This document shows positions 1 through 37,910 of a stretch of 37,910 nucleotides of DNA, piece by piece (the stretch's first letter is position 1; every line of letters begins with the position of its first letter). Location of the stretch: positions 1-37,910 of IMG/VR virus record IMGVR_UViG_3300045391_001131, one strand, 5' to 3'. The position numbers and the translations under genes are program-made. This stretch comes from a virus. The notes below the pieces were generated by a model. It was not told the origin of the DNA and searched no databases. It was given only the letters and a program-made list of their open reading frames with translations.

Positions 1-48
1 TCTCTTATTTTTTGATGTACATATGGTGGGCTCTGGTAGGGTATGAGC
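1..48. repeat. Terminal direct repeat, copy 1 (identical to 37863-37910)
   Basis: tctcttattttttgatgtacatatggtgggctctggtagggtatgagc read at both ends of the window, 48/48 identical. Confidence 0.97.
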
Positions 49-76
49 ATACTCTCGTGTGGGAGGGGGGTAGCAA

Positions 77-247
77 ATGGAAGAACTGTTTTCATTGTGG
101 CTCAGAATTAACGGTCGGTTGAAGGAAGTTGAAATGACTGAGGCTGACGTGGACTCTTTAGAGCTTCAGATTGCCCGGACGCGCGCTCGAAAGCAATTCC
201 ATGAGTCCGGCCCAAGGACTGAGGCTGCAGCTCTGGAGGTACGATAG
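77..247 (+). CDS. Hypothetical 56-aa helical protein, convergent with and antisense to the leftward operon
   Basis: ORF below the 60-aa track cutoff: MEELFSLWLRINGRLKEVEMTEADVDSLELQIARTRARKQFHESGPRTEAAALEVR. Very strong SD GGGAGGGGGG (61-70) lies 6 nt before ATG 77. -10-like TATGAG at 43-48. Overlaps 108..428(-), so only one of the two may be coding in 108-247. Confidence 0.4.
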   Translation: MEELFSLWLRINGRLKEVEMTEADVDSLELQIARTRARKQFHESGPRTEAAALEVR

Positions 248-428
248 GGGGCGCCTTCGAGTCCCCTATATCCTGAAGCCGGCCTATCGCTCGAGCTTCA
301 ATTAGCCAAAGCAGTTGTCGTACTTCGGTTCGTCCGTCCTGCTCCGCCAAAATCCGTAGAAGCTCCCGCTGTCGAATGGGTAAAAAGCCCAGCACGTCGT
401 TAGGATGCTTTTCGCCTTCGTTTGCCAT
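108..428 (-). CDS. Hypothetical protein, second gene of leftward regulator operon (N-terminal half possibly RHH/DNA-binding-like)
   Basis: 106-aa ORF whose ATG (428) overlaps the end of the upstream 400..645 gene by 29 nt. The N-terminal LPIRQRELLRILAEQDGRTEVRQLLWLIEARA looks like a small structured domain. The C-terminal half is P/Q/S-rich, low-complexity and antisense to ORF 77..247. Confidence 0.45.
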   Translation of the reverse strand: MANEGEKHPNDVLGFLPIRQRELLRILAEQDGRTEVRQLLWLIEARAIGRLQDIGDSKAPPIVPPELQPQSLGRTHGIAFERASGQSEALKSPRQPQSFQLPSTDR

Positions 429-645
429 GATCCTGCTTTTTTTCCTCGAAACCTATAAATTCAGCACGCATCGGGCGCTCGACCATCGCCGCTTCAAGCA
501 ATAAGCCGTCCGCATATTTGTCCAGGATGCTTTCCACGAATGACGCCATAGACCCGTGGTAGTGCTGCTCCTCTTTAAGTCGGCGCAGCTTCTCCTCAAT
601 GCCGGCGTCAATTTGTGGTCTAAAAAACGGTCGCTTTCGAGCCAT
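400..645 (-). CDS. Ribbon-helix-helix (Arc/MetJ/CopG-like) DNA-binding protein, candidate prophage repressor
   Basis: 81 aa from ATG at 645 (MARKRPFFRPQIDAGIEEKLRRLKEEQHYHGSMASFVESILDKY...). Short beta-strand then two helices, typical of RHH. Divergent from the early promoter and abuts the palindromic operators. No SD before the ATG. Confidence 0.6.
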   Translation of the reverse strand: MARKRPFFRPQIDAGIEEKLRRLKEEQHYHGSMASFVESILDKYADGLLLEAAMVERPMRAEFIGFEEKKQDHGKRRRKAS

Positions 646-662
646 GAAAATAAAATACCCTG

Positions 663-700
663 TTGACAAGTTGTACAACTAATGGTATAAGTTGTACAGG
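663..700 (+). promoter_or_regulatory. Rightward early promoter with two operator copies
   Basis: TTGACA (663-668), 17-nt spacer, TGgTATAAG extended -10 (683-691). Perfect palindrome GTTGTACAAC at 670-679 in the spacer. Second copy GTTGTACAGG at 691-700 over the -10/+1. Centres 21 bp apart. Confidence 0.7.
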
Positions 701-806
701 AAGCGGACAACAACGGCAATTACTGAACAACTTAAGACCAATAATAGCAATGACGGCAGGCAAAGGCAAGAAAGCGAAAAAGAAGGAAGAGACGGAGGGA
801 GAAGCA

Positions 807-1007
807 ATGAATCACAGCAGTGGGTGGTTGAACGCCAGAGAGGCGGCCCTTTACTTAGGACGCAAATCGCGGACCGCCTATAAGACCATGCAATTCTTGG
901 CGCGAGCAGGAAAAATCCGCGCGGGGTTTGATGGGAAGACCTGGCACTTCCGGCCCGAAGATTTAGACAGCTGGCTTTACGTGAACGCAAAAAAAGTAGC
1001 TCGCTAG
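807..1007 (+). CDS. Excisionase-family (HTH_17/MerR-like) DNA-binding protein, first gene of rightward early operon (Xis- or Cro-like role)
   Basis: 66 aa from ATG 807, with SD GGAGGG 7 nt upstream. WLNAREAALYLGRKSRTAYKTMQFLARAGKIRAGFDGKTWHFRPEDLDSWL matches the excisionase-type HTH pattern. An in-frame ATG at 750 would add a Lys-rich N-terminal extension. Confidence 0.7.
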   Translation: MNHSSGWLNAREAALYLGRKSRTAYKTMQFLARAGKIRAGFDGKTWHFRPEDLDSWLYVNAKKVAR

Positions 1008-1016
1008 GAGGGGTCT

Positions 1017-1166
1017 ATGTACCTCGTTCAAGGGTGTGGAGTGAGCCTGATCTGTGACAAGGGGCACATTATGACGGAGTGGATCGACTACATCATCCAG
1101 CGTGGTGGTGTGCCAAAGGTCCAGCCGTTGACGAGCGAGTTCACCAATCTGCAGGCGGTGGCCTGA
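1017..1166 (+). CDS. Hypothetical small protein (49 aa)
   Basis: Below the track cutoff. AGGAGG SD 6 nt before ATG 1017. Reads MYLVQGCGVSLICDKGHIMTEWIDYIIQRGGVPKVQPLTSEFTNLQAVA. The stop lies 1 nt before the next ATG. Confidence 0.5.
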   Translation: MYLVQGCGVSLICDKGHIMTEWIDYIIQRGGVPKVQPLTSEFTNLQAVA

Positions 1167-1167
1167 C

Positions 1168-1422
1168 ATGTCGACTGCAATCGCCATGGATTCTGCCGTC
1201 GTGACCTGGGTAGACGTCGCGACCTGGCTGGGCCCTAACAAGCTCTACGAGCCTTGCTCGAGTTGCGCTCAGTGGAAGGTATTGATTTGGCTGCATATGT
1301 GCGGTCGATGCGCGATCGAACACAAACGGCGGACCGCCGAGGCTGTGGCGCTTTGGAAGGCCGAGTGGGAAGCCGCACAGGCGCGCAAGAGAAAGGAGGA
1401 AGGCTATGCTCCAAGTCTCTGA
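1168..1422 (+). CDS. Hypothetical protein (84 aa, Cys/Trp-rich)
   Basis: ORF in series with its neighbours. Its composition looks more protein-like than the overlapping alternative frames (1254..1730 is R/S/G-rich shadow). Confidence 0.5.
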   Translation: MSTAIAMDSAVVTWVDVATWLGPNKLYEPCSSCAQWKVLIWLHMCGRCAIEHKRRTAEAVALWKAEWEAAQARKRKEEGYAPSL

Positions 1423-1627
1423 TTATCGCCTTGAGCCCACGGAATGCATTTGCAACCGCCACCGCGAAGAGTGCGGGTGTCGCGAATGCCACGAGCACAA
1501 AGAGCATTACTGGCGGGACTGGAAATTCTATCCGCCGTGCGAGTGGTGCCTCCTCGAGCTTTCTGGATGGCTTGCCGAGAACACCGATTACTTTGAGTTG
1601 CAGCGGCAATATGGGAGGACGGCCTAG
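1406..1627 (+). CDS. Hypothetical Cys-rich (probable zinc-binding) protein, 73 aa
   Basis: SD AGGAGGAAGG before ATG 1406. Cys/His clusters CICNRHREECGCRECHEH and CEWC. Confidence 0.6.
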   Translation: MLQVSDYRLEPTECICNRHREECGCRECHEHKEHYWRDWKFYPPCEWCLLELSGWLAENTDYFELQRQYGRTA

Positions 1628-1629
1628 CC

Positions 1630-1818
1630 ATGAACGACTACGAGCTTTGCCAGATTGGGCAGGACGGGATTCGATTCCACGCTTGCATTTCCTGGATAGG
1701 CGATCACCTGCATTCGATCAGCTTCTATGACCACGAAGGGCCGAACAGGGACGGCTACGCCGCCGCATTTTGGTTCGACGGAAAATGGGGCGCTGTTTCG
1801 AATAAAACGCTCGCATGA
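1630..1818 (+). CDS. Hypothetical protein (62 aa)
   Basis: ATG 2 nt after the preceding stop. GGGAGGA upstream. In series with the operon. Confidence 0.55.
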   Translation: MNDYELCQIGQDGIRFHACISWIGDHLHSISFYDHEGPNRDGYAAAFWFDGKWGAVSNKTLA

Positions 1819-1973
1819 CCCATCAGTTATTAAAGGCGCTTGAGCGCCAAAGACAATGCCTCAACGAATTGGCGCGGATCAGCGCCGAGATCGCAGACGC
1901 ACTAACGGGCAAACTCGCCGAGAGCGAAAAGGCCCTAAAAGGAGACTGCAATGAGCCTGTTCAAACCCGCTGA
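1815..1973 (+). CDS. Hypothetical small coiled-coil protein (52 aa)
   Basis: Below the track cutoff. ATGA overlap with the preceding stop. Reads MTHQLLKALERQRQCLNELARISAEIADALTGKLAESEKALKGDCNEPVQTR. Its 3' end overlaps the ATPase gene by 23 nt. Confidence 0.4.
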   Translation: MTHQLLKALERQRQCLNELARISAEIADALTGKLAESEKALKGDCNEPVQTR

Positions 1974-3030
1974 AGAAAAACCCAGCTTCCTCAAGATGGG
2001 GATCTATGGTCCCCCGAAGTCCGGGAAATCCTACACCTCGACATTGATCGCTAAGGATCTCCACAAGGAGATCAAGTCGACAAAACCCGTCGCCTATTTC
2101 GACACCGAAGGCGGCTCCGACTATCTGCTCGGCACCTATAAAGCCGCGGGGATCGAGCTCCTCGTCGTGAAAAGTCGCAGCTTCTCCGACCTCATGGAGG
2201 CGGTCCGCGAGGCGACCCAGACTGCGGACATCCTCATCGTCGATTCCGTAACGCACGTCTGGAAGGAGTTGATGGACGCCTACAAAAAGAAGCGCGGCAT
2301 CGACTATGTCCAGTTCGACGACTGGGCGATCATCAAAAAAGAGTGGGAGGCGTTCACGACCCTTTTCCTGAATTGCCATCTGCATATGGTTGTGTGCGGT
2401 CGCGCCCAGGACGTCTGGGAAGAAACCGTTAACGAGAAGGGCCGCAAGGAAAAGTCTGTCGTCGGTTCGCGCATGGCCACCGAAAAGAATCTCGCCTATG
2501 AACCGTCGCTGCTGGTTGAAATGGAGCGTATCGCCGACCCGAAGACGGGCTTCCTCACGCCGCGGGCGTGGATCTTGGGCGACCGCTTCCCCGAGACCGG
2601 CCTTTCCGGCAAGTGCTTCGACAATCCAGCCTATGAAACGTTCCGCCCGCACATTGAGCGGCTAAACCTCGGCGGCAACCCGGCGGGCGTTGATGTGACG
2701 CGCTCAAGCGAGAACCTCTTCACACCAGGCTCATCGGACAGTCGCTACGAATACCAGAAGCAGCGCGACATCGCCTTGGAAGAAATCAAGGACGAGGTCG
2801 ACCGGCGCTGGAGCGGGATGTCCGTCGAGCAGAAGAATGCTCGCATCGATGTCCTTGTGGCCGTGTTCGGGACTTCGAGCAAAACGGCGATCGAGAACCT
2901 TTCCGTCAACGTGCTGCGCGAGGGTCTGAAGCGAATTCGCTCGGGTGAGTTCGATCAGGCCGGCAAAGCCGACGAACCTGTTGATCAAAACGGGGCGCAT
3001 AAGACGCCCTCCAAAAAGAAGGCAGCCTAA
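1951..3030 (+). CDS. RecA-like AAA ATPase of the phage Sak4/AAA_24 type (recombination/annealing)
   Basis: 359 aa. Walker A GPPKSGKS, Walker B ILIVDS. FDTEGG motif typical of AAA_24. SD AAGGAG upstream. Confidence 0.75.
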   Translation: MSLFKPAEEKPSFLKMGIYGPPKSGKSYTSTLIAKDLHKEIKSTKPVAYFDTEGGSDYLLGTYKAAGIELLVVKSRSFSDLMEAVREATQTADILIVDSVTHVWKELMDAYKKKRGIDYVQFDDWAIIKKEWEAFTTLFLNCHLHMVVCGRAQDVWEETVNEKGRKEKSVVGSRMATEKNLAYEPSLLVEMERIADPKTGFLTPRAWILGDRFPETGLSGKCFDNPAYETFRPHIERLNLGGNPAGVDVTRSSENLFTPGSSDSRYEYQKQRDIALEEIKDEVDRRWSGMSVEQKNARIDVLVAVFGTSSKTAIENLSVNVLREGLKRIRSGEFDQAGKADEPVDQNGAHKTPSKKKAA

Positions 3031-3447
3031 ATGATCCTCGATACCAACGGAGAACTATTTCCTGAAGGGCGATACACCTTGCGCCTCTCGGATGTCCCGA
3101 GCGCGGAAGAGGTCGGGCAATACCTCGGCTGGCGCTTTACCTTTGAAGCGGACACCGAAGATGGCCCGCGGACCTATAGCGAGCGCTTCATGGTCTGGCT
3201 GATGGCGCCGCTCATGCGCGCGCTCAATTACCCCGAGGTAAAACCGGGGAAGTTCGACTTTGATCCGCCCAAGGCGCTTGGCCGGAGCGTCGTCGCAACT
3301 ATCAAACACGTGACCATTGAAAAAGGCGCATCTGCTGGTAAGACGGTCGCGCGCATGACGGAGATTCAGCCAGCGGGCGCGACATCGAAGGTCGTTCGGG
3401 CGGCCGTCGCAGCACAGGCGCCGCGGGAATCTGAAATTCCGTTCTAG
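3031..3447 (+). CDS. DUF669-like protein (possible phage SSB-type partner of Sak4)
   Basis: 138 aa. Start abuts the ATPase stop (TAAATG). PEGRYTLRL...WRFTFE pattern and the position after a Sak4-type ATPase. Family assignment by eye only. Confidence 0.45.
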   Translation: MILDTNGELFPEGRYTLRLSDVPSAEEVGQYLGWRFTFEADTEDGPRTYSERFMVWLMAPLMRALNYPEVKPGKFDFDPPKALGRSVVATIKHVTIEKGASAGKTVARMTEIQPAGATSKVVRAAVAAQAPRESEIPF

Positions 3448-3476
3448 CTCTATCAGTGGCTTAGCAGGGAGGGGGC

Positions 3477-3953
3477 GTGGTTAATACCGAGCGCGCAAGG
3501 GATTACATGGACGCTACTCGCGATCATCGTCGACGCATTTCTGCGGCCGTGCAGGTCGACGGGGTGTATGACGATTACGAAATCGAAATGATGCCGGCGG
3601 AGGCGTTATCGTTTGCAGCGACGAGCCCAGTTCTCCCTGGCATCGCGGAGAGCGTTTATGTGCTCATCGATGTGTTAAACCACGCGATCCCCGTGGCTGA
3701 CTTCGGCCCGAATCATCCCCGGACCGGCGTGTCTCACCATAAATTTCGCGTCGGTCGCCAGCACGGAGATCGTCTGCTCGTGCTTGAACTGTTCAAAGGC
3801 TACTTCGCGAGTGATTATCCATTCGATGAATTGCTCGAGAAAATCCAGCAATACGCTGAGAGTGCGGGCTGTTCGCTCGAGCAAGAAGGCGATGAGACCG
3901 GCTACCGCTTTATATTCCTCTGGGCTCGTCAAAAAAACTTTGAAGGCGACTAA
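3477..3953 (+). CDS. Hypothetical protein (158 aa)
   Basis: GTG start preceded by GGGAGGGGG. No recognisable motifs. Confidence 0.65.
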   Translation: MVNTERARDYMDATRDHRRRISAAVQVDGVYDDYEIEMMPAEALSFAATSPVLPGIAESVYVLIDVLNHAIPVADFGPNHPRTGVSHHKFRVGRQHGDRLLVLELFKGYFASDYPFDELLEKIQQYAESAGCSLEQEGDETGYRFIFLWARQKNFEGD

Positions 3954-3971
3954 GCGGCAAAAGGAGAACCA

Positions 3972-4574
3972 ATGAAGCGAGGCCTGTGTGTGACGATGTT
4001 GTTATTCGTCGTGGGTGTGGCGCATGCCGAAAATGACGCAATAGTACCGACGGATGCAGGGAAGTTTTTCTACATCTATCACGACAAAGGGGACCGCCAA
4101 AATCATTACATCCCGTCGGGATGGATGGGTGACTACGGTGACCTAAAGCTAAACGAAGCCTACATGCAAGACCCGGCTGACGGGCGGACGGCGATCGAAT
4201 GGACCTATAACGCGCAAGCCAAGCAGGGCGCAAATTGGGCCGGCGCTTACTGGCAAGCTCCAGCCAACAATTGGGGCGACAAGCCTGGCGGCTACAACCT
4301 TCGCGGCTATAAGCGGTTGACGTTTTGGGCGAAGGCTGACCGGATCGCGAAGATCGCCGAGTTCAAGGTCGGCGGCATCACTGGCCAATATAGCGACACG
4401 GCAGATGTTGGCCTGAGCAATGTCGAACTCGGGACCAAGTGGCAGAAGTACACGATCGATCTGAAGGACGCCGACCTTCAGCACATCGTCGGCGGCTTCT
4501 GCTGGTCTGCCAGCCGCGACGACAACATGGACGGCTTCAAGCTGTATCTCGACGAGATTCGGTTTGAGAAATGA
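3972..4574 (+). CDS. Secreted beta-sandwich protein, carbohydrate-binding-module-like (CBM11/CIA30-like by eye)
   Basis: 200 aa. SD AAGGAG. Sec-type signal MKRGLCVTMLLFVVGVAHA/EN. Aromatic/Gly-rich body (GWMGDYG, ANWAGAYWQAPANNWG, LTFWAKA, YLDEIRFEK) typical of CBM-like jelly rolls. Confidence 0.6.
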   Translation: MKRGLCVTMLLFVVGVAHAENDAIVPTDAGKFFYIYHDKGDRQNHYIPSGWMGDYGDLKLNEAYMQDPADGRTAIEWTYNAQAKQGANWAGAYWQAPANNWGDKPGGYNLRGYKRLTFWAKADRIAKIAEFKVGGITGQYSDTADVGLSNVELGTKWQKYTIDLKDADLQHIVGGFCWSASRDDNMDGFKLYLDEIRFEK

Positions 4575-4762
4575 AGAAGGTTTACGGCGATCGGTTCATC
4601 CGGCGACCGTACTACAAGTATCTCGATGAAGAGTACACCCGCGGCGTCATGGACCGTGCGCAGCTTCGAGCGCGGCTCATGCGCCGCTGGGCTCTTCCGA
4701 GCTTTTTCGCAGACGAAGTGATCGCGAGGTGGCTGAGGATGCGCCACGGGCGCCGTCCCTAG
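4571..4762 (+). CDS. Hypothetical basic protein (63 aa)
   Basis: ATGA-coupled to the upstream gene. Arg/Tyr-rich. Confidence 0.55.
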   Translation: MKKVYGDRFIRRPYYKYLDEEYTRGVMDRAQLRARLMRRWALPSFFADEVIARWLRMRHGRRP

Positions 4763-4824
4763 GTGGCGCGGGGTAAGTAAGGGGAACGGGAAGGGGCTTC
4801 CGGGACATTGGAAGGACGTGTGTA

Positions 4825-5517
4825 GTGGCCGATCAAGGCAGATGGTTTAAGCTGTGGTGCACCGCACTGGGTGACGCTGATCTTGAGGATTTAGATCCCC
4901 ACGACTGGTACTGCTGGGCGAGGCTTGGCACCTATATGAAGCTCCATGGAAGCGAGGGCACGATCCAATTCACCGCCCCCGCCCGGGCGCTTTTTAACCT
5001 CTTCCACGTACCCTCTTTTGAAGCGGCAATTGCGATCATCCGACGGTTTCCTCATTGCATTCTTGAGGAGGTAAGAGACGCCCGTAAAGGTGCAACGAAT
5101 TCGATCGTTGCAATCAAGGTCACTTACCAAAACTGGCACAAATATCAGGCCGATTATTCAACCGAGCGGTCGCGGATATGGCGCGCCAAAAGGCGCCATC
5201 ATGCAACGCATCAAGAGGAGAAGAGAAGAGACGTAGAAGAGAAGAGAAAAGAAGAGATCCCCCAAACCCCCTTGGCTGCGCCCGTTTCAACGTCAAAGGC
5301 GAACGACACGGCTGCACCGAAAGGCGCCGGCTTAAAGCCGGGCAGCAATCCGCTTTCAACCCTCAAGATAAACGGTAAGCCCTACGTGCCAGAGCCGGAA
5401 ATACCGGAAGAAGAGCGCATGAGCCCGGAAGACATGGCGACCATTCGCCAGCAGAACTTCGCCCATGCTGCCGCGCGACAGCCTCCCGCCGAAGGAGCCC
5501 AAGATGACGTTTTTTAA
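4825..5517 (+). CDS. Replisome-organizer-like replication initiation protein (tentative)
   Basis: 230 aa, GTG start after GGAAGGA. The N-terminal RWFKLWCTALGDADLEDL resembles the phage replisome organizer N-domain. The central EEKRRDVEEKRKEE linker is encoded by a polypurine tract. It sits ahead of the DnaB-N-like gene. Confidence 0.45.
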   Translation: MADQGRWFKLWCTALGDADLEDLDPHDWYCWARLGTYMKLHGSEGTIQFTAPARALFNLFHVPSFEAAIAIIRRFPHCILEEVRDARKGATNSIVAIKVTYQNWHKYQADYSTERSRIWRAKRRHHATHQEEKRRDVEEKRKEEIPQTPLAAPVSTSKANDTAAPKGAGLKPGSNPLSTLKINGKPYVPEPEIPEEERMSPEDMATIRQQNFAHAAARQPPAEGAQDDVF

Positions 5518-5737
5518 GCGGATCAAATGCAGCACAATCCCATTTTTCAAAAGCCGGAAAAATGAAAAGAAGCACTACCATCGTTTTTTGGACAAAGCAA
5601 GCGATCAAGTTGCGGTTTGGGAGAAGCGAGATTGTCCTGGCGGCGAAGTGTATTTCCTGGGAATGCTGCGCGAGTGCGTTTGCGGCCAATTGCGGTTTCA
5701 GGTTCCAGGCATGACTGAAGTCGAGGTGACGCGATGA
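5504..5737 (+). CDS. Hypothetical protein (77 aa)
   Basis: ATG 5504 with GAAGGAG 6 nt upstream. Overlaps the previous gene end by 14 nt. Confidence 0.5.
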   Translation: MTFFKRIKCSTIPFFKSRKNEKKHYHRFLDKASDQVAVWEKRDCPGGEVYFLGMLRECVCGQLRFQVPGMTEVEVTR

Positions 5738-6147
5738 CGCTGGATGACCGAGTCAAAAAAATTGAAAGAAGATTAGCGATTGAAGGGCATGAACTAGCCC
5801 AAATACCAAGGATAATCGCCGCCGAACTACAAGAGGCATTGAATGAAGATCGGGCGAGTCGCTGTGCCGACGATGATTACAAAGGCTGGTATGAGCGCGG
5901 AAAGGCCGAATGCGCTAATACGCACGACGAGATGATTCAAAAGGCGAAAGAGGAAGCAAGGGTGACGGGGTGTATTGCCTGCCATGGCGCACGAATATCC
6001 GTGCCAATGATGAATTCTATGCTTTGCAGTTACTGTTATCACGTAGCCCGCGCGAGGCATAAAGCCTACGAAGATGCGGCGAAGATTTGCGGCGAAAGCT
6101 GTGCATGGACCGCCCAGAAAGCGATCCTGGCCAAAATTAACCAATGA
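5734..6147 (+). CDS. Hypothetical Cys-rich protein (137 aa)
   Basis: ATGA coupling. CIACHG...CSYCYH motif. Visibly lower GC than its neighbours. Confidence 0.6.
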   Translation: MTLDDRVKKIERRLAIEGHELAQIPRIIAAELQEALNEDRASRCADDDYKGWYERGKAECANTHDEMIQKAKEEARVTGCIACHGARISVPMMNSMLCSYCYHVARARHKAYEDAAKICGESCAWTAQKAILAKINQ

Positions 6148-6407
6148 CGCCCGGTGAGGAGAAGGCGTGGCTCGGTCGCTGTTTGCTTATCGGCAATAGC
6201 ACCGCTAACTGGGCGTTGCGCATGCCGCCGGAGCAAGAATTCAAAATTGCAGCCCATCGAAAAATCTATCGCGTGATCTGGGATCTCATTCGTCGCGGGG
6301 AATTCGTCAACGTCGTAACAGTCGCGTCCGAGTTGAAAAATCAACGCGCCTATATTTCGCCGGATTATCTCATCGAGCTGACGAACAGTTGTGACGAGAA
6401 AAAGTGA
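6144..6407 (+). CDS. Stand-alone DnaB-helicase N-terminal-domain-like protein (87 aa)
   Basis: EEKAWLGRCLLIGN...EFKIAAHRKIYRVIWDLIRRGEFVNVVTVASELKNQ...YLIELTNS aligns by eye with the DnaB N-terminal domain pattern (E.E..vLG.lLl...; F....Hr.If..i..L...G.pid..Tl...L; YLaEL). No helicase core follows. Confidence 0.6.
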   Translation: MTPGEEKAWLGRCLLIGNSTANWALRMPPEQEFKIAAHRKIYRVIWDLIRRGEFVNVVTVASELKNQRAYISPDYLIELTNSCDEKK

Positions 6408-6415
6408 GGGTGGCA

Positions 6416-6619
6416 ATGTTTACCGACGACAATTTGAAGCGGTTGAAAAAATATATTGACGGAGAAATTGATATTGAAATCGGCCCCGCACATCTCGCAC
6501 CGCTCCTCGCCCGCCTGGAAGCGGCGGAGAAGGTTATCGAGTGGGTTGACGAAAACGTGCCTGGTGAATGGGACGGTGTAAAGCCCTTCCAGGCATGGCG
6601 CAAGGCGGCGGGGAAATGA
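6416..6619 (+). CDS. Hypothetical protein (67 aa)
   Basis: ATG 6416 with GAGGGTGG 5 nt upstream. An alternative GTG at 6404 overlaps the previous stop. Confidence 0.55.
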   Translation: MFTDDNLKRLKKYIDGEIDIEIGPAHLAPLLARLEAAEKVIEWVDENVPGEWDGVKPFQAWRKAAGK

Positions 6620-6786
6620 CTAAGTCCGAATTTCTGGCCTGGCTCGACCGCTACCGCTACACCGGCTGGGTGCGGGAGGTTGTTCAGAGCCAGAAGTTCT
6701 CGGAAGCCGAGCTCGACGGACTTCACAAAGCGATGCAGCCGCACCTCGAGATGAAGAACGAGTGGCGGAGGAAGATCGGGGCGTGA
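6616..6786 (+). CDS. Hypothetical protein (56 aa)
   Basis: ATGA overlap with the previous gene. Reads MTKSEFLAWLDRYRYTGWVREV... Confidence 0.5.
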   Translation: MTKSEFLAWLDRYRYTGWVREVVQSQKFSEAELDGLHKAMQPHLEMKNEWRRKIGA

Positions 6787-6923
6787 CGATCGACGATCTC
6801 AAATCTTTGGTTGAACGCCAGGCAACGGATGCTGGCTTGTGGTGTGATCCGAAGTCCGCAACAGAACGTTATCTACAAATGCATCTGCGAATGTTGCACC
6901 GAGCGATTGAGGAGCTCGAATGA
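6783..6923 (+). CDS. Hypothetical small protein (46 aa)
   Basis: Below the track cutoff. GTGA overlap start. Reads VTIDDLKSLVERQATDAGLWCDPKSATERYLQMHLRMLHRAIEELE. It fills an otherwise uncoded gap. Confidence 0.4.
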   Translation: MTIDDLKSLVERQATDAGLWCDPKSATERYLQMHLRMLHRAIEELE

Positions 6924-7015
6924 CCTTTCTAGATTTAGAGCCTAGCGCAGTTTGGCTTTGTATCGGGATTGTGGTGCTCGCCATTATCGGAGCCGTGATG
7001 GTGTTCAGGCGATGA
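6920..7015 (+). CDS. Hypothetical single-pass membrane peptide (31 aa)
   Basis: ATGA overlaps at both ends. Reads MTFLDLEPSAVWLCIGIVVLAIIGAVMVFRR. Confidence 0.4.
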   Translation: MTFLDLEPSAVWLCIGIVVLAIIGAVMVFRR

Positions 7016-7362
7016 GTAGCCCTTACGCCCGCTCAAAGCAGCAGCTCGAAGCCGCTGGCTACTTGGTCGGCCGCACCGAGCATTGGAACTCTTTCGTTAA
7101 GATCCGCCAGGACCTCTTCGGCATCATCGACATGATTTGCGTGAAGGCGGATGAGCTCGGGGTTCTAGGCGTGCAGCCGACGGTCGGCGACCGGGTGTCA
7201 GATCACCTGAAGAAAGCCTTGGCGAATAAAGTGCTGCCCGTGTGGCTAGCGGCTGGGAACCGATTCGTCATCCACGGCTGGCGCAAGGTGGGCGACCGTG
7301 GCAAGCGCAAGCTCTGGGAATGCCGGCTCGTGCCGGTGACGGTGGAGATGTTCAAAAACTGA
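7012..7362 (+). CDS. PD-(D/E)XK-like nuclease (possible Holliday-junction resolvase), tentative
   Basis: 116 aa from ATG 7012. The pattern GRTEHW...DLFGIIDMICVK...LGVQPT resembles restriction-endonuclease-fold resolvases. Sits in the recombination/replication region. Assignment by eye only. Confidence 0.4.
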   Translation: MSSPYARSKQQLEAAGYLVGRTEHWNSFVKIRQDLFGIIDMICVKADELGVLGVQPTVGDRVSDHLKKALANKVLPVWLAAGNRFVIHGWRKVGDRGKRKLWECRLVPVTVEMFKN

Positions 7363-7376
7363 GAAGGAGGATTCGC

Positions 7377-7610
7377 GTGACACCACAACAAATGGAGATA
7401 GCGGGAACTGAGCGCAGCGAACTTGGCCAGCGCGCCTACGACGTCCTGGAGCAGAAGCAGAAGATCGCTGACGAGCAGGAGAAGCTTGCCGAGCTCCAGC
7501 AGGCGCTCATGGATCAGATGCGCTCAGAAGGCAAAGAGCAGTTCAAGGCGTCTGGATATGTGTTCACGATCGCCGACATCGGCGAGAAACTTCGGATCAC
7601 GAAAGGATAA
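7377..7610 (+). CDS. Hypothetical coiled-coil protein (77 aa)
   Basis: GTG start 7 nt after GAAGGAGG. Confidence 0.55.
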   Translation: MTPQQMEIAGTERSELGQRAYDVLEQKQKIADEQEKLAELQQALMDQMRSEGKEQFKASGYVFTIADIGEKLRITKG

Positions 7611-7614
7611 ACCA

Positions 7615-7851
7615 ATGAGTCAACGATTCAGCTACGTGAAGTACGACGTCCAGTCGACGGATAAGCAGGAAACGTTCAAGCAAATGTTCGAGGACATCGA
7701 GGAATACGCCGAACAAAACCTCGAAGAAAGCCGAGCTCGGTCCCTGCTTCTAACAGCGCTGGAGGAGGCCTACATGTGGACGGGAAAGGCGATTCGAGAT
7801 GAACAAATCAAACGTGGCGTTGCCGCCGAGCATGCGCCAGAGAGAGGGTAA
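7615..7851 (+). CDS. Conserved-looking small phage protein (78 aa) with LEEAYMWTGKAI motif
   Basis: ATG 7615. The helical motif ALEEA.MW..KAI is recurrent in small phage proteins of unknown function (recalled by eye). Confidence 0.6.
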   Translation: MSQRFSYVKYDVQSTDKQETFKQMFEDIEEYAEQNLEESRARSLLLTALEEAYMWTGKAIRDEQIKRGVAAEHAPERG

Positions 7852-7856
7852 ATCCG

Positions 7857-8048
7857 ATGCCGCTCATAAACCTAGTCATCGTCCTCATTGTCGTTGGCGT
7901 TCTTCTATGGCTCGTCAACACGTACATCCCGATGGACCCCAAGATCAAGCAAGTCATCAACATCGTGGTGGTCGTTGCCGTCGTGCTGTGGGTTTTGGGT
8001 CTATTCCTTGGCTTCGGCCATCTGTCGGCGATCCGTGTTGGACGCTAA
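7857..8048 (+). CDS. Small two-helix membrane protein (Thivi_2564-like by eye)
   Basis: 63 aa. Hydrophobic helices LINLVIVLIVVGVLLWLV and VINIVVVVAVVLWVLGLFLGF. Confidence 0.65.
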   Translation: MPLINLVIVLIVVGVLLWLVNTYIPMDPKIKQVINIVVVVAVVLWVLGLFLGFGHLSAIRVGR

Positions 8049-8244
8049 ACCGAAGTGGGAAATCATCGGCCTTAAAGGCCGGTATTGTTTCGACTGCTGT
8101 CGCAGCCTGCGAGATTTCAAGCGTCAAAAGTATTCCATCGTGGCGATGTGCCACGAGGACTTACATGAGTTTCTGAAAAATGGGGACATGGACCGAGTCT
8201 ATCGAATCGTGAAGGAGAAAGAACATGAAGGCCAACGGACTTAA
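8035..8244 (+). CDS. Hypothetical protein (69 aa, CFDCC motif)
   Basis: GTG at 8035 overlaps the end of the previous gene. The upstream part of the long ORF 7888..8244 is out of frame with the membrane-protein gene and looks like shadow. Confidence 0.4.
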   Translation: MLDAKPKWEIIGLKGRYCFDCCRSLRDFKRQKYSIVAMCHEDLHEFLKNGDMDRVYRIVKEKEHEGQRT

Positions 8245-8557
8245 AGGCGATTACTGTCAGACGTGTGCGGCAATCTTAGATGGAGTCCAGCGCAATCACC
8301 GCAGAGTCGTTGTGTTAGATAGCCAATGCGCAGCGGTGTTCCATCAGAGCGGCGATGCGGCAACGCTCGACGAGATCCAGAAGGGCGAAAATGATCCGGT
8401 GATCAATGAGCACGCGAAGCACGTGGCGCCCGAGATCCCGTCGCATAAGCACAAAGAAGAAACCGGTCGCATGCTCGAGGACGTCGACGCTTCGCCAGAG
8501 GATGCTGCGTATAAGACGAACCCGCGCGGGAAGAAGAAAAAGCACGAACATCGTTAG
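8225..8557 (+). CDS. Hypothetical protein (110 aa) with CxxC and basic/His-rich tail
   Basis: SD AAGGAG before ATG 8225. Confidence 0.6.
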   Translation: MKANGLKGDYCQTCAAILDGVQRNHRRVVVLDSQCAAVFHQSGDAATLDEIQKGENDPVINEHAKHVAPEIPSHKHKEETGRMLEDVDASPEDAAYKTNPRGKKKKHEHR

Positions 8558-8691
8558 CTGTTACAGTTGTGCGGTTGAAGGCATCCGGCCAGTGCCGCGA
8601 TGTTGGATTGATCCAACGTCGATGCACTTCAGATGTTCGTGCGGCTGGAGTATTTCGTATAAGTCGATCGTTGAGATGGAGCAGAGAGAGC

Positions 8692-9984
8692 ATGGGTCTA
8701 ATCGAAAGTCTCAAGTCAATAGGCATCCGAACAGCCGACGCGCTCAATCGCCTAAATGACCCGTTCCAGCCGTTCAACCGGCCCGCGCTTCCGAAGGAGC
8801 AGAAAGCGCTACACCAGTTGGAGGCTGAGTTTTATCAGGATCTGGTCGGAAACTTCTGGGCCTGCGACGGACAGGTGCTTCTTCATCGCATCCCCCTGCC
8901 GGTTGGCTCGCCGCTGGATCTGGGCGATCAGGCGATCTGGCACGGCGTCTACACGGCAATGCTTGCGGTCCGGTGGAATGTCTTGGATGCGGGTTCTAGT
9001 GAAATGCCGGGTCCAGAACTGCAGGATTCGGGATTCAGTGATTTGGTCAATGCGGTCAAAGGACTTCAATTGCATCAGACCATCCATGGCGAGGCGAAAC
9101 CTCGCCTCATCCGAGGAGTAAGCGATGACCTTAAAACTTGGCAAGACGACGCCTCGAATGATAGTGCGACGGGGCACTTGCTGGGAATCTACGTCGCCTG
9201 GAAATATGGGCCATCAACTTTGCGACCAGTGTTGCAAACGTTGGCGGCAGGATTGGCCTGTGAGCTACTCAATCGTCATTGCGCTCTCGTCGACGCGGTC
9301 GGCAACCCAACCACGTATGGAGCATTGGAGCAGGGCTGGAAGTCGGACCCTTTGCGGATTACGCTTGCCCTTGCGATCTACGCCGTCGGCGCTACTCTCT
9401 GCAGAATCCCCGAGTTCGCGAAAGCTTATTCGGATCTCTTCGAGAAATATAAGCCGATCCTCGCCTACCCGAAAGTAAAGCTCTGGTGGGTTGAGAACCA
9501 CAACGACACGCATCGCGCCGCCATCCACCTGGCGATCCTGGCAGATCTGACAACAGGCGACGCACGCGATCTGTACGTGATGGGGCTCGAGCGCATCCGC
9601 GCGATGGTCTCCAAACTCGGCAACATCTGGGTGAGCGCGCTCTGCGCCTGGGGCCGCGGGCTCCAATGGCGGGACGACCGAGACTTGGCGCTCAAGGTGC
9701 TCTCGGAGTTCACGCTGGCCGATAAGCAGTACAACCCGGGTCGTGACAACACGAACTATAGCGCTTCCTGGTTTAAACCGATTCTTTGGAACGGCGTCTA
9801 CATGGCGAACCAGCCGCTGCCGCGGTGGATAGCGCGTTCGCAGGACTTCTTCTGGCAGCGCAACTTGCGCTCACTTGATCCTGGCTCGCACGGCGCACCG
9901 GCCGATTCCCGACTGAACGGAGGCGATTTCCTGGCGGCGTATTGGCTTAGCCGTCTCATGGGTATTCTTAGCGCCGACGACTAG
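8692..9984 (+). CDS. Large early-region protein of unknown function (430 aa, helical-repeat/toroid-like impression)
   Basis: ATG 8692 after a purine-rich GAGAGAG. Trp/Leu/Ala-rich with repeated helix-like segments. No catalytic motif recognised. Confidence 0.7.
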   Translation: MGLIESLKSIGIRTADALNRLNDPFQPFNRPALPKEQKALHQLEAEFYQDLVGNFWACDGQVLLHRIPLPVGSPLDLGDQAIWHGVYTAMLAVRWNVLDAGSSEMPGPELQDSGFSDLVNAVKGLQLHQTIHGEAKPRLIRGVSDDLKTWQDDASNDSATGHLLGIYVAWKYGPSTLRPVLQTLAAGLACELLNRHCALVDAVGNPTTYGALEQGWKSDPLRITLALAIYAVGATLCRIPEFAKAYSDLFEKYKPILAYPKVKLWWVENHNDTHRAAIHLAILADLTTGDARDLYVMGLERIRAMVSKLGNIWVSALCAWGRGLQWRDDRDLALKVLSEFTLADKQYNPGRDNTNYSASWFKPILWNGVYMANQPLPRWIARSQDFFWQRNLRSLDPGSHGAPADSRLNGGDFLAAYWLSRLMGILSADD

Positions 9985-10001
9985 CCCTAGAAGCTACACA
10001 A
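9981..10001 (+). repeat. 21-nt direct repeat, copy 1 (includes the TAG stop of the 430-aa gene)
   Basis: ctagccctagaagctacacaa versus ctagcccaagaagctacacaa at 10534-10554, 20/21 identical. Confidence 0.9.
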
Positions 10002-10023
10002 GCTAGTTTCTCCGTCGAAGCAG

Positions 10024-10326
10024 ATGAATTATAAGCAACTTAAAAATATGCCAACAGATACCCAACGAGGAACCATGACAAATTACACCGAACCGAAGAG
10101 AGTGTGCGGCTTACATAAATGCGTTCTCGTTACATCGCATAAAGACCCCTACGATCTCATCTGCTGGTCCTGTAGCCAGATTGAAAGGGCCGCAAGAAGA
10201 CTGGTTGAGGCGGTAGAAGGTTGTGGGCATTGTGAGCGTGGGTGCGGTCAAACCATTCGAGCGGCACTTATCGATTGTCAGGAACAGTTGCAATTAGCCG
10301 ACGGGGCTAAGAGCGAAAATCTATGA
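10024..10326 (+). CDS. Hypothetical Cys-rich protein (100 aa) in low-GC cassette
   Basis: Cys clusters CGLHKC, CWSC, CGHCERGC. The start is uncertain (in-frame ATGs at 10048 and 10075). Visibly AT-richer than its flanks. Confidence 0.5.
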   Translation: MNYKQLKNMPTDTQRGTMTNYTEPKRVCGLHKCVLVTSHKDPYDLICWSCSQIERAARRLVEAVEGCGHCERGCGQTIRAALIDCQEQLQLADGAKSENL

Positions 10327-10378
10327 GACATGGTTGGGAAGTTTATCGACGACAAAATCGTGTCTCGTTGGGGGTTTG

Positions 10379-10537
10379 ATGGCAGAGCGCGATGAATATA
10401 AAAAGCTACAAGCAATTGTTAGGGACATCCTCGAAAACTGTCCGGGCGAAAATGCTGGACAATTCATTGCGGATCGAATTTCGCTGGCTTGGAGTTTGGG
10501 ATATGAACAGTGCGTTGAAGATCACAAGGACCACTAG
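10379..10537 (+). CDS. Hypothetical small acidic protein (52 aa) in low-GC cassette
   Basis: ATG 10379 (MAERDEYKKLQAIVRDILENCPGE...). Its TAG stop lies inside repeat copy 2. Confidence 0.45.
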   Translation: MAERDEYKKLQAIVRDILENCPGENAGQFIADRISLAWSLGYEQCVEDHKDH

Positions 10538-10554
10538 CCCAAGAAGCTACACAA
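10534..10554 (+). repeat. 21-nt direct repeat, copy 2 (includes the TAG stop of the 52-aa gene)
   Basis: See copy 1. Together the copies bracket about 550 bp of lower-GC DNA. Confidence 0.9.
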
Positions 10555-10573
10555 CGAATTTATTGAACGGAAC

Positions 10574-10681
10574 ATGAAACCATTAACGATTGATCTAAGC
10601 CCGGGAAGCGACTTTCGATACTTACTTAGTGTGGTTGCCTTTATCTGCATGGTGGTACTGGTCGCCCGCCGGATAAAGTAA
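10574..10681 (+). CDS. Possible 35-aa hydrophobic peptide
   Basis: MKPLTIDLSPGSDFRYLLSVVAFICMVVLVARRIK. One C-terminal TM plus a basic tail. No SD, so weak. Confidence 0.3.
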   Translation: MKPLTIDLSPGSDFRYLLSVVAFICMVVLVARRIK

Positions 10682-10693
10682 GTCAAAAAAAGG

Positions 10694-10722
10694 TGGACAA
10701 AGTTGTACAACTCCGTTACACT
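10694..10722 (+). promoter_or_regulatory. Second rightward promoter carrying the same operator as the early promoter
   Basis: TGGACA (10694-10699), 17-nt spacer, TACACT (10717-10722). The spacer contains GTTGTACAAC (10702-10711). The 13-mer AAGTTGTACAACT is identical to 668-680. Confidence 0.6.
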
Positions 10723-10728
10723 TAGCGG

Positions 10729-10789
10729 CAAATGAACGGCTGGTGTGGATCGGATTTCAACTTCCCCCGCCTTTGGGCGGGGATTTTTT
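10729..10789 (+). ncRNA. Candidate ~60-nt promoter-proximal terminated transcript (6S/oop-like small RNA or antitermination leader)
   Basis: The predicted +1 lies about 7 nt after the -10. An intrinsic terminator ends at 10789. No ORF lies within. The TSS is inferred, not observed. Confidence 0.4.
10765..10789 (+). terminator. Intrinsic terminator
   Basis: CCCCGCC (10765-10771), loop TTTG, GGGCGGG... read as GGCGGGG (10776-10782), then A-TTTTTT (10784-10789). Confidence 0.75.
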
Positions 10790-10843
10790 ATGCCTAGAGA
10801 TTTGCGTCCTGCCTTCGCGGCGATGGCGGGGAGGAGATACCAG

Positions 10844-11194
10844 ATGTCACAGAAGGCCTCGAAAGAAGAGATGCCCAAACTAATTGCCGAGCTCGTCAAT
10901 CGCCAATCGAATTTGAAAACCATCGAGCTCATCGAGAAGTTCTTGGCCACGGTCCACGTGGCGGGCGCTGAGTCGGTGAGCAATTTGAGCCGCTGCTTCT
11001 CTTGGCTGATCGGTGTCTCCCAGGGCGAGGCTTTGCGCGTGAAAGAGCTGAAAGAACTGCTGCCCGATCAGGACACGAAAGTAAAGCTCGGACCGGAAGA
11101 GCCAGCCGAGGAGCCGGAGCCCGTGGATGCTGCGCAGATTTCGCAAGGCGGCGTCGAAATCTCGAAAGGGTCGCCTGTCTTTGAGCAGGCGTGA
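10844..11194 (+). CDS. Hypothetical protein (116 aa), first gene after the promoter-terminator unit
   Basis: ATG 10844 with GGAGGAG 7 nt upstream. An in-frame ATG at 10790 directly abuts the terminator U-tract. Confidence 0.6.
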   Translation: MSQKASKEEMPKLIAELVNRQSNLKTIELIEKFLATVHVAGAESVSNLSRCFSWLIGVSQGEALRVKELKELLPDQDTKVKLGPEEPAEEPEPVDAAQISQGGVEISKGSPVFEQA

Positions 11195-11445
11195 ATATTC
11201 CGGCCGGGCATGCAGCGCCGGTCACGCGCGAGAAGATCGTCACCGAACACTCGAAGTGGCTGATGTATGCGGACTACGATCCGGTGAGTCTCCGGTTCGA
11301 GGTCGGGTTTAAAAACGGCCGGATCGTCCAGCACTGGCCGGTTTACCCGCAGACGTGGCTGGATTTCAAAGTGGCGCCATCGAAGGGAAGCTTTTACACC
11401 TTCGCGATCAAGAAGGTGACGCCGCCGGTCGAGGTAAAGGCATAA
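11191..11445 (+). CDS. KTSC-domain protein (84 aa)
   Basis: GTGA-coupled start. SKWLMYADYDPVSLRFEVGFKNGRIVQHWPVYPQTWLDFKVAPSKGSFYTFAIKK fits the KTSC-domain pattern (igYd...L.V.F..G..Y.Y..V...w..f..A.SkG.yf...Ik). Confidence 0.65.
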   Translation: MNIPAGHAAPVTREKIVTEHSKWLMYADYDPVSLRFEVGFKNGRIVQHWPVYPQTWLDFKVAPSKGSFYTFAIKKVTPPVEVKA

Positions 11446-11712
11446 ATGAACGCAAAAAACGCGGCGAAATTCAAGAAACCGGAGGAGTACCAGGCCGAAC
11501 AAGTGCGCCAGCCGCAGGAAGGCGTGAAGGTTGGCCGCGAAGTGTTCTTCCGTTTGCGCTTGATGCCAGCTTCGCTCGTCCAGTATGCGGTCGAGCAGGT
11601 GACGCTTGAGAACGACGCAGTTGTTGAGCGCAAGAACGTAACCGAACGGGATATCCTGCCGATCACGCTTTCCAAGATCGAGGATCTGATCTTGCAGCAG
11701 GTGCGGCGGTGA
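11446..11712 (+). CDS. Hypothetical protein (88 aa)
   Basis: ATG immediately after the previous TAA. Confidence 0.6.
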   Translation: MNAKNAAKFKKPEEYQAEQVRQPQEGVKVGREVFFRLRLMPASLVQYAVEQVTLENDAVVERKNVTERDILPITLSKIEDLILQQVRR

Positions 11713-11918
11713 GTGCGCTTGCCCGCTTCTTTGCGGCCCTTGCCGCCTTTTTCGAGTCCAAGGCCTCGGCCAAGAAATTGGCCGCTAGAATCGAAGCGCT
11801 CGAAGCGGAGCAGGCATCGCTGAAGCAGCATATGGCGCAGCTTCGGGTCGACATGGGCAAGTGCAAAATGATGGTGGGCCTGAACCAGATTTTGGACGTG
11901 ACGCCGAACGAAGTCTGA
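11709..11918 (+). CDS. Hypothetical protein (69 aa): hydrophobic N-terminus plus coiled coil
   Basis: GTGA-coupled start. Reads VSALARFFAALAAFFESKASAKKLAARIEALEAEQASLKQHMAQL... Confidence 0.5.
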   Translation: MSALARFFAALAAFFESKASAKKLAARIEALEAEQASLKQHMAQLRVDMGKCKMMVGLNQILDVTPNEV

Positions 11919-11929
11919 TCTTTCAATCT

Positions 11930-11968
11930 GAGTCGTCGTTGGACCGGGAAGGGATTTAACGGCGACTC
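11930..11968 (+). promoter_or_regulatory. Stable RNA hairpin upstream of terS (11-bp stem, 17-nt loop)
   Basis: GAGTCGTCGTT (11930-11940) pairs with AACGGCGACTC (11958-11968), with one G-U pair. Confidence 0.5.
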
Positions 11969-11987
11969 GTTATTCGACGTAAGAAAA

Positions 11988-12035
11988 GCGAGGCCAGTGT
12001 GGTGGCCACACCCATCACACGGCCTCGTTTTTTTT
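11988..12035 (+). terminator. Intrinsic terminator-like hairpin with T8 tract abutting the terS start codon
   Basis: GCGAGGCC (11988-11995) and GGCCTCG (12021-12027) enclose a nested GTGTGG/CCACAC mini-hairpin. TTTTTTTT follows (12028-12035), then ATG 12036. Confidence 0.6.
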
Positions 12036-12380
12036 ATGGCGAAATTCGAGAAAGGTTGGGCCGGTGGGCCAGGAAGGCCGGTCGGATCAAAAAACAAAAG
12101 CTACACGAGCCTCAACGTTTGGTTCGAGTTGATACACAGCACGCTTGAAGAGCTGCCGCCCGAAAAGAAGCTCGAATACGGCTTCAAGGCGGCGGAACTT
12201 TTATTGGCCAAAGTACAAACGCTGCCCGGCACGCCCGGCGATTCGAGGTCCAATGCCGACAATGCGTTGGCCGAACTGAAAGCAGCAGAGGAATATGGAA
12301 TCAAACGCGACGATGGAAGCCCCCCATCTCAGTCCGGAAGCGACGGCGCTGATGTGGCGGCTGGGCCGGCTCAAGGCTAA
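12036..12380 (+). CDS. terS: Terminase small subunit (putative)
   Basis: 114 aa directly upstream of, and overlapping, terL. The N-terminal WAGGPGRPVGSKNK motif is common in small terminases (DUF5681-like). No SD. Confidence 0.55.
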   Translation: MAKFEKGWAGGPGRPVGSKNKSYTSLNVWFELIHSTLEELPPEKKLEYGFKAAELLLAKVQTLPGTPGDSRSNADNALAELKAAEEYGIKRDDGSPPSQSGSDGADVAAGPAQG

Positions 12381-13773
12381 GCTTCAGCCCAAGCAAAAAC
12401 TGGTATATGAGACGCTTCAGAAAGCGTCTCCCGAGGATATTTTCTGCATCGTATGCTCGCGTGGATTTGGCAAGACCTATACTGGCTGTGCGTTTGCTAT
12501 CGAAACGGCACGCCAGCAGACCGAACCCTGTTCGATCCTCATCATTTCATCCACCCTGAAAAAGCTGCGGATGATTGTGCGGCCGAACTTCCAGCAAATC
12601 CTCGCCGATTGCCCGCCGGAGTTTCGGCCCAAAGAAAACCGCCAGGACAGCTACTGGGAATTTCCGGGCGGGATTCGCATCCATCTGATCGCCGGCGAAA
12701 AAGGGCATATCGAGAATGTCCGCGGTATCCACAAGGTTGTCCTGGTTTTGATCGACGAAGCTGCGTTTTTCGGTGACGAGGAAGACTCTTACCCGCTCGA
12801 TCACATCATTCTAAATATCCTCATGCCGATGTTCATCCGGACCAAGTCGCAGGCCCGGATTGTTGCCATGACGACCCCGCCAGAGACCCCGAACCATCCC
12901 ATCAAAGCGATCTTCCAGCAGTCGGCGCTTTCTGGCTCGGTTGCAGTGTTCGATATTCATCAGTCGGACATCCCAACAGCGCGCGTCGAGCAGATGCGCT
13001 CCCGCATGCTGTCGATGCCGGGGGGGGAGCTTGCATGGGAACGGGAAATGCTCTGCAGGTGGGTCGTCGATACTAACCGGCTGATCATTCCTGAGTGGAA
13101 AAAAGATTACGAGGTGGTCACGAGGCGCGACGAGCTCTTCCCGTACTACGACAAATATTTCTCGCTCGACATCGGATCAGTCGACAAAACGGTAGGACTT
13201 CTTTTCTGGTACGACTTCCGCCGCGGAAAAATCGTCTTCGAGGATGAGATCGTATTCGAAGGGCGCCAGTGGACAACCGATAACCTGGCGGCCGAACTCA
13301 AGGCCAAAGAACTCGGCCAGTGGGGGCCGAACTACCATACCTACCGCCGTGTCGCCGACTCCGACAACCAGATTTTGCTCGCCGACCTCACCCATCTACA
13401 CAAAATGCCGATCCTGCCGACCACGAAGAACTCACTCAACGCCATGGTAAACCAGGCGCGCATGGAAGTGAAGTCCGGAAACGTCGAGGTAAATCCCCGC
13501 TGCAAGCTCCTGATCCAGACGTTGCATGACGGCATCTGGAATAAATCAAAAGACGAATTTGCTCGCACCACGGCGCTCGGTCACATGGATGCGATCGCCG
13601 CTTTTATCTACGGCATCCGGAATGTGGACAAGCTTCATAACCCGGTCCCTGTGACCTACGGCTTCCAGCCGGAAAACCAGATTTACCCGACGCAACCGAA
13701 GGCGCAGACTACGCAGGAACTTGAGCGGGCGCTTGTGGCCTCGAATCCTTTCTTGAGCAAGGAGCGCGAATGA
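12295..13773 (+). CDS. terL: Terminase large subunit
   Basis: 492 aa. Deviant Walker A SRGFGKT, Walker B VLVLIDEAAF. RNaseH-like nuclease Asp motifs SLDIGSVDKT and HMDAIAAFIY. The start is uncertain (in-frame ATGs at 12313 and 12352 would shorten the overlap with terS). Confidence 0.9.
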   Translation: MESNATMEAPHLSPEATALMWRLGRLKAKLQPKQKLVYETLQKASPEDIFCIVCSRGFGKTYTGCAFAIETARQQTEPCSILIISSTLKKLRMIVRPNFQQILADCPPEFRPKENRQDSYWEFPGGIRIHLIAGEKGHIENVRGIHKVVLVLIDEAAFFGDEEDSYPLDHIILNILMPMFIRTKSQARIVAMTTPPETPNHPIKAIFQQSALSGSVAVFDIHQSDIPTARVEQMRSRMLSMPGGELAWEREMLCRWVVDTNRLIIPEWKKDYEVVTRRDELFPYYDKYFSLDIGSVDKTVGLLFWYDFRRGKIVFEDEIVFEGRQWTTDNLAAELKAKELGQWGPNYHTYRRVADSDNQILLADLTHLHKMPILPTTKNSLNAMVNQARMEVKSGNVEVNPRCKLLIQTLHDGIWNKSKDEFARTTALGHMDAIAAFIYGIRNVDKLHNPVPVTYGFQPENQIYPTQPKAQTTQELERALVASNPFLSKERE

Positions 13774-13967
13774 TCAGCGACGAACACTTTGCGCTCGATT
13801 CGATGCGCTTTACCGCTTCCGTCATGGGAAATCCCGAGTATCTGACGGCAGTGAAGAACATCAAGCAGGCGAAGGATGAGCGCCATGTGGGCATTGAGAA
13901 ACTGAATAGCTTCCACGCCCACCAGCACGCCGAGCGCCAGAAGCGCGCGAAGAAGGAGCCCGCATGA
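13770..13967 (+). CDS. Hypothetical protein (65 aa)
   Basis: ATGA coupling to terL. Confidence 0.55.
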   Translation: MISDEHFALDSMRFTASVMGNPEYLTAVKNIKQAKDERHVGIEKLNSFHAHQHAERQKRAKKEPA

Positions 13968-14212
13968 TCCCGGTAACGGTCGGACAGGGAAAGTTTCGGA
14001 TGCTGACGCCTACCCGTTCGATCATGGGCAACTACATCCTGGTAGGCGCGCTCGTTTCTGGCGCCGGCGTCTACACAAAGCGCGTCAAGCCGAATGCGAC
14101 GCGCGACGATCTGCGCCGGGCCTATGGGCTTTTGAGAGAGCAAATACACAAAGAGCACCCTGGGATCAAAGAGGAATTCACGATGCTGCGACCGAAGACG
14201 GCCTATAACTGA
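13964..14212 (+). CDS. Hypothetical protein (82 aa)
   Basis: ATGA coupling. Its stop overlaps the portal ATG by 1 nt. Confidence 0.55.
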   Translation: MIPVTVGQGKFRMLTPTRSIMGNYILVGALVSGAGVYTKRVKPNATRDDLRRAYGLLREQIHKEHPGIKEEFTMLRPKTAYN

Positions 14213-16287
14213 TGGCTGGCGCTCCCGCAGTCCCATCGACGGAGCAGAAGCAACACTCAAAGCTCACCGATTATTTCGCCCTCAAAACTGGTCGCGAGTT
14301 TGTCGAGGCCGCTTTCAAGAAAATGGACGACTATCGCTCATTCCTCGAGCGGTCGGGGCGACTTTCCACCTGGAAGCGGGTCTATAAGAACTACTACCTC
14401 GGGGGCCTCGAGAATGCGCGCCTCCGCCAAGGTGGCGACAAGAACCAATTCGTGATGGCGCAGGTGAACCACTTCGCGAACATCCTGGGCCACATGCTCA
14501 ACAACGTCACCATGTCGCGGCCGAACCTCAAGGCTCGCGCGCAGAATGCCGACTTCAAATCGCTCGCCCAGACAAAAGTCGGCGATCAGGTCCTTGAATA
14601 TTTCCTCGGCGAAAAAGACATGGAGGACCGCACGAAGGATACGGCCGAGCTTTCGCTGCTCTTCGGCGATGCAGAGCTCATGGAACTTTGGGACGCGCTC
14701 GCTGGCGAAGACGCAGCGGCCGATGTGGACCCCGAAACAGGGGAGCCGACGGGTGCGGTGCAGAAGCAGGGCGACGTCATCTTTGATTCTTTCGCGCCAA
14801 TGGACGTGATCAAAGATCACACCATGGGCTCGCCTATCTCGTGCAACTGGAAGATTGTGCGGAAGATGACGAACCGCTGGGATCTGGCCGCAAAGTACCC
14901 TCAATACGAGACGGAGATTCTCCAGACCTCGAGCTCGCCGTCCAATATGCGCCGTCAGCGAATCGGCCACGCAACTTTTGAACCCGACGAAGATCAGATT
15001 TGGCTCTACACGTTCATCCACCTCAAAACGCCAGCTCTTCCGGATGGCCGCCTCGTTCAGTTCATAGACAACTCAGACGTTATCCTGATCGATTCGCCGC
15101 TTCCGCACAAAAAGATTTTGCACCGCATCGCGCCGCGGGAGCAGCATGGGACGGTTTTCGGTTACACCCTCGCCTACGACCTTCTGCCGATCCAAGAAAA
15201 CCTGAACATGCTCTACTCGATCATCGCCTCCAACCAAGCGATGTTCGGCGTTCAATCGCTCCTTGTGGCGAAGGGGTCCGGGATCGAATACTCCGCGCTT
15301 CAGGGCGGACTAAAGATCGTCGAGTACGACGCCAAGCCCGGCGTGGACACGAAACCTTCCGTTCTGCAGCTCACCTCAACCCCGGCCGAAATTTTCAAAC
15401 ACATCGACCATCTGATCATGCAGATGGAAACGATCTCTGGCGTGAACTCTGTCGTGCGAGGCCAGCCGGAGGCGTCACTCGAATCGGGAGCGGCCCTGGC
15501 ACTTGTTGCCTCGCAGTCTTTGCAGTTCATGTCGAGCTTCCAGCAGGCGTACACACGGCTACTTGAATCATCTGGTACTGGCTTGCTGGACATTTTGAAG
15601 AACTACGCGAAGGCCCCCCGCCTCATCTCGATCGTCGGAAAGAACAATGTGCAGTACCTGCCGGAATTCGTCGGCGACGACATCTCGCTCATCGACCGCG
15701 TGACGGCTGAGGTAAACAATCCGCTCGCGCGCACCACATCAGGCAAACTCCAGATCGCGCAGGACCTCATCACGAAGGGCAAAATCACCCCGGACCAATA
15801 CCTGCAGATCCTCGAGACGGGCTCCCTTGAGCAAGCCATTGAAGGCCAGTCTTCCCAGCTCATGTTGATCAAAGAAGAAAACGAGCGCCTGATGAAAGGC
15901 GAGGAAGTCCCGGCGCTCCGCACTGACCTGCACATGACGCACATCTCCGAACACGCTGCGGTCCTTGCCAACATCGACGCGCGCTTCAAGCCGGAGATCG
16001 TGAATGCGGTCGACGCACACATCAGGCAGCACGAGCAGCTCCTGATGCAGCTCACGCCGATCTTGGCCGGAGCGACGAATCAGCCGGTGCTCAATACGGG
16101 CGCACCCCCTACTGGTGGTGGACCTGGTGCTGGTGCAGGCGCACCACCACCTGCGGGCGGAGGAGCACTCAACGTTATCAACCCTGAGAATCCAGTGCAG
16201 GGAGCAGCCAACGCTGTCAAGCAGCCCGCTATGCCGAAAAACCCGCTAGGCGGCCAGCCGTTTAACGCGACTACAGGAGGGATGTAA
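14212..16287 (+). CDS. Portal protein (putative)
   Basis: 691 aa, downstream of the terL module. Size and position are typical for a portal. The C-terminal ~70 aa are G/P/A-rich and low-complexity. Confidence 0.75.
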   Translation: MAGAPAVPSTEQKQHSKLTDYFALKTGREFVEAAFKKMDDYRSFLERSGRLSTWKRVYKNYYLGGLENARLRQGGDKNQFVMAQVNHFANILGHMLNNVTMSRPNLKARAQNADFKSLAQTKVGDQVLEYFLGEKDMEDRTKDTAELSLLFGDAELMELWDALAGEDAAADVDPETGEPTGAVQKQGDVIFDSFAPMDVIKDHTMGSPISCNWKIVRKMTNRWDLAAKYPQYETEILQTSSSPSNMRRQRIGHATFEPDEDQIWLYTFIHLKTPALPDGRLVQFIDNSDVILIDSPLPHKKILHRIAPREQHGTVFGYTLAYDLLPIQENLNMLYSIIASNQAMFGVQSLLVAKGSGIEYSALQGGLKIVEYDAKPGVDTKPSVLQLTSTPAEIFKHIDHLIMQMETISGVNSVVRGQPEASLESGAALALVASQSLQFMSSFQQAYTRLLESSGTGLLDILKNYAKAPRLISIVGKNNVQYLPEFVGDDISLIDRVTAEVNNPLARTTSGKLQIAQDLITKGKITPDQYLQILETGSLEQAIEGQSSQLMLIKEENERLMKGEEVPALRTDLHMTHISEHAAVLANIDARFKPEIVNAVDAHIRQHEQLLMQLTPILAGATNQPVLNTGAPPTGGGPGAGAGAPPPAGGGALNVINPENPVQGAANAVKQPAMPKNPLGGQPFNATTGGM

Positions 16288-17697
16288 ATGAAACGTATGC
16301 TCGCCGTCCTCGCCACACTCGCCGGGGTTGCAGTGGCCGCATGGGCGGCTCGCACGGTCTATACGGGACCCCTCGTCCATGAATCGGGATTGGCCTACGA
16401 CAAAAATTACACTCTCAACACGACGAACCACGGGATTTCTTCTCTCTCCGCGACGGCCTCATATTCCAGCGCTACCGTGGCTGCGCAAACCTTTACCGAT
16501 GGGCAGGTCTCAACTGGCTCTATTACCGTCACTTCGAATTCGAACCTGGCGGGCAAGCAGGGCACCAATACTCTAACGGTGTTATCGACCAGCGGGCTCA
16601 CCGGCTCATTTATTCTTCTGGATGGAGTCCGGCTTACCAATAGTGTGCATTGGTATACGGGAGTATCGACCAATACAACGGCGACTTCCATAAAAAATGC
16701 GATCAACACGTATGCGCCCCAATTTACTGCAACCGCTTTGGGGAATGTCGTCACCATTACCTGTGGCAGTTCCGGAACGTGGTGTAACACCATCTCGCTT
16801 TCCGTAGTTGGCACGTCGTCGATTACAGCCGGCGCCGCAACATTTTCGGGAGGAATCGACAATTCATTTTTGGCCATCAACGGAGTTTCGCTTGTCCAGG
16901 GGTCCGGATCTGGCCAGTGGGCGGTAGGCGCATCCAGCGCTGCAACGGCAAACAATATCGCAACGCTCATCAATGCGAACACGAGCCTAAACTCGATTGT
17001 TATTGCAACTGCCCCGGTTGTCTGTGGCCTCACCAATCCCTGCGGAGTCGTGAAGGTTACGTCAAGCGGCGTCGGCACGACGACAAATTACAGCCTTTAC
17101 TCTTCAAGTAATTCGCAGCTCACCCTCTCAAGTCCAGTGACCGTTGACTCAAGCGGTCGCGGAACCTCCGCACTCTACGGAGGAGTCAATGCCTCGTGGA
17201 CGCTAAATGGGAAAGACATAACTATCACAAACAACCCCTTTTACGCGAAGAACGTTGCAAATGGGCAGGCTTCGATGGTTGCCCTTCCGGTGCTCTATTC
17301 GACTGGATCGGTTGCTATTGGCGGGCTGACGAACCAGACGACCTACTATGTTATCCCCGTCGACGTTAATACCATTCGCTTGGCTTCTAATTCCGCAAAC
17401 GCTCAAGCCGGGACTGCAATCACCCTGACATCGAGCGGGACTCCAACGGCTGCGCATACCTACACGCTCACGCCTCTGCCGATCGCGGGCACGGTAAGTA
17501 TGAAATGGCAAGTTTCGAACGATGGCACAACTTGGACTGATCTTTCGACCCCGAGCGTTACGTTTGGCTTGCCATATACTGCAAGCTCAACCTCATGGGA
17601 TTTTAACGGTTCGATCTACCAATACTACCGACTGAGTGTGACGGCACCTACGCAGGGAGGGCTGGCCCTCGTCGTGACGATAAACGGCTCGAATTAG
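16288..17697 (+). CDS. Signal-peptide-bearing S/T/N/G-rich beta-protein with internal repeats (fibre/adhesin-like)
   Basis: 469 aa. ATG directly after the portal TAA, SD GGAGGG. N-terminus MKRMLAVLATLAGVAVAAWA/AR. Two copies of a ~70-aa unit also occur in ORF 22385..22924. The C-terminal GLTNQTTYYVIPVDVNTIRLASNSANAQAGTAITLTSSG is a fibre-like motif. Confidence 0.6.
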   Translation: MKRMLAVLATLAGVAVAAWAARTVYTGPLVHESGLAYDKNYTLNTTNHGISSLSATASYSSATVAAQTFTDGQVSTGSITVTSNSNLAGKQGTNTLTVLSTSGLTGSFILLDGVRLTNSVHWYTGVSTNTTATSIKNAINTYAPQFTATALGNVVTITCGSSGTWCNTISLSVVGTSSITAGAATFSGGIDNSFLAINGVSLVQGSGSGQWAVGASSAATANNIATLINANTSLNSIVIATAPVVCGLTNPCGVVKVTSSGVGTTTNYSLYSSSNSQLTLSSPVTVDSSGRGTSALYGGVNASWTLNGKDITITNNPFYAKNVANGQASMVALPVLYSTGSVAIGGLTNQTTYYVIPVDVNTIRLASNSANAQAGTAITLTSSGTPTAAHTYTLTPLPIAGTVSMKWQVSNDGTTWTDLSTPSVTFGLPYTASSTSWDFNGSIYQYYRLSVTAPTQGGLALVVTINGSN

Positions 17698-17705
17698 GAG
17701 GGGCT

Positions 17706-18191
17706 ATGCAAAAGAAATGGCTGTTTATCTTTCTAGTCGTCTTGGCTAAAGGAGCGTCGGCTTCGTCAATCACGCAGCCCGTATCGATCGCCGCTATTCA
17801 GACTTCAGCAGCGGCGACGCCAATATCGGTCTCGGTATCGACGACGGTCGTCAATTCTGACGGATCGTTCGCGGTATGCGTGTCGACTTGGGCCAATGTA
17901 GCGGCGTCGCAAACCGATCAGATACTTGTTCAGGCGGTCGCCGGAAAATCGATCCGCATCATGGGCGCGAAAGTGATCTGCGGGTCGACGGCGACGGCGA
18001 TTACGTTTAACAGCAAAGGCTCGGGGGCGGGCACGGCAATCGGGCCGACTGATTCGAATGCTGCGAACGGCGGTTATATTCTTCCGCCATTCAACCTTGG
18101 ATGGTCACAAACCAATAGCGGCGAAGCGCTATCGGTCACTACCGGGGCCGGCTCGACCACATCGGTTCGGCTCGCCTACTGTCTCTTCTAG
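17706..18191 (+). CDS. Signal-peptide-bearing small beta-protein (161 aa)
   Basis: SD GGAGGGG. N-terminus MQKKWLFIFLVVLAKGASA/SS. Confidence 0.6.
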   Translation: MQKKWLFIFLVVLAKGASASSITQPVSIAAIQTSAAATPISVSVSTTVVNSDGSFAVCVSTWANVAASQTDQILVQAVAGKSIRIMGAKVICGSTATAITFNSKGSGAGTAIGPTDSNAANGGYILPPFNLGWSQTNSGEALSVTTGAGSTTSVRLAYCLF

Positions 18192-18200
18192 GAGGACACC

Positions 18201-18476
18201 ATGAAATACCTTCTTGCAGCGCTGTTGCTCGCGACGCCAGCCTTCGCCGAGACGCTCTATAAAGTCGACAGCCAAGGAAACGGGAATTACCTGCTGCATT
18301 ACAAGGTGACCACGACCACCATAGACGGCAATACGGTGGAAACGGAATCGAAAACGATCCAAGCGACTCGTGCGGGGTTGCAGTCGGATATTGACTATTG
18401 GAACGCCCAGATTTCAAATGCGCAGGCCCATATCGCCGCGGATCAAACGGCCATCACGCAAATTGACGCGCAATGA
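18201..18476 (+). CDS. Signal-peptide-bearing small protein (91 aa)
   Basis: SD GGAGGA. N-terminus MKYLLAALLLATPAFA/ET. C-terminal helical Q/A-rich tail. Confidence 0.6.
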   Translation: MKYLLAALLLATPAFAETLYKVDSQGNGNYLLHYKVTTTTIDGNTVETESKTIQATRAGLQSDIDYWNAQISNAQAHIAADQTAITQIDAQ

Positions 18477-19750
18477 GCCACGTCGTCCGCATAGCGATTC
18501 TAGTCGGTCTCGCCTTCTCAAGCGCCTTGGCGATGGAGACGCCGCTATTCATGTATACCTCGTCGGCTTTCACGTCGAGTCTGTCATACAACCCGGTCAT
18601 GAACCCCTTTTCCGGATGGAGCGGTAGCGAGACCACGCGTCAAAATCTCGTGCCGGGCTCGGGCGTGATTCACGGTCTGCAGTTCATGACCATCAACGCG
18701 CCTGGCGCTGGACAGACCTACACGATAACCTTGCGAGTCAACAGCAACGACACGCCGATCACCTGCACGATCGCCGATTCAAACATGTCTTGCACCGACA
18801 CGGTCCACATTGCGACCGTGACGGCTGGCGATCTGATCAGCTATTCGGCCGTGGCCTCGGCTTCGGCCGGAAGCAGCGGGAGTAATTTTGCCTCCATACT
18901 CTTAAACCCCGGCAGCAAGGGCATTTCCTACCTCGTAGGCACTCAAAATGCGGCCGGTGTTCCGAATTCATCCACGAGCTATTTGCCGGTCCAGGCGATT
19001 AGTCAAGCGGCGATCGCCGACTATAACGCAGCGGCGGGCCTGGTCGCGGCACCAGGTCGGATCTCGAATTTTTACATCAACATGTCGGGCACTCCGGGCA
19101 GCGGGAAAAGTTATACGTTCACGTACATGAAAAATAACGTGGCGCAAAGCCTGACTTGCACGATCAGCGACAGCAATACGACGTGCAATGACACCAACGC
19201 CGCGCATTCATTCACAGTCGTCCCTGGAGATGATCTGGCGCTCCAGGTTGTGCCCTCTGGTACGCCGAGCAGCGGCCGCGTGACGCGCTTCGCATCGGTG
19301 TTTCAACCGAACGTGGACGGCACCAATTTGGTGATCTCCGCGTCCTCGTCGACATTTACGCCCGGCTCAACCCGCTATTTCACGCCGACGGGCTCGACAA
19401 CGGGAAACAATACGGTATGGTCGCTCGTCGAAGCCGGCCGGCAAGCGATCGGCATCGCCGGCGTGATCGGGAACTTTTACGCCAAAACAAGCGGCGCACC
19501 AGGAGCTGGGGAATCCTTCGTCTTTAATTTCCGGCAAAACGGCGTGACGCAAACGATTGGGACGACGATCGCCAATACGAGTACCTCGGGTAGCGACCTG
19601 ACCGATTTCCTGCCGCTCTACAATGGGGACTATTTCGCGTTACAGCTTATCGCATCCGCTGGCGTTCCATCGACGGTCTACGGCCGGTTTGGTTTTACCT
19701 ACAGCATTCCTCCGCCGACGTTGCGATCGATGACGGGCGTCGGCCAATAG
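18473..19750 (+). CDS. Signal-peptide-bearing protein made of three tandem ~120-130-aa beta-domains
   Basis: 425 aa, ATGA-coupled. N-terminus MSHVVRIAILVGLAFSSALA/ME. Three repeats share G.I.nFy....PG.G.sytFt..., and repeats 1-2 carry a conserved Cys pair CTI(A/S)DSN..C.D. Confidence 0.6.
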   Translation: MSHVVRIAILVGLAFSSALAMETPLFMYTSSAFTSSLSYNPVMNPFSGWSGSETTRQNLVPGSGVIHGLQFMTINAPGAGQTYTITLRVNSNDTPITCTIADSNMSCTDTVHIATVTAGDLISYSAVASASAGSSGSNFASILLNPGSKGISYLVGTQNAAGVPNSSTSYLPVQAISQAAIADYNAAAGLVAAPGRISNFYINMSGTPGSGKSYTFTYMKNNVAQSLTCTISDSNTTCNDTNAAHSFTVVPGDDLALQVVPSGTPSSGRVTRFASVFQPNVDGTNLVISASSSTFTPGSTRYFTPTGSTTGNNTVWSLVEAGRQAIGIAGVIGNFYAKTSGAPGAGESFVFNFRQNGVTQTIGTTIANTSTSGSDLTDFLPLYNGDYFALQLIASAGVPSTVYGRFGFTYSIPPPTLRSMTGVGQ

Positions 19751-19842
19751 GAGAAGCCATGGAAAGCAGTTGGAGAAAGCCTGAAGCCAAAATGGTGACA
19801 CCATTGAGGTGTCTGCTTGGCGTAGGTCAATAAGGAGAATTT

Positions 19843-20850
19843 ATGGCTCAACCAGTACCTGTCGAAAATTCAGCATCAAACGCTTTGGAGAAACCAGCGG
19901 CAAATGAGACGAAGCAGCCTAAGAGTGGGGCGAACCTCACCGCTCCTGAAACGAAAGGAGCTGCGGCTGAGACGAAGCCGCCCGTTCCCGAGGCGCCAGC
20001 GAAGCCTGCGAACGCACTCGAAGCCGAACTAGCCGCCCAACTTGGCGAAGACTGGAACAAGCTCCCACAGAAGGCGAAGGACCGCATGATCGCGGCGGAG
20101 ATGAAGTCGCGGGAAGCCGACAAGCGAATGCAGCTTGCCGCCAAGCTCAAAAAAGACTTGGACATGACGAACGCCCAGGTTGGCCAGCTCATCGCTGCTC
20201 TGCGCCAGGACCCCTGGAAGGTGCTCTCAAACCCTGCTCTTGGACATGATGTCCGGAAGCTCGCCGAAGAGTACGTCTGGCAGATGATCCAAGAGCAGCG
20301 CATGACCCCAGAGCAGCGCGAGGCCATGCAGGCCAAGATGGAACTGCAGGAACTCAAGGCACAGCAGGAGAAAGCGAAAAAGGATCAGGAGCAGCGCGAG
20401 ATGGACGCTTTAATCGCGCAGCGGCGACAATACTGGGAAAAGTCGATCTCAGAAGCCATCGACGAGGCGAAGTTGCCAAAAACCTCATACACGGTCCGGA
20501 GGTTCGCCGACTATATCCGTGCTGCGGCACGGTCACGGCAACCGGCCGACATGCCCGCGATCGCCGCACAGATTCGACAGGAACTCGTCGACCTTCAGTC
20601 GCGGTTCCTTTTGCCTCCGAAGCGCGAAGGCGAAACGGACGATATGTACGAAGAGCGTGTGCTCTCTTCGGCGCCGAACGATTTCATCAAGCTGCTCCGT
20701 AAAGCGGACCTGAAGAAGCTCCGCGCAAGCGGCAAGCTGCCGAAACCCGGGCCGAAGTCCGGGACTGGGCCAGTTGCCCCGCAAGGGCAGAAGAAGATGA
20801 GCATGTCCGAGTGGCTGAATACACGCGATCAGCGACTCGGTCGGAAGTAG
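19843..20850 (+). CDS. Scaffolding protein (putative)
   Basis: 335 aa. SD AAGGAG. Highly charged, helical, A/E/K/Q-rich. Lies immediately upstream of the capsid candidate. Confidence 0.6.
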   Translation: MAQPVPVENSASNALEKPAANETKQPKSGANLTAPETKGAAAETKPPVPEAPAKPANALEAELAAQLGEDWNKLPQKAKDRMIAAEMKSREADKRMQLAAKLKKDLDMTNAQVGQLIAALRQDPWKVLSNPALGHDVRKLAEEYVWQMIQEQRMTPEQREAMQAKMELQELKAQQEKAKKDQEQREMDALIAQRRQYWEKSISEAIDEAKLPKTSYTVRRFADYIRAAARSRQPADMPAIAAQIRQELVDLQSRFLLPPKREGETDDMYEERVLSSAPNDFIKLLRKADLKKLRASGKLPKPGPKSGTGPVAPQGQKKMSMSEWLNTRDQRLGRK

Positions 20851-20995
20851 ATTTTTCGGGCGAGCAACCGGCACAGCCGTCTCTACCCGAACACGTAGTA
20901 CCGGATGAGCAACCGCGAAAGCGCCTCTGCCCGTTGAGATAGCCGTACGGACGTGCCGTGTGGGGCCTCCGAAATAATCTAAAGGAGATTCACCC

Positions 20996-22300
20996 ATGGC
21001 AGCCGCAGATACACTAACCACTCTCAATGGGCTGACGAAGGAACGCTACGCCGACGGCGTCGTAAACGTTGTGCCCGATCAGGACAAAGTCCTGAAAATG
21101 ACGAAGTTTTCCCAGAAGGACCGCATCGGCGCGCACTACAACCAGCCCGTCATTCTGTCGAACGAGCAAGGCATCACGTTCGGCAACTCGTCCAGCACCC
21201 TTCCGCTCTCGCTGAACAACAGCGTGGCGATGACCATGCAGAACGCTCAGCTCCAGTCGATGTTCTTCGCCCTTCGCGGACAGATCGGCGTCGATGCGAT
21301 CGTCAGAACGGCTTCCAAAGATCAAGCGATCGAGGACGCCTTGGAACTGCTCGTGACCAACATGGTCGAGTCGGAAACCGCTTACATCGAATCCGAACTG
21401 CTCTATGGTTCAGTCGGCATCGGTTCCACCGGGACCGCCGCCTTCACGAACAACAGCGCGACCTCGGAAACGGTGCCAGTCCAGGACATGGCGGCTGGCC
21501 TCTTCGCTGGCAAGGAGAATGCCACGATCCAGTTCTACAACAGTACCTCGCTGGTGTCGTCCGGATCGGATTCGGTGTTCACCATCTCGGCGATAAGCTA
21601 TAATGCGACAACCCCGAGCTCCTCGACCATTACGGTTACCGGGACTTCGACCGGCATCACGGCGCTAAACGCGCTCTCTGGAACGAACCTCACGATCTAC
21701 TGGAACGGCGCCTATGGAATCGAATTCCCGGGGATCGCGGCGGTTGCTTCCGCCGGAACGTCGCCCATCACAACGCTCTACGGCATCACCTGCGCGAACT
21801 ACAGCCTATGGAACGGGAACGTCTTCTCCTGTAACAGTGCGCCGCTGACCTTCGGTAAGGTTCAAGAAGGCGTTGGTGTTGCCGTCGCAAAGGGCCTCAT
21901 GGGGAAAGCACACCTGCTCGTCAGCCCGCCCACCTGGGCGAACCTGCTGAACGACCAGGCCGGCCTGCGCCGCTATACGGGCGACGGTTCCGCGAAGTTC
22001 TCCAACGGGGCCGAAGAGATCGAATATTCGAGCTCGAACGGCGCTCTGGTTATCGTTCCCCACCCGTACGTAAAGACCAATCAGGCACACCTTGTCCCTG
22101 ACTTGGCCGGTCGCTGGAAGAGAATCGGCTCGGTTGAGCTCGCATTCAATCCCGGCGTCGAAGACCCTGACAAATACTTCGTCATGCTGCAGAACTCCCT
22201 CGGGTATGAGACCCGGCTCGTGAGCGATACCTCGCTCTTCATCGAGACGGCCCCGGCCCGCTGCGTGCAGTTCACCAGCATCACGAACACGACTAACTAA
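20996..22300 (+). CDS. Major capsid protein (putative)
   Basis: 434 aa. Strong SD AAGGAG. Follows the scaffold-like gene after a 145-nt leader. Assignment by position and size, not by motif. Confidence 0.65.
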   Translation: MAAADTLTTLNGLTKERYADGVVNVVPDQDKVLKMTKFSQKDRIGAHYNQPVILSNEQGITFGNSSSTLPLSLNNSVAMTMQNAQLQSMFFALRGQIGVDAIVRTASKDQAIEDALELLVTNMVESETAYIESELLYGSVGIGSTGTAAFTNNSATSETVPVQDMAAGLFAGKENATIQFYNSTSLVSSGSDSVFTISAISYNATTPSSSTITVTGTSTGITALNALSGTNLTIYWNGAYGIEFPGIAAVASAGTSPITTLYGITCANYSLWNGNVFSCNSAPLTFGKVQEGVGVAVAKGLMGKAHLLVSPPTWANLLNDQAGLRRYTGDGSAKFSNGAEEIEYSSSNGALVIVPHPYVKTNQAHLVPDLAGRWKRIGSVELAFNPGVEDPDKYFVMLQNSLGYETRLVSDTSLFIETAPARCVQFTSITNTTN

Positions 22301-22384
22301 GCCTGGCCCGACTCGCCTCCTCTGGGGTTCGCCTTTGGTGGGCTCCAGGGCAGGGCGGGCGGGATTTTTACTTAGGAGAATGCA

Positions 22385-22924
22385 ATGGCCAACAGCGTTT
22401 TTAACATCCTCATCACCACCCAGGATTCGGCTCAGGCAGTCAAAGATAAATTGATTCTTTCGCGGCAATCTCCCACAACTTTGCTCGAAGCGATTGCTCA
22501 ATATTTCCACAGAATGTCAGGCGGTATTACGGCGGCTAAAGTCCAGGTGTCGACGACGGTCGTCCAGGCGAGCGGAACCATTACCTTTTCGTCTTTTGTG
22601 CAGGACGACACCATCACCGTCAATGGAACTCTCTTGACCGGGAAAGATAGCCCGTCGGGCTCGGCGCAATTTCAGACCGGCGCTGGCACCACCGATACGA
22701 CCATTGCGGCTGCGGCTGCTGCTTGCATCAACGCCAATAGCACATTGAATAAGCAGGTCGTGGCGACATCAGCCTCTAACGTCCTCACTGTGACAGCGCT
22801 TGTTCCTGGGGCCTTCGGAAACCTTGGCACCATCGCCATCTCGGCGCACGGGTCCGTTTCTGGCGGCGGTCTTTTGGCATCAGGAGCACAAGACGCAGTA
22901 ACGACCATTTCGCACGGCATCTAA
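22385..22924 (+). CDS. Virion-associated protein (179 aa) sharing a repeat unit with ORF 16288..17697 (head fibre/decoration candidate)
   Basis: SD AGGAG. ITVNGTLLTG...QFQTGAGTTDTTIAAAAAACINANSTLNKQVVATSASNVLTVTALVPGAFGN parallels both repeats of the 469-aa protein. No signal peptide. Confidence 0.5.
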   Translation: MANSVFNILITTQDSAQAVKDKLILSRQSPTTLLEAIAQYFHRMSGGITAAKVQVSTTVVQASGTITFSSFVQDDTITVNGTLLTGKDSPSGSAQFQTGAGTTDTTIAAAAAACINANSTLNKQVVATSASNVLTVTALVPGAFGNLGTIAISAHGSVSGGGLLASGAQDAVTTISHGI

Positions 22925-22933
22925 GGGGGCCTT

Positions 22934-23443
22934 ATGGCCGAGATTGTCGTCCTAAACGGGATCAACTACACCATCCCTGACCCGGGGGATCAGCCGAACT
23001 GGGGTACGGGCCTCACGCCGTACCTCGTGGCGGTGGCGGCGACGATCGCCTCGAACCCATCGTTTATGCAGTTCGTGAATGTCGCCTCGTCGCCGACGGC
23101 GATGGTCTCTGGCAAAACCTACCTTGTTAACACGGGCTCGATCGCGATCCAGATGAACCTACCGACGCCGGCGCAGAACGCCTGGGTCATCATCAAGGAC
23201 TCAGGCTTCAACGCCTACACGAACAACATCACGGTACACCGTGCGGGTTCTGAAAAGATCGACAACGTGACGGCGGACTTCGTCATCAACAACTGCGGCG
23301 CGGCGTGGGTTTTCATGTCAGACGGGACAGACTGGTTTAGCGTAGGGTCTGCAGGGGACGTCGTTCTGAAGGACATTTCCGACGGGAACCGCTACCGGCT
23401 ATTCATGAATGGTGGTGTACTGTCGACGCAGCAGGTGGCCTGA
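22934..23443 (+). CDS. Tail/fibre-associated structural protein (169 aa), tentative
   Basis: The N-terminal LNGINYTIPDPGDQPNWGTGLTPYLVAVA resembles N-terminal motifs of podoviral fibre/appendage proteins (by eye). Confidence 0.45.
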   Translation: MAEIVVLNGINYTIPDPGDQPNWGTGLTPYLVAVAATIASNPSFMQFVNVASSPTAMVSGKTYLVNTGSIAIQMNLPTPAQNAWVIIKDSGFNAYTNNITVHRAGSEKIDNVTADFVINNCGAAWVFMSDGTDWFSVGSAGDVVLKDISDGNRYRLFMNGGVLSTQQVA

Positions 23444-23444
23444 T

Positions 23445-24461
23445 ATGAAACAGCTATTCCTTGCAGCGCTCGCGATCGCCGGGCTCGCCATGAAGGTGCA
23501 AGCCGCGCCCCTGTATGGATATGTCCAGATTACTACCACCACCGCCTTGACGCCCACCCTGCAAAACGGCGCCATCAATATCGCAAGCGGAACTATTCGC
23601 AACGTTAACGTTACCTTTGGCGTATCGGCGGCTACACTAACGGCATCCGGCCTCATTACCGGCGGCACGTTTTCAGGATCTGGGGCCAGCCTGACAAATA
23701 TCCCGGCCGCGAACATCACCGGGGCCATCCCGACGGCTTCGCTTAGCAACGTTCAGAACACGACGAACACCTGGACTGCGCCTCAAACATTCTCGCGCAC
23801 GATAACCATTTCGTCCAATGTTGTCGATGGTAGCTCCAGCCAGGGAAGTGCTGGGCAGTCGCTTCAATCAAACGCCGGGTCCGCCCCCACGTGGGTCAAC
23901 GTCCCGTCAGCAATTCTGTCTACGACCTCGACGTGGACAGCTAATCAGACGATCACTAGCGCCACGGTCACAACCCTAAACTCTACGACGATTAACGTGA
24001 CGACAATTACGCCGGCCGGAATCGTCGGGACGACGACGAACAGCAACGCCAATGCTGGCAATTATGGCGAGTATATATCGACGAAAACCGCCTCAGCGAC
24101 GAACTGCCCTTCTACTGGTGTCTTCGGCGATCTCGTGTCCTTTACATTGACCGCGGGCGACTGGGACATTAGCAGCAATTTCGTTTACAACAACAACGGT
24201 GCGACGACGACAGGCGGGAGCTTGACGATGGGAATAAGCACCACCTCTGGAAACTCTTCGAGCGGCCTTGTAAGTGGCGATAACCGTGGTGACTATGCCA
24301 CTGCCCCCATCACCGGCTCAAGCAATTTTGTCTCTGGATCAATTCCCGCCTGGCGGCAAAGCATCAGCGGCTCGACCACTTTTTACTTCAAGATGGCCTG
24401 TTCTTATAGCGTCGCGACGCCAACCATTCAGGGACGCATGAGTGCACGGCGAGTCCGATAG
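23445..24461 (+). CDS. Tail-fibre-like protein with N-terminal signal-peptide-like segment
   Basis: 338 aa from ATG 23445 (AGGTGG upstream). N-terminus MKQLFLAALAIAGLAMKVQA/AP. Fibre motif FSGSGASLTNIPAANITGAIPTASL. T/S/N-rich shaft. C-terminal globular domain (GEYISTKTA...LTAGDWDISSNFVYNNNG). Confidence 0.6.
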   Translation: MKQLFLAALAIAGLAMKVQAAPLYGYVQITTTTALTPTLQNGAINIASGTIRNVNVTFGVSAATLTASGLITGGTFSGSGASLTNIPAANITGAIPTASLSNVQNTTNTWTAPQTFSRTITISSNVVDGSSSQGSAGQSLQSNAGSAPTWVNVPSAILSTTSTWTANQTITSATVTTLNSTTINVTTITPAGIVGTTTNSNANAGNYGEYISTKTASATNCPSTGVFGDLVSFTLTAGDWDISSNFVYNNNGATTTGGSLTMGISTTSGNSSSGLVSGDNRGDYATAPITGSSNFVSGSIPAWRQSISGSTTFYFKMACSYSVATPTIQGRMSARRVR

Positions 24462-24471
24462 GAGGAATCAG

Positions 24472-24684
24472 ATGCAAGGACCTGACCAATACGAGATGGA
24501 TGATCAGTTGATGGATGAGCTCGGCGGAGCGATGGACAGCTTCGATGCGGGAAAGATGAAGCCGATCGTCACAATCACGTTAGCCGTCAATGATGGCTCG
24601 GCTGAAGAGAAGAAGCCCGAAGATGGCGATGATGCGATGCCGACACCCGAAGAGATGGACGAACTAGAAAAGGCGCTCGGTTAA
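24472..24684 (+). CDS. Small highly acidic protein (70 aa)
   Basis: SD GGAGGA. D/E-rich (MQGPDQYEMDDQLMDELGG...PEDGDDAMPTPEEMDELEKALG). Confidence 0.6.
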   Translation: MQGPDQYEMDDQLMDELGGAMDSFDAGKMKPIVTITLAVNDGSAEEKKPEDGDDAMPTPEEMDELEKALG

Positions 24685-24693
24685 GGAGGCCAC

Positions 24694-25668
24694 ATGGTAG
24701 TCGCCCTCGGCGCTCCGGTCACGGTTGACTCTATCGTTTCGACGGTTAAGCAACAGGCTGTCGTGCCGAACACGGCGTCGCTTTTCTCGTCGGCGAACGT
24801 TGCGAACCTTCTCGACGACGCTATGCGGAAGAAAGTCATTCCGCTGGTGAAATCGCTGAAGGAGGAATACTGGGTCACGACGATCGCGACGCAGATTTCG
24901 GCGTCGGTGAACGCCTACGCGATTCCTTACCGTGCCGTCGGACATGCGCTACGCGACGTGGCGCTCATGGACAACAATCAGAACCTGCTGCAGCTCGTGC
25001 GCTACGAGCCGGAGGACATCAAGTTCCCGCTCATCCCGTACAACAGCCCCTATTTCCGGCTCGGCTACTACCTACAAGATTTCAACGTGGTCCTTTTCCC
25101 GCCGCAAGTCTCGAATTATACGGCCTACCAGATTTTGATGAAGTACGAGCGCCGCCCATCCAACCTTACACTAACCTCAAACTGCGGGCAGATCACGAGT
25201 TTCAATCAGGGGGCGTCGGCCTTAACACTTTCTTTCGTGCCCACCTCGTGGTCGACCTCGACGACGCTCGACGTCATCAACAACCTCCCGCCGTTTAACT
25301 CGATTGCAGACGACGTGGTGATCACGAACATCAATGGGCTGACGCTGACGGTCACGATCCCGTCCGGCTTTTCCTCGACGTTCTGGTCCAACGTGGCCGC
25401 AAATTACTGGTGCGCGCCTTCCATGACGACGCCGATCCCACAGATTCCCTATGAGGCTTTCCCGTATCTGACCGCACTCGGGAAAAAACAGGTGCTCGAA
25501 GGGCTCGGCGACTCGAACATGCTGAAGTCGGTTGACGACGATATTGCCGACTCGAAGGTGTTACTCAATTCGATTTTGACGCCGCGCGTGGAAGGAACGC
25601 CGAAGACGCTCTCGGGCTTTGGCGGGATCATCAACTACGGGCAGAACAGGATCGGGAACCTCGGCTAA
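24694..25668 (+). CDS. Head-tail adaptor / tail tubular protein A-like (by position)
   Basis: 324 aa. SD AAGGAGG. It precedes the 836-aa protein, as gp11 precedes gp12 in T7-like layouts. No motif-level support. Confidence 0.4.
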   Translation: MVVALGAPVTVDSIVSTVKQQAVVPNTASLFSSANVANLLDDAMRKKVIPLVKSLKEEYWVTTIATQISASVNAYAIPYRAVGHALRDVALMDNNQNLLQLVRYEPEDIKFPLIPYNSPYFRLGYYLQDFNVVLFPPQVSNYTAYQILMKYERRPSNLTLTSNCGQITSFNQGASALTLSFVPTSWSTSTTLDVINNLPPFNSIADDVVITNINGLTLTVTIPSGFSSTFWSNVAANYWCAPSMTTPIPQIPYEAFPYLTALGKKQVLEGLGDSNMLKSVDDDIADSKVLLNSILTPRVEGTPKTLSGFGGIINYGQNRIGNLG

Positions 25669-28178
25669 TGCTAACGACCGTCCTTCAGGCAACGGGTGTC
25701 CAAACCAACACGAACAAGCTCTCCGTTCAGGCAGGCGGGCTCGTGCAGGCGGATAACTGTGTCATCGACAAAAAGGATGTCATCGAAATTCGTCGCGGGT
25801 TCAATCCGGTGGGCACGACCTTCGCTTTTGCGGGGAGTGCGGACAACCTCTACGTTTTCCAAGGTCGCATGCTGGCATCGAACGGGAGCACGCTCGCCTA
25901 TGATTCTACTTCTAACGCTAGTAGTCCTTCCTGGAGCAGCTATTCTGGCAGTTATTCTCCGCCGTCTGGCGCGAACAAGATCCATGCGGTCGAAGGCGTT
26001 AACTCGAACCTCTATTTCACGACCAATGTCGGCGTGTACAAAGTCGACACGGTAACGAGCACTCCATACCTCGCCGGCGGACCAAAGGCTCTCGACGGTA
26101 CGGGCGTGATCGATGGATCGGGGTCTGGCTGGTTCCTGAACAACGCAAACGTTGCCTACCAGGTCGTCTGGGGCTACATCGACGCCAACAACAACACGGT
26201 TCTGGGCGACCCCTCAGAGCTGATCAACGTCACAAATACGTCGGGCACCCCTCAGAACGTGACGCTCACGTTTACAGTACCCTCCGGACTATCAACCTCA
26301 TATTTCTGGCAACTCTACCGCTCGGCGCAGACGGGATCGACCTCGACTGTGGCTGGCGTACAGTTCCAGCTCGTCGCCCAGGCGAATCTGACCGCGGGGC
26401 AAATTTCGGCTCTTTCCGTCACCTACACCGACCAGACGCCGGACAATTTGAAGGGTGCGTATCTCTACACCGACACTACGCAGCAGGGGCCACTACAGAC
26501 GAATGATCAGCCGCCTCTTGCTGTCGATATGTGCTACTGGAAAAACATGATGTTTTACCTGAACATCAAGTCGAAACAGCGGGCCTACATCACCGTCATT
26601 TCGGTTGGCGCGCCTTCCGGAATTCAGATTGGCGACACCTTCGTCATCACGAGTGGCTCGACGACTCTTACGTTCACGGGCGCCGCAGCGCAGAACGTAG
26701 CCTCGGGTCAGTTCAAGGTCGATACGACCTCGACGTCGGCTGTTAACATCGACGCCACGGCACGGAATCTTGTCGCGCTCATCAATCAGTATGCGACGAA
26801 CTCACTGATTTACGCCTACTACATCTCGGGCTATCAGCAGCTCCCGGGCCAGATCCTTTTAGAGGAGCGGGCGATCGGCGGCGCCGTGTTCTCCCTCACA
26901 AGCTCGCGCGGCGGAGCCTATTCGCCGGTTATCCCATCGTCTGGATCGGCCTATGCCTCGACGAACACGAACCAGCAGAATGGGCTTGCCGTTTCCAAGG
27001 TCGGGCAACCCGAAGCCGTCCCGCTCGTTAATCTTTTGCCCGTCGGAGCGGCCGATCAAGATGGTTACCGGGTCCTTCCGCTCACTGATGCGGTCTACGT
27101 GCTCAAAGCCGACGGGGTTTTTCGCGTCACGGGCGACAATCCCTCGAATCTCGTGGTCACCGTCGCCTACCCAGACACGATTTTGACGGTGCCAGAGTCT
27201 GCGGTCGTCCTGAACAACTCGATTTACGCCTACACGAACCAAGGAATTGTGACGATCAATCAATCCGAGCCGCAACTTCTCTCGTTCCCGATCGAAGATC
27301 AGCTTCTACCGCTGCAAAACATCACGAATTTTACCTCGATGAGCTACGGCGTCGCCTATCCGGCCGACCGGAAGTACGTTTTTTCGTGTCCGACGGACTC
27401 CACCGATACACATCCGACGCAGGAATGGGTCTATAACTATATTACGCAAGCCTGGACACGCTGGGACCGCATAGTTACGGGTGGCGTCGCCAACTCTAAC
27501 GATAACCGGCTCTATTTCTGCTCCAGCGCGGCGCAGAAGCTTGTTCAAGAGCGTAAAACCTACACCGTCATGGACTACGCCGACGAGTCCTATGCCTGCA
27601 ACATCACGAGTTCTTCGGGCACGACAATTACGGTTGATTCAACGACTAATGCGATCGCTGGGATGTCGATAGCACAGCCGAACGCGCTGCACCCTAACCT
27701 TCCAACGACATCGGTCATCGTCTCCGTTAATAGCGCGACCCAAATCACGGTATCCGACACTCTGCAGTGGACGATCGGAGCGGCCGCTTACTATACGCCG
27801 ATCGACTGCACGGTAGGCTACGCACCGGCGCATGGCGGTTTCCCGCTTTATCTCAAACACTTCACTATCTTGAACTTTGAAGTCGACCAACTGACCGCGC
27901 GGACTCTTACCGGCCAGGTTTCGACCGACTTCTCGCCGTACAAAGAAGACTTAGACATCACGCCGATTTTTCTCGGATTCGGTGACGTGCCGTTTGGGAC
28001 TTCCGAGGACTTCGGAGGGGTTGGGTTCAACGCGCAGCCGCTGGCGGCCGTCATTCCCCAGGAAAAGGCGCGCGCACATTGGATCAACGTCTATATCAGC
28101 CAGGAGGAGGCTCTGCGGAAGTTCGTTTTGATGGGTGCGACGGCGCAGTACGAGATCACGTCCACAAGGATGCACTAA
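25668..28178 (+). CDS. Tail nozzle / tubular protein B-like large structural protein (by position and size)
   Basis: 836 aa, TAATG-coupled. Beta-rich S/T/N/Y composition. Confidence 0.45.
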   Translation: MLTTVLQATGVQTNTNKLSVQAGGLVQADNCVIDKKDVIEIRRGFNPVGTTFAFAGSADNLYVFQGRMLASNGSTLAYDSTSNASSPSWSSYSGSYSPPSGANKIHAVEGVNSNLYFTTNVGVYKVDTVTSTPYLAGGPKALDGTGVIDGSGSGWFLNNANVAYQVVWGYIDANNNTVLGDPSELINVTNTSGTPQNVTLTFTVPSGLSTSYFWQLYRSAQTGSTSTVAGVQFQLVAQANLTAGQISALSVTYTDQTPDNLKGAYLYTDTTQQGPLQTNDQPPLAVDMCYWKNMMFYLNIKSKQRAYITVISVGAPSGIQIGDTFVITSGSTTLTFTGAAAQNVASGQFKVDTTSTSAVNIDATARNLVALINQYATNSLIYAYYISGYQQLPGQILLEERAIGGAVFSLTSSRGGAYSPVIPSSGSAYASTNTNQQNGLAVSKVGQPEAVPLVNLLPVGAADQDGYRVLPLTDAVYVLKADGVFRVTGDNPSNLVVTVAYPDTILTVPESAVVLNNSIYAYTNQGIVTINQSEPQLLSFPIEDQLLPLQNITNFTSMSYGVAYPADRKYVFSCPTDSTDTHPTQEWVYNYITQAWTRWDRIVTGGVANSNDNRLYFCSSAAQKLVQERKTYTVMDYADESYACNITSSSGTTITVDSTTNAIAGMSIAQPNALHPNLPTTSVIVSVNSATQITVSDTLQWTIGAAAYYTPIDCTVGYAPAHGGFPLYLKHFTILNFEVDQLTARTLTGQVSTDFSPYKEDLDITPIFLGFGDVPFGTSEDFGGVGFNAQPLAAVIPQEKARAHWINVYISQEEALRKFVLMGATAQYEITSTRMH

Positions 28179-28580
28179 ATGAAGCTCCCGACGATTCAAC
28201 GCTTCCAGAAGCAGAACTATCCGGGCTCGCCCGACTGGTTCACGCGCTTCATTTCGGACGTGAATTCGTTCACGGAGATCATCTGGAACATCTTGAACAA
28301 AAACGTCACGCCGTCGGACAACATGGACGCGCAGGTGTACCAGACGACGCTCCTGGCCGGCGCCGCGGCCTCGAACAACACGCTTTCTTTTCAGTCGACA
28401 CTGAAGCACACGCCGCAAGCCGTCATTATCGGGGCGGTTACCGATCAGGCGGCATATTCTGGCGCGTTTTCATCAGCGGTGTTCCCGACGTGGTCATTCT
28501 CAGGGACGACGGTCTCGATCGTGGGAATTACTGGCCTGACGAGTGGTCACACATACAGCATCACCTTCGTTATTTTGTAG
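28179..28580 (+). CDS. Hypothetical structural protein (133 aa)
   Basis: ATG directly after the previous TAA. Beta-rich. Confidence 0.55.
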   Translation: MKLPTIQRFQKQNYPGSPDWFTRFISDVNSFTEIIWNILNKNVTPSDNMDAQVYQTTLLAGAAASNNTLSFQSTLKHTPQAVIIGAVTDQAAYSGAFSSAVFPTWSFSGTTVSIVGITGLTSGHTYSITFVIL

Positions 28581-28612
28581 TCGCTGAAGTTCAAGTTCAT
28601 AGCGGTTTCGGA

Positions 28613-28654
28613 CGCCTGTGTGGAGGCTGGGCCCTTCATACAGGCGCTGTTTTT
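28613..28654 (+). terminator. Strong hairpin plus short T-tract inside the late operon (attenuator or RNA-stability element)
   Basis: 14-bp stem CGCCTGTGTGGAGG / CCTTCATACAGGCG (two G-U pairs), 6-nt loop, then CTG-TTTTT. The SD GGAGGA of the next gene follows immediately. Confidence 0.5.
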
Positions 28655-28664
28655 GGAGGACAGG

Positions 28665-30155
28665 ATGGCGTTTCTACCAGACCAGCAGCAGGACCAGACG
28701 CAGCAAAGCCAGACGCAAAACCAGATTCCCGCTGTCCCGCAGATCCCGACGCTTCAGGGGGCAAGCGGACCAAGCGCTGGACAAGGTTCTGGCACTGGGG
28801 CGACGAATACTGCCGCTTCACCGGGTGCGGCGCCCACCTCGCCCTGGCAGAACATCAGCGCTTACCTCCAGGCGAATGCAGGCCAGGCTGGGAACGTGGC
28901 CAATACGATCGCGGGGAATCTCCAAAGCCAGTACAACACCGCAAACCAAGGCATTCAGCAGGCGAACCAGAATTTTGGACAGCAGATCGAAAGCGCGCGA
29001 GTTCCACTGAACCAGCAAGTGGCGCAACAGGCCGCCACAAATCCGGGCCAGTTCGCGAAGGACCCGAATAACGTGGCGGCTTTCCAGCAAATGTTTAACG
29101 CGCAGTATTCAGGCCCGCAGGACTTTAGCCATTCCCAGGACTACTCCAACCTGCAGGGCCAGGTCCAGAAGGCGCAAGGGCAGGCCGCGCTCGTCAATCA
29201 AGGCACACCTGGCCTCATGACGCTTTTGCAAGAGGCCGAGTCGCAGGGTGGCCGGAACCCTACCCAGGGAATCACTGCGCTTGATTCACTTCTTCTGCAG
29301 GAGGACCCGAACAATTTCGCGACACTCTCTTCTGCTGCCCAACCCTTCGCTGGCCTGACGAATTATCTCGGTCAGACGCAGCAGGGGCTCGATACCGCCG
29401 CACAAAATGCCGCAAAAGAAGCTGCAGCGACTAAGTCACAGATTCAAAACCAATTCATCGGCCCGGGTGGCGTCGCCCCGACGATGCAGGCCGCACTTAA
29501 TAAGCAGTTGCAGACCGCTTCACAGCAAGCAAAGGGCTACAACACCCAGATCAGTGACATTATCGGGAAGCTGAACTCAGGCCAAGCGCTTTCACCACAG
29601 GAATCCGCCTTAGTCGATCCCGCCGGGACCCTTCAATCCCTCAATCCCTTCGGTACAAGCGGCGGTGTTTTCCAGAACATGCTCGCGGAAGGTTTCCCGG
29701 GCGTTGCCCCAGGCATGCTCGCCCAGTTCTACAACGCTCCGGCCCAGCTCGCGCAGCCTGGGATCGAGAACGTCATGACGCCGCAACAATACGCCGACGC
29801 GCAGGCCATCAATCAGCTCGTCGGCCAGAACGCGATCGGCGTACCGGATCACCTCGGGAATCCTTTTGCTGTCCCGCAATCTTCGGGCAGCTTCGAAGAT
29901 CAGGCAGCCTTGCAGGCTCTCTACGACACCATGAACGCCGATCAGTCGATGCTCCCTCATATGTCGCCGGAACAACAAACCTCTTGGCTGCACGACACAC
30001 AAGCGCTGATGTCCTATCTTGGCATGCCTAGCCCGTATCAAGGGCCACCTGTTCAGCCCGTATCCGAGCCCGTTTCTCCCTTCCCGAACGGCGGAACGAC
30101 ACTCACGAATGGCACTAATTCCACGCAATCCGGCGGCGGCCGCGCGTTCAGGTAA
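28665..30155 (+). CDS. Q/N/A/G-rich internal virion (ejection) protein candidate 1
   Basis: 496 aa from ATG 28665 (GGAGGA upstream). Extreme Gln/Asn/Ala bias, with no hydrophobic core segments visible. Confidence 0.5.
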   Translation: MAFLPDQQQDQTQQSQTQNQIPAVPQIPTLQGASGPSAGQGSGTGATNTAASPGAAPTSPWQNISAYLQANAGQAGNVANTIAGNLQSQYNTANQGIQQANQNFGQQIESARVPLNQQVAQQAATNPGQFAKDPNNVAAFQQMFNAQYSGPQDFSHSQDYSNLQGQVQKAQGQAALVNQGTPGLMTLLQEAESQGGRNPTQGITALDSLLLQEDPNNFATLSSAAQPFAGLTNYLGQTQQGLDTAAQNAAKEAAATKSQIQNQFIGPGGVAPTMQAALNKQLQTASQQAKGYNTQISDIIGKLNSGQALSPQESALVDPAGTLQSLNPFGTSGGVFQNMLAEGFPGVAPGMLAQFYNAPAQLAQPGIENVMTPQQYADAQAINQLVGQNAIGVPDHLGNPFAVPQSSGSFEDQAALQALYDTMNADQSMLPHMSPEQQTSWLHDTQALMSYLGMPSPYQGPPVQPVSEPVSPFPNGGTTLTNGTNSTQSGGGRAFR

Positions 30156-30164
30156 GGAGGCTTT

Positions 30165-31538
30165 ATGGCAAACGGAGCAACGACAACAAGTCTAGGGTCA
30201 CTTGCCGGGATGGGCGCTGGGGCGGCGCTTGGTGGTCCCATGGGTGCCATGCTCGGCAGCTCGGCCGGGGGGATGCTTGGCGGTCTCTTCGGAGGCGGCA
30301 TGTCGGACGACGCCATCGAAGCGCTCAAGAAGGCGCAAGAGGCCATTGAGGCCGTCCCCGTCCCGACGGCGAAGGATATGCAGCTCGTCCTTGCTCCGCT
30401 CGTCCAGCAGGGCATCATCACGCCTGAAGCCTACTCGACGATCCTGCAACAACCGTCCGAGTTCATGAATATCAATCTGGATGAGGCCCCGCGGAATGCG
30501 GAGATTGCCGCCCTATCCCAGATGCAGGACATCGCCAACGAAGGTGGCCAGGACGCCCAGTTCCGGGCGGCAATGAACGACGCCACCAACCAGGCCAACC
30601 AGCAGATGCAGGGCCAGACGGGCTCTATTCTCCAGAATGCGGCCGAGCGTGGGGCGCTCAATTCAAACATGACAGCGGCGGCGCAGCTTGCAAACGCCTA
30701 TGCGGGCAACGCGAACATGGCCAACGCCGGAGTGAACGCGGCGGCGCAAGCGGAACAGCGTGCCCTTCAGGCGATTGCAGAGTCCGCGCAACTTGGGGGC
30801 CAGATCACCCAGCAGGACTATTCGCAGGCGGCACAAAGGGCTGCGGCGATCGATGCCATCAACCGTTATAACGCCCAGAATAGTCAGCAACAGTCCAACC
30901 AAAACGTGCAGACGCGGAATCTCGCGCAGGCCTCCAATTTGGACACGGCGCAGCAGATCGCCCAGTACAACAACCAAATTAAGAACCAGCAGGCCGAATA
31001 CAACGCTCAGTTACCGGCTCAACAGTTTGCGATGCAAATGCAAAAGGCTGGCGCAATGGCGGGGATTGCGGAGCCGATGGCAAACCTGTACCAGCAGGGG
31101 TTTCAAAACCAAGCGGCAACGCAGGGCAACCTGATCGGCGGGCTCGGGCAAAACCTCTCCAACTACTACAACAACCAGAATCTGGTGAATGCTCTGAAGG
31201 GCATGCAACAGCCGGCGGCCAGTGCGAGCACCGCTCCCGCGCTTGTTCAGAACACGAATTCCGCCTATGGCGGATGGGGCGCCGCCGAGGGCGGCGTTGT
31301 GCCAGGCCGCGCGCCAGTTCCCGGCGACCATCCGGCGAACGATCTGGTCCACGCGCGCCTTTCGCCTGGGGAAGTGGTCGTCCCACGTTCCGCTGCGGCA
31401 AATCCAATCAGCCTAGCGAATTTTGTAGCCCACCTTCCGCAAGGTAGTGCTCCAAAGATTCACCCCGAAGATGTCAAAACCGTGCTTTCGGCTCTGACGG
31501 CTATGCGCGGCGGAATGTGGAAGGGAGGGTACTGCTAA
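30165..31538 (+). CDS. Internal virion (ejection) protein candidate 2 with N-terminal glycine-zipper
   Basis: 457 aa. SD AAGGAGG. GMGAGAALGGPMGAMLGSSAGGMLGGLFGGG glycine zipper. Q/N/A-rich body. The C-terminal GGVVPG...DLVHARLSPGEVVVP motif is seen in podoviral internal proteins (by recollection). Confidence 0.5.
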   Translation: MANGATTTSLGSLAGMGAGAALGGPMGAMLGSSAGGMLGGLFGGGMSDDAIEALKKAQEAIEAVPVPTAKDMQLVLAPLVQQGIITPEAYSTILQQPSEFMNINLDEAPRNAEIAALSQMQDIANEGGQDAQFRAAMNDATNQANQQMQGQTGSILQNAAERGALNSNMTAAAQLANAYAGNANMANAGVNAAAQAEQRALQAIAESAQLGGQITQQDYSQAAQRAAAIDAINRYNAQNSQQQSNQNVQTRNLAQASNLDTAQQIAQYNNQIKNQQAEYNAQLPAQQFAMQMQKAGAMAGIAEPMANLYQQGFQNQAATQGNLIGGLGQNLSNYYNNQNLVNALKGMQQPAASASTAPALVQNTNSAYGGWGAAEGGVVPGRAPVPGDHPANDLVHARLSPGEVVVPRSAAANPISLANFVAHLPQGSAPKIHPEDVKTVLSALTAMRGGMWKGGYC

Positions 31539-32686
31539 TGTCGGAACAGAACCAGCCGGAGGAATCGCCCATCATGATCGCCCTGCGCAATTATGTGCTG
31601 GGTCACGGCGGCCTGGGCGGAGTTGACCAGAAAGAGACCCAGCTTGCAATGAACGTCGAGCCATCATCGGGGACCGCCAAGGGATACGCCAATGGCGGTA
31701 TCGTTATGCCGGATCTTGGCGATCTGCCAATCCCGGGCAGCGATTTTGACGTGGCTAACCAATCCTCAACTTTCAAAACGAATGGGAATGTTGCACTGCC
31801 GCCCATTCCGCCCGCTTTGCTTGCTGCTGCCGCTCAGAAACAAATTCCTCCGGCCGCCCAGGCACCCGCTCCGGGGCCTCGTCCGGCTCCAATGGCTCCG
31901 CCGACACCGCCGATGCCTAGCATGGGAGACGTGCTCCAGCAGGCTCAGACTGCGGGGAACCAGCTTTATGGCGCCTATACGCCTGAACGCCGAAATGAAC
32001 TCTATGCCTACCTCGCCGAAAAAGCGAACGGAATGCCGAACGCCATTGGAGCGGGACTGGCAAGCGTAGGGGACGCGATCGCGCGCGGCTACGGACGCGA
32101 TGCTGGCGCGAATTTCCTGGATAAGACTCTGCAAGGGACAAAAGCCAGCCGCGAAGAAGCGCTTGGAGCCTTCGACACGGCCCAGAAGGGGGCGCTGGCG
32201 GAAACATCTACCGGCATGGAACTTCAGAAGATGGACCCGAACTCGGCGATTTCCAAGGTCAGCCGTGCGGCCTATGCGCCGATGCTGGCCAAGCTCGGCT
32301 ATAGCCCTGCAGCGATCGCCAAGATGAGCGGTGCGAATGTTGAAACGGCCGCCAAAGTAGCGGCGGACCTCGGCGGCAAGGAAATGGAAAACCTCTTCCA
32401 CCAGGCGCAGCTTATCGTTGAAAGCCAGTTCCACAAAGCGGAGCTCGGCGAAAAGGAATCGGCCCGCAAAGCCGAAGCCCTGAAAACTCTGTCGGAGCAT
32501 CCGATCGCAAGCATGCTCCCGACCGCCTCCAATGCGGCACTCAAGCAGCAAGCGGGTCTCCAAGATGCTGGGACGGGGCAAGCTGGCGGCCCAGCCACTG
32601 GCCCCCTTGGCCAGACGACGGTTAAAGACGGGAAAACGTATGAATGGTCGCCGATCACTCAGAAATATCACCTCAAGCAATCATGA
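31538..32686 (+). CDS. Internal virion protein candidate 3 (A/P/G-rich)
   Basis: 382 aa from the TAATG-coupled ATG 31538. Contains a Pro/Ala-rich linker (PPIPPALLAAAAQKQIPPAAQAPAPGPRPAPMAPPTPPMP). Confidence 0.45.
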   Translation: MSEQNQPEESPIMIALRNYVLGHGGLGGVDQKETQLAMNVEPSSGTAKGYANGGIVMPDLGDLPIPGSDFDVANQSSTFKTNGNVALPPIPPALLAAAAQKQIPPAAQAPAPGPRPAPMAPPTPPMPSMGDVLQQAQTAGNQLYGAYTPERRNELYAYLAEKANGMPNAIGAGLASVGDAIARGYGRDAGANFLDKTLQGTKASREEALGAFDTAQKGALAETSTGMELQKMDPNSAISKVSRAAYAPMLAKLGYSPAAIAKMSGANVETAAKVAADLGGKEMENLFHQAQLIVESQFHKAELGEKESARKAEALKTLSEHPIASMLPTASNAALKQQAGLQDAGTGQAGGPATGPLGQTTVKDGKTYEWSPITQKYHLKQS

Positions 32687-34278
32687 ATGCACCAGCCGAC
32701 CTATTCACCGACGCGCCAGCCCCGAAACTAGACGCCAGTTTGTTCACAGACGAACCAGCGCCCAGCTATAGCGGAGTTGAATCCTTCGCCCGCGGTGCGG
32801 CGAATAACTTCCCGCTCGCTCCGCAAGCGATCGCGGCCCTGGAGCCTGGATCTTACTCGCAGAACCTCTCCGAGTGGAATCAAAAAGCCGCACAAGCCAA
32901 GGCTGCAAACCCTGTCAGCTACGGTGCTGGAGCCGTGACGGGAGCGGTCGCGCCCGCTTTCATTCCGGGTGTTGGCGAAATCATGGAGGCGTCGCCGATT
33001 CTAGCCAACGCCGGGCTTGGGGCTGCCTCTGCCATCTCGAATACTGATCTTTTGGCACACCCGGGCGAAGCCGCGAAACAGGGGCTAGAGGGCGGCTTGA
33101 TCGGCGGTGCAGTTGGCAAGGTGGCCTCTATGCTGCCGGGCCCAGAAACGATGCTTGCTAAGGCGACGAGCCCGGAGGCCGTCGCGGCCAAGCTGGCCAA
33201 TCCTGGCATGAAAGCCACGCCGATCGGCGATTTGGCCGAGCAAACACTTCCGAAGATGGGAAAGATATTTGACGACAAAATCAAAGCGATGGACGACGCA
33301 GCGCGGGCGACTCTCAGCAAATCGCACTATCCAGAAGAAGGGGCGGTCTCTAAGGATAGCCTCCTCCGGACGATCGCCGGAGTAAAAGGGAATCTCTCTG
33401 TCGGTGGCGGCGGCCTGGTTGGCAGCTCTGCCAAGCGTGCGGTTGGGCTTTTGGACAGCATCGCTGATGATATTCAAGGTCTCGGGAGCAACGTCCATGG
33501 GACTCTGAAGTCAATCATGGGCGCCCCATCGATCACACGACAGTCCGACTACGTTTCTCAGGACACGATCAAAGATGTCATTCAGAACCTGGACGCGAAT
33601 ATCAATTGGGACGACCCAGCAGCGAGCCAAGTAAACGGTGCGTTAGCGAATCTTCGCACTGTGCTAGACGACCATTTAAAGCAATCGAACGACGCCTATC
33701 GGGAGGCCATGGAGCCGCTATCGAGCGCGATCCGCACTCGGGATGAATTCCTGCGGAAGATGTCGCTTAAAAGCATGCCGGGCGGTGGTTATACGCCGAG
33801 TGACCTCACCGTAGGCAAGCTAAACACTGCCCTGAAGGACTCGAAACTCGATACCGGGAAGATGCTCGATCGAGCCCAGGAAATGACGGGAGAAGACGTC
33901 AAAACGCCACTCCTCTTGCGTCAGTTTGAAGGTCCAACACCTGAAAATCCGGCTGGGACAGCTTCCAAGATTGGTGCTGGCATGGTCGGCGCTGCTCTCG
34001 GCCATGGATTGGGGGTTGAAGGTATGGGACTCGGCGCCGTTCTTGGGCACCGAGCCTTGCATGAACCCATGTCGATCGCGGGCAGGCGTGGCTCTGAGTG
34101 GATTCTCGACAATGTCATGGCGAATCCGGCACTCCGAAGTTTTCTGCCAGCTCTCTCGGCCGCGGCTCAGCGCGGGACGAATTCGCTCATCGCGAACCAT
34201 TTCATCTTGATGCAACAGGACCCGGAGTACAACAAGGCGTTCAACGAGGGGATGAATGGTACTAGCCCAGGAAGATAG
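32683..34278 (+). CDS. Internal virion protein candidate 4 with glycine-zipper segments
   Basis: 531 aa from the ATGA-coupled ATG 32683. Contains GAGAVTGAVAPAFIPGVG and GAGMVGAALGHGLGVEGMGLGAVLGH segments. Confidence 0.45.
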   Translation: MNAPADLFTDAPAPKLDASLFTDEPAPSYSGVESFARGAANNFPLAPQAIAALEPGSYSQNLSEWNQKAAQAKAANPVSYGAGAVTGAVAPAFIPGVGEIMEASPILANAGLGAASAISNTDLLAHPGEAAKQGLEGGLIGGAVGKVASMLPGPETMLAKATSPEAVAAKLANPGMKATPIGDLAEQTLPKMGKIFDDKIKAMDDAARATLSKSHYPEEGAVSKDSLLRTIAGVKGNLSVGGGGLVGSSAKRAVGLLDSIADDIQGLGSNVHGTLKSIMGAPSITRQSDYVSQDTIKDVIQNLDANINWDDPAASQVNGALANLRTVLDDHLKQSNDAYREAMEPLSSAIRTRDEFLRKMSLKSMPGGGYTPSDLTVGKLNTALKDSKLDTGKMLDRAQEMTGEDVKTPLLLRQFEGPTPENPAGTASKIGAGMVGAALGHGLGVEGMGLGAVLGHRALHEPMSIAGRRGSEWILDNVMANPALRSFLPALSAAAQRGTNSLIANHFILMQQDPEYNKAFNEGMNGTSPGR

Positions 34279-34289
34279 TTGCCCCGTCT

Positions 34290-34781
34290 GTGGAAATCCC
34301 ATGGTGGTTGAAGAGGACTGGTCTCTTGGCCGGGTCACTCGCTGCGGGATTCATTACAGGAAGGTGGAGCGTTTCGATCGACTTCGATCTTCCAGCCTTC
34401 TGGACAAACAAGAAAAAGGGGATGCGCATGCCGCCTGAGCTCGTCTATTTCAAGCCCGAAGAAGTCGTCGGGCTCGACCAGGAGCTATGTGCGATGCTGG
34501 ACCTCGCCCGTGGCCATGCTGGGGTTCCTTTCACGATCACATGCGGGCTTAGGACCCAGGCGCAAAATGACGCATTAGCGGGATCATCCGTCAAAGACTC
34601 TGCGCATTTAACTGGCCACGCAGTGGATCTAGCCTGCTCCGATTCAGCGAGTCGCTTTGCGATGATCAAGGCTTTGCTTGGGGTGGGTTTCACGCGAATC
34701 GGCGTCTATTCGGCCCACGTCCACGTCGACAATTCTAAGACGCTTCCGCAAAACGTCATCTGGTACGCACAAGGCGCATGA
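34290..34781 (+). CDS. Peptidase M15-type endolysin, possibly with N-terminal SAR/TM extension
   Basis: Zn-peptidase motifs SAHLTGHAVD (H-x6-D) and HVHVD (H-x-H). The canonical domain starts near ATG 34422 (AAAGGGG upstream). The in-frame GTG at 34290 would add WWLKRTGLLAGSLAAGFITGRW, a Gly/Ala-rich weakly hydrophobic helix. Confidence 0.75.
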   Translation: MEIPWWLKRTGLLAGSLAAGFITGRWSVSIDFDLPAFWTNKKKGMRMPPELVYFKPEEVVGLDQELCAMLDLARGHAGVPFTITCGLRTQAQNDALAGSSVKDSAHLTGHAVDLACSDSASRFAMIKALLGVGFTRIGVYSAHVHVDNSKTLPQNVIWYAQGA

Positions 34782-35065
34782 ATATCATCCAAGCCATCAA
34801 GGCGCTTTTCGCAGCAAAAAGGCTAGTTGAATCGGAAATCAAGGAGGCTAAGATTATGAATTCAGTCGGAAAACCTGCATGGAAAACGACCGAGTTTTAC
34901 TTCAATGTCGCAACCCAAATAGGGATCGTATGGAGTACGGTCCAAGGGTTCCTCCCGCCGAAATATGCCGCGATCATTTCGACGGCTGGAGTGGCAATCT
35001 ATACCGTTGCTCGTACGATCGCTAAGGCTGTGACGGATGTTCAAAACATCAAGGCGAATCAATAG
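34778..35065 (+). CDS. Holin-like protein (two TM helices)
   Basis: 95 aa, ATGA-coupled to the endolysin. TM1 FYFNVATQIGIVWSTVQGFL, TM2 YAAIISTAGVAIYTVARTIA. Confidence 0.55.
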   Translation: MNIIQAIKALFAAKRLVESEIKEAKIMNSVGKPAWKTTEFYFNVATQIGIVWSTVQGFLPPKYAAIISTAGVAIYTVARTIAKAVTDVQNIKANQ

Positions 35066-35083
35066 AGATCGGCTCGGCCGCCA

Positions 35084-35401
35084 ATGGATAAAATCGCAAT
35101 GCGAGAATGGGTTTCCTCGCTCGAGGAAATCGTCGACAATAAATTACGCAAATGGCGAAAAAGTCACACTATCGAAAATGGCGAAGTGGTGCAACTTCGC
35201 TGGCAGTTTGAGCAATCGCACATCCAGATAGATGTGTTTTGGCCGGACAAAAAAGAGGGGATCATCCTCCAGTACCTCAGCCCACGGACCAATCATTCCT
35301 ATTATTGGCATGGGTTAGATGATCGGACATTCAATAAAGTGATGGATCGGGTGGGAAATCTCGCTCAGGTAACAATGCACCCGCCAATCGAGCCGGACTA
35401 G
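35084..35401 (+). CDS. Hypothetical protein (105 aa), lower-GC
   Basis: ORF in series with the operon. No SD or motifs recognised. Confidence 0.5.
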   Translation: MDKIAMREWVSSLEEIVDNKLRKWRKSHTIENGEVVQLRWQFEQSHIQIDVFWPDKKEGIILQYLSPRTNHSYYWHGLDDRTFNKVMDRVGNLAQVTMHPPIEPD

Positions 35402-35404
35402 AAT

Positions 35405-35905
35405 GTGGATGATCGACGAGACGAATGGAGGCGCGGGGTCGACGAAAATCTCGCCTCGCTAAATGCTGGCCAACGCGTTTGGGAGCGCGAGATCGGAGCC
35501 ATACGGAAAATCCTTTCCGACATTGATTTCCTTCTCCGTGGCGACCCTAAAAAAGAAACGGATGGTTTAGTAGCACGACTTCACAAGCAAGAGAACGAAA
35601 TCAATCTGCTGAAGGCGATTATTCTGAAGGATGCCGTCGGCAACAAAGGCCTTGTCGGGCGAGTCGAGCAGTTGGAAGGCGGCCGCGAGGATCGCCGCGG
35701 CCTTTGGAAGAACCTCACCAGCATAGTCGTGGCTGCCCTCATGTCCGGCCTCTTAACCCACTTCTGGGGCGACATTTGGCATTGGACGACCCGGAAATCA
35801 ACCGATCCCGTTGAGCAAATGATTGAACGCGCCAAGCGCCCCAAGTCCCGTCGGCACCATGTTTCGCCTGCGCCAGTCGTTGAGCCTGAAACCCCGGAAG
35901 ATTAA
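35405..35905 (+). CDS. Coiled-coil protein with C-proximal TM helix (lysis-associated?), 166 aa
   Basis: GTG start. TM segment LTSIVVAALMSGLLTHFWGDIW followed by a basic tail. Its position after endolysin/holin suggests a lysis accessory role, which is unproven. Confidence 0.5.
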   Translation: MDDRRDEWRRGVDENLASLNAGQRVWEREIGAIRKILSDIDFLLRGDPKKETDGLVARLHKQENEINLLKAIILKDAVGNKGLVGRVEQLEGGREDRRGLWKNLTSIVVAALMSGLLTHFWGDIWHWTTRKSTDPVEQMIERAKRPKSRRHHVSPAPVVEPETPED

Positions 35906-36042
35906 AAGTGAGTGGAGCGGCCTTCGCTATCGTGACAGCGGAAGAGCGCCTCCGCGAAATACCAGCACAGCACGAAAGGGAAGGCGAGCACATGCCCCAG
36001 GAAAAGGGGAAGATGCCTAAGTTGAGGTCTAGTCGAGGCCAT
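35902..36042 (-). CDS. Possible 46-aa membrane peptide on the minus strand
   Basis: Internal ATG of ORF 35902..36198(-), with GGAGA about 10 nt upstream. Reads MASTRPQLRHLPLFLGHVLAFPFVLCWYFAEALFRCHDSEGRSTHF. Weak. Confidence 0.25.
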   Translation of the reverse strand: MASTRPQLRHLPLFLGHVLAFPFVLCWYFAEALFRCHDSEGRSTHF

Positions 36043-36095
36043 TACCAATGTATCTCCATTAACGTCATATAACAGACATTCTAGTAAATTACTTC

Positions 36096-36124
36096 TTGAA
36101 AATAATGGTAAGGTAAGGTATGAC
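36096..36124 (+). promoter_or_regulatory. Promoter-like element placing +1 on the ATG of ORF 36131 (leaderless)
   Basis: TTGAAA (36096-36101), 17-nt spacer, TATGAC (36119-36124). The ATG lies 7 nt after the -10 with no SD. Overlaps inverted repeat GGTATG-AC-CATACC (36117-36130). Confidence 0.45.
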
Positions 36125-36130
36125 CATACC

Positions 36131-36319
36131 ATGAAGCGTGTGGGCTTCTGCGGTCCCAAGTACGAGCGTACCTCCTGCCGAGAATGCGGGCGCGTCATCG
36201 AACCGCCTCGAAACCGCTCCGATGCCCTAGCCCAAAAAAGGGGCTTCTGCCGAACCGTATGCGAAGAAAATTTTGACTTCGCTTACAGTTTCTGGAAAAA
36301 GAGCCACAACATCATTTAA
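36131..36319 (+). CDS. Small zinc-ribbon-like protein (62 aa)
   Basis: Contains CGPKYERTSCRECG...CRTVCEENF. The AT-rich upstream region has a promoter-like element. Confidence 0.5.
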   Translation: MKRVGFCGPKYERTSCRECGRVIEPPRNRSDALAQKRGFCRTVCEENFDFAYSFWKKSHNII

Positions 36320-36352
36320 ACGGCTCCAGGTGGACCACTAGGCGCCACCTAA

Positions 36353-36361
36353 TGGTATGCT
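36353..36361 (+). promoter_or_regulatory. Extended -10 element (TGgTATGCT) placing +1 on the ATG of ORF 36368 (leaderless)
   Basis: TGGTATGCT ends 7 nt before ATG 36368. No SD. Same TAATGGTAT context as the early promoter -10 at 681-689. Confidence 0.4.
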
Positions 36362-36367
36362 CTGGGA

Positions 36368-36568
36368 ATGGAACTCACGGTCTCCCGGAAAATTTACATT
36401 GGCAGCGGTGACAATGGCCGCCGCTTAATGAACGCCATCCAGGAAAAAGCCGACAAGCTTTTCAACGGGAATGTCTCGCGCGCCCTTATCTGGACCTTCT
36501 GTGAAAAGCACGGGATCGACCCCCGCACCGGCGAACCCGCCAAGACAAAGACGAAGTGTAGCGATTAA
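36368..36568 (+). CDS. Ribbon-helix-helix-like small DNA-binding protein (66 aa) next to attP/int (RDF or immunity regulator candidate)
   Basis: RKIYIGSGDNGRRLMNAIQEKADKLFNGNVSRALIWTFCEKHGI reads as a beta-strand plus two helices. Confidence 0.5.
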   Translation: MELTVSRKIYIGSGDNGRRLMNAIQEKADKLFNGNVSRALIWTFCEKHGIDPRTGEPAKTKTKCSD

Positions 36569-36574
36569 ATCTGC

Positions 36575-36602
36575 TGTGCCCACTGTGCCCGCTTTTGTGC
36601 CC
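36575..36602 (+). repeat. Three direct TGTGCCC heptamers (candidate integrase arm-type sites, P arm)
   Basis: TGTGCCC at 36575-36581, 36584-36590 and 36596-36602. Confidence 0.6.
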
Positions 36603-36730
36603 AATCGCCCCTACTTTTCATGTCTTAGCGTGGACGTTGTTGGACGATGCCCTCCGTCTGAGATGCTCGCAAAAGGTGTACAACCGTCGGACAACAAGTG
36701 ACTCGTCGTTGACTCCAGGCCCGGGAGCTT

Positions 36731-36764
36731 TGCCCATCAGTTTTATCGACGGATGGGCAGTTTT
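36731..36764 (+). promoter_or_regulatory. Inverted repeat TGCCCATC-N13-GATGGGCA followed by GTTTT (candidate attP core sites and/or terminator of the 36131-36568 unit)
   Basis: Arms at 36731-36738 and 36752-36759. They share TGCCC with the heptamer repeats. T4 at 36761-36764. Confidence 0.45.
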
Positions 36765-36766
36765 GA

Positions 36767-36785
36767 TGTGCCCGTTGTTGTGCCC
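36767..36785 (+). repeat. Two direct TGTGCCC heptamers (candidate arm-type sites, P' arm)
   Basis: TGTGCCC at 36767-36773 and 36779-36785, just before the integrase stop codon (36788). Confidence 0.6.
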
Positions 36786-36787
36786 GG

Positions 36788-37801
36788 TCACTCGGGCAAC
36801 TGTGGGAGCTGGTTAATAGCGTGGTCAGTAAAGCTGCCGGGGATGAGATGGGAGTAAATCTCCGTCGTGGAGATTTTGGAGTGACCCATCCATTCCTTGA
36901 TGAATTTCAGAGGTACTCCATTTGAGGCAAGATGGGCGCCGAAGCAGTGGCGCAGCGTATGAATTGAGCCCCTGAGATTAGCTTTGCGAACCAGGCGTCC
37001 AAAATACGTTGTCATTGTGCCAATGGTTGGTCGTTCGCCAGCCTCAGAAAAAACATAGGAATCTCCGTTTTTAATGGAGAGTAGGTATTCGCGCAGATCC
37101 GGGGCCATTGGGATGAATCGGCGTTCGTGATCTTTGGGAATCCAGGTGTCAGATGGAGCGATGTGAATCCGGTTACGTTCAAAATCCACTTCCTTCCATG
37201 GCAGTTCGCGAATTTCTGCGCGGCGTAGGCCTGCTCGCGAGCCTAGATAAAGCAAGGTCTTCCATAAACCATGGCAGTGCTCCCGTAATTGCAGGAGCTC
37301 CGCGAGCGTCCAGAAGCACAGTCGGCCTTTCGGCGTTTTTATGTATTTGTTAACGGTCCAATCCTGCCGCGCTACGTATCCATAGGCTTCAGCCTTTCTC
37401 ATAGCTGATCGGATTGAGCGAAGGTCGCGGTTGATGACATACTTCCCGCGGCCGGCAGCGATCCATGCCGGCTTTATAATTTCTTCGAGAAAGTGAGGAG
37501 TGATTTGATTTATCCGTTGTACTGTGACGATCGCTTCCATTTCCCTGAAAGCGCGCGCCTCGGCCTGCCAGGTCCGTATATTTTTGTTTAGCTTGGATGC
37601 TCGGAGAAGCTCATCGCGAAATGTCGGCCATGAGGCGTTCGTTGGCGCGTGACCATGGCGGGCGGCATTGCGGTTCTTAATTAATTCGCCGAGACGTTCC
37701 TCAGCGATCCGGCGGTCGGTAGAAAGGGGCTTGCGAATTTCATCGCCGTTGATGCGGATGCGTGAATACCAAACCTTCCCTCGTTTATAAATCTTAGCCA
37801 T
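36788..37801 (-). CDS. int: Tyrosine-recombinase integrase
   Basis: 337 aa. C-terminal catalytic signature HTLRHCFGAHLASNG...GHSKISTTEIYSHL (H-x-x-R ... H ... Y) plus an upstream LRRAE Arg. SD GGAGGA 7 nt upstream on the minus strand. Confidence 0.93.
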   Translation of the reverse strand: MAKIYKRGKVWYSRIRINGDEIRKPLSTDRRIAEERLGELIKNRNAARHGHAPTNASWPTFRDELLRASKLNKNIRTWQAEARAFREMEAIVTVQRINQITPHFLEEIIKPAWIAAGRGKYVINRDLRSIRSAMRKAEAYGYVARQDWTVNKYIKTPKGRLCFWTLAELLQLREHCHGLWKTLLYLGSRAGLRRAEIRELPWKEVDFERNRIHIAPSDTWIPKDHERRFIPMAPDLREYLLSIKNGDSYVFSEAGERPTIGTMTTYFGRLVRKANLRGSIHTLRHCFGAHLASNGVPLKFIKEWMGHSKISTTEIYSHLIPGSFTDHAINQLPQLPE

Positions 37802-37862
37802 GCGAGATTCCTCCTAACGGTCCTCGTACCGCTGCCTCCACAGTTGTAACGGTCGCTTGATT

Positions 37863-37910
37863 TCTCTTATTTTTTGATGTACATATGGTGGGCTCTGGTA
37901 GGGTATGAGC
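37863..37910. repeat. Terminal direct repeat, copy 2 (identical to 1-48)
   Basis: Same 48-mer as bases 1-48. It starts 61 nt beyond the integrase start codon. Confidence 0.97.

Follow-up and report, generated by a model that had tools for sequence, protein, structure and literature searches.

The analysed window, the whole 37,910-nucleotide stretch of an IMG/VR virus record, derives from a temperate, short-tailed phage with an integrase gene at 36788-37801, and carries, within its head-assembly operon, four genes whose products look destined for export. These genes, designated A to D, lie on the plus strand, as do the portal gene in front of them (14212-16287; Pfam P22_portal, 1.5e-7; PHROG 156, 1e-12) and the scaffold-like gene behind them (19843-20850), which precedes the major capsid gene (20996-22300; PHROG 14242) and shows 67-70% identity to the gene that follows A in related phages. 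Gene A (16288-17697) encodes 469 amino acids, gene B (17706-18191) 161, ORF C (18201-18476) 91 and gene D (18473-19750) 425. In the cultured-phage search the portal was matched only by a Silvanigrella phage, at 27%; a hint to the host comes from one Gallionellaceae MAG contig, which carries a portal of 80% identity.

The four reading frames are chained to one another and to the portal gene. The portal stop codon TAA is immediately followed by the ATG of A (16285-16290), with GGAGGG upstream of this start; the Shine-Dalgarno sequences GGAGG and AGGAGG precede B and C, and C and D overlap by ATGA at 18473, so that the spacing across the cluster consists of gaps of 0-9 nt plus this one overlap. 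A scan for promoter-like sites yielded 3, compared with 4.5 expected from shuffled sequence, and none of them upstream of A-D, which by itself is no proof that a promoter is lacking. No strong terminator after D was found in a scan of the cluster, and the GC content of the cluster (0.53-0.58) is like that of the flanks. A-D belong to the late operon, without room or signal for a promoter or terminator of their own. Both the translational chaining to the portal gene and the late-operon character, which the first-pass annotation had proposed, are thus borne out.

The predicted N-terminal signals comprise 20 residues in A (16288-16347, plus strand; MKRMLAVLATLAGVAVAAWA/AR, site AWA/AR), 19 in B (MQKKWLFIFLVVLAKGASA/SS, site ASA/SS), 16 in C (MKYLLAALLLATPAFA/ET, site AFA/ET) and 20 in D (MSHVVRIAILVGLAFSSALA/ME, site ALA/ME). 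Signals were called by combining family comparison with a heuristic rule: the n-region must be positive, there must be a hydrophobic stretch of 8 or more residues without charge, and positions -3 and -1 must be occupied by small residues. All four N-termini satisfy this rule for Sec type I (SPase I) signals, in agreement with the textbook Sec signals claimed for them before. Within the window the rule is satisfied by 6 of 55 putative genes, A-D among them, and by 10 of 206 when all ORFs of at least 60 aa are counted; its chance rate is about 2-3% per ORF, and four or more consecutive positives, given 6 in 55 genes, occurred in about 0.2% of permutations. A lipobox of the type L-[AST]-[GAS]-C (SPase II) was not found, as Cys is absent from the predicted cleavage sites of A-D and their immediate surroundings, and the Tat motif S/T-R-R-x-F-L-K was likewise missing, with no RR in the n-regions MKR, MQKK, MK and MSHVVR.

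Two further genes of the window carry a predicted signal, in both cases read from the sequence. The first (23445-24461, plus strand) is a fifth late signal-bearing gene and encodes a tail-fibre-like protein of 338 aa with the N-terminus MKQLFLAALAIAGLAMKVQA/AP and a match to PHROG 11393, tail fiber (9.6e-5); in relatives its N-terminus is conserved and its C-terminus variable, and counterparts with signals are present in phages L009, L017 and L019. The second, in the early region (3972-4574, plus strand), encodes a further predicted exported protein of 200 aa with a Sec-like signal (MKRGLCVTMLLFVVGVAHA/END), for which no Pfam match was obtained.

Comparative evidence for the signals comes from the family of A. 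At least 114 of its 120 homologues (31-70% identity) kept the signal, with Ala (44/120) or Val (19/120) at position -3 and Ala (63/120) at position -1 of the alignment, and a median of 25 aa between the start and a conserved Tyr. Identity amounts to 26% within the signal and 39% in the mature part; the signals of the A family are conserved in kind and not in sequence. Because of this conservation, the observance of the -3/-1 rule and a Cys pairing that tracks the signals (see below), the signals are very likely real, and they look functional.

Behind its signal, A consists of an N-terminal beta domain, two decoration domains of the tail-sheath/tail-tube kind, a tail-fibre repeat and a CBM/discoidin-like jelly roll. 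The AlphaFold model (pLDDT 94) is a compact monomer, for which the Foldseek matches were the outer domain of tail sheaths (probability 1.0) and, at the C-terminus, CBM32/CBM4-like folds. The best viral sequence match of A is gp17 of the Rhodobacter phage RcTitan (1.5e-16); with the A-family profile RcTitan gp17 was found at 3.6e-22 and gp13 at 2.4e-14, both signal-less. Residues 302-405 match tail fibre or spike proteins of cultured phages (tblastn, 2e-6). Just 3' of the capsid gene lies a signal-less paralogue of a decoration domain (22385-22924, plus strand, 179 aa), which aligns with residues 182-241 of A (BLASTP, 4.5e-4) and is recognised by the A-family HMM (1.2e-6). The central two domains share fold and detectable sequence homology with the sheath outer domain of the myophages A-1(L), Milano and 7-7-1 and with RcTitan gp17/gp13. 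In contrast to these signal-less, cytoplasm-assembled proteins A bears a signal, begins its mature part with a distinct domain and ends in a CBM-like one, and the positions of its Cys pairs are occupied by Ala and Ser/Gly in RcTitan gp17. Homology to virion proteins assembled in the cytoplasm had been named beforehand as an argument against export; it exists, but only at the level of domains and to proteins that lack the signal of A. It tells the origin of the A domains, and the signal of A still stands. A supposed preferential conservation of the N-terminal domain was rejected, as conservation is even along the protein (34-44%). Further relatives of A turned up on one already included viral contig and on two JGI metagenome fragments, and none in genomes.

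For D, 121 homologues were found. Its model (pLDDT 91, pTM 0.89) is also a compact monomer, with the pTM pointing to a fixed domain arrangement, and suggests three tandem C1q/TNF-like jelly rolls behind the signal, two of them with a Cys pair. The top Foldseek matches were single-chain C1q, Cbln1 and APRIL-BAFF trimers (3.5e-10 to 5e-7, probability 1.0). These engineered proteins contain three such domains per chain, as D does, but the overall superposition on these single-chain trimers is poor (TM only 0.23-0.25, rmsd about 22 Å), so that a C1q-like packing of the three domains around a pseudo-threefold axis is at most a candidate arrangement. The ten-strand jelly-roll fold of the repeats is shared with the C1q globular head, cerebellin, the C-terminal domain of BclA, phage spike knobs and the Pam3 gp18-like Pfam family. 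Pfam matches of the D family, to Pam3_gp18 and BclA_C, are weak and confined to 5 of 72 members (best 8.5e-7), and Pam3 gp18 is a baseplate plug of a single domain (PMC9942802), compared with three in D. According to these models, mature A and D consist of beta-sandwich modules of the kind present on virion surfaces.

The product of B is composed of the signal, a linker of about 35 aa and a conserved domain of about 100 aa, whose fold was unmatched to the PDB. Most of its 245 homologues are signal-less proteins of 105-125 aa, and about 8 of 120 have signal and linker; relatives in Pfam, PHROG and PDB were not found. In both families, B and D, the majority of relatives lack a signal and belong to phage structural modules, and the signal of D is an N-terminal add-on in comparison with the signal-less majority of its family. 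A tblastn search of cultured phages gave no match for B, D or their signal-less relatives P0005 and P0261. ORF C, with a mature part of 75 aa, has the weakest standing of all: a search of 1.8 billion representative proteins brought up only a fragment of C itself, and this ORFan counts as a gene only through its Shine-Dalgarno sequence, its coupling with D and an N-terminus that resembles a signal. In scans against Pfam and PHROG no match of A-D passed the threshold, and a catalytic domain was detected neither in these scans nor by Foldseek on A and D.

Composition and Cys content of the mature proteins agree with the description given in the first-pass annotation. Ser, Thr, Asn and Gly together make up 48% of A, 41% of B and 43% of D, compared with 15-36% in neighbouring structural proteins. 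Cys pairs are present in A (C159/C166 and C246/C252) and in D (C98/C107 and C229/C238), and 105 of 120 mature A proteins have an even number of Cys residues. Among the D homologues, each Cys pair is complete in 79% of the 29 with a signal and in 3.4% of the 58 without one, a correlation that stems largely from one clade; an NJ tree contains about 9 changes of state for the signal and about 8 for the Cys pairs. The signal-bearing D proteins gained Cys pairs. Since disulfides form also in virions assembled in the cytoplasm, for example in the Pam3 baseplate (PMC9942802), Cys pairs alone are no proof of a periplasmic location.

Comparison with related phages separates A from the other three genes. 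A directly follows the portal gene in all six relatives examined (L002, L008, L009, L017, L018 and L019), and none of them has B, C or D. The scaffold-like gene begins 8-12 nt after A in L002, L008, L017, L018 and L019. A is alone in the slot in L002, L008 and L019, L009 contains in addition an unrelated signal protein of 303 aa, and in L017 and L018 signal genes are placed between scaffold and capsid. A is a core gene in this clade, whose phages have a P22-like portal and an adaptor/nozzle tail, and the slot behind A is a hotspot, in which relatives hold nothing or a different signal-bearing gene. The idea that all four genes had been inserted between portal and scaffold holds for B-C-D, but not for A. 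Presence or absence among collinear relatives, a mark of morons, likewise applies to B-C-D and not to A; a promoter or terminator of its own and a deviant base composition were not seen for the cluster. In another phage, L010, a B-like gene adjoins a D-like gene, and B and D are a linked cassette that recurs. The signal proteins of L017 and L018 were rejected as B-like (hhalign probability 0.1), and between those of L009 (303 aa) and L010 (311 aa) no significant alignment was found. Signal-bearing homologues of A were also found right 3' of the capsid gene in L006, a different, non-podovirus tailed phage, and, in the myovirus L007, at a place flanked by fibre and lysis genes, next to two other signal/TM proteins, which indicates that the protein is not tied to one virion type.

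We propose, with about an even chance of being right, that A-D are late, Sec-exported accessory proteins that bind glycans or receptors, are derived from virion modules and probably mask or remodel the envelope. They would be made late together with the head operon and be exported via Sec rather than join the particle in the cytoplasm. Towards the end of the infection they would pass the inner membrane, be freed of the signal by cleavage at the AxA site and be stabilised by disulfides. The lectin-like domains could then bind glycans or receptors of the envelope. Receptors of the producing cell, and those on its debris, would thereby be occupied or remodelled, so that progeny would not be wasted and superinfection would be blocked. 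This masking or exclusion role, reached by analogy, is the least secure step. Sec alone leads to the periplasm of a diderm host and not to the cell surface, which counts against this explanation. Moreover, both A and the gene at 23445-24461 belong to the core of the structural operon, an uncommon position for accessory functions and one that suits a structural role.

Such a role would be played if the proteins were fibres or decorations that are exported to the periplasm, where they fold and acquire disulfides, and that join the particle only at lysis, or if the N-terminal helix were a structural anchor. We consider this unlikely, even though the mature domains are homologous to the sheath outer domain, RcTitan gp17/gp13, tail-fibre repeats and the phi812 spike knob, the protein of 23445-24461 combines a constant N-terminus with a variable C-terminus as receptor-binding proteins do, and signal-less relatives of B and D are located in structural modules. 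The full architecture of A, including the N-terminal domain, is kept in podovirus, non-podovirus and myovirus-type contexts and at varied map positions, which argues against a specific docking partner on the virion; B-C-D are dispensable in six relatives; and AlphaFold predicts compact monomers for A and D instead of intertwined trimeric fibres. To our knowledge an extracytoplasmic assembly step is without precedent in tailed phages. That particle assembly of the clade includes such a step, with A, the 23445-24461 protein and perhaps D being fibre and decoration proteins that are exported by Sec, oxidised in the periplasm and attached at lysis, appears quite improbable; if it were true, the signal-less and signal-bearing branches of B and D would reach the same site of the virion in two ways.

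Exported proteins are also classic cargo of morons, and in a temperate phage A-D might be lysogenic-conversion genes, whose surface or periplasmic products serve the host from the prophage by adhesion or phage exclusion, like lambda lom and bor. The moron-like distribution of B-C-D among close relatives is consistent with this. We nevertheless regard it as distinctly unlikely, because sigma-70-like promoters or terminators flanking the cluster are not above chance, the short gaps and the ATGA overlap bind the genes to translation of the portal, base composition equals that of the flanks, and A sits between portal and scaffold with spacers of 0-12 nt in every relative.

Late expression and export are combined in lysis regulators such as T4 RI, and A-D could be periplasmic accessories that tune the timing of lysis or loosen capsule, EPS or outer membrane from inside. 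CBM-like and K1-lyase_C-like domains, seen in A as well as in cassette neighbours of relatives, and the lysis genes next to the A homologue of L007, point in this direction. With no catalytic domain detected in A-D, the lysis block of the window far away at 34290-35905, and C, which lies outside this block, as the sole spanin-like match (PHROG 739, insignificant at E 0.29), there is little probability in this proposal. Finally, the hydrophobic N-termini might have nothing to do with export, or starts might have been mis-called, the proteins then being ordinary cytoplasmic structural ones. This is very improbable: in D an in-frame Met does coincide with the predicted mature start (METPLF) and aligns with residue 1 of signal-less homologues, but an internal Met is lacking at this place in signal-bearing D homologues such as P0016, no other start is available to A 3' of the hydrophobic segment, K/R, hydrophobic core and AxA persist in nearly all A homologues despite sequence drift, and only a few percent of ORFs match the rule by chance.

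Taken together, large proteins with folds of the virion surface and conserved export signals are encoded inside a head operon, one of them by a core gene and the others in a rapidly exchanged slot, an arrangement that is not accounted for by current tailed-phage biology. As far as we know, tailed phages are taken to assemble their particles wholly in the cytoplasm, and the proteins they export are usually small factors of lysis, exclusion or lysogenic conversion. No prior description of families of the A-D type was found in the literature searched on exported phage structural proteins. Two large metagenomic phage families, B and D, alternate between signal-less and signal-bearing forms. Should A-D mask receptors, they would represent a widespread, undescribed way to protect progeny or exclude rivals with copies of the phage's own surface modules; should they end up on the virion, the textbook assembly pathway would change. 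Under either outcome the families are concrete, testable candidates, and they call for caution in annotation pipelines that term every gene of a structural block a virion protein.

Exported proteins encoded in late operons are, contrary to the earlier assessment as poorly precedented, known from lambda (Lom and Bor), T1 (Cor) and T5 (Llp). T5 Llp, T1/phi80 Cor and P1 Sim are exported phage proteins that act at the envelope and stop further infection or loss of progeny, and the genes of Llp and Cor adjoin tail or receptor-binding genes. Llp and Cor are short lipoproteins, whereas A-D have no lipobox and no relation in sequence or fold to these three proteins, and the function given here for A-D is a proposed one. 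Lambda Lom and Bor are Sec-dependent envelope proteins, whose genes lie among the morphogenesis and lysis genes of a temperate phage and vary between relatives. The likeness to A-D consists in Sec-type proteins encoded in the late region of a temperate phage and varying among relatives. Lom and Bor, however, are small morons, of the outer-membrane or lipoprotein type, that are expressed on their own in lysogens, whereas the system described here comprises large, soluble-looking, multi-domain beta proteins, for which no promoter or terminator was found in the cluster and which are chained to translation of the portal, with A as a core gene.

The whole 37.9-kb contig carries the gene set of a temperate phage with a short tail (podovirus type). 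It comprises a large terminase (12295-13773), a P22-like portal (14212-16287, + strand), a scaffold-like gene (19843-20850, +), the major capsid gene (20996-22300), a weak match to an SU10-type adaptor (24694-25668), a nozzle-sized gene of 836 aa and an integrase on the minus strand (36788-37801). Four + strand ORFs lie between portal and scaffold exactly where the first-pass annotation had placed them: gene A (16288-17697, 469 aa), gene B (17706-18191, 161 aa), ORF C (18201-18476, 91 aa) and gene D (18473-19750, 425 aa). Their proposed translational chaining to the portal gene was confirmed: the TAA of the portal abuts the ATG of A, GGAGG-type SDs are located ahead of A, B and C, and C and D overlap in an ATGA. 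No promoter- or terminator-like sites above shuffle expectation were detected in the flanks of the cluster, and its GC is that of the flanks. The cluster reads as a part of the late operon and not as an independently transcribed unit, as had also been proposed.

In all four N-termini, 1-3 basic residues precede a hydrophobic core without charged residues, and a small-x-small site follows; the predicted cleavage sites are AWA/AR (A), ASA/SS (B), AFA/ET (C) and ALA/ME (D). A rule-based scan for such signals was positive in 6 of the 55 putative genes of the window (10 of 206 when all ORFs of 60 aa or more are counted). A run of four positive genes had a frequency of about 0.2% by permutation and is not due to chance. 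The stronger case for the predicted signals comes from the comparison of homologues. Using a hydrophobicity threshold, a signal was called in at least 114 of the 120 A homologues (31-70% identity, source contigs mostly 30-70 kb), and most of the homologues below the threshold resemble mis-called or truncated starts. The family alignment indicates A or V at the inferred position -3 and A at -1. The identity is 26% in the signal segment versus 39% in the mature part, the signal character being kept despite this drift, and 105 of the 120 mature proteins contain an even number of Cys. The claim of Sec-type signals on all four ORFs is thus upheld by heuristic and comparative calls.

The cluster had also been described as inserted, and the analysis of synteny in six relatives with portals 74-86% identical supports this only in part. 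B, C and D are absent from all six relatives, whereas a homologue of A with a signal is located directly 3' of the portal in every one of them. In L002, L008 and L019, A and the scaffold gene downstream of it are at most about 10 nt apart; in L009, A is followed by an unrelated signal-bearing Cys-rich protein of 303 aa and a 60-aa ORF. By this synteny A belongs to the core genes, the junctions next to it are hotspots for signal-bearing cargo, and B-C-D are shown to be accessory cargo at one of these hotspots. Two of the relatives, L017 (8459-8944, 161 aa) and L018 (8430-9083, 217 aa), contain another signal-bearing gene between scaffold and capsid. The corresponding proteins have 'TGTFWQxTQPVSG' repeats and are kin to a 461-aa signal protein adjoining the D homologue of locus L003; they are unrelated to B.

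In the confident AlphaFold model of A (pLDDT 94), the signal forms an N-terminal helix. Behind it lie one beta domain, a pair of alpha/beta domains, another region of beta structure and, at the C-terminus, a jelly roll. Foldseek revealed no PDB match to the whole chain. The two central domains resemble the outer domain of the myophage tail sheaths A-1(L), Milano and 7-7-1 (probability 1.0) and the C-terminus resembles CBM32/CBM4/discoidin-type modules; a sequence-profile search against the PDB agreed with these assignments. The best viral match is gp17 of Rhodobacter phage RcTitan (1.5e-16), a protein of 737 aa in the tail-tube position, a homologue of which was named tail tube protein (PMC8601537). 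The A-family HMM matches RcTitan gp17 with 3.6e-22 and RcTitan gp13 with 2.4e-14. In contrast to the signal-bearing A, gp17 and gp13 have hydrophilic N-termini, and C159 and C166 of A are replaced by Ala and Ser in gp17. Among cultured phages, residues 302-405 of A have matches in tail fibre, tail spike and wedge proteins. Using the same HMM, a signal-less protein of 179 aa encoded right after the capsid gene (22385-22924, +) was matched with 1.2e-6. This protein contains the decoration domain common to A and RcTitan gp13/gp17. Its probable role is head decoration, in which case the phage would hold a cytoplasmic and a predicted exported copy of one domain.

Signal-bearing homologues of A are also present directly after the capsid gene of a different tailed phage (L006) and between the fibre and lysis genes of a myovirus from an Elusimicrobia MAG (L007), where two more signal or TM proteins adjoin it. 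Conservation is even along mature A, and A behaves as a self-contained unit moving between phage types.

Predicted export extends to other proteins of the same phage. A tail-fibre-like protein of 338 aa (23445-24461, +; PHROG 11393) starts with the Sec-like signal MKQLFLAALAIAGLAMKVQA/AP; the ORF lister gives 23409 as start, and the ATG at 23445 lies after the stop of a 169-aa gene (22934-23443). Its counterparts in L009, L017 and L019 all have signals, with about 100 conserved N-terminal residues and a divergent C-terminus. An early-region protein of 200 aa (3972-4574, +) opens with the clear predicted signal MKRGLCVTMLLFVVGVAHA/END; its mature part is rich in W/Y/G, and the protein has no Pfam match. 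A and the fibre-like gene are core genes homologous to virion proteins, as would be expected if A-D were genuine virion parts which mature in the periplasm and are added at lysis. We regard this explanation, the main rival to the reading proposed below, as unlikely. Disulfides of virions can form without export, as in Pam3 (PMC9942802).

The D family comprises 121 homologues of about 400 aa, each built with three internal repeats, about 115 residues long. The model of D is confident (pLDDT 91, pTM 0.89). With Foldseek its best PDB matches are C1q, cerebellin and APRIL/BAFF in the form of engineered single-chain trimers; at their low global TM of about 0.24, a C1q-like packing is at most tentative. 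Single-domain matches are cerebellin and the phi812 spike knob, and some family members match Pam3_gp18 and BclA_C of Pfam. A signal is present in roughly a third of the family. The signal-less two thirds start with M-E/D-Q-V/P-I/L, and this start aligns with residue 21 of D, immediately behind the predicted site of cleavage. The Cys pairs were compared in 87 full-length members: both Cys of each D pair are present in 79% of the 29 signal-bearing versus 3.4% of the 58 signal-less proteins. In an NJ tree most signal-bearing members form one clade, and four scattered signal-bearing tips outside it also have the Cys pairs; about nine state changes were counted for the signal and about eight for the Cys pairs. 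We consider this correlation suggestive. In L003 a signal-bearing D is located between portal-sized and scaffold/capsid genes next to another signal protein, and in L005 a signal-less D is found at the end of a structural block. A further signal-bearing homologue (P0103; L020, 2520-3797) is located near one end of a bacterial contig of 218 kb, at a distance of 2.5 kb, and is followed by IS elements and fatty-acid genes, possibly at a prophage edge.

The B family consists of 245 homologues with a common domain of about 100 residues, for which no known relative was found. Most of them have 105-125 aa and no signal, including one from an SU10-like phage (L011), where its gene lies between those of capsid and adaptor; a signal and linker like those of B occur in about 8 of the 120 homologues listed from the 245. 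In L010, signal-B is followed by signal-D, then by a further signal protein and a signal-less B-like paralogue, and this adjacency indicates that the B-D linkage in the window is no accident. Four signal-bearing genes form a run in L010 (7062-10680) between capsid-proximal genes and the adaptor, encoding a 311-aa protein with a weak K1-lyase_C match, the B-like and D-like proteins and a protein of 190 aa containing a long repeat rich in Pro and Thr. C is an ORFan by homology search. Its sole database match, a fragment of 56 aa, is the same as residues 36-91 of C (window 18306-18476) and begins at an internal GTG, so the signal-bearing start was not called by other gene callers.

As judged by portal match, the only hint at a host is a 25-kb contig of a Gallionellaceae MAG (L013, JBGPPE010000028.1) with a portal 80% identical, on which no bacterial flank was seen. 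The lysis block (34290-35905, +) starts with an M15 peptidase endolysin (34290-34781, +), whose G/A/S-rich, hydrophobic N-terminus is like that of signal-anchor-release enzymes, followed by a holin-like 95-aa ORF with two hydrophobic segments (two-TM) and a 166-aa ORF that combines a coiled-coil with a TM segment at its C-terminus. The endolysin with the two-TM ORF, the short signals (16-20 aa) and the Gallionellaceae match point to a diderm host, in which Sec alone would take A-D to the periplasm.

Taken together, the comparisons show that the predicted signals are conserved features, that the A-D genes belong to the late operon and that the mature parts derive from virion-surface modules; expression from the prophage as morons, a role as lysis accessories and non-functional signals are each less likely. 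We propose that A-D would be exported by Sec, with cleavage of the signal and formation of disulfides, and may then bind envelope glycans or receptors. As their purpose we favour, by analogy with Llp, Cor and Sim, that they mask or remodel receptors of the producing cell and its debris, which would protect progeny and bring about exclusion; this is the least secure step. Two considerations lead us to it: a signal carried by only some members of the B and D families is readily understood if every member acts outside the cytoplasm, having left it via lysis or via Sec, and the retention of the whole architecture of A in phages of differing morphotype speaks for a partner in the host rather than in the virion. 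The literature searched yielded no account of either the families or the arrangement, and B, D and their relatives were not found in cultured phages. The pattern of signal-bearing virion-like genes is robust and broad. Exported proteins in late operons are of a known kind; new are large, conserved, virion-derived proteins with predicted export that are chained to the portal gene, and families toggling between predicted exported and non-exported forms.
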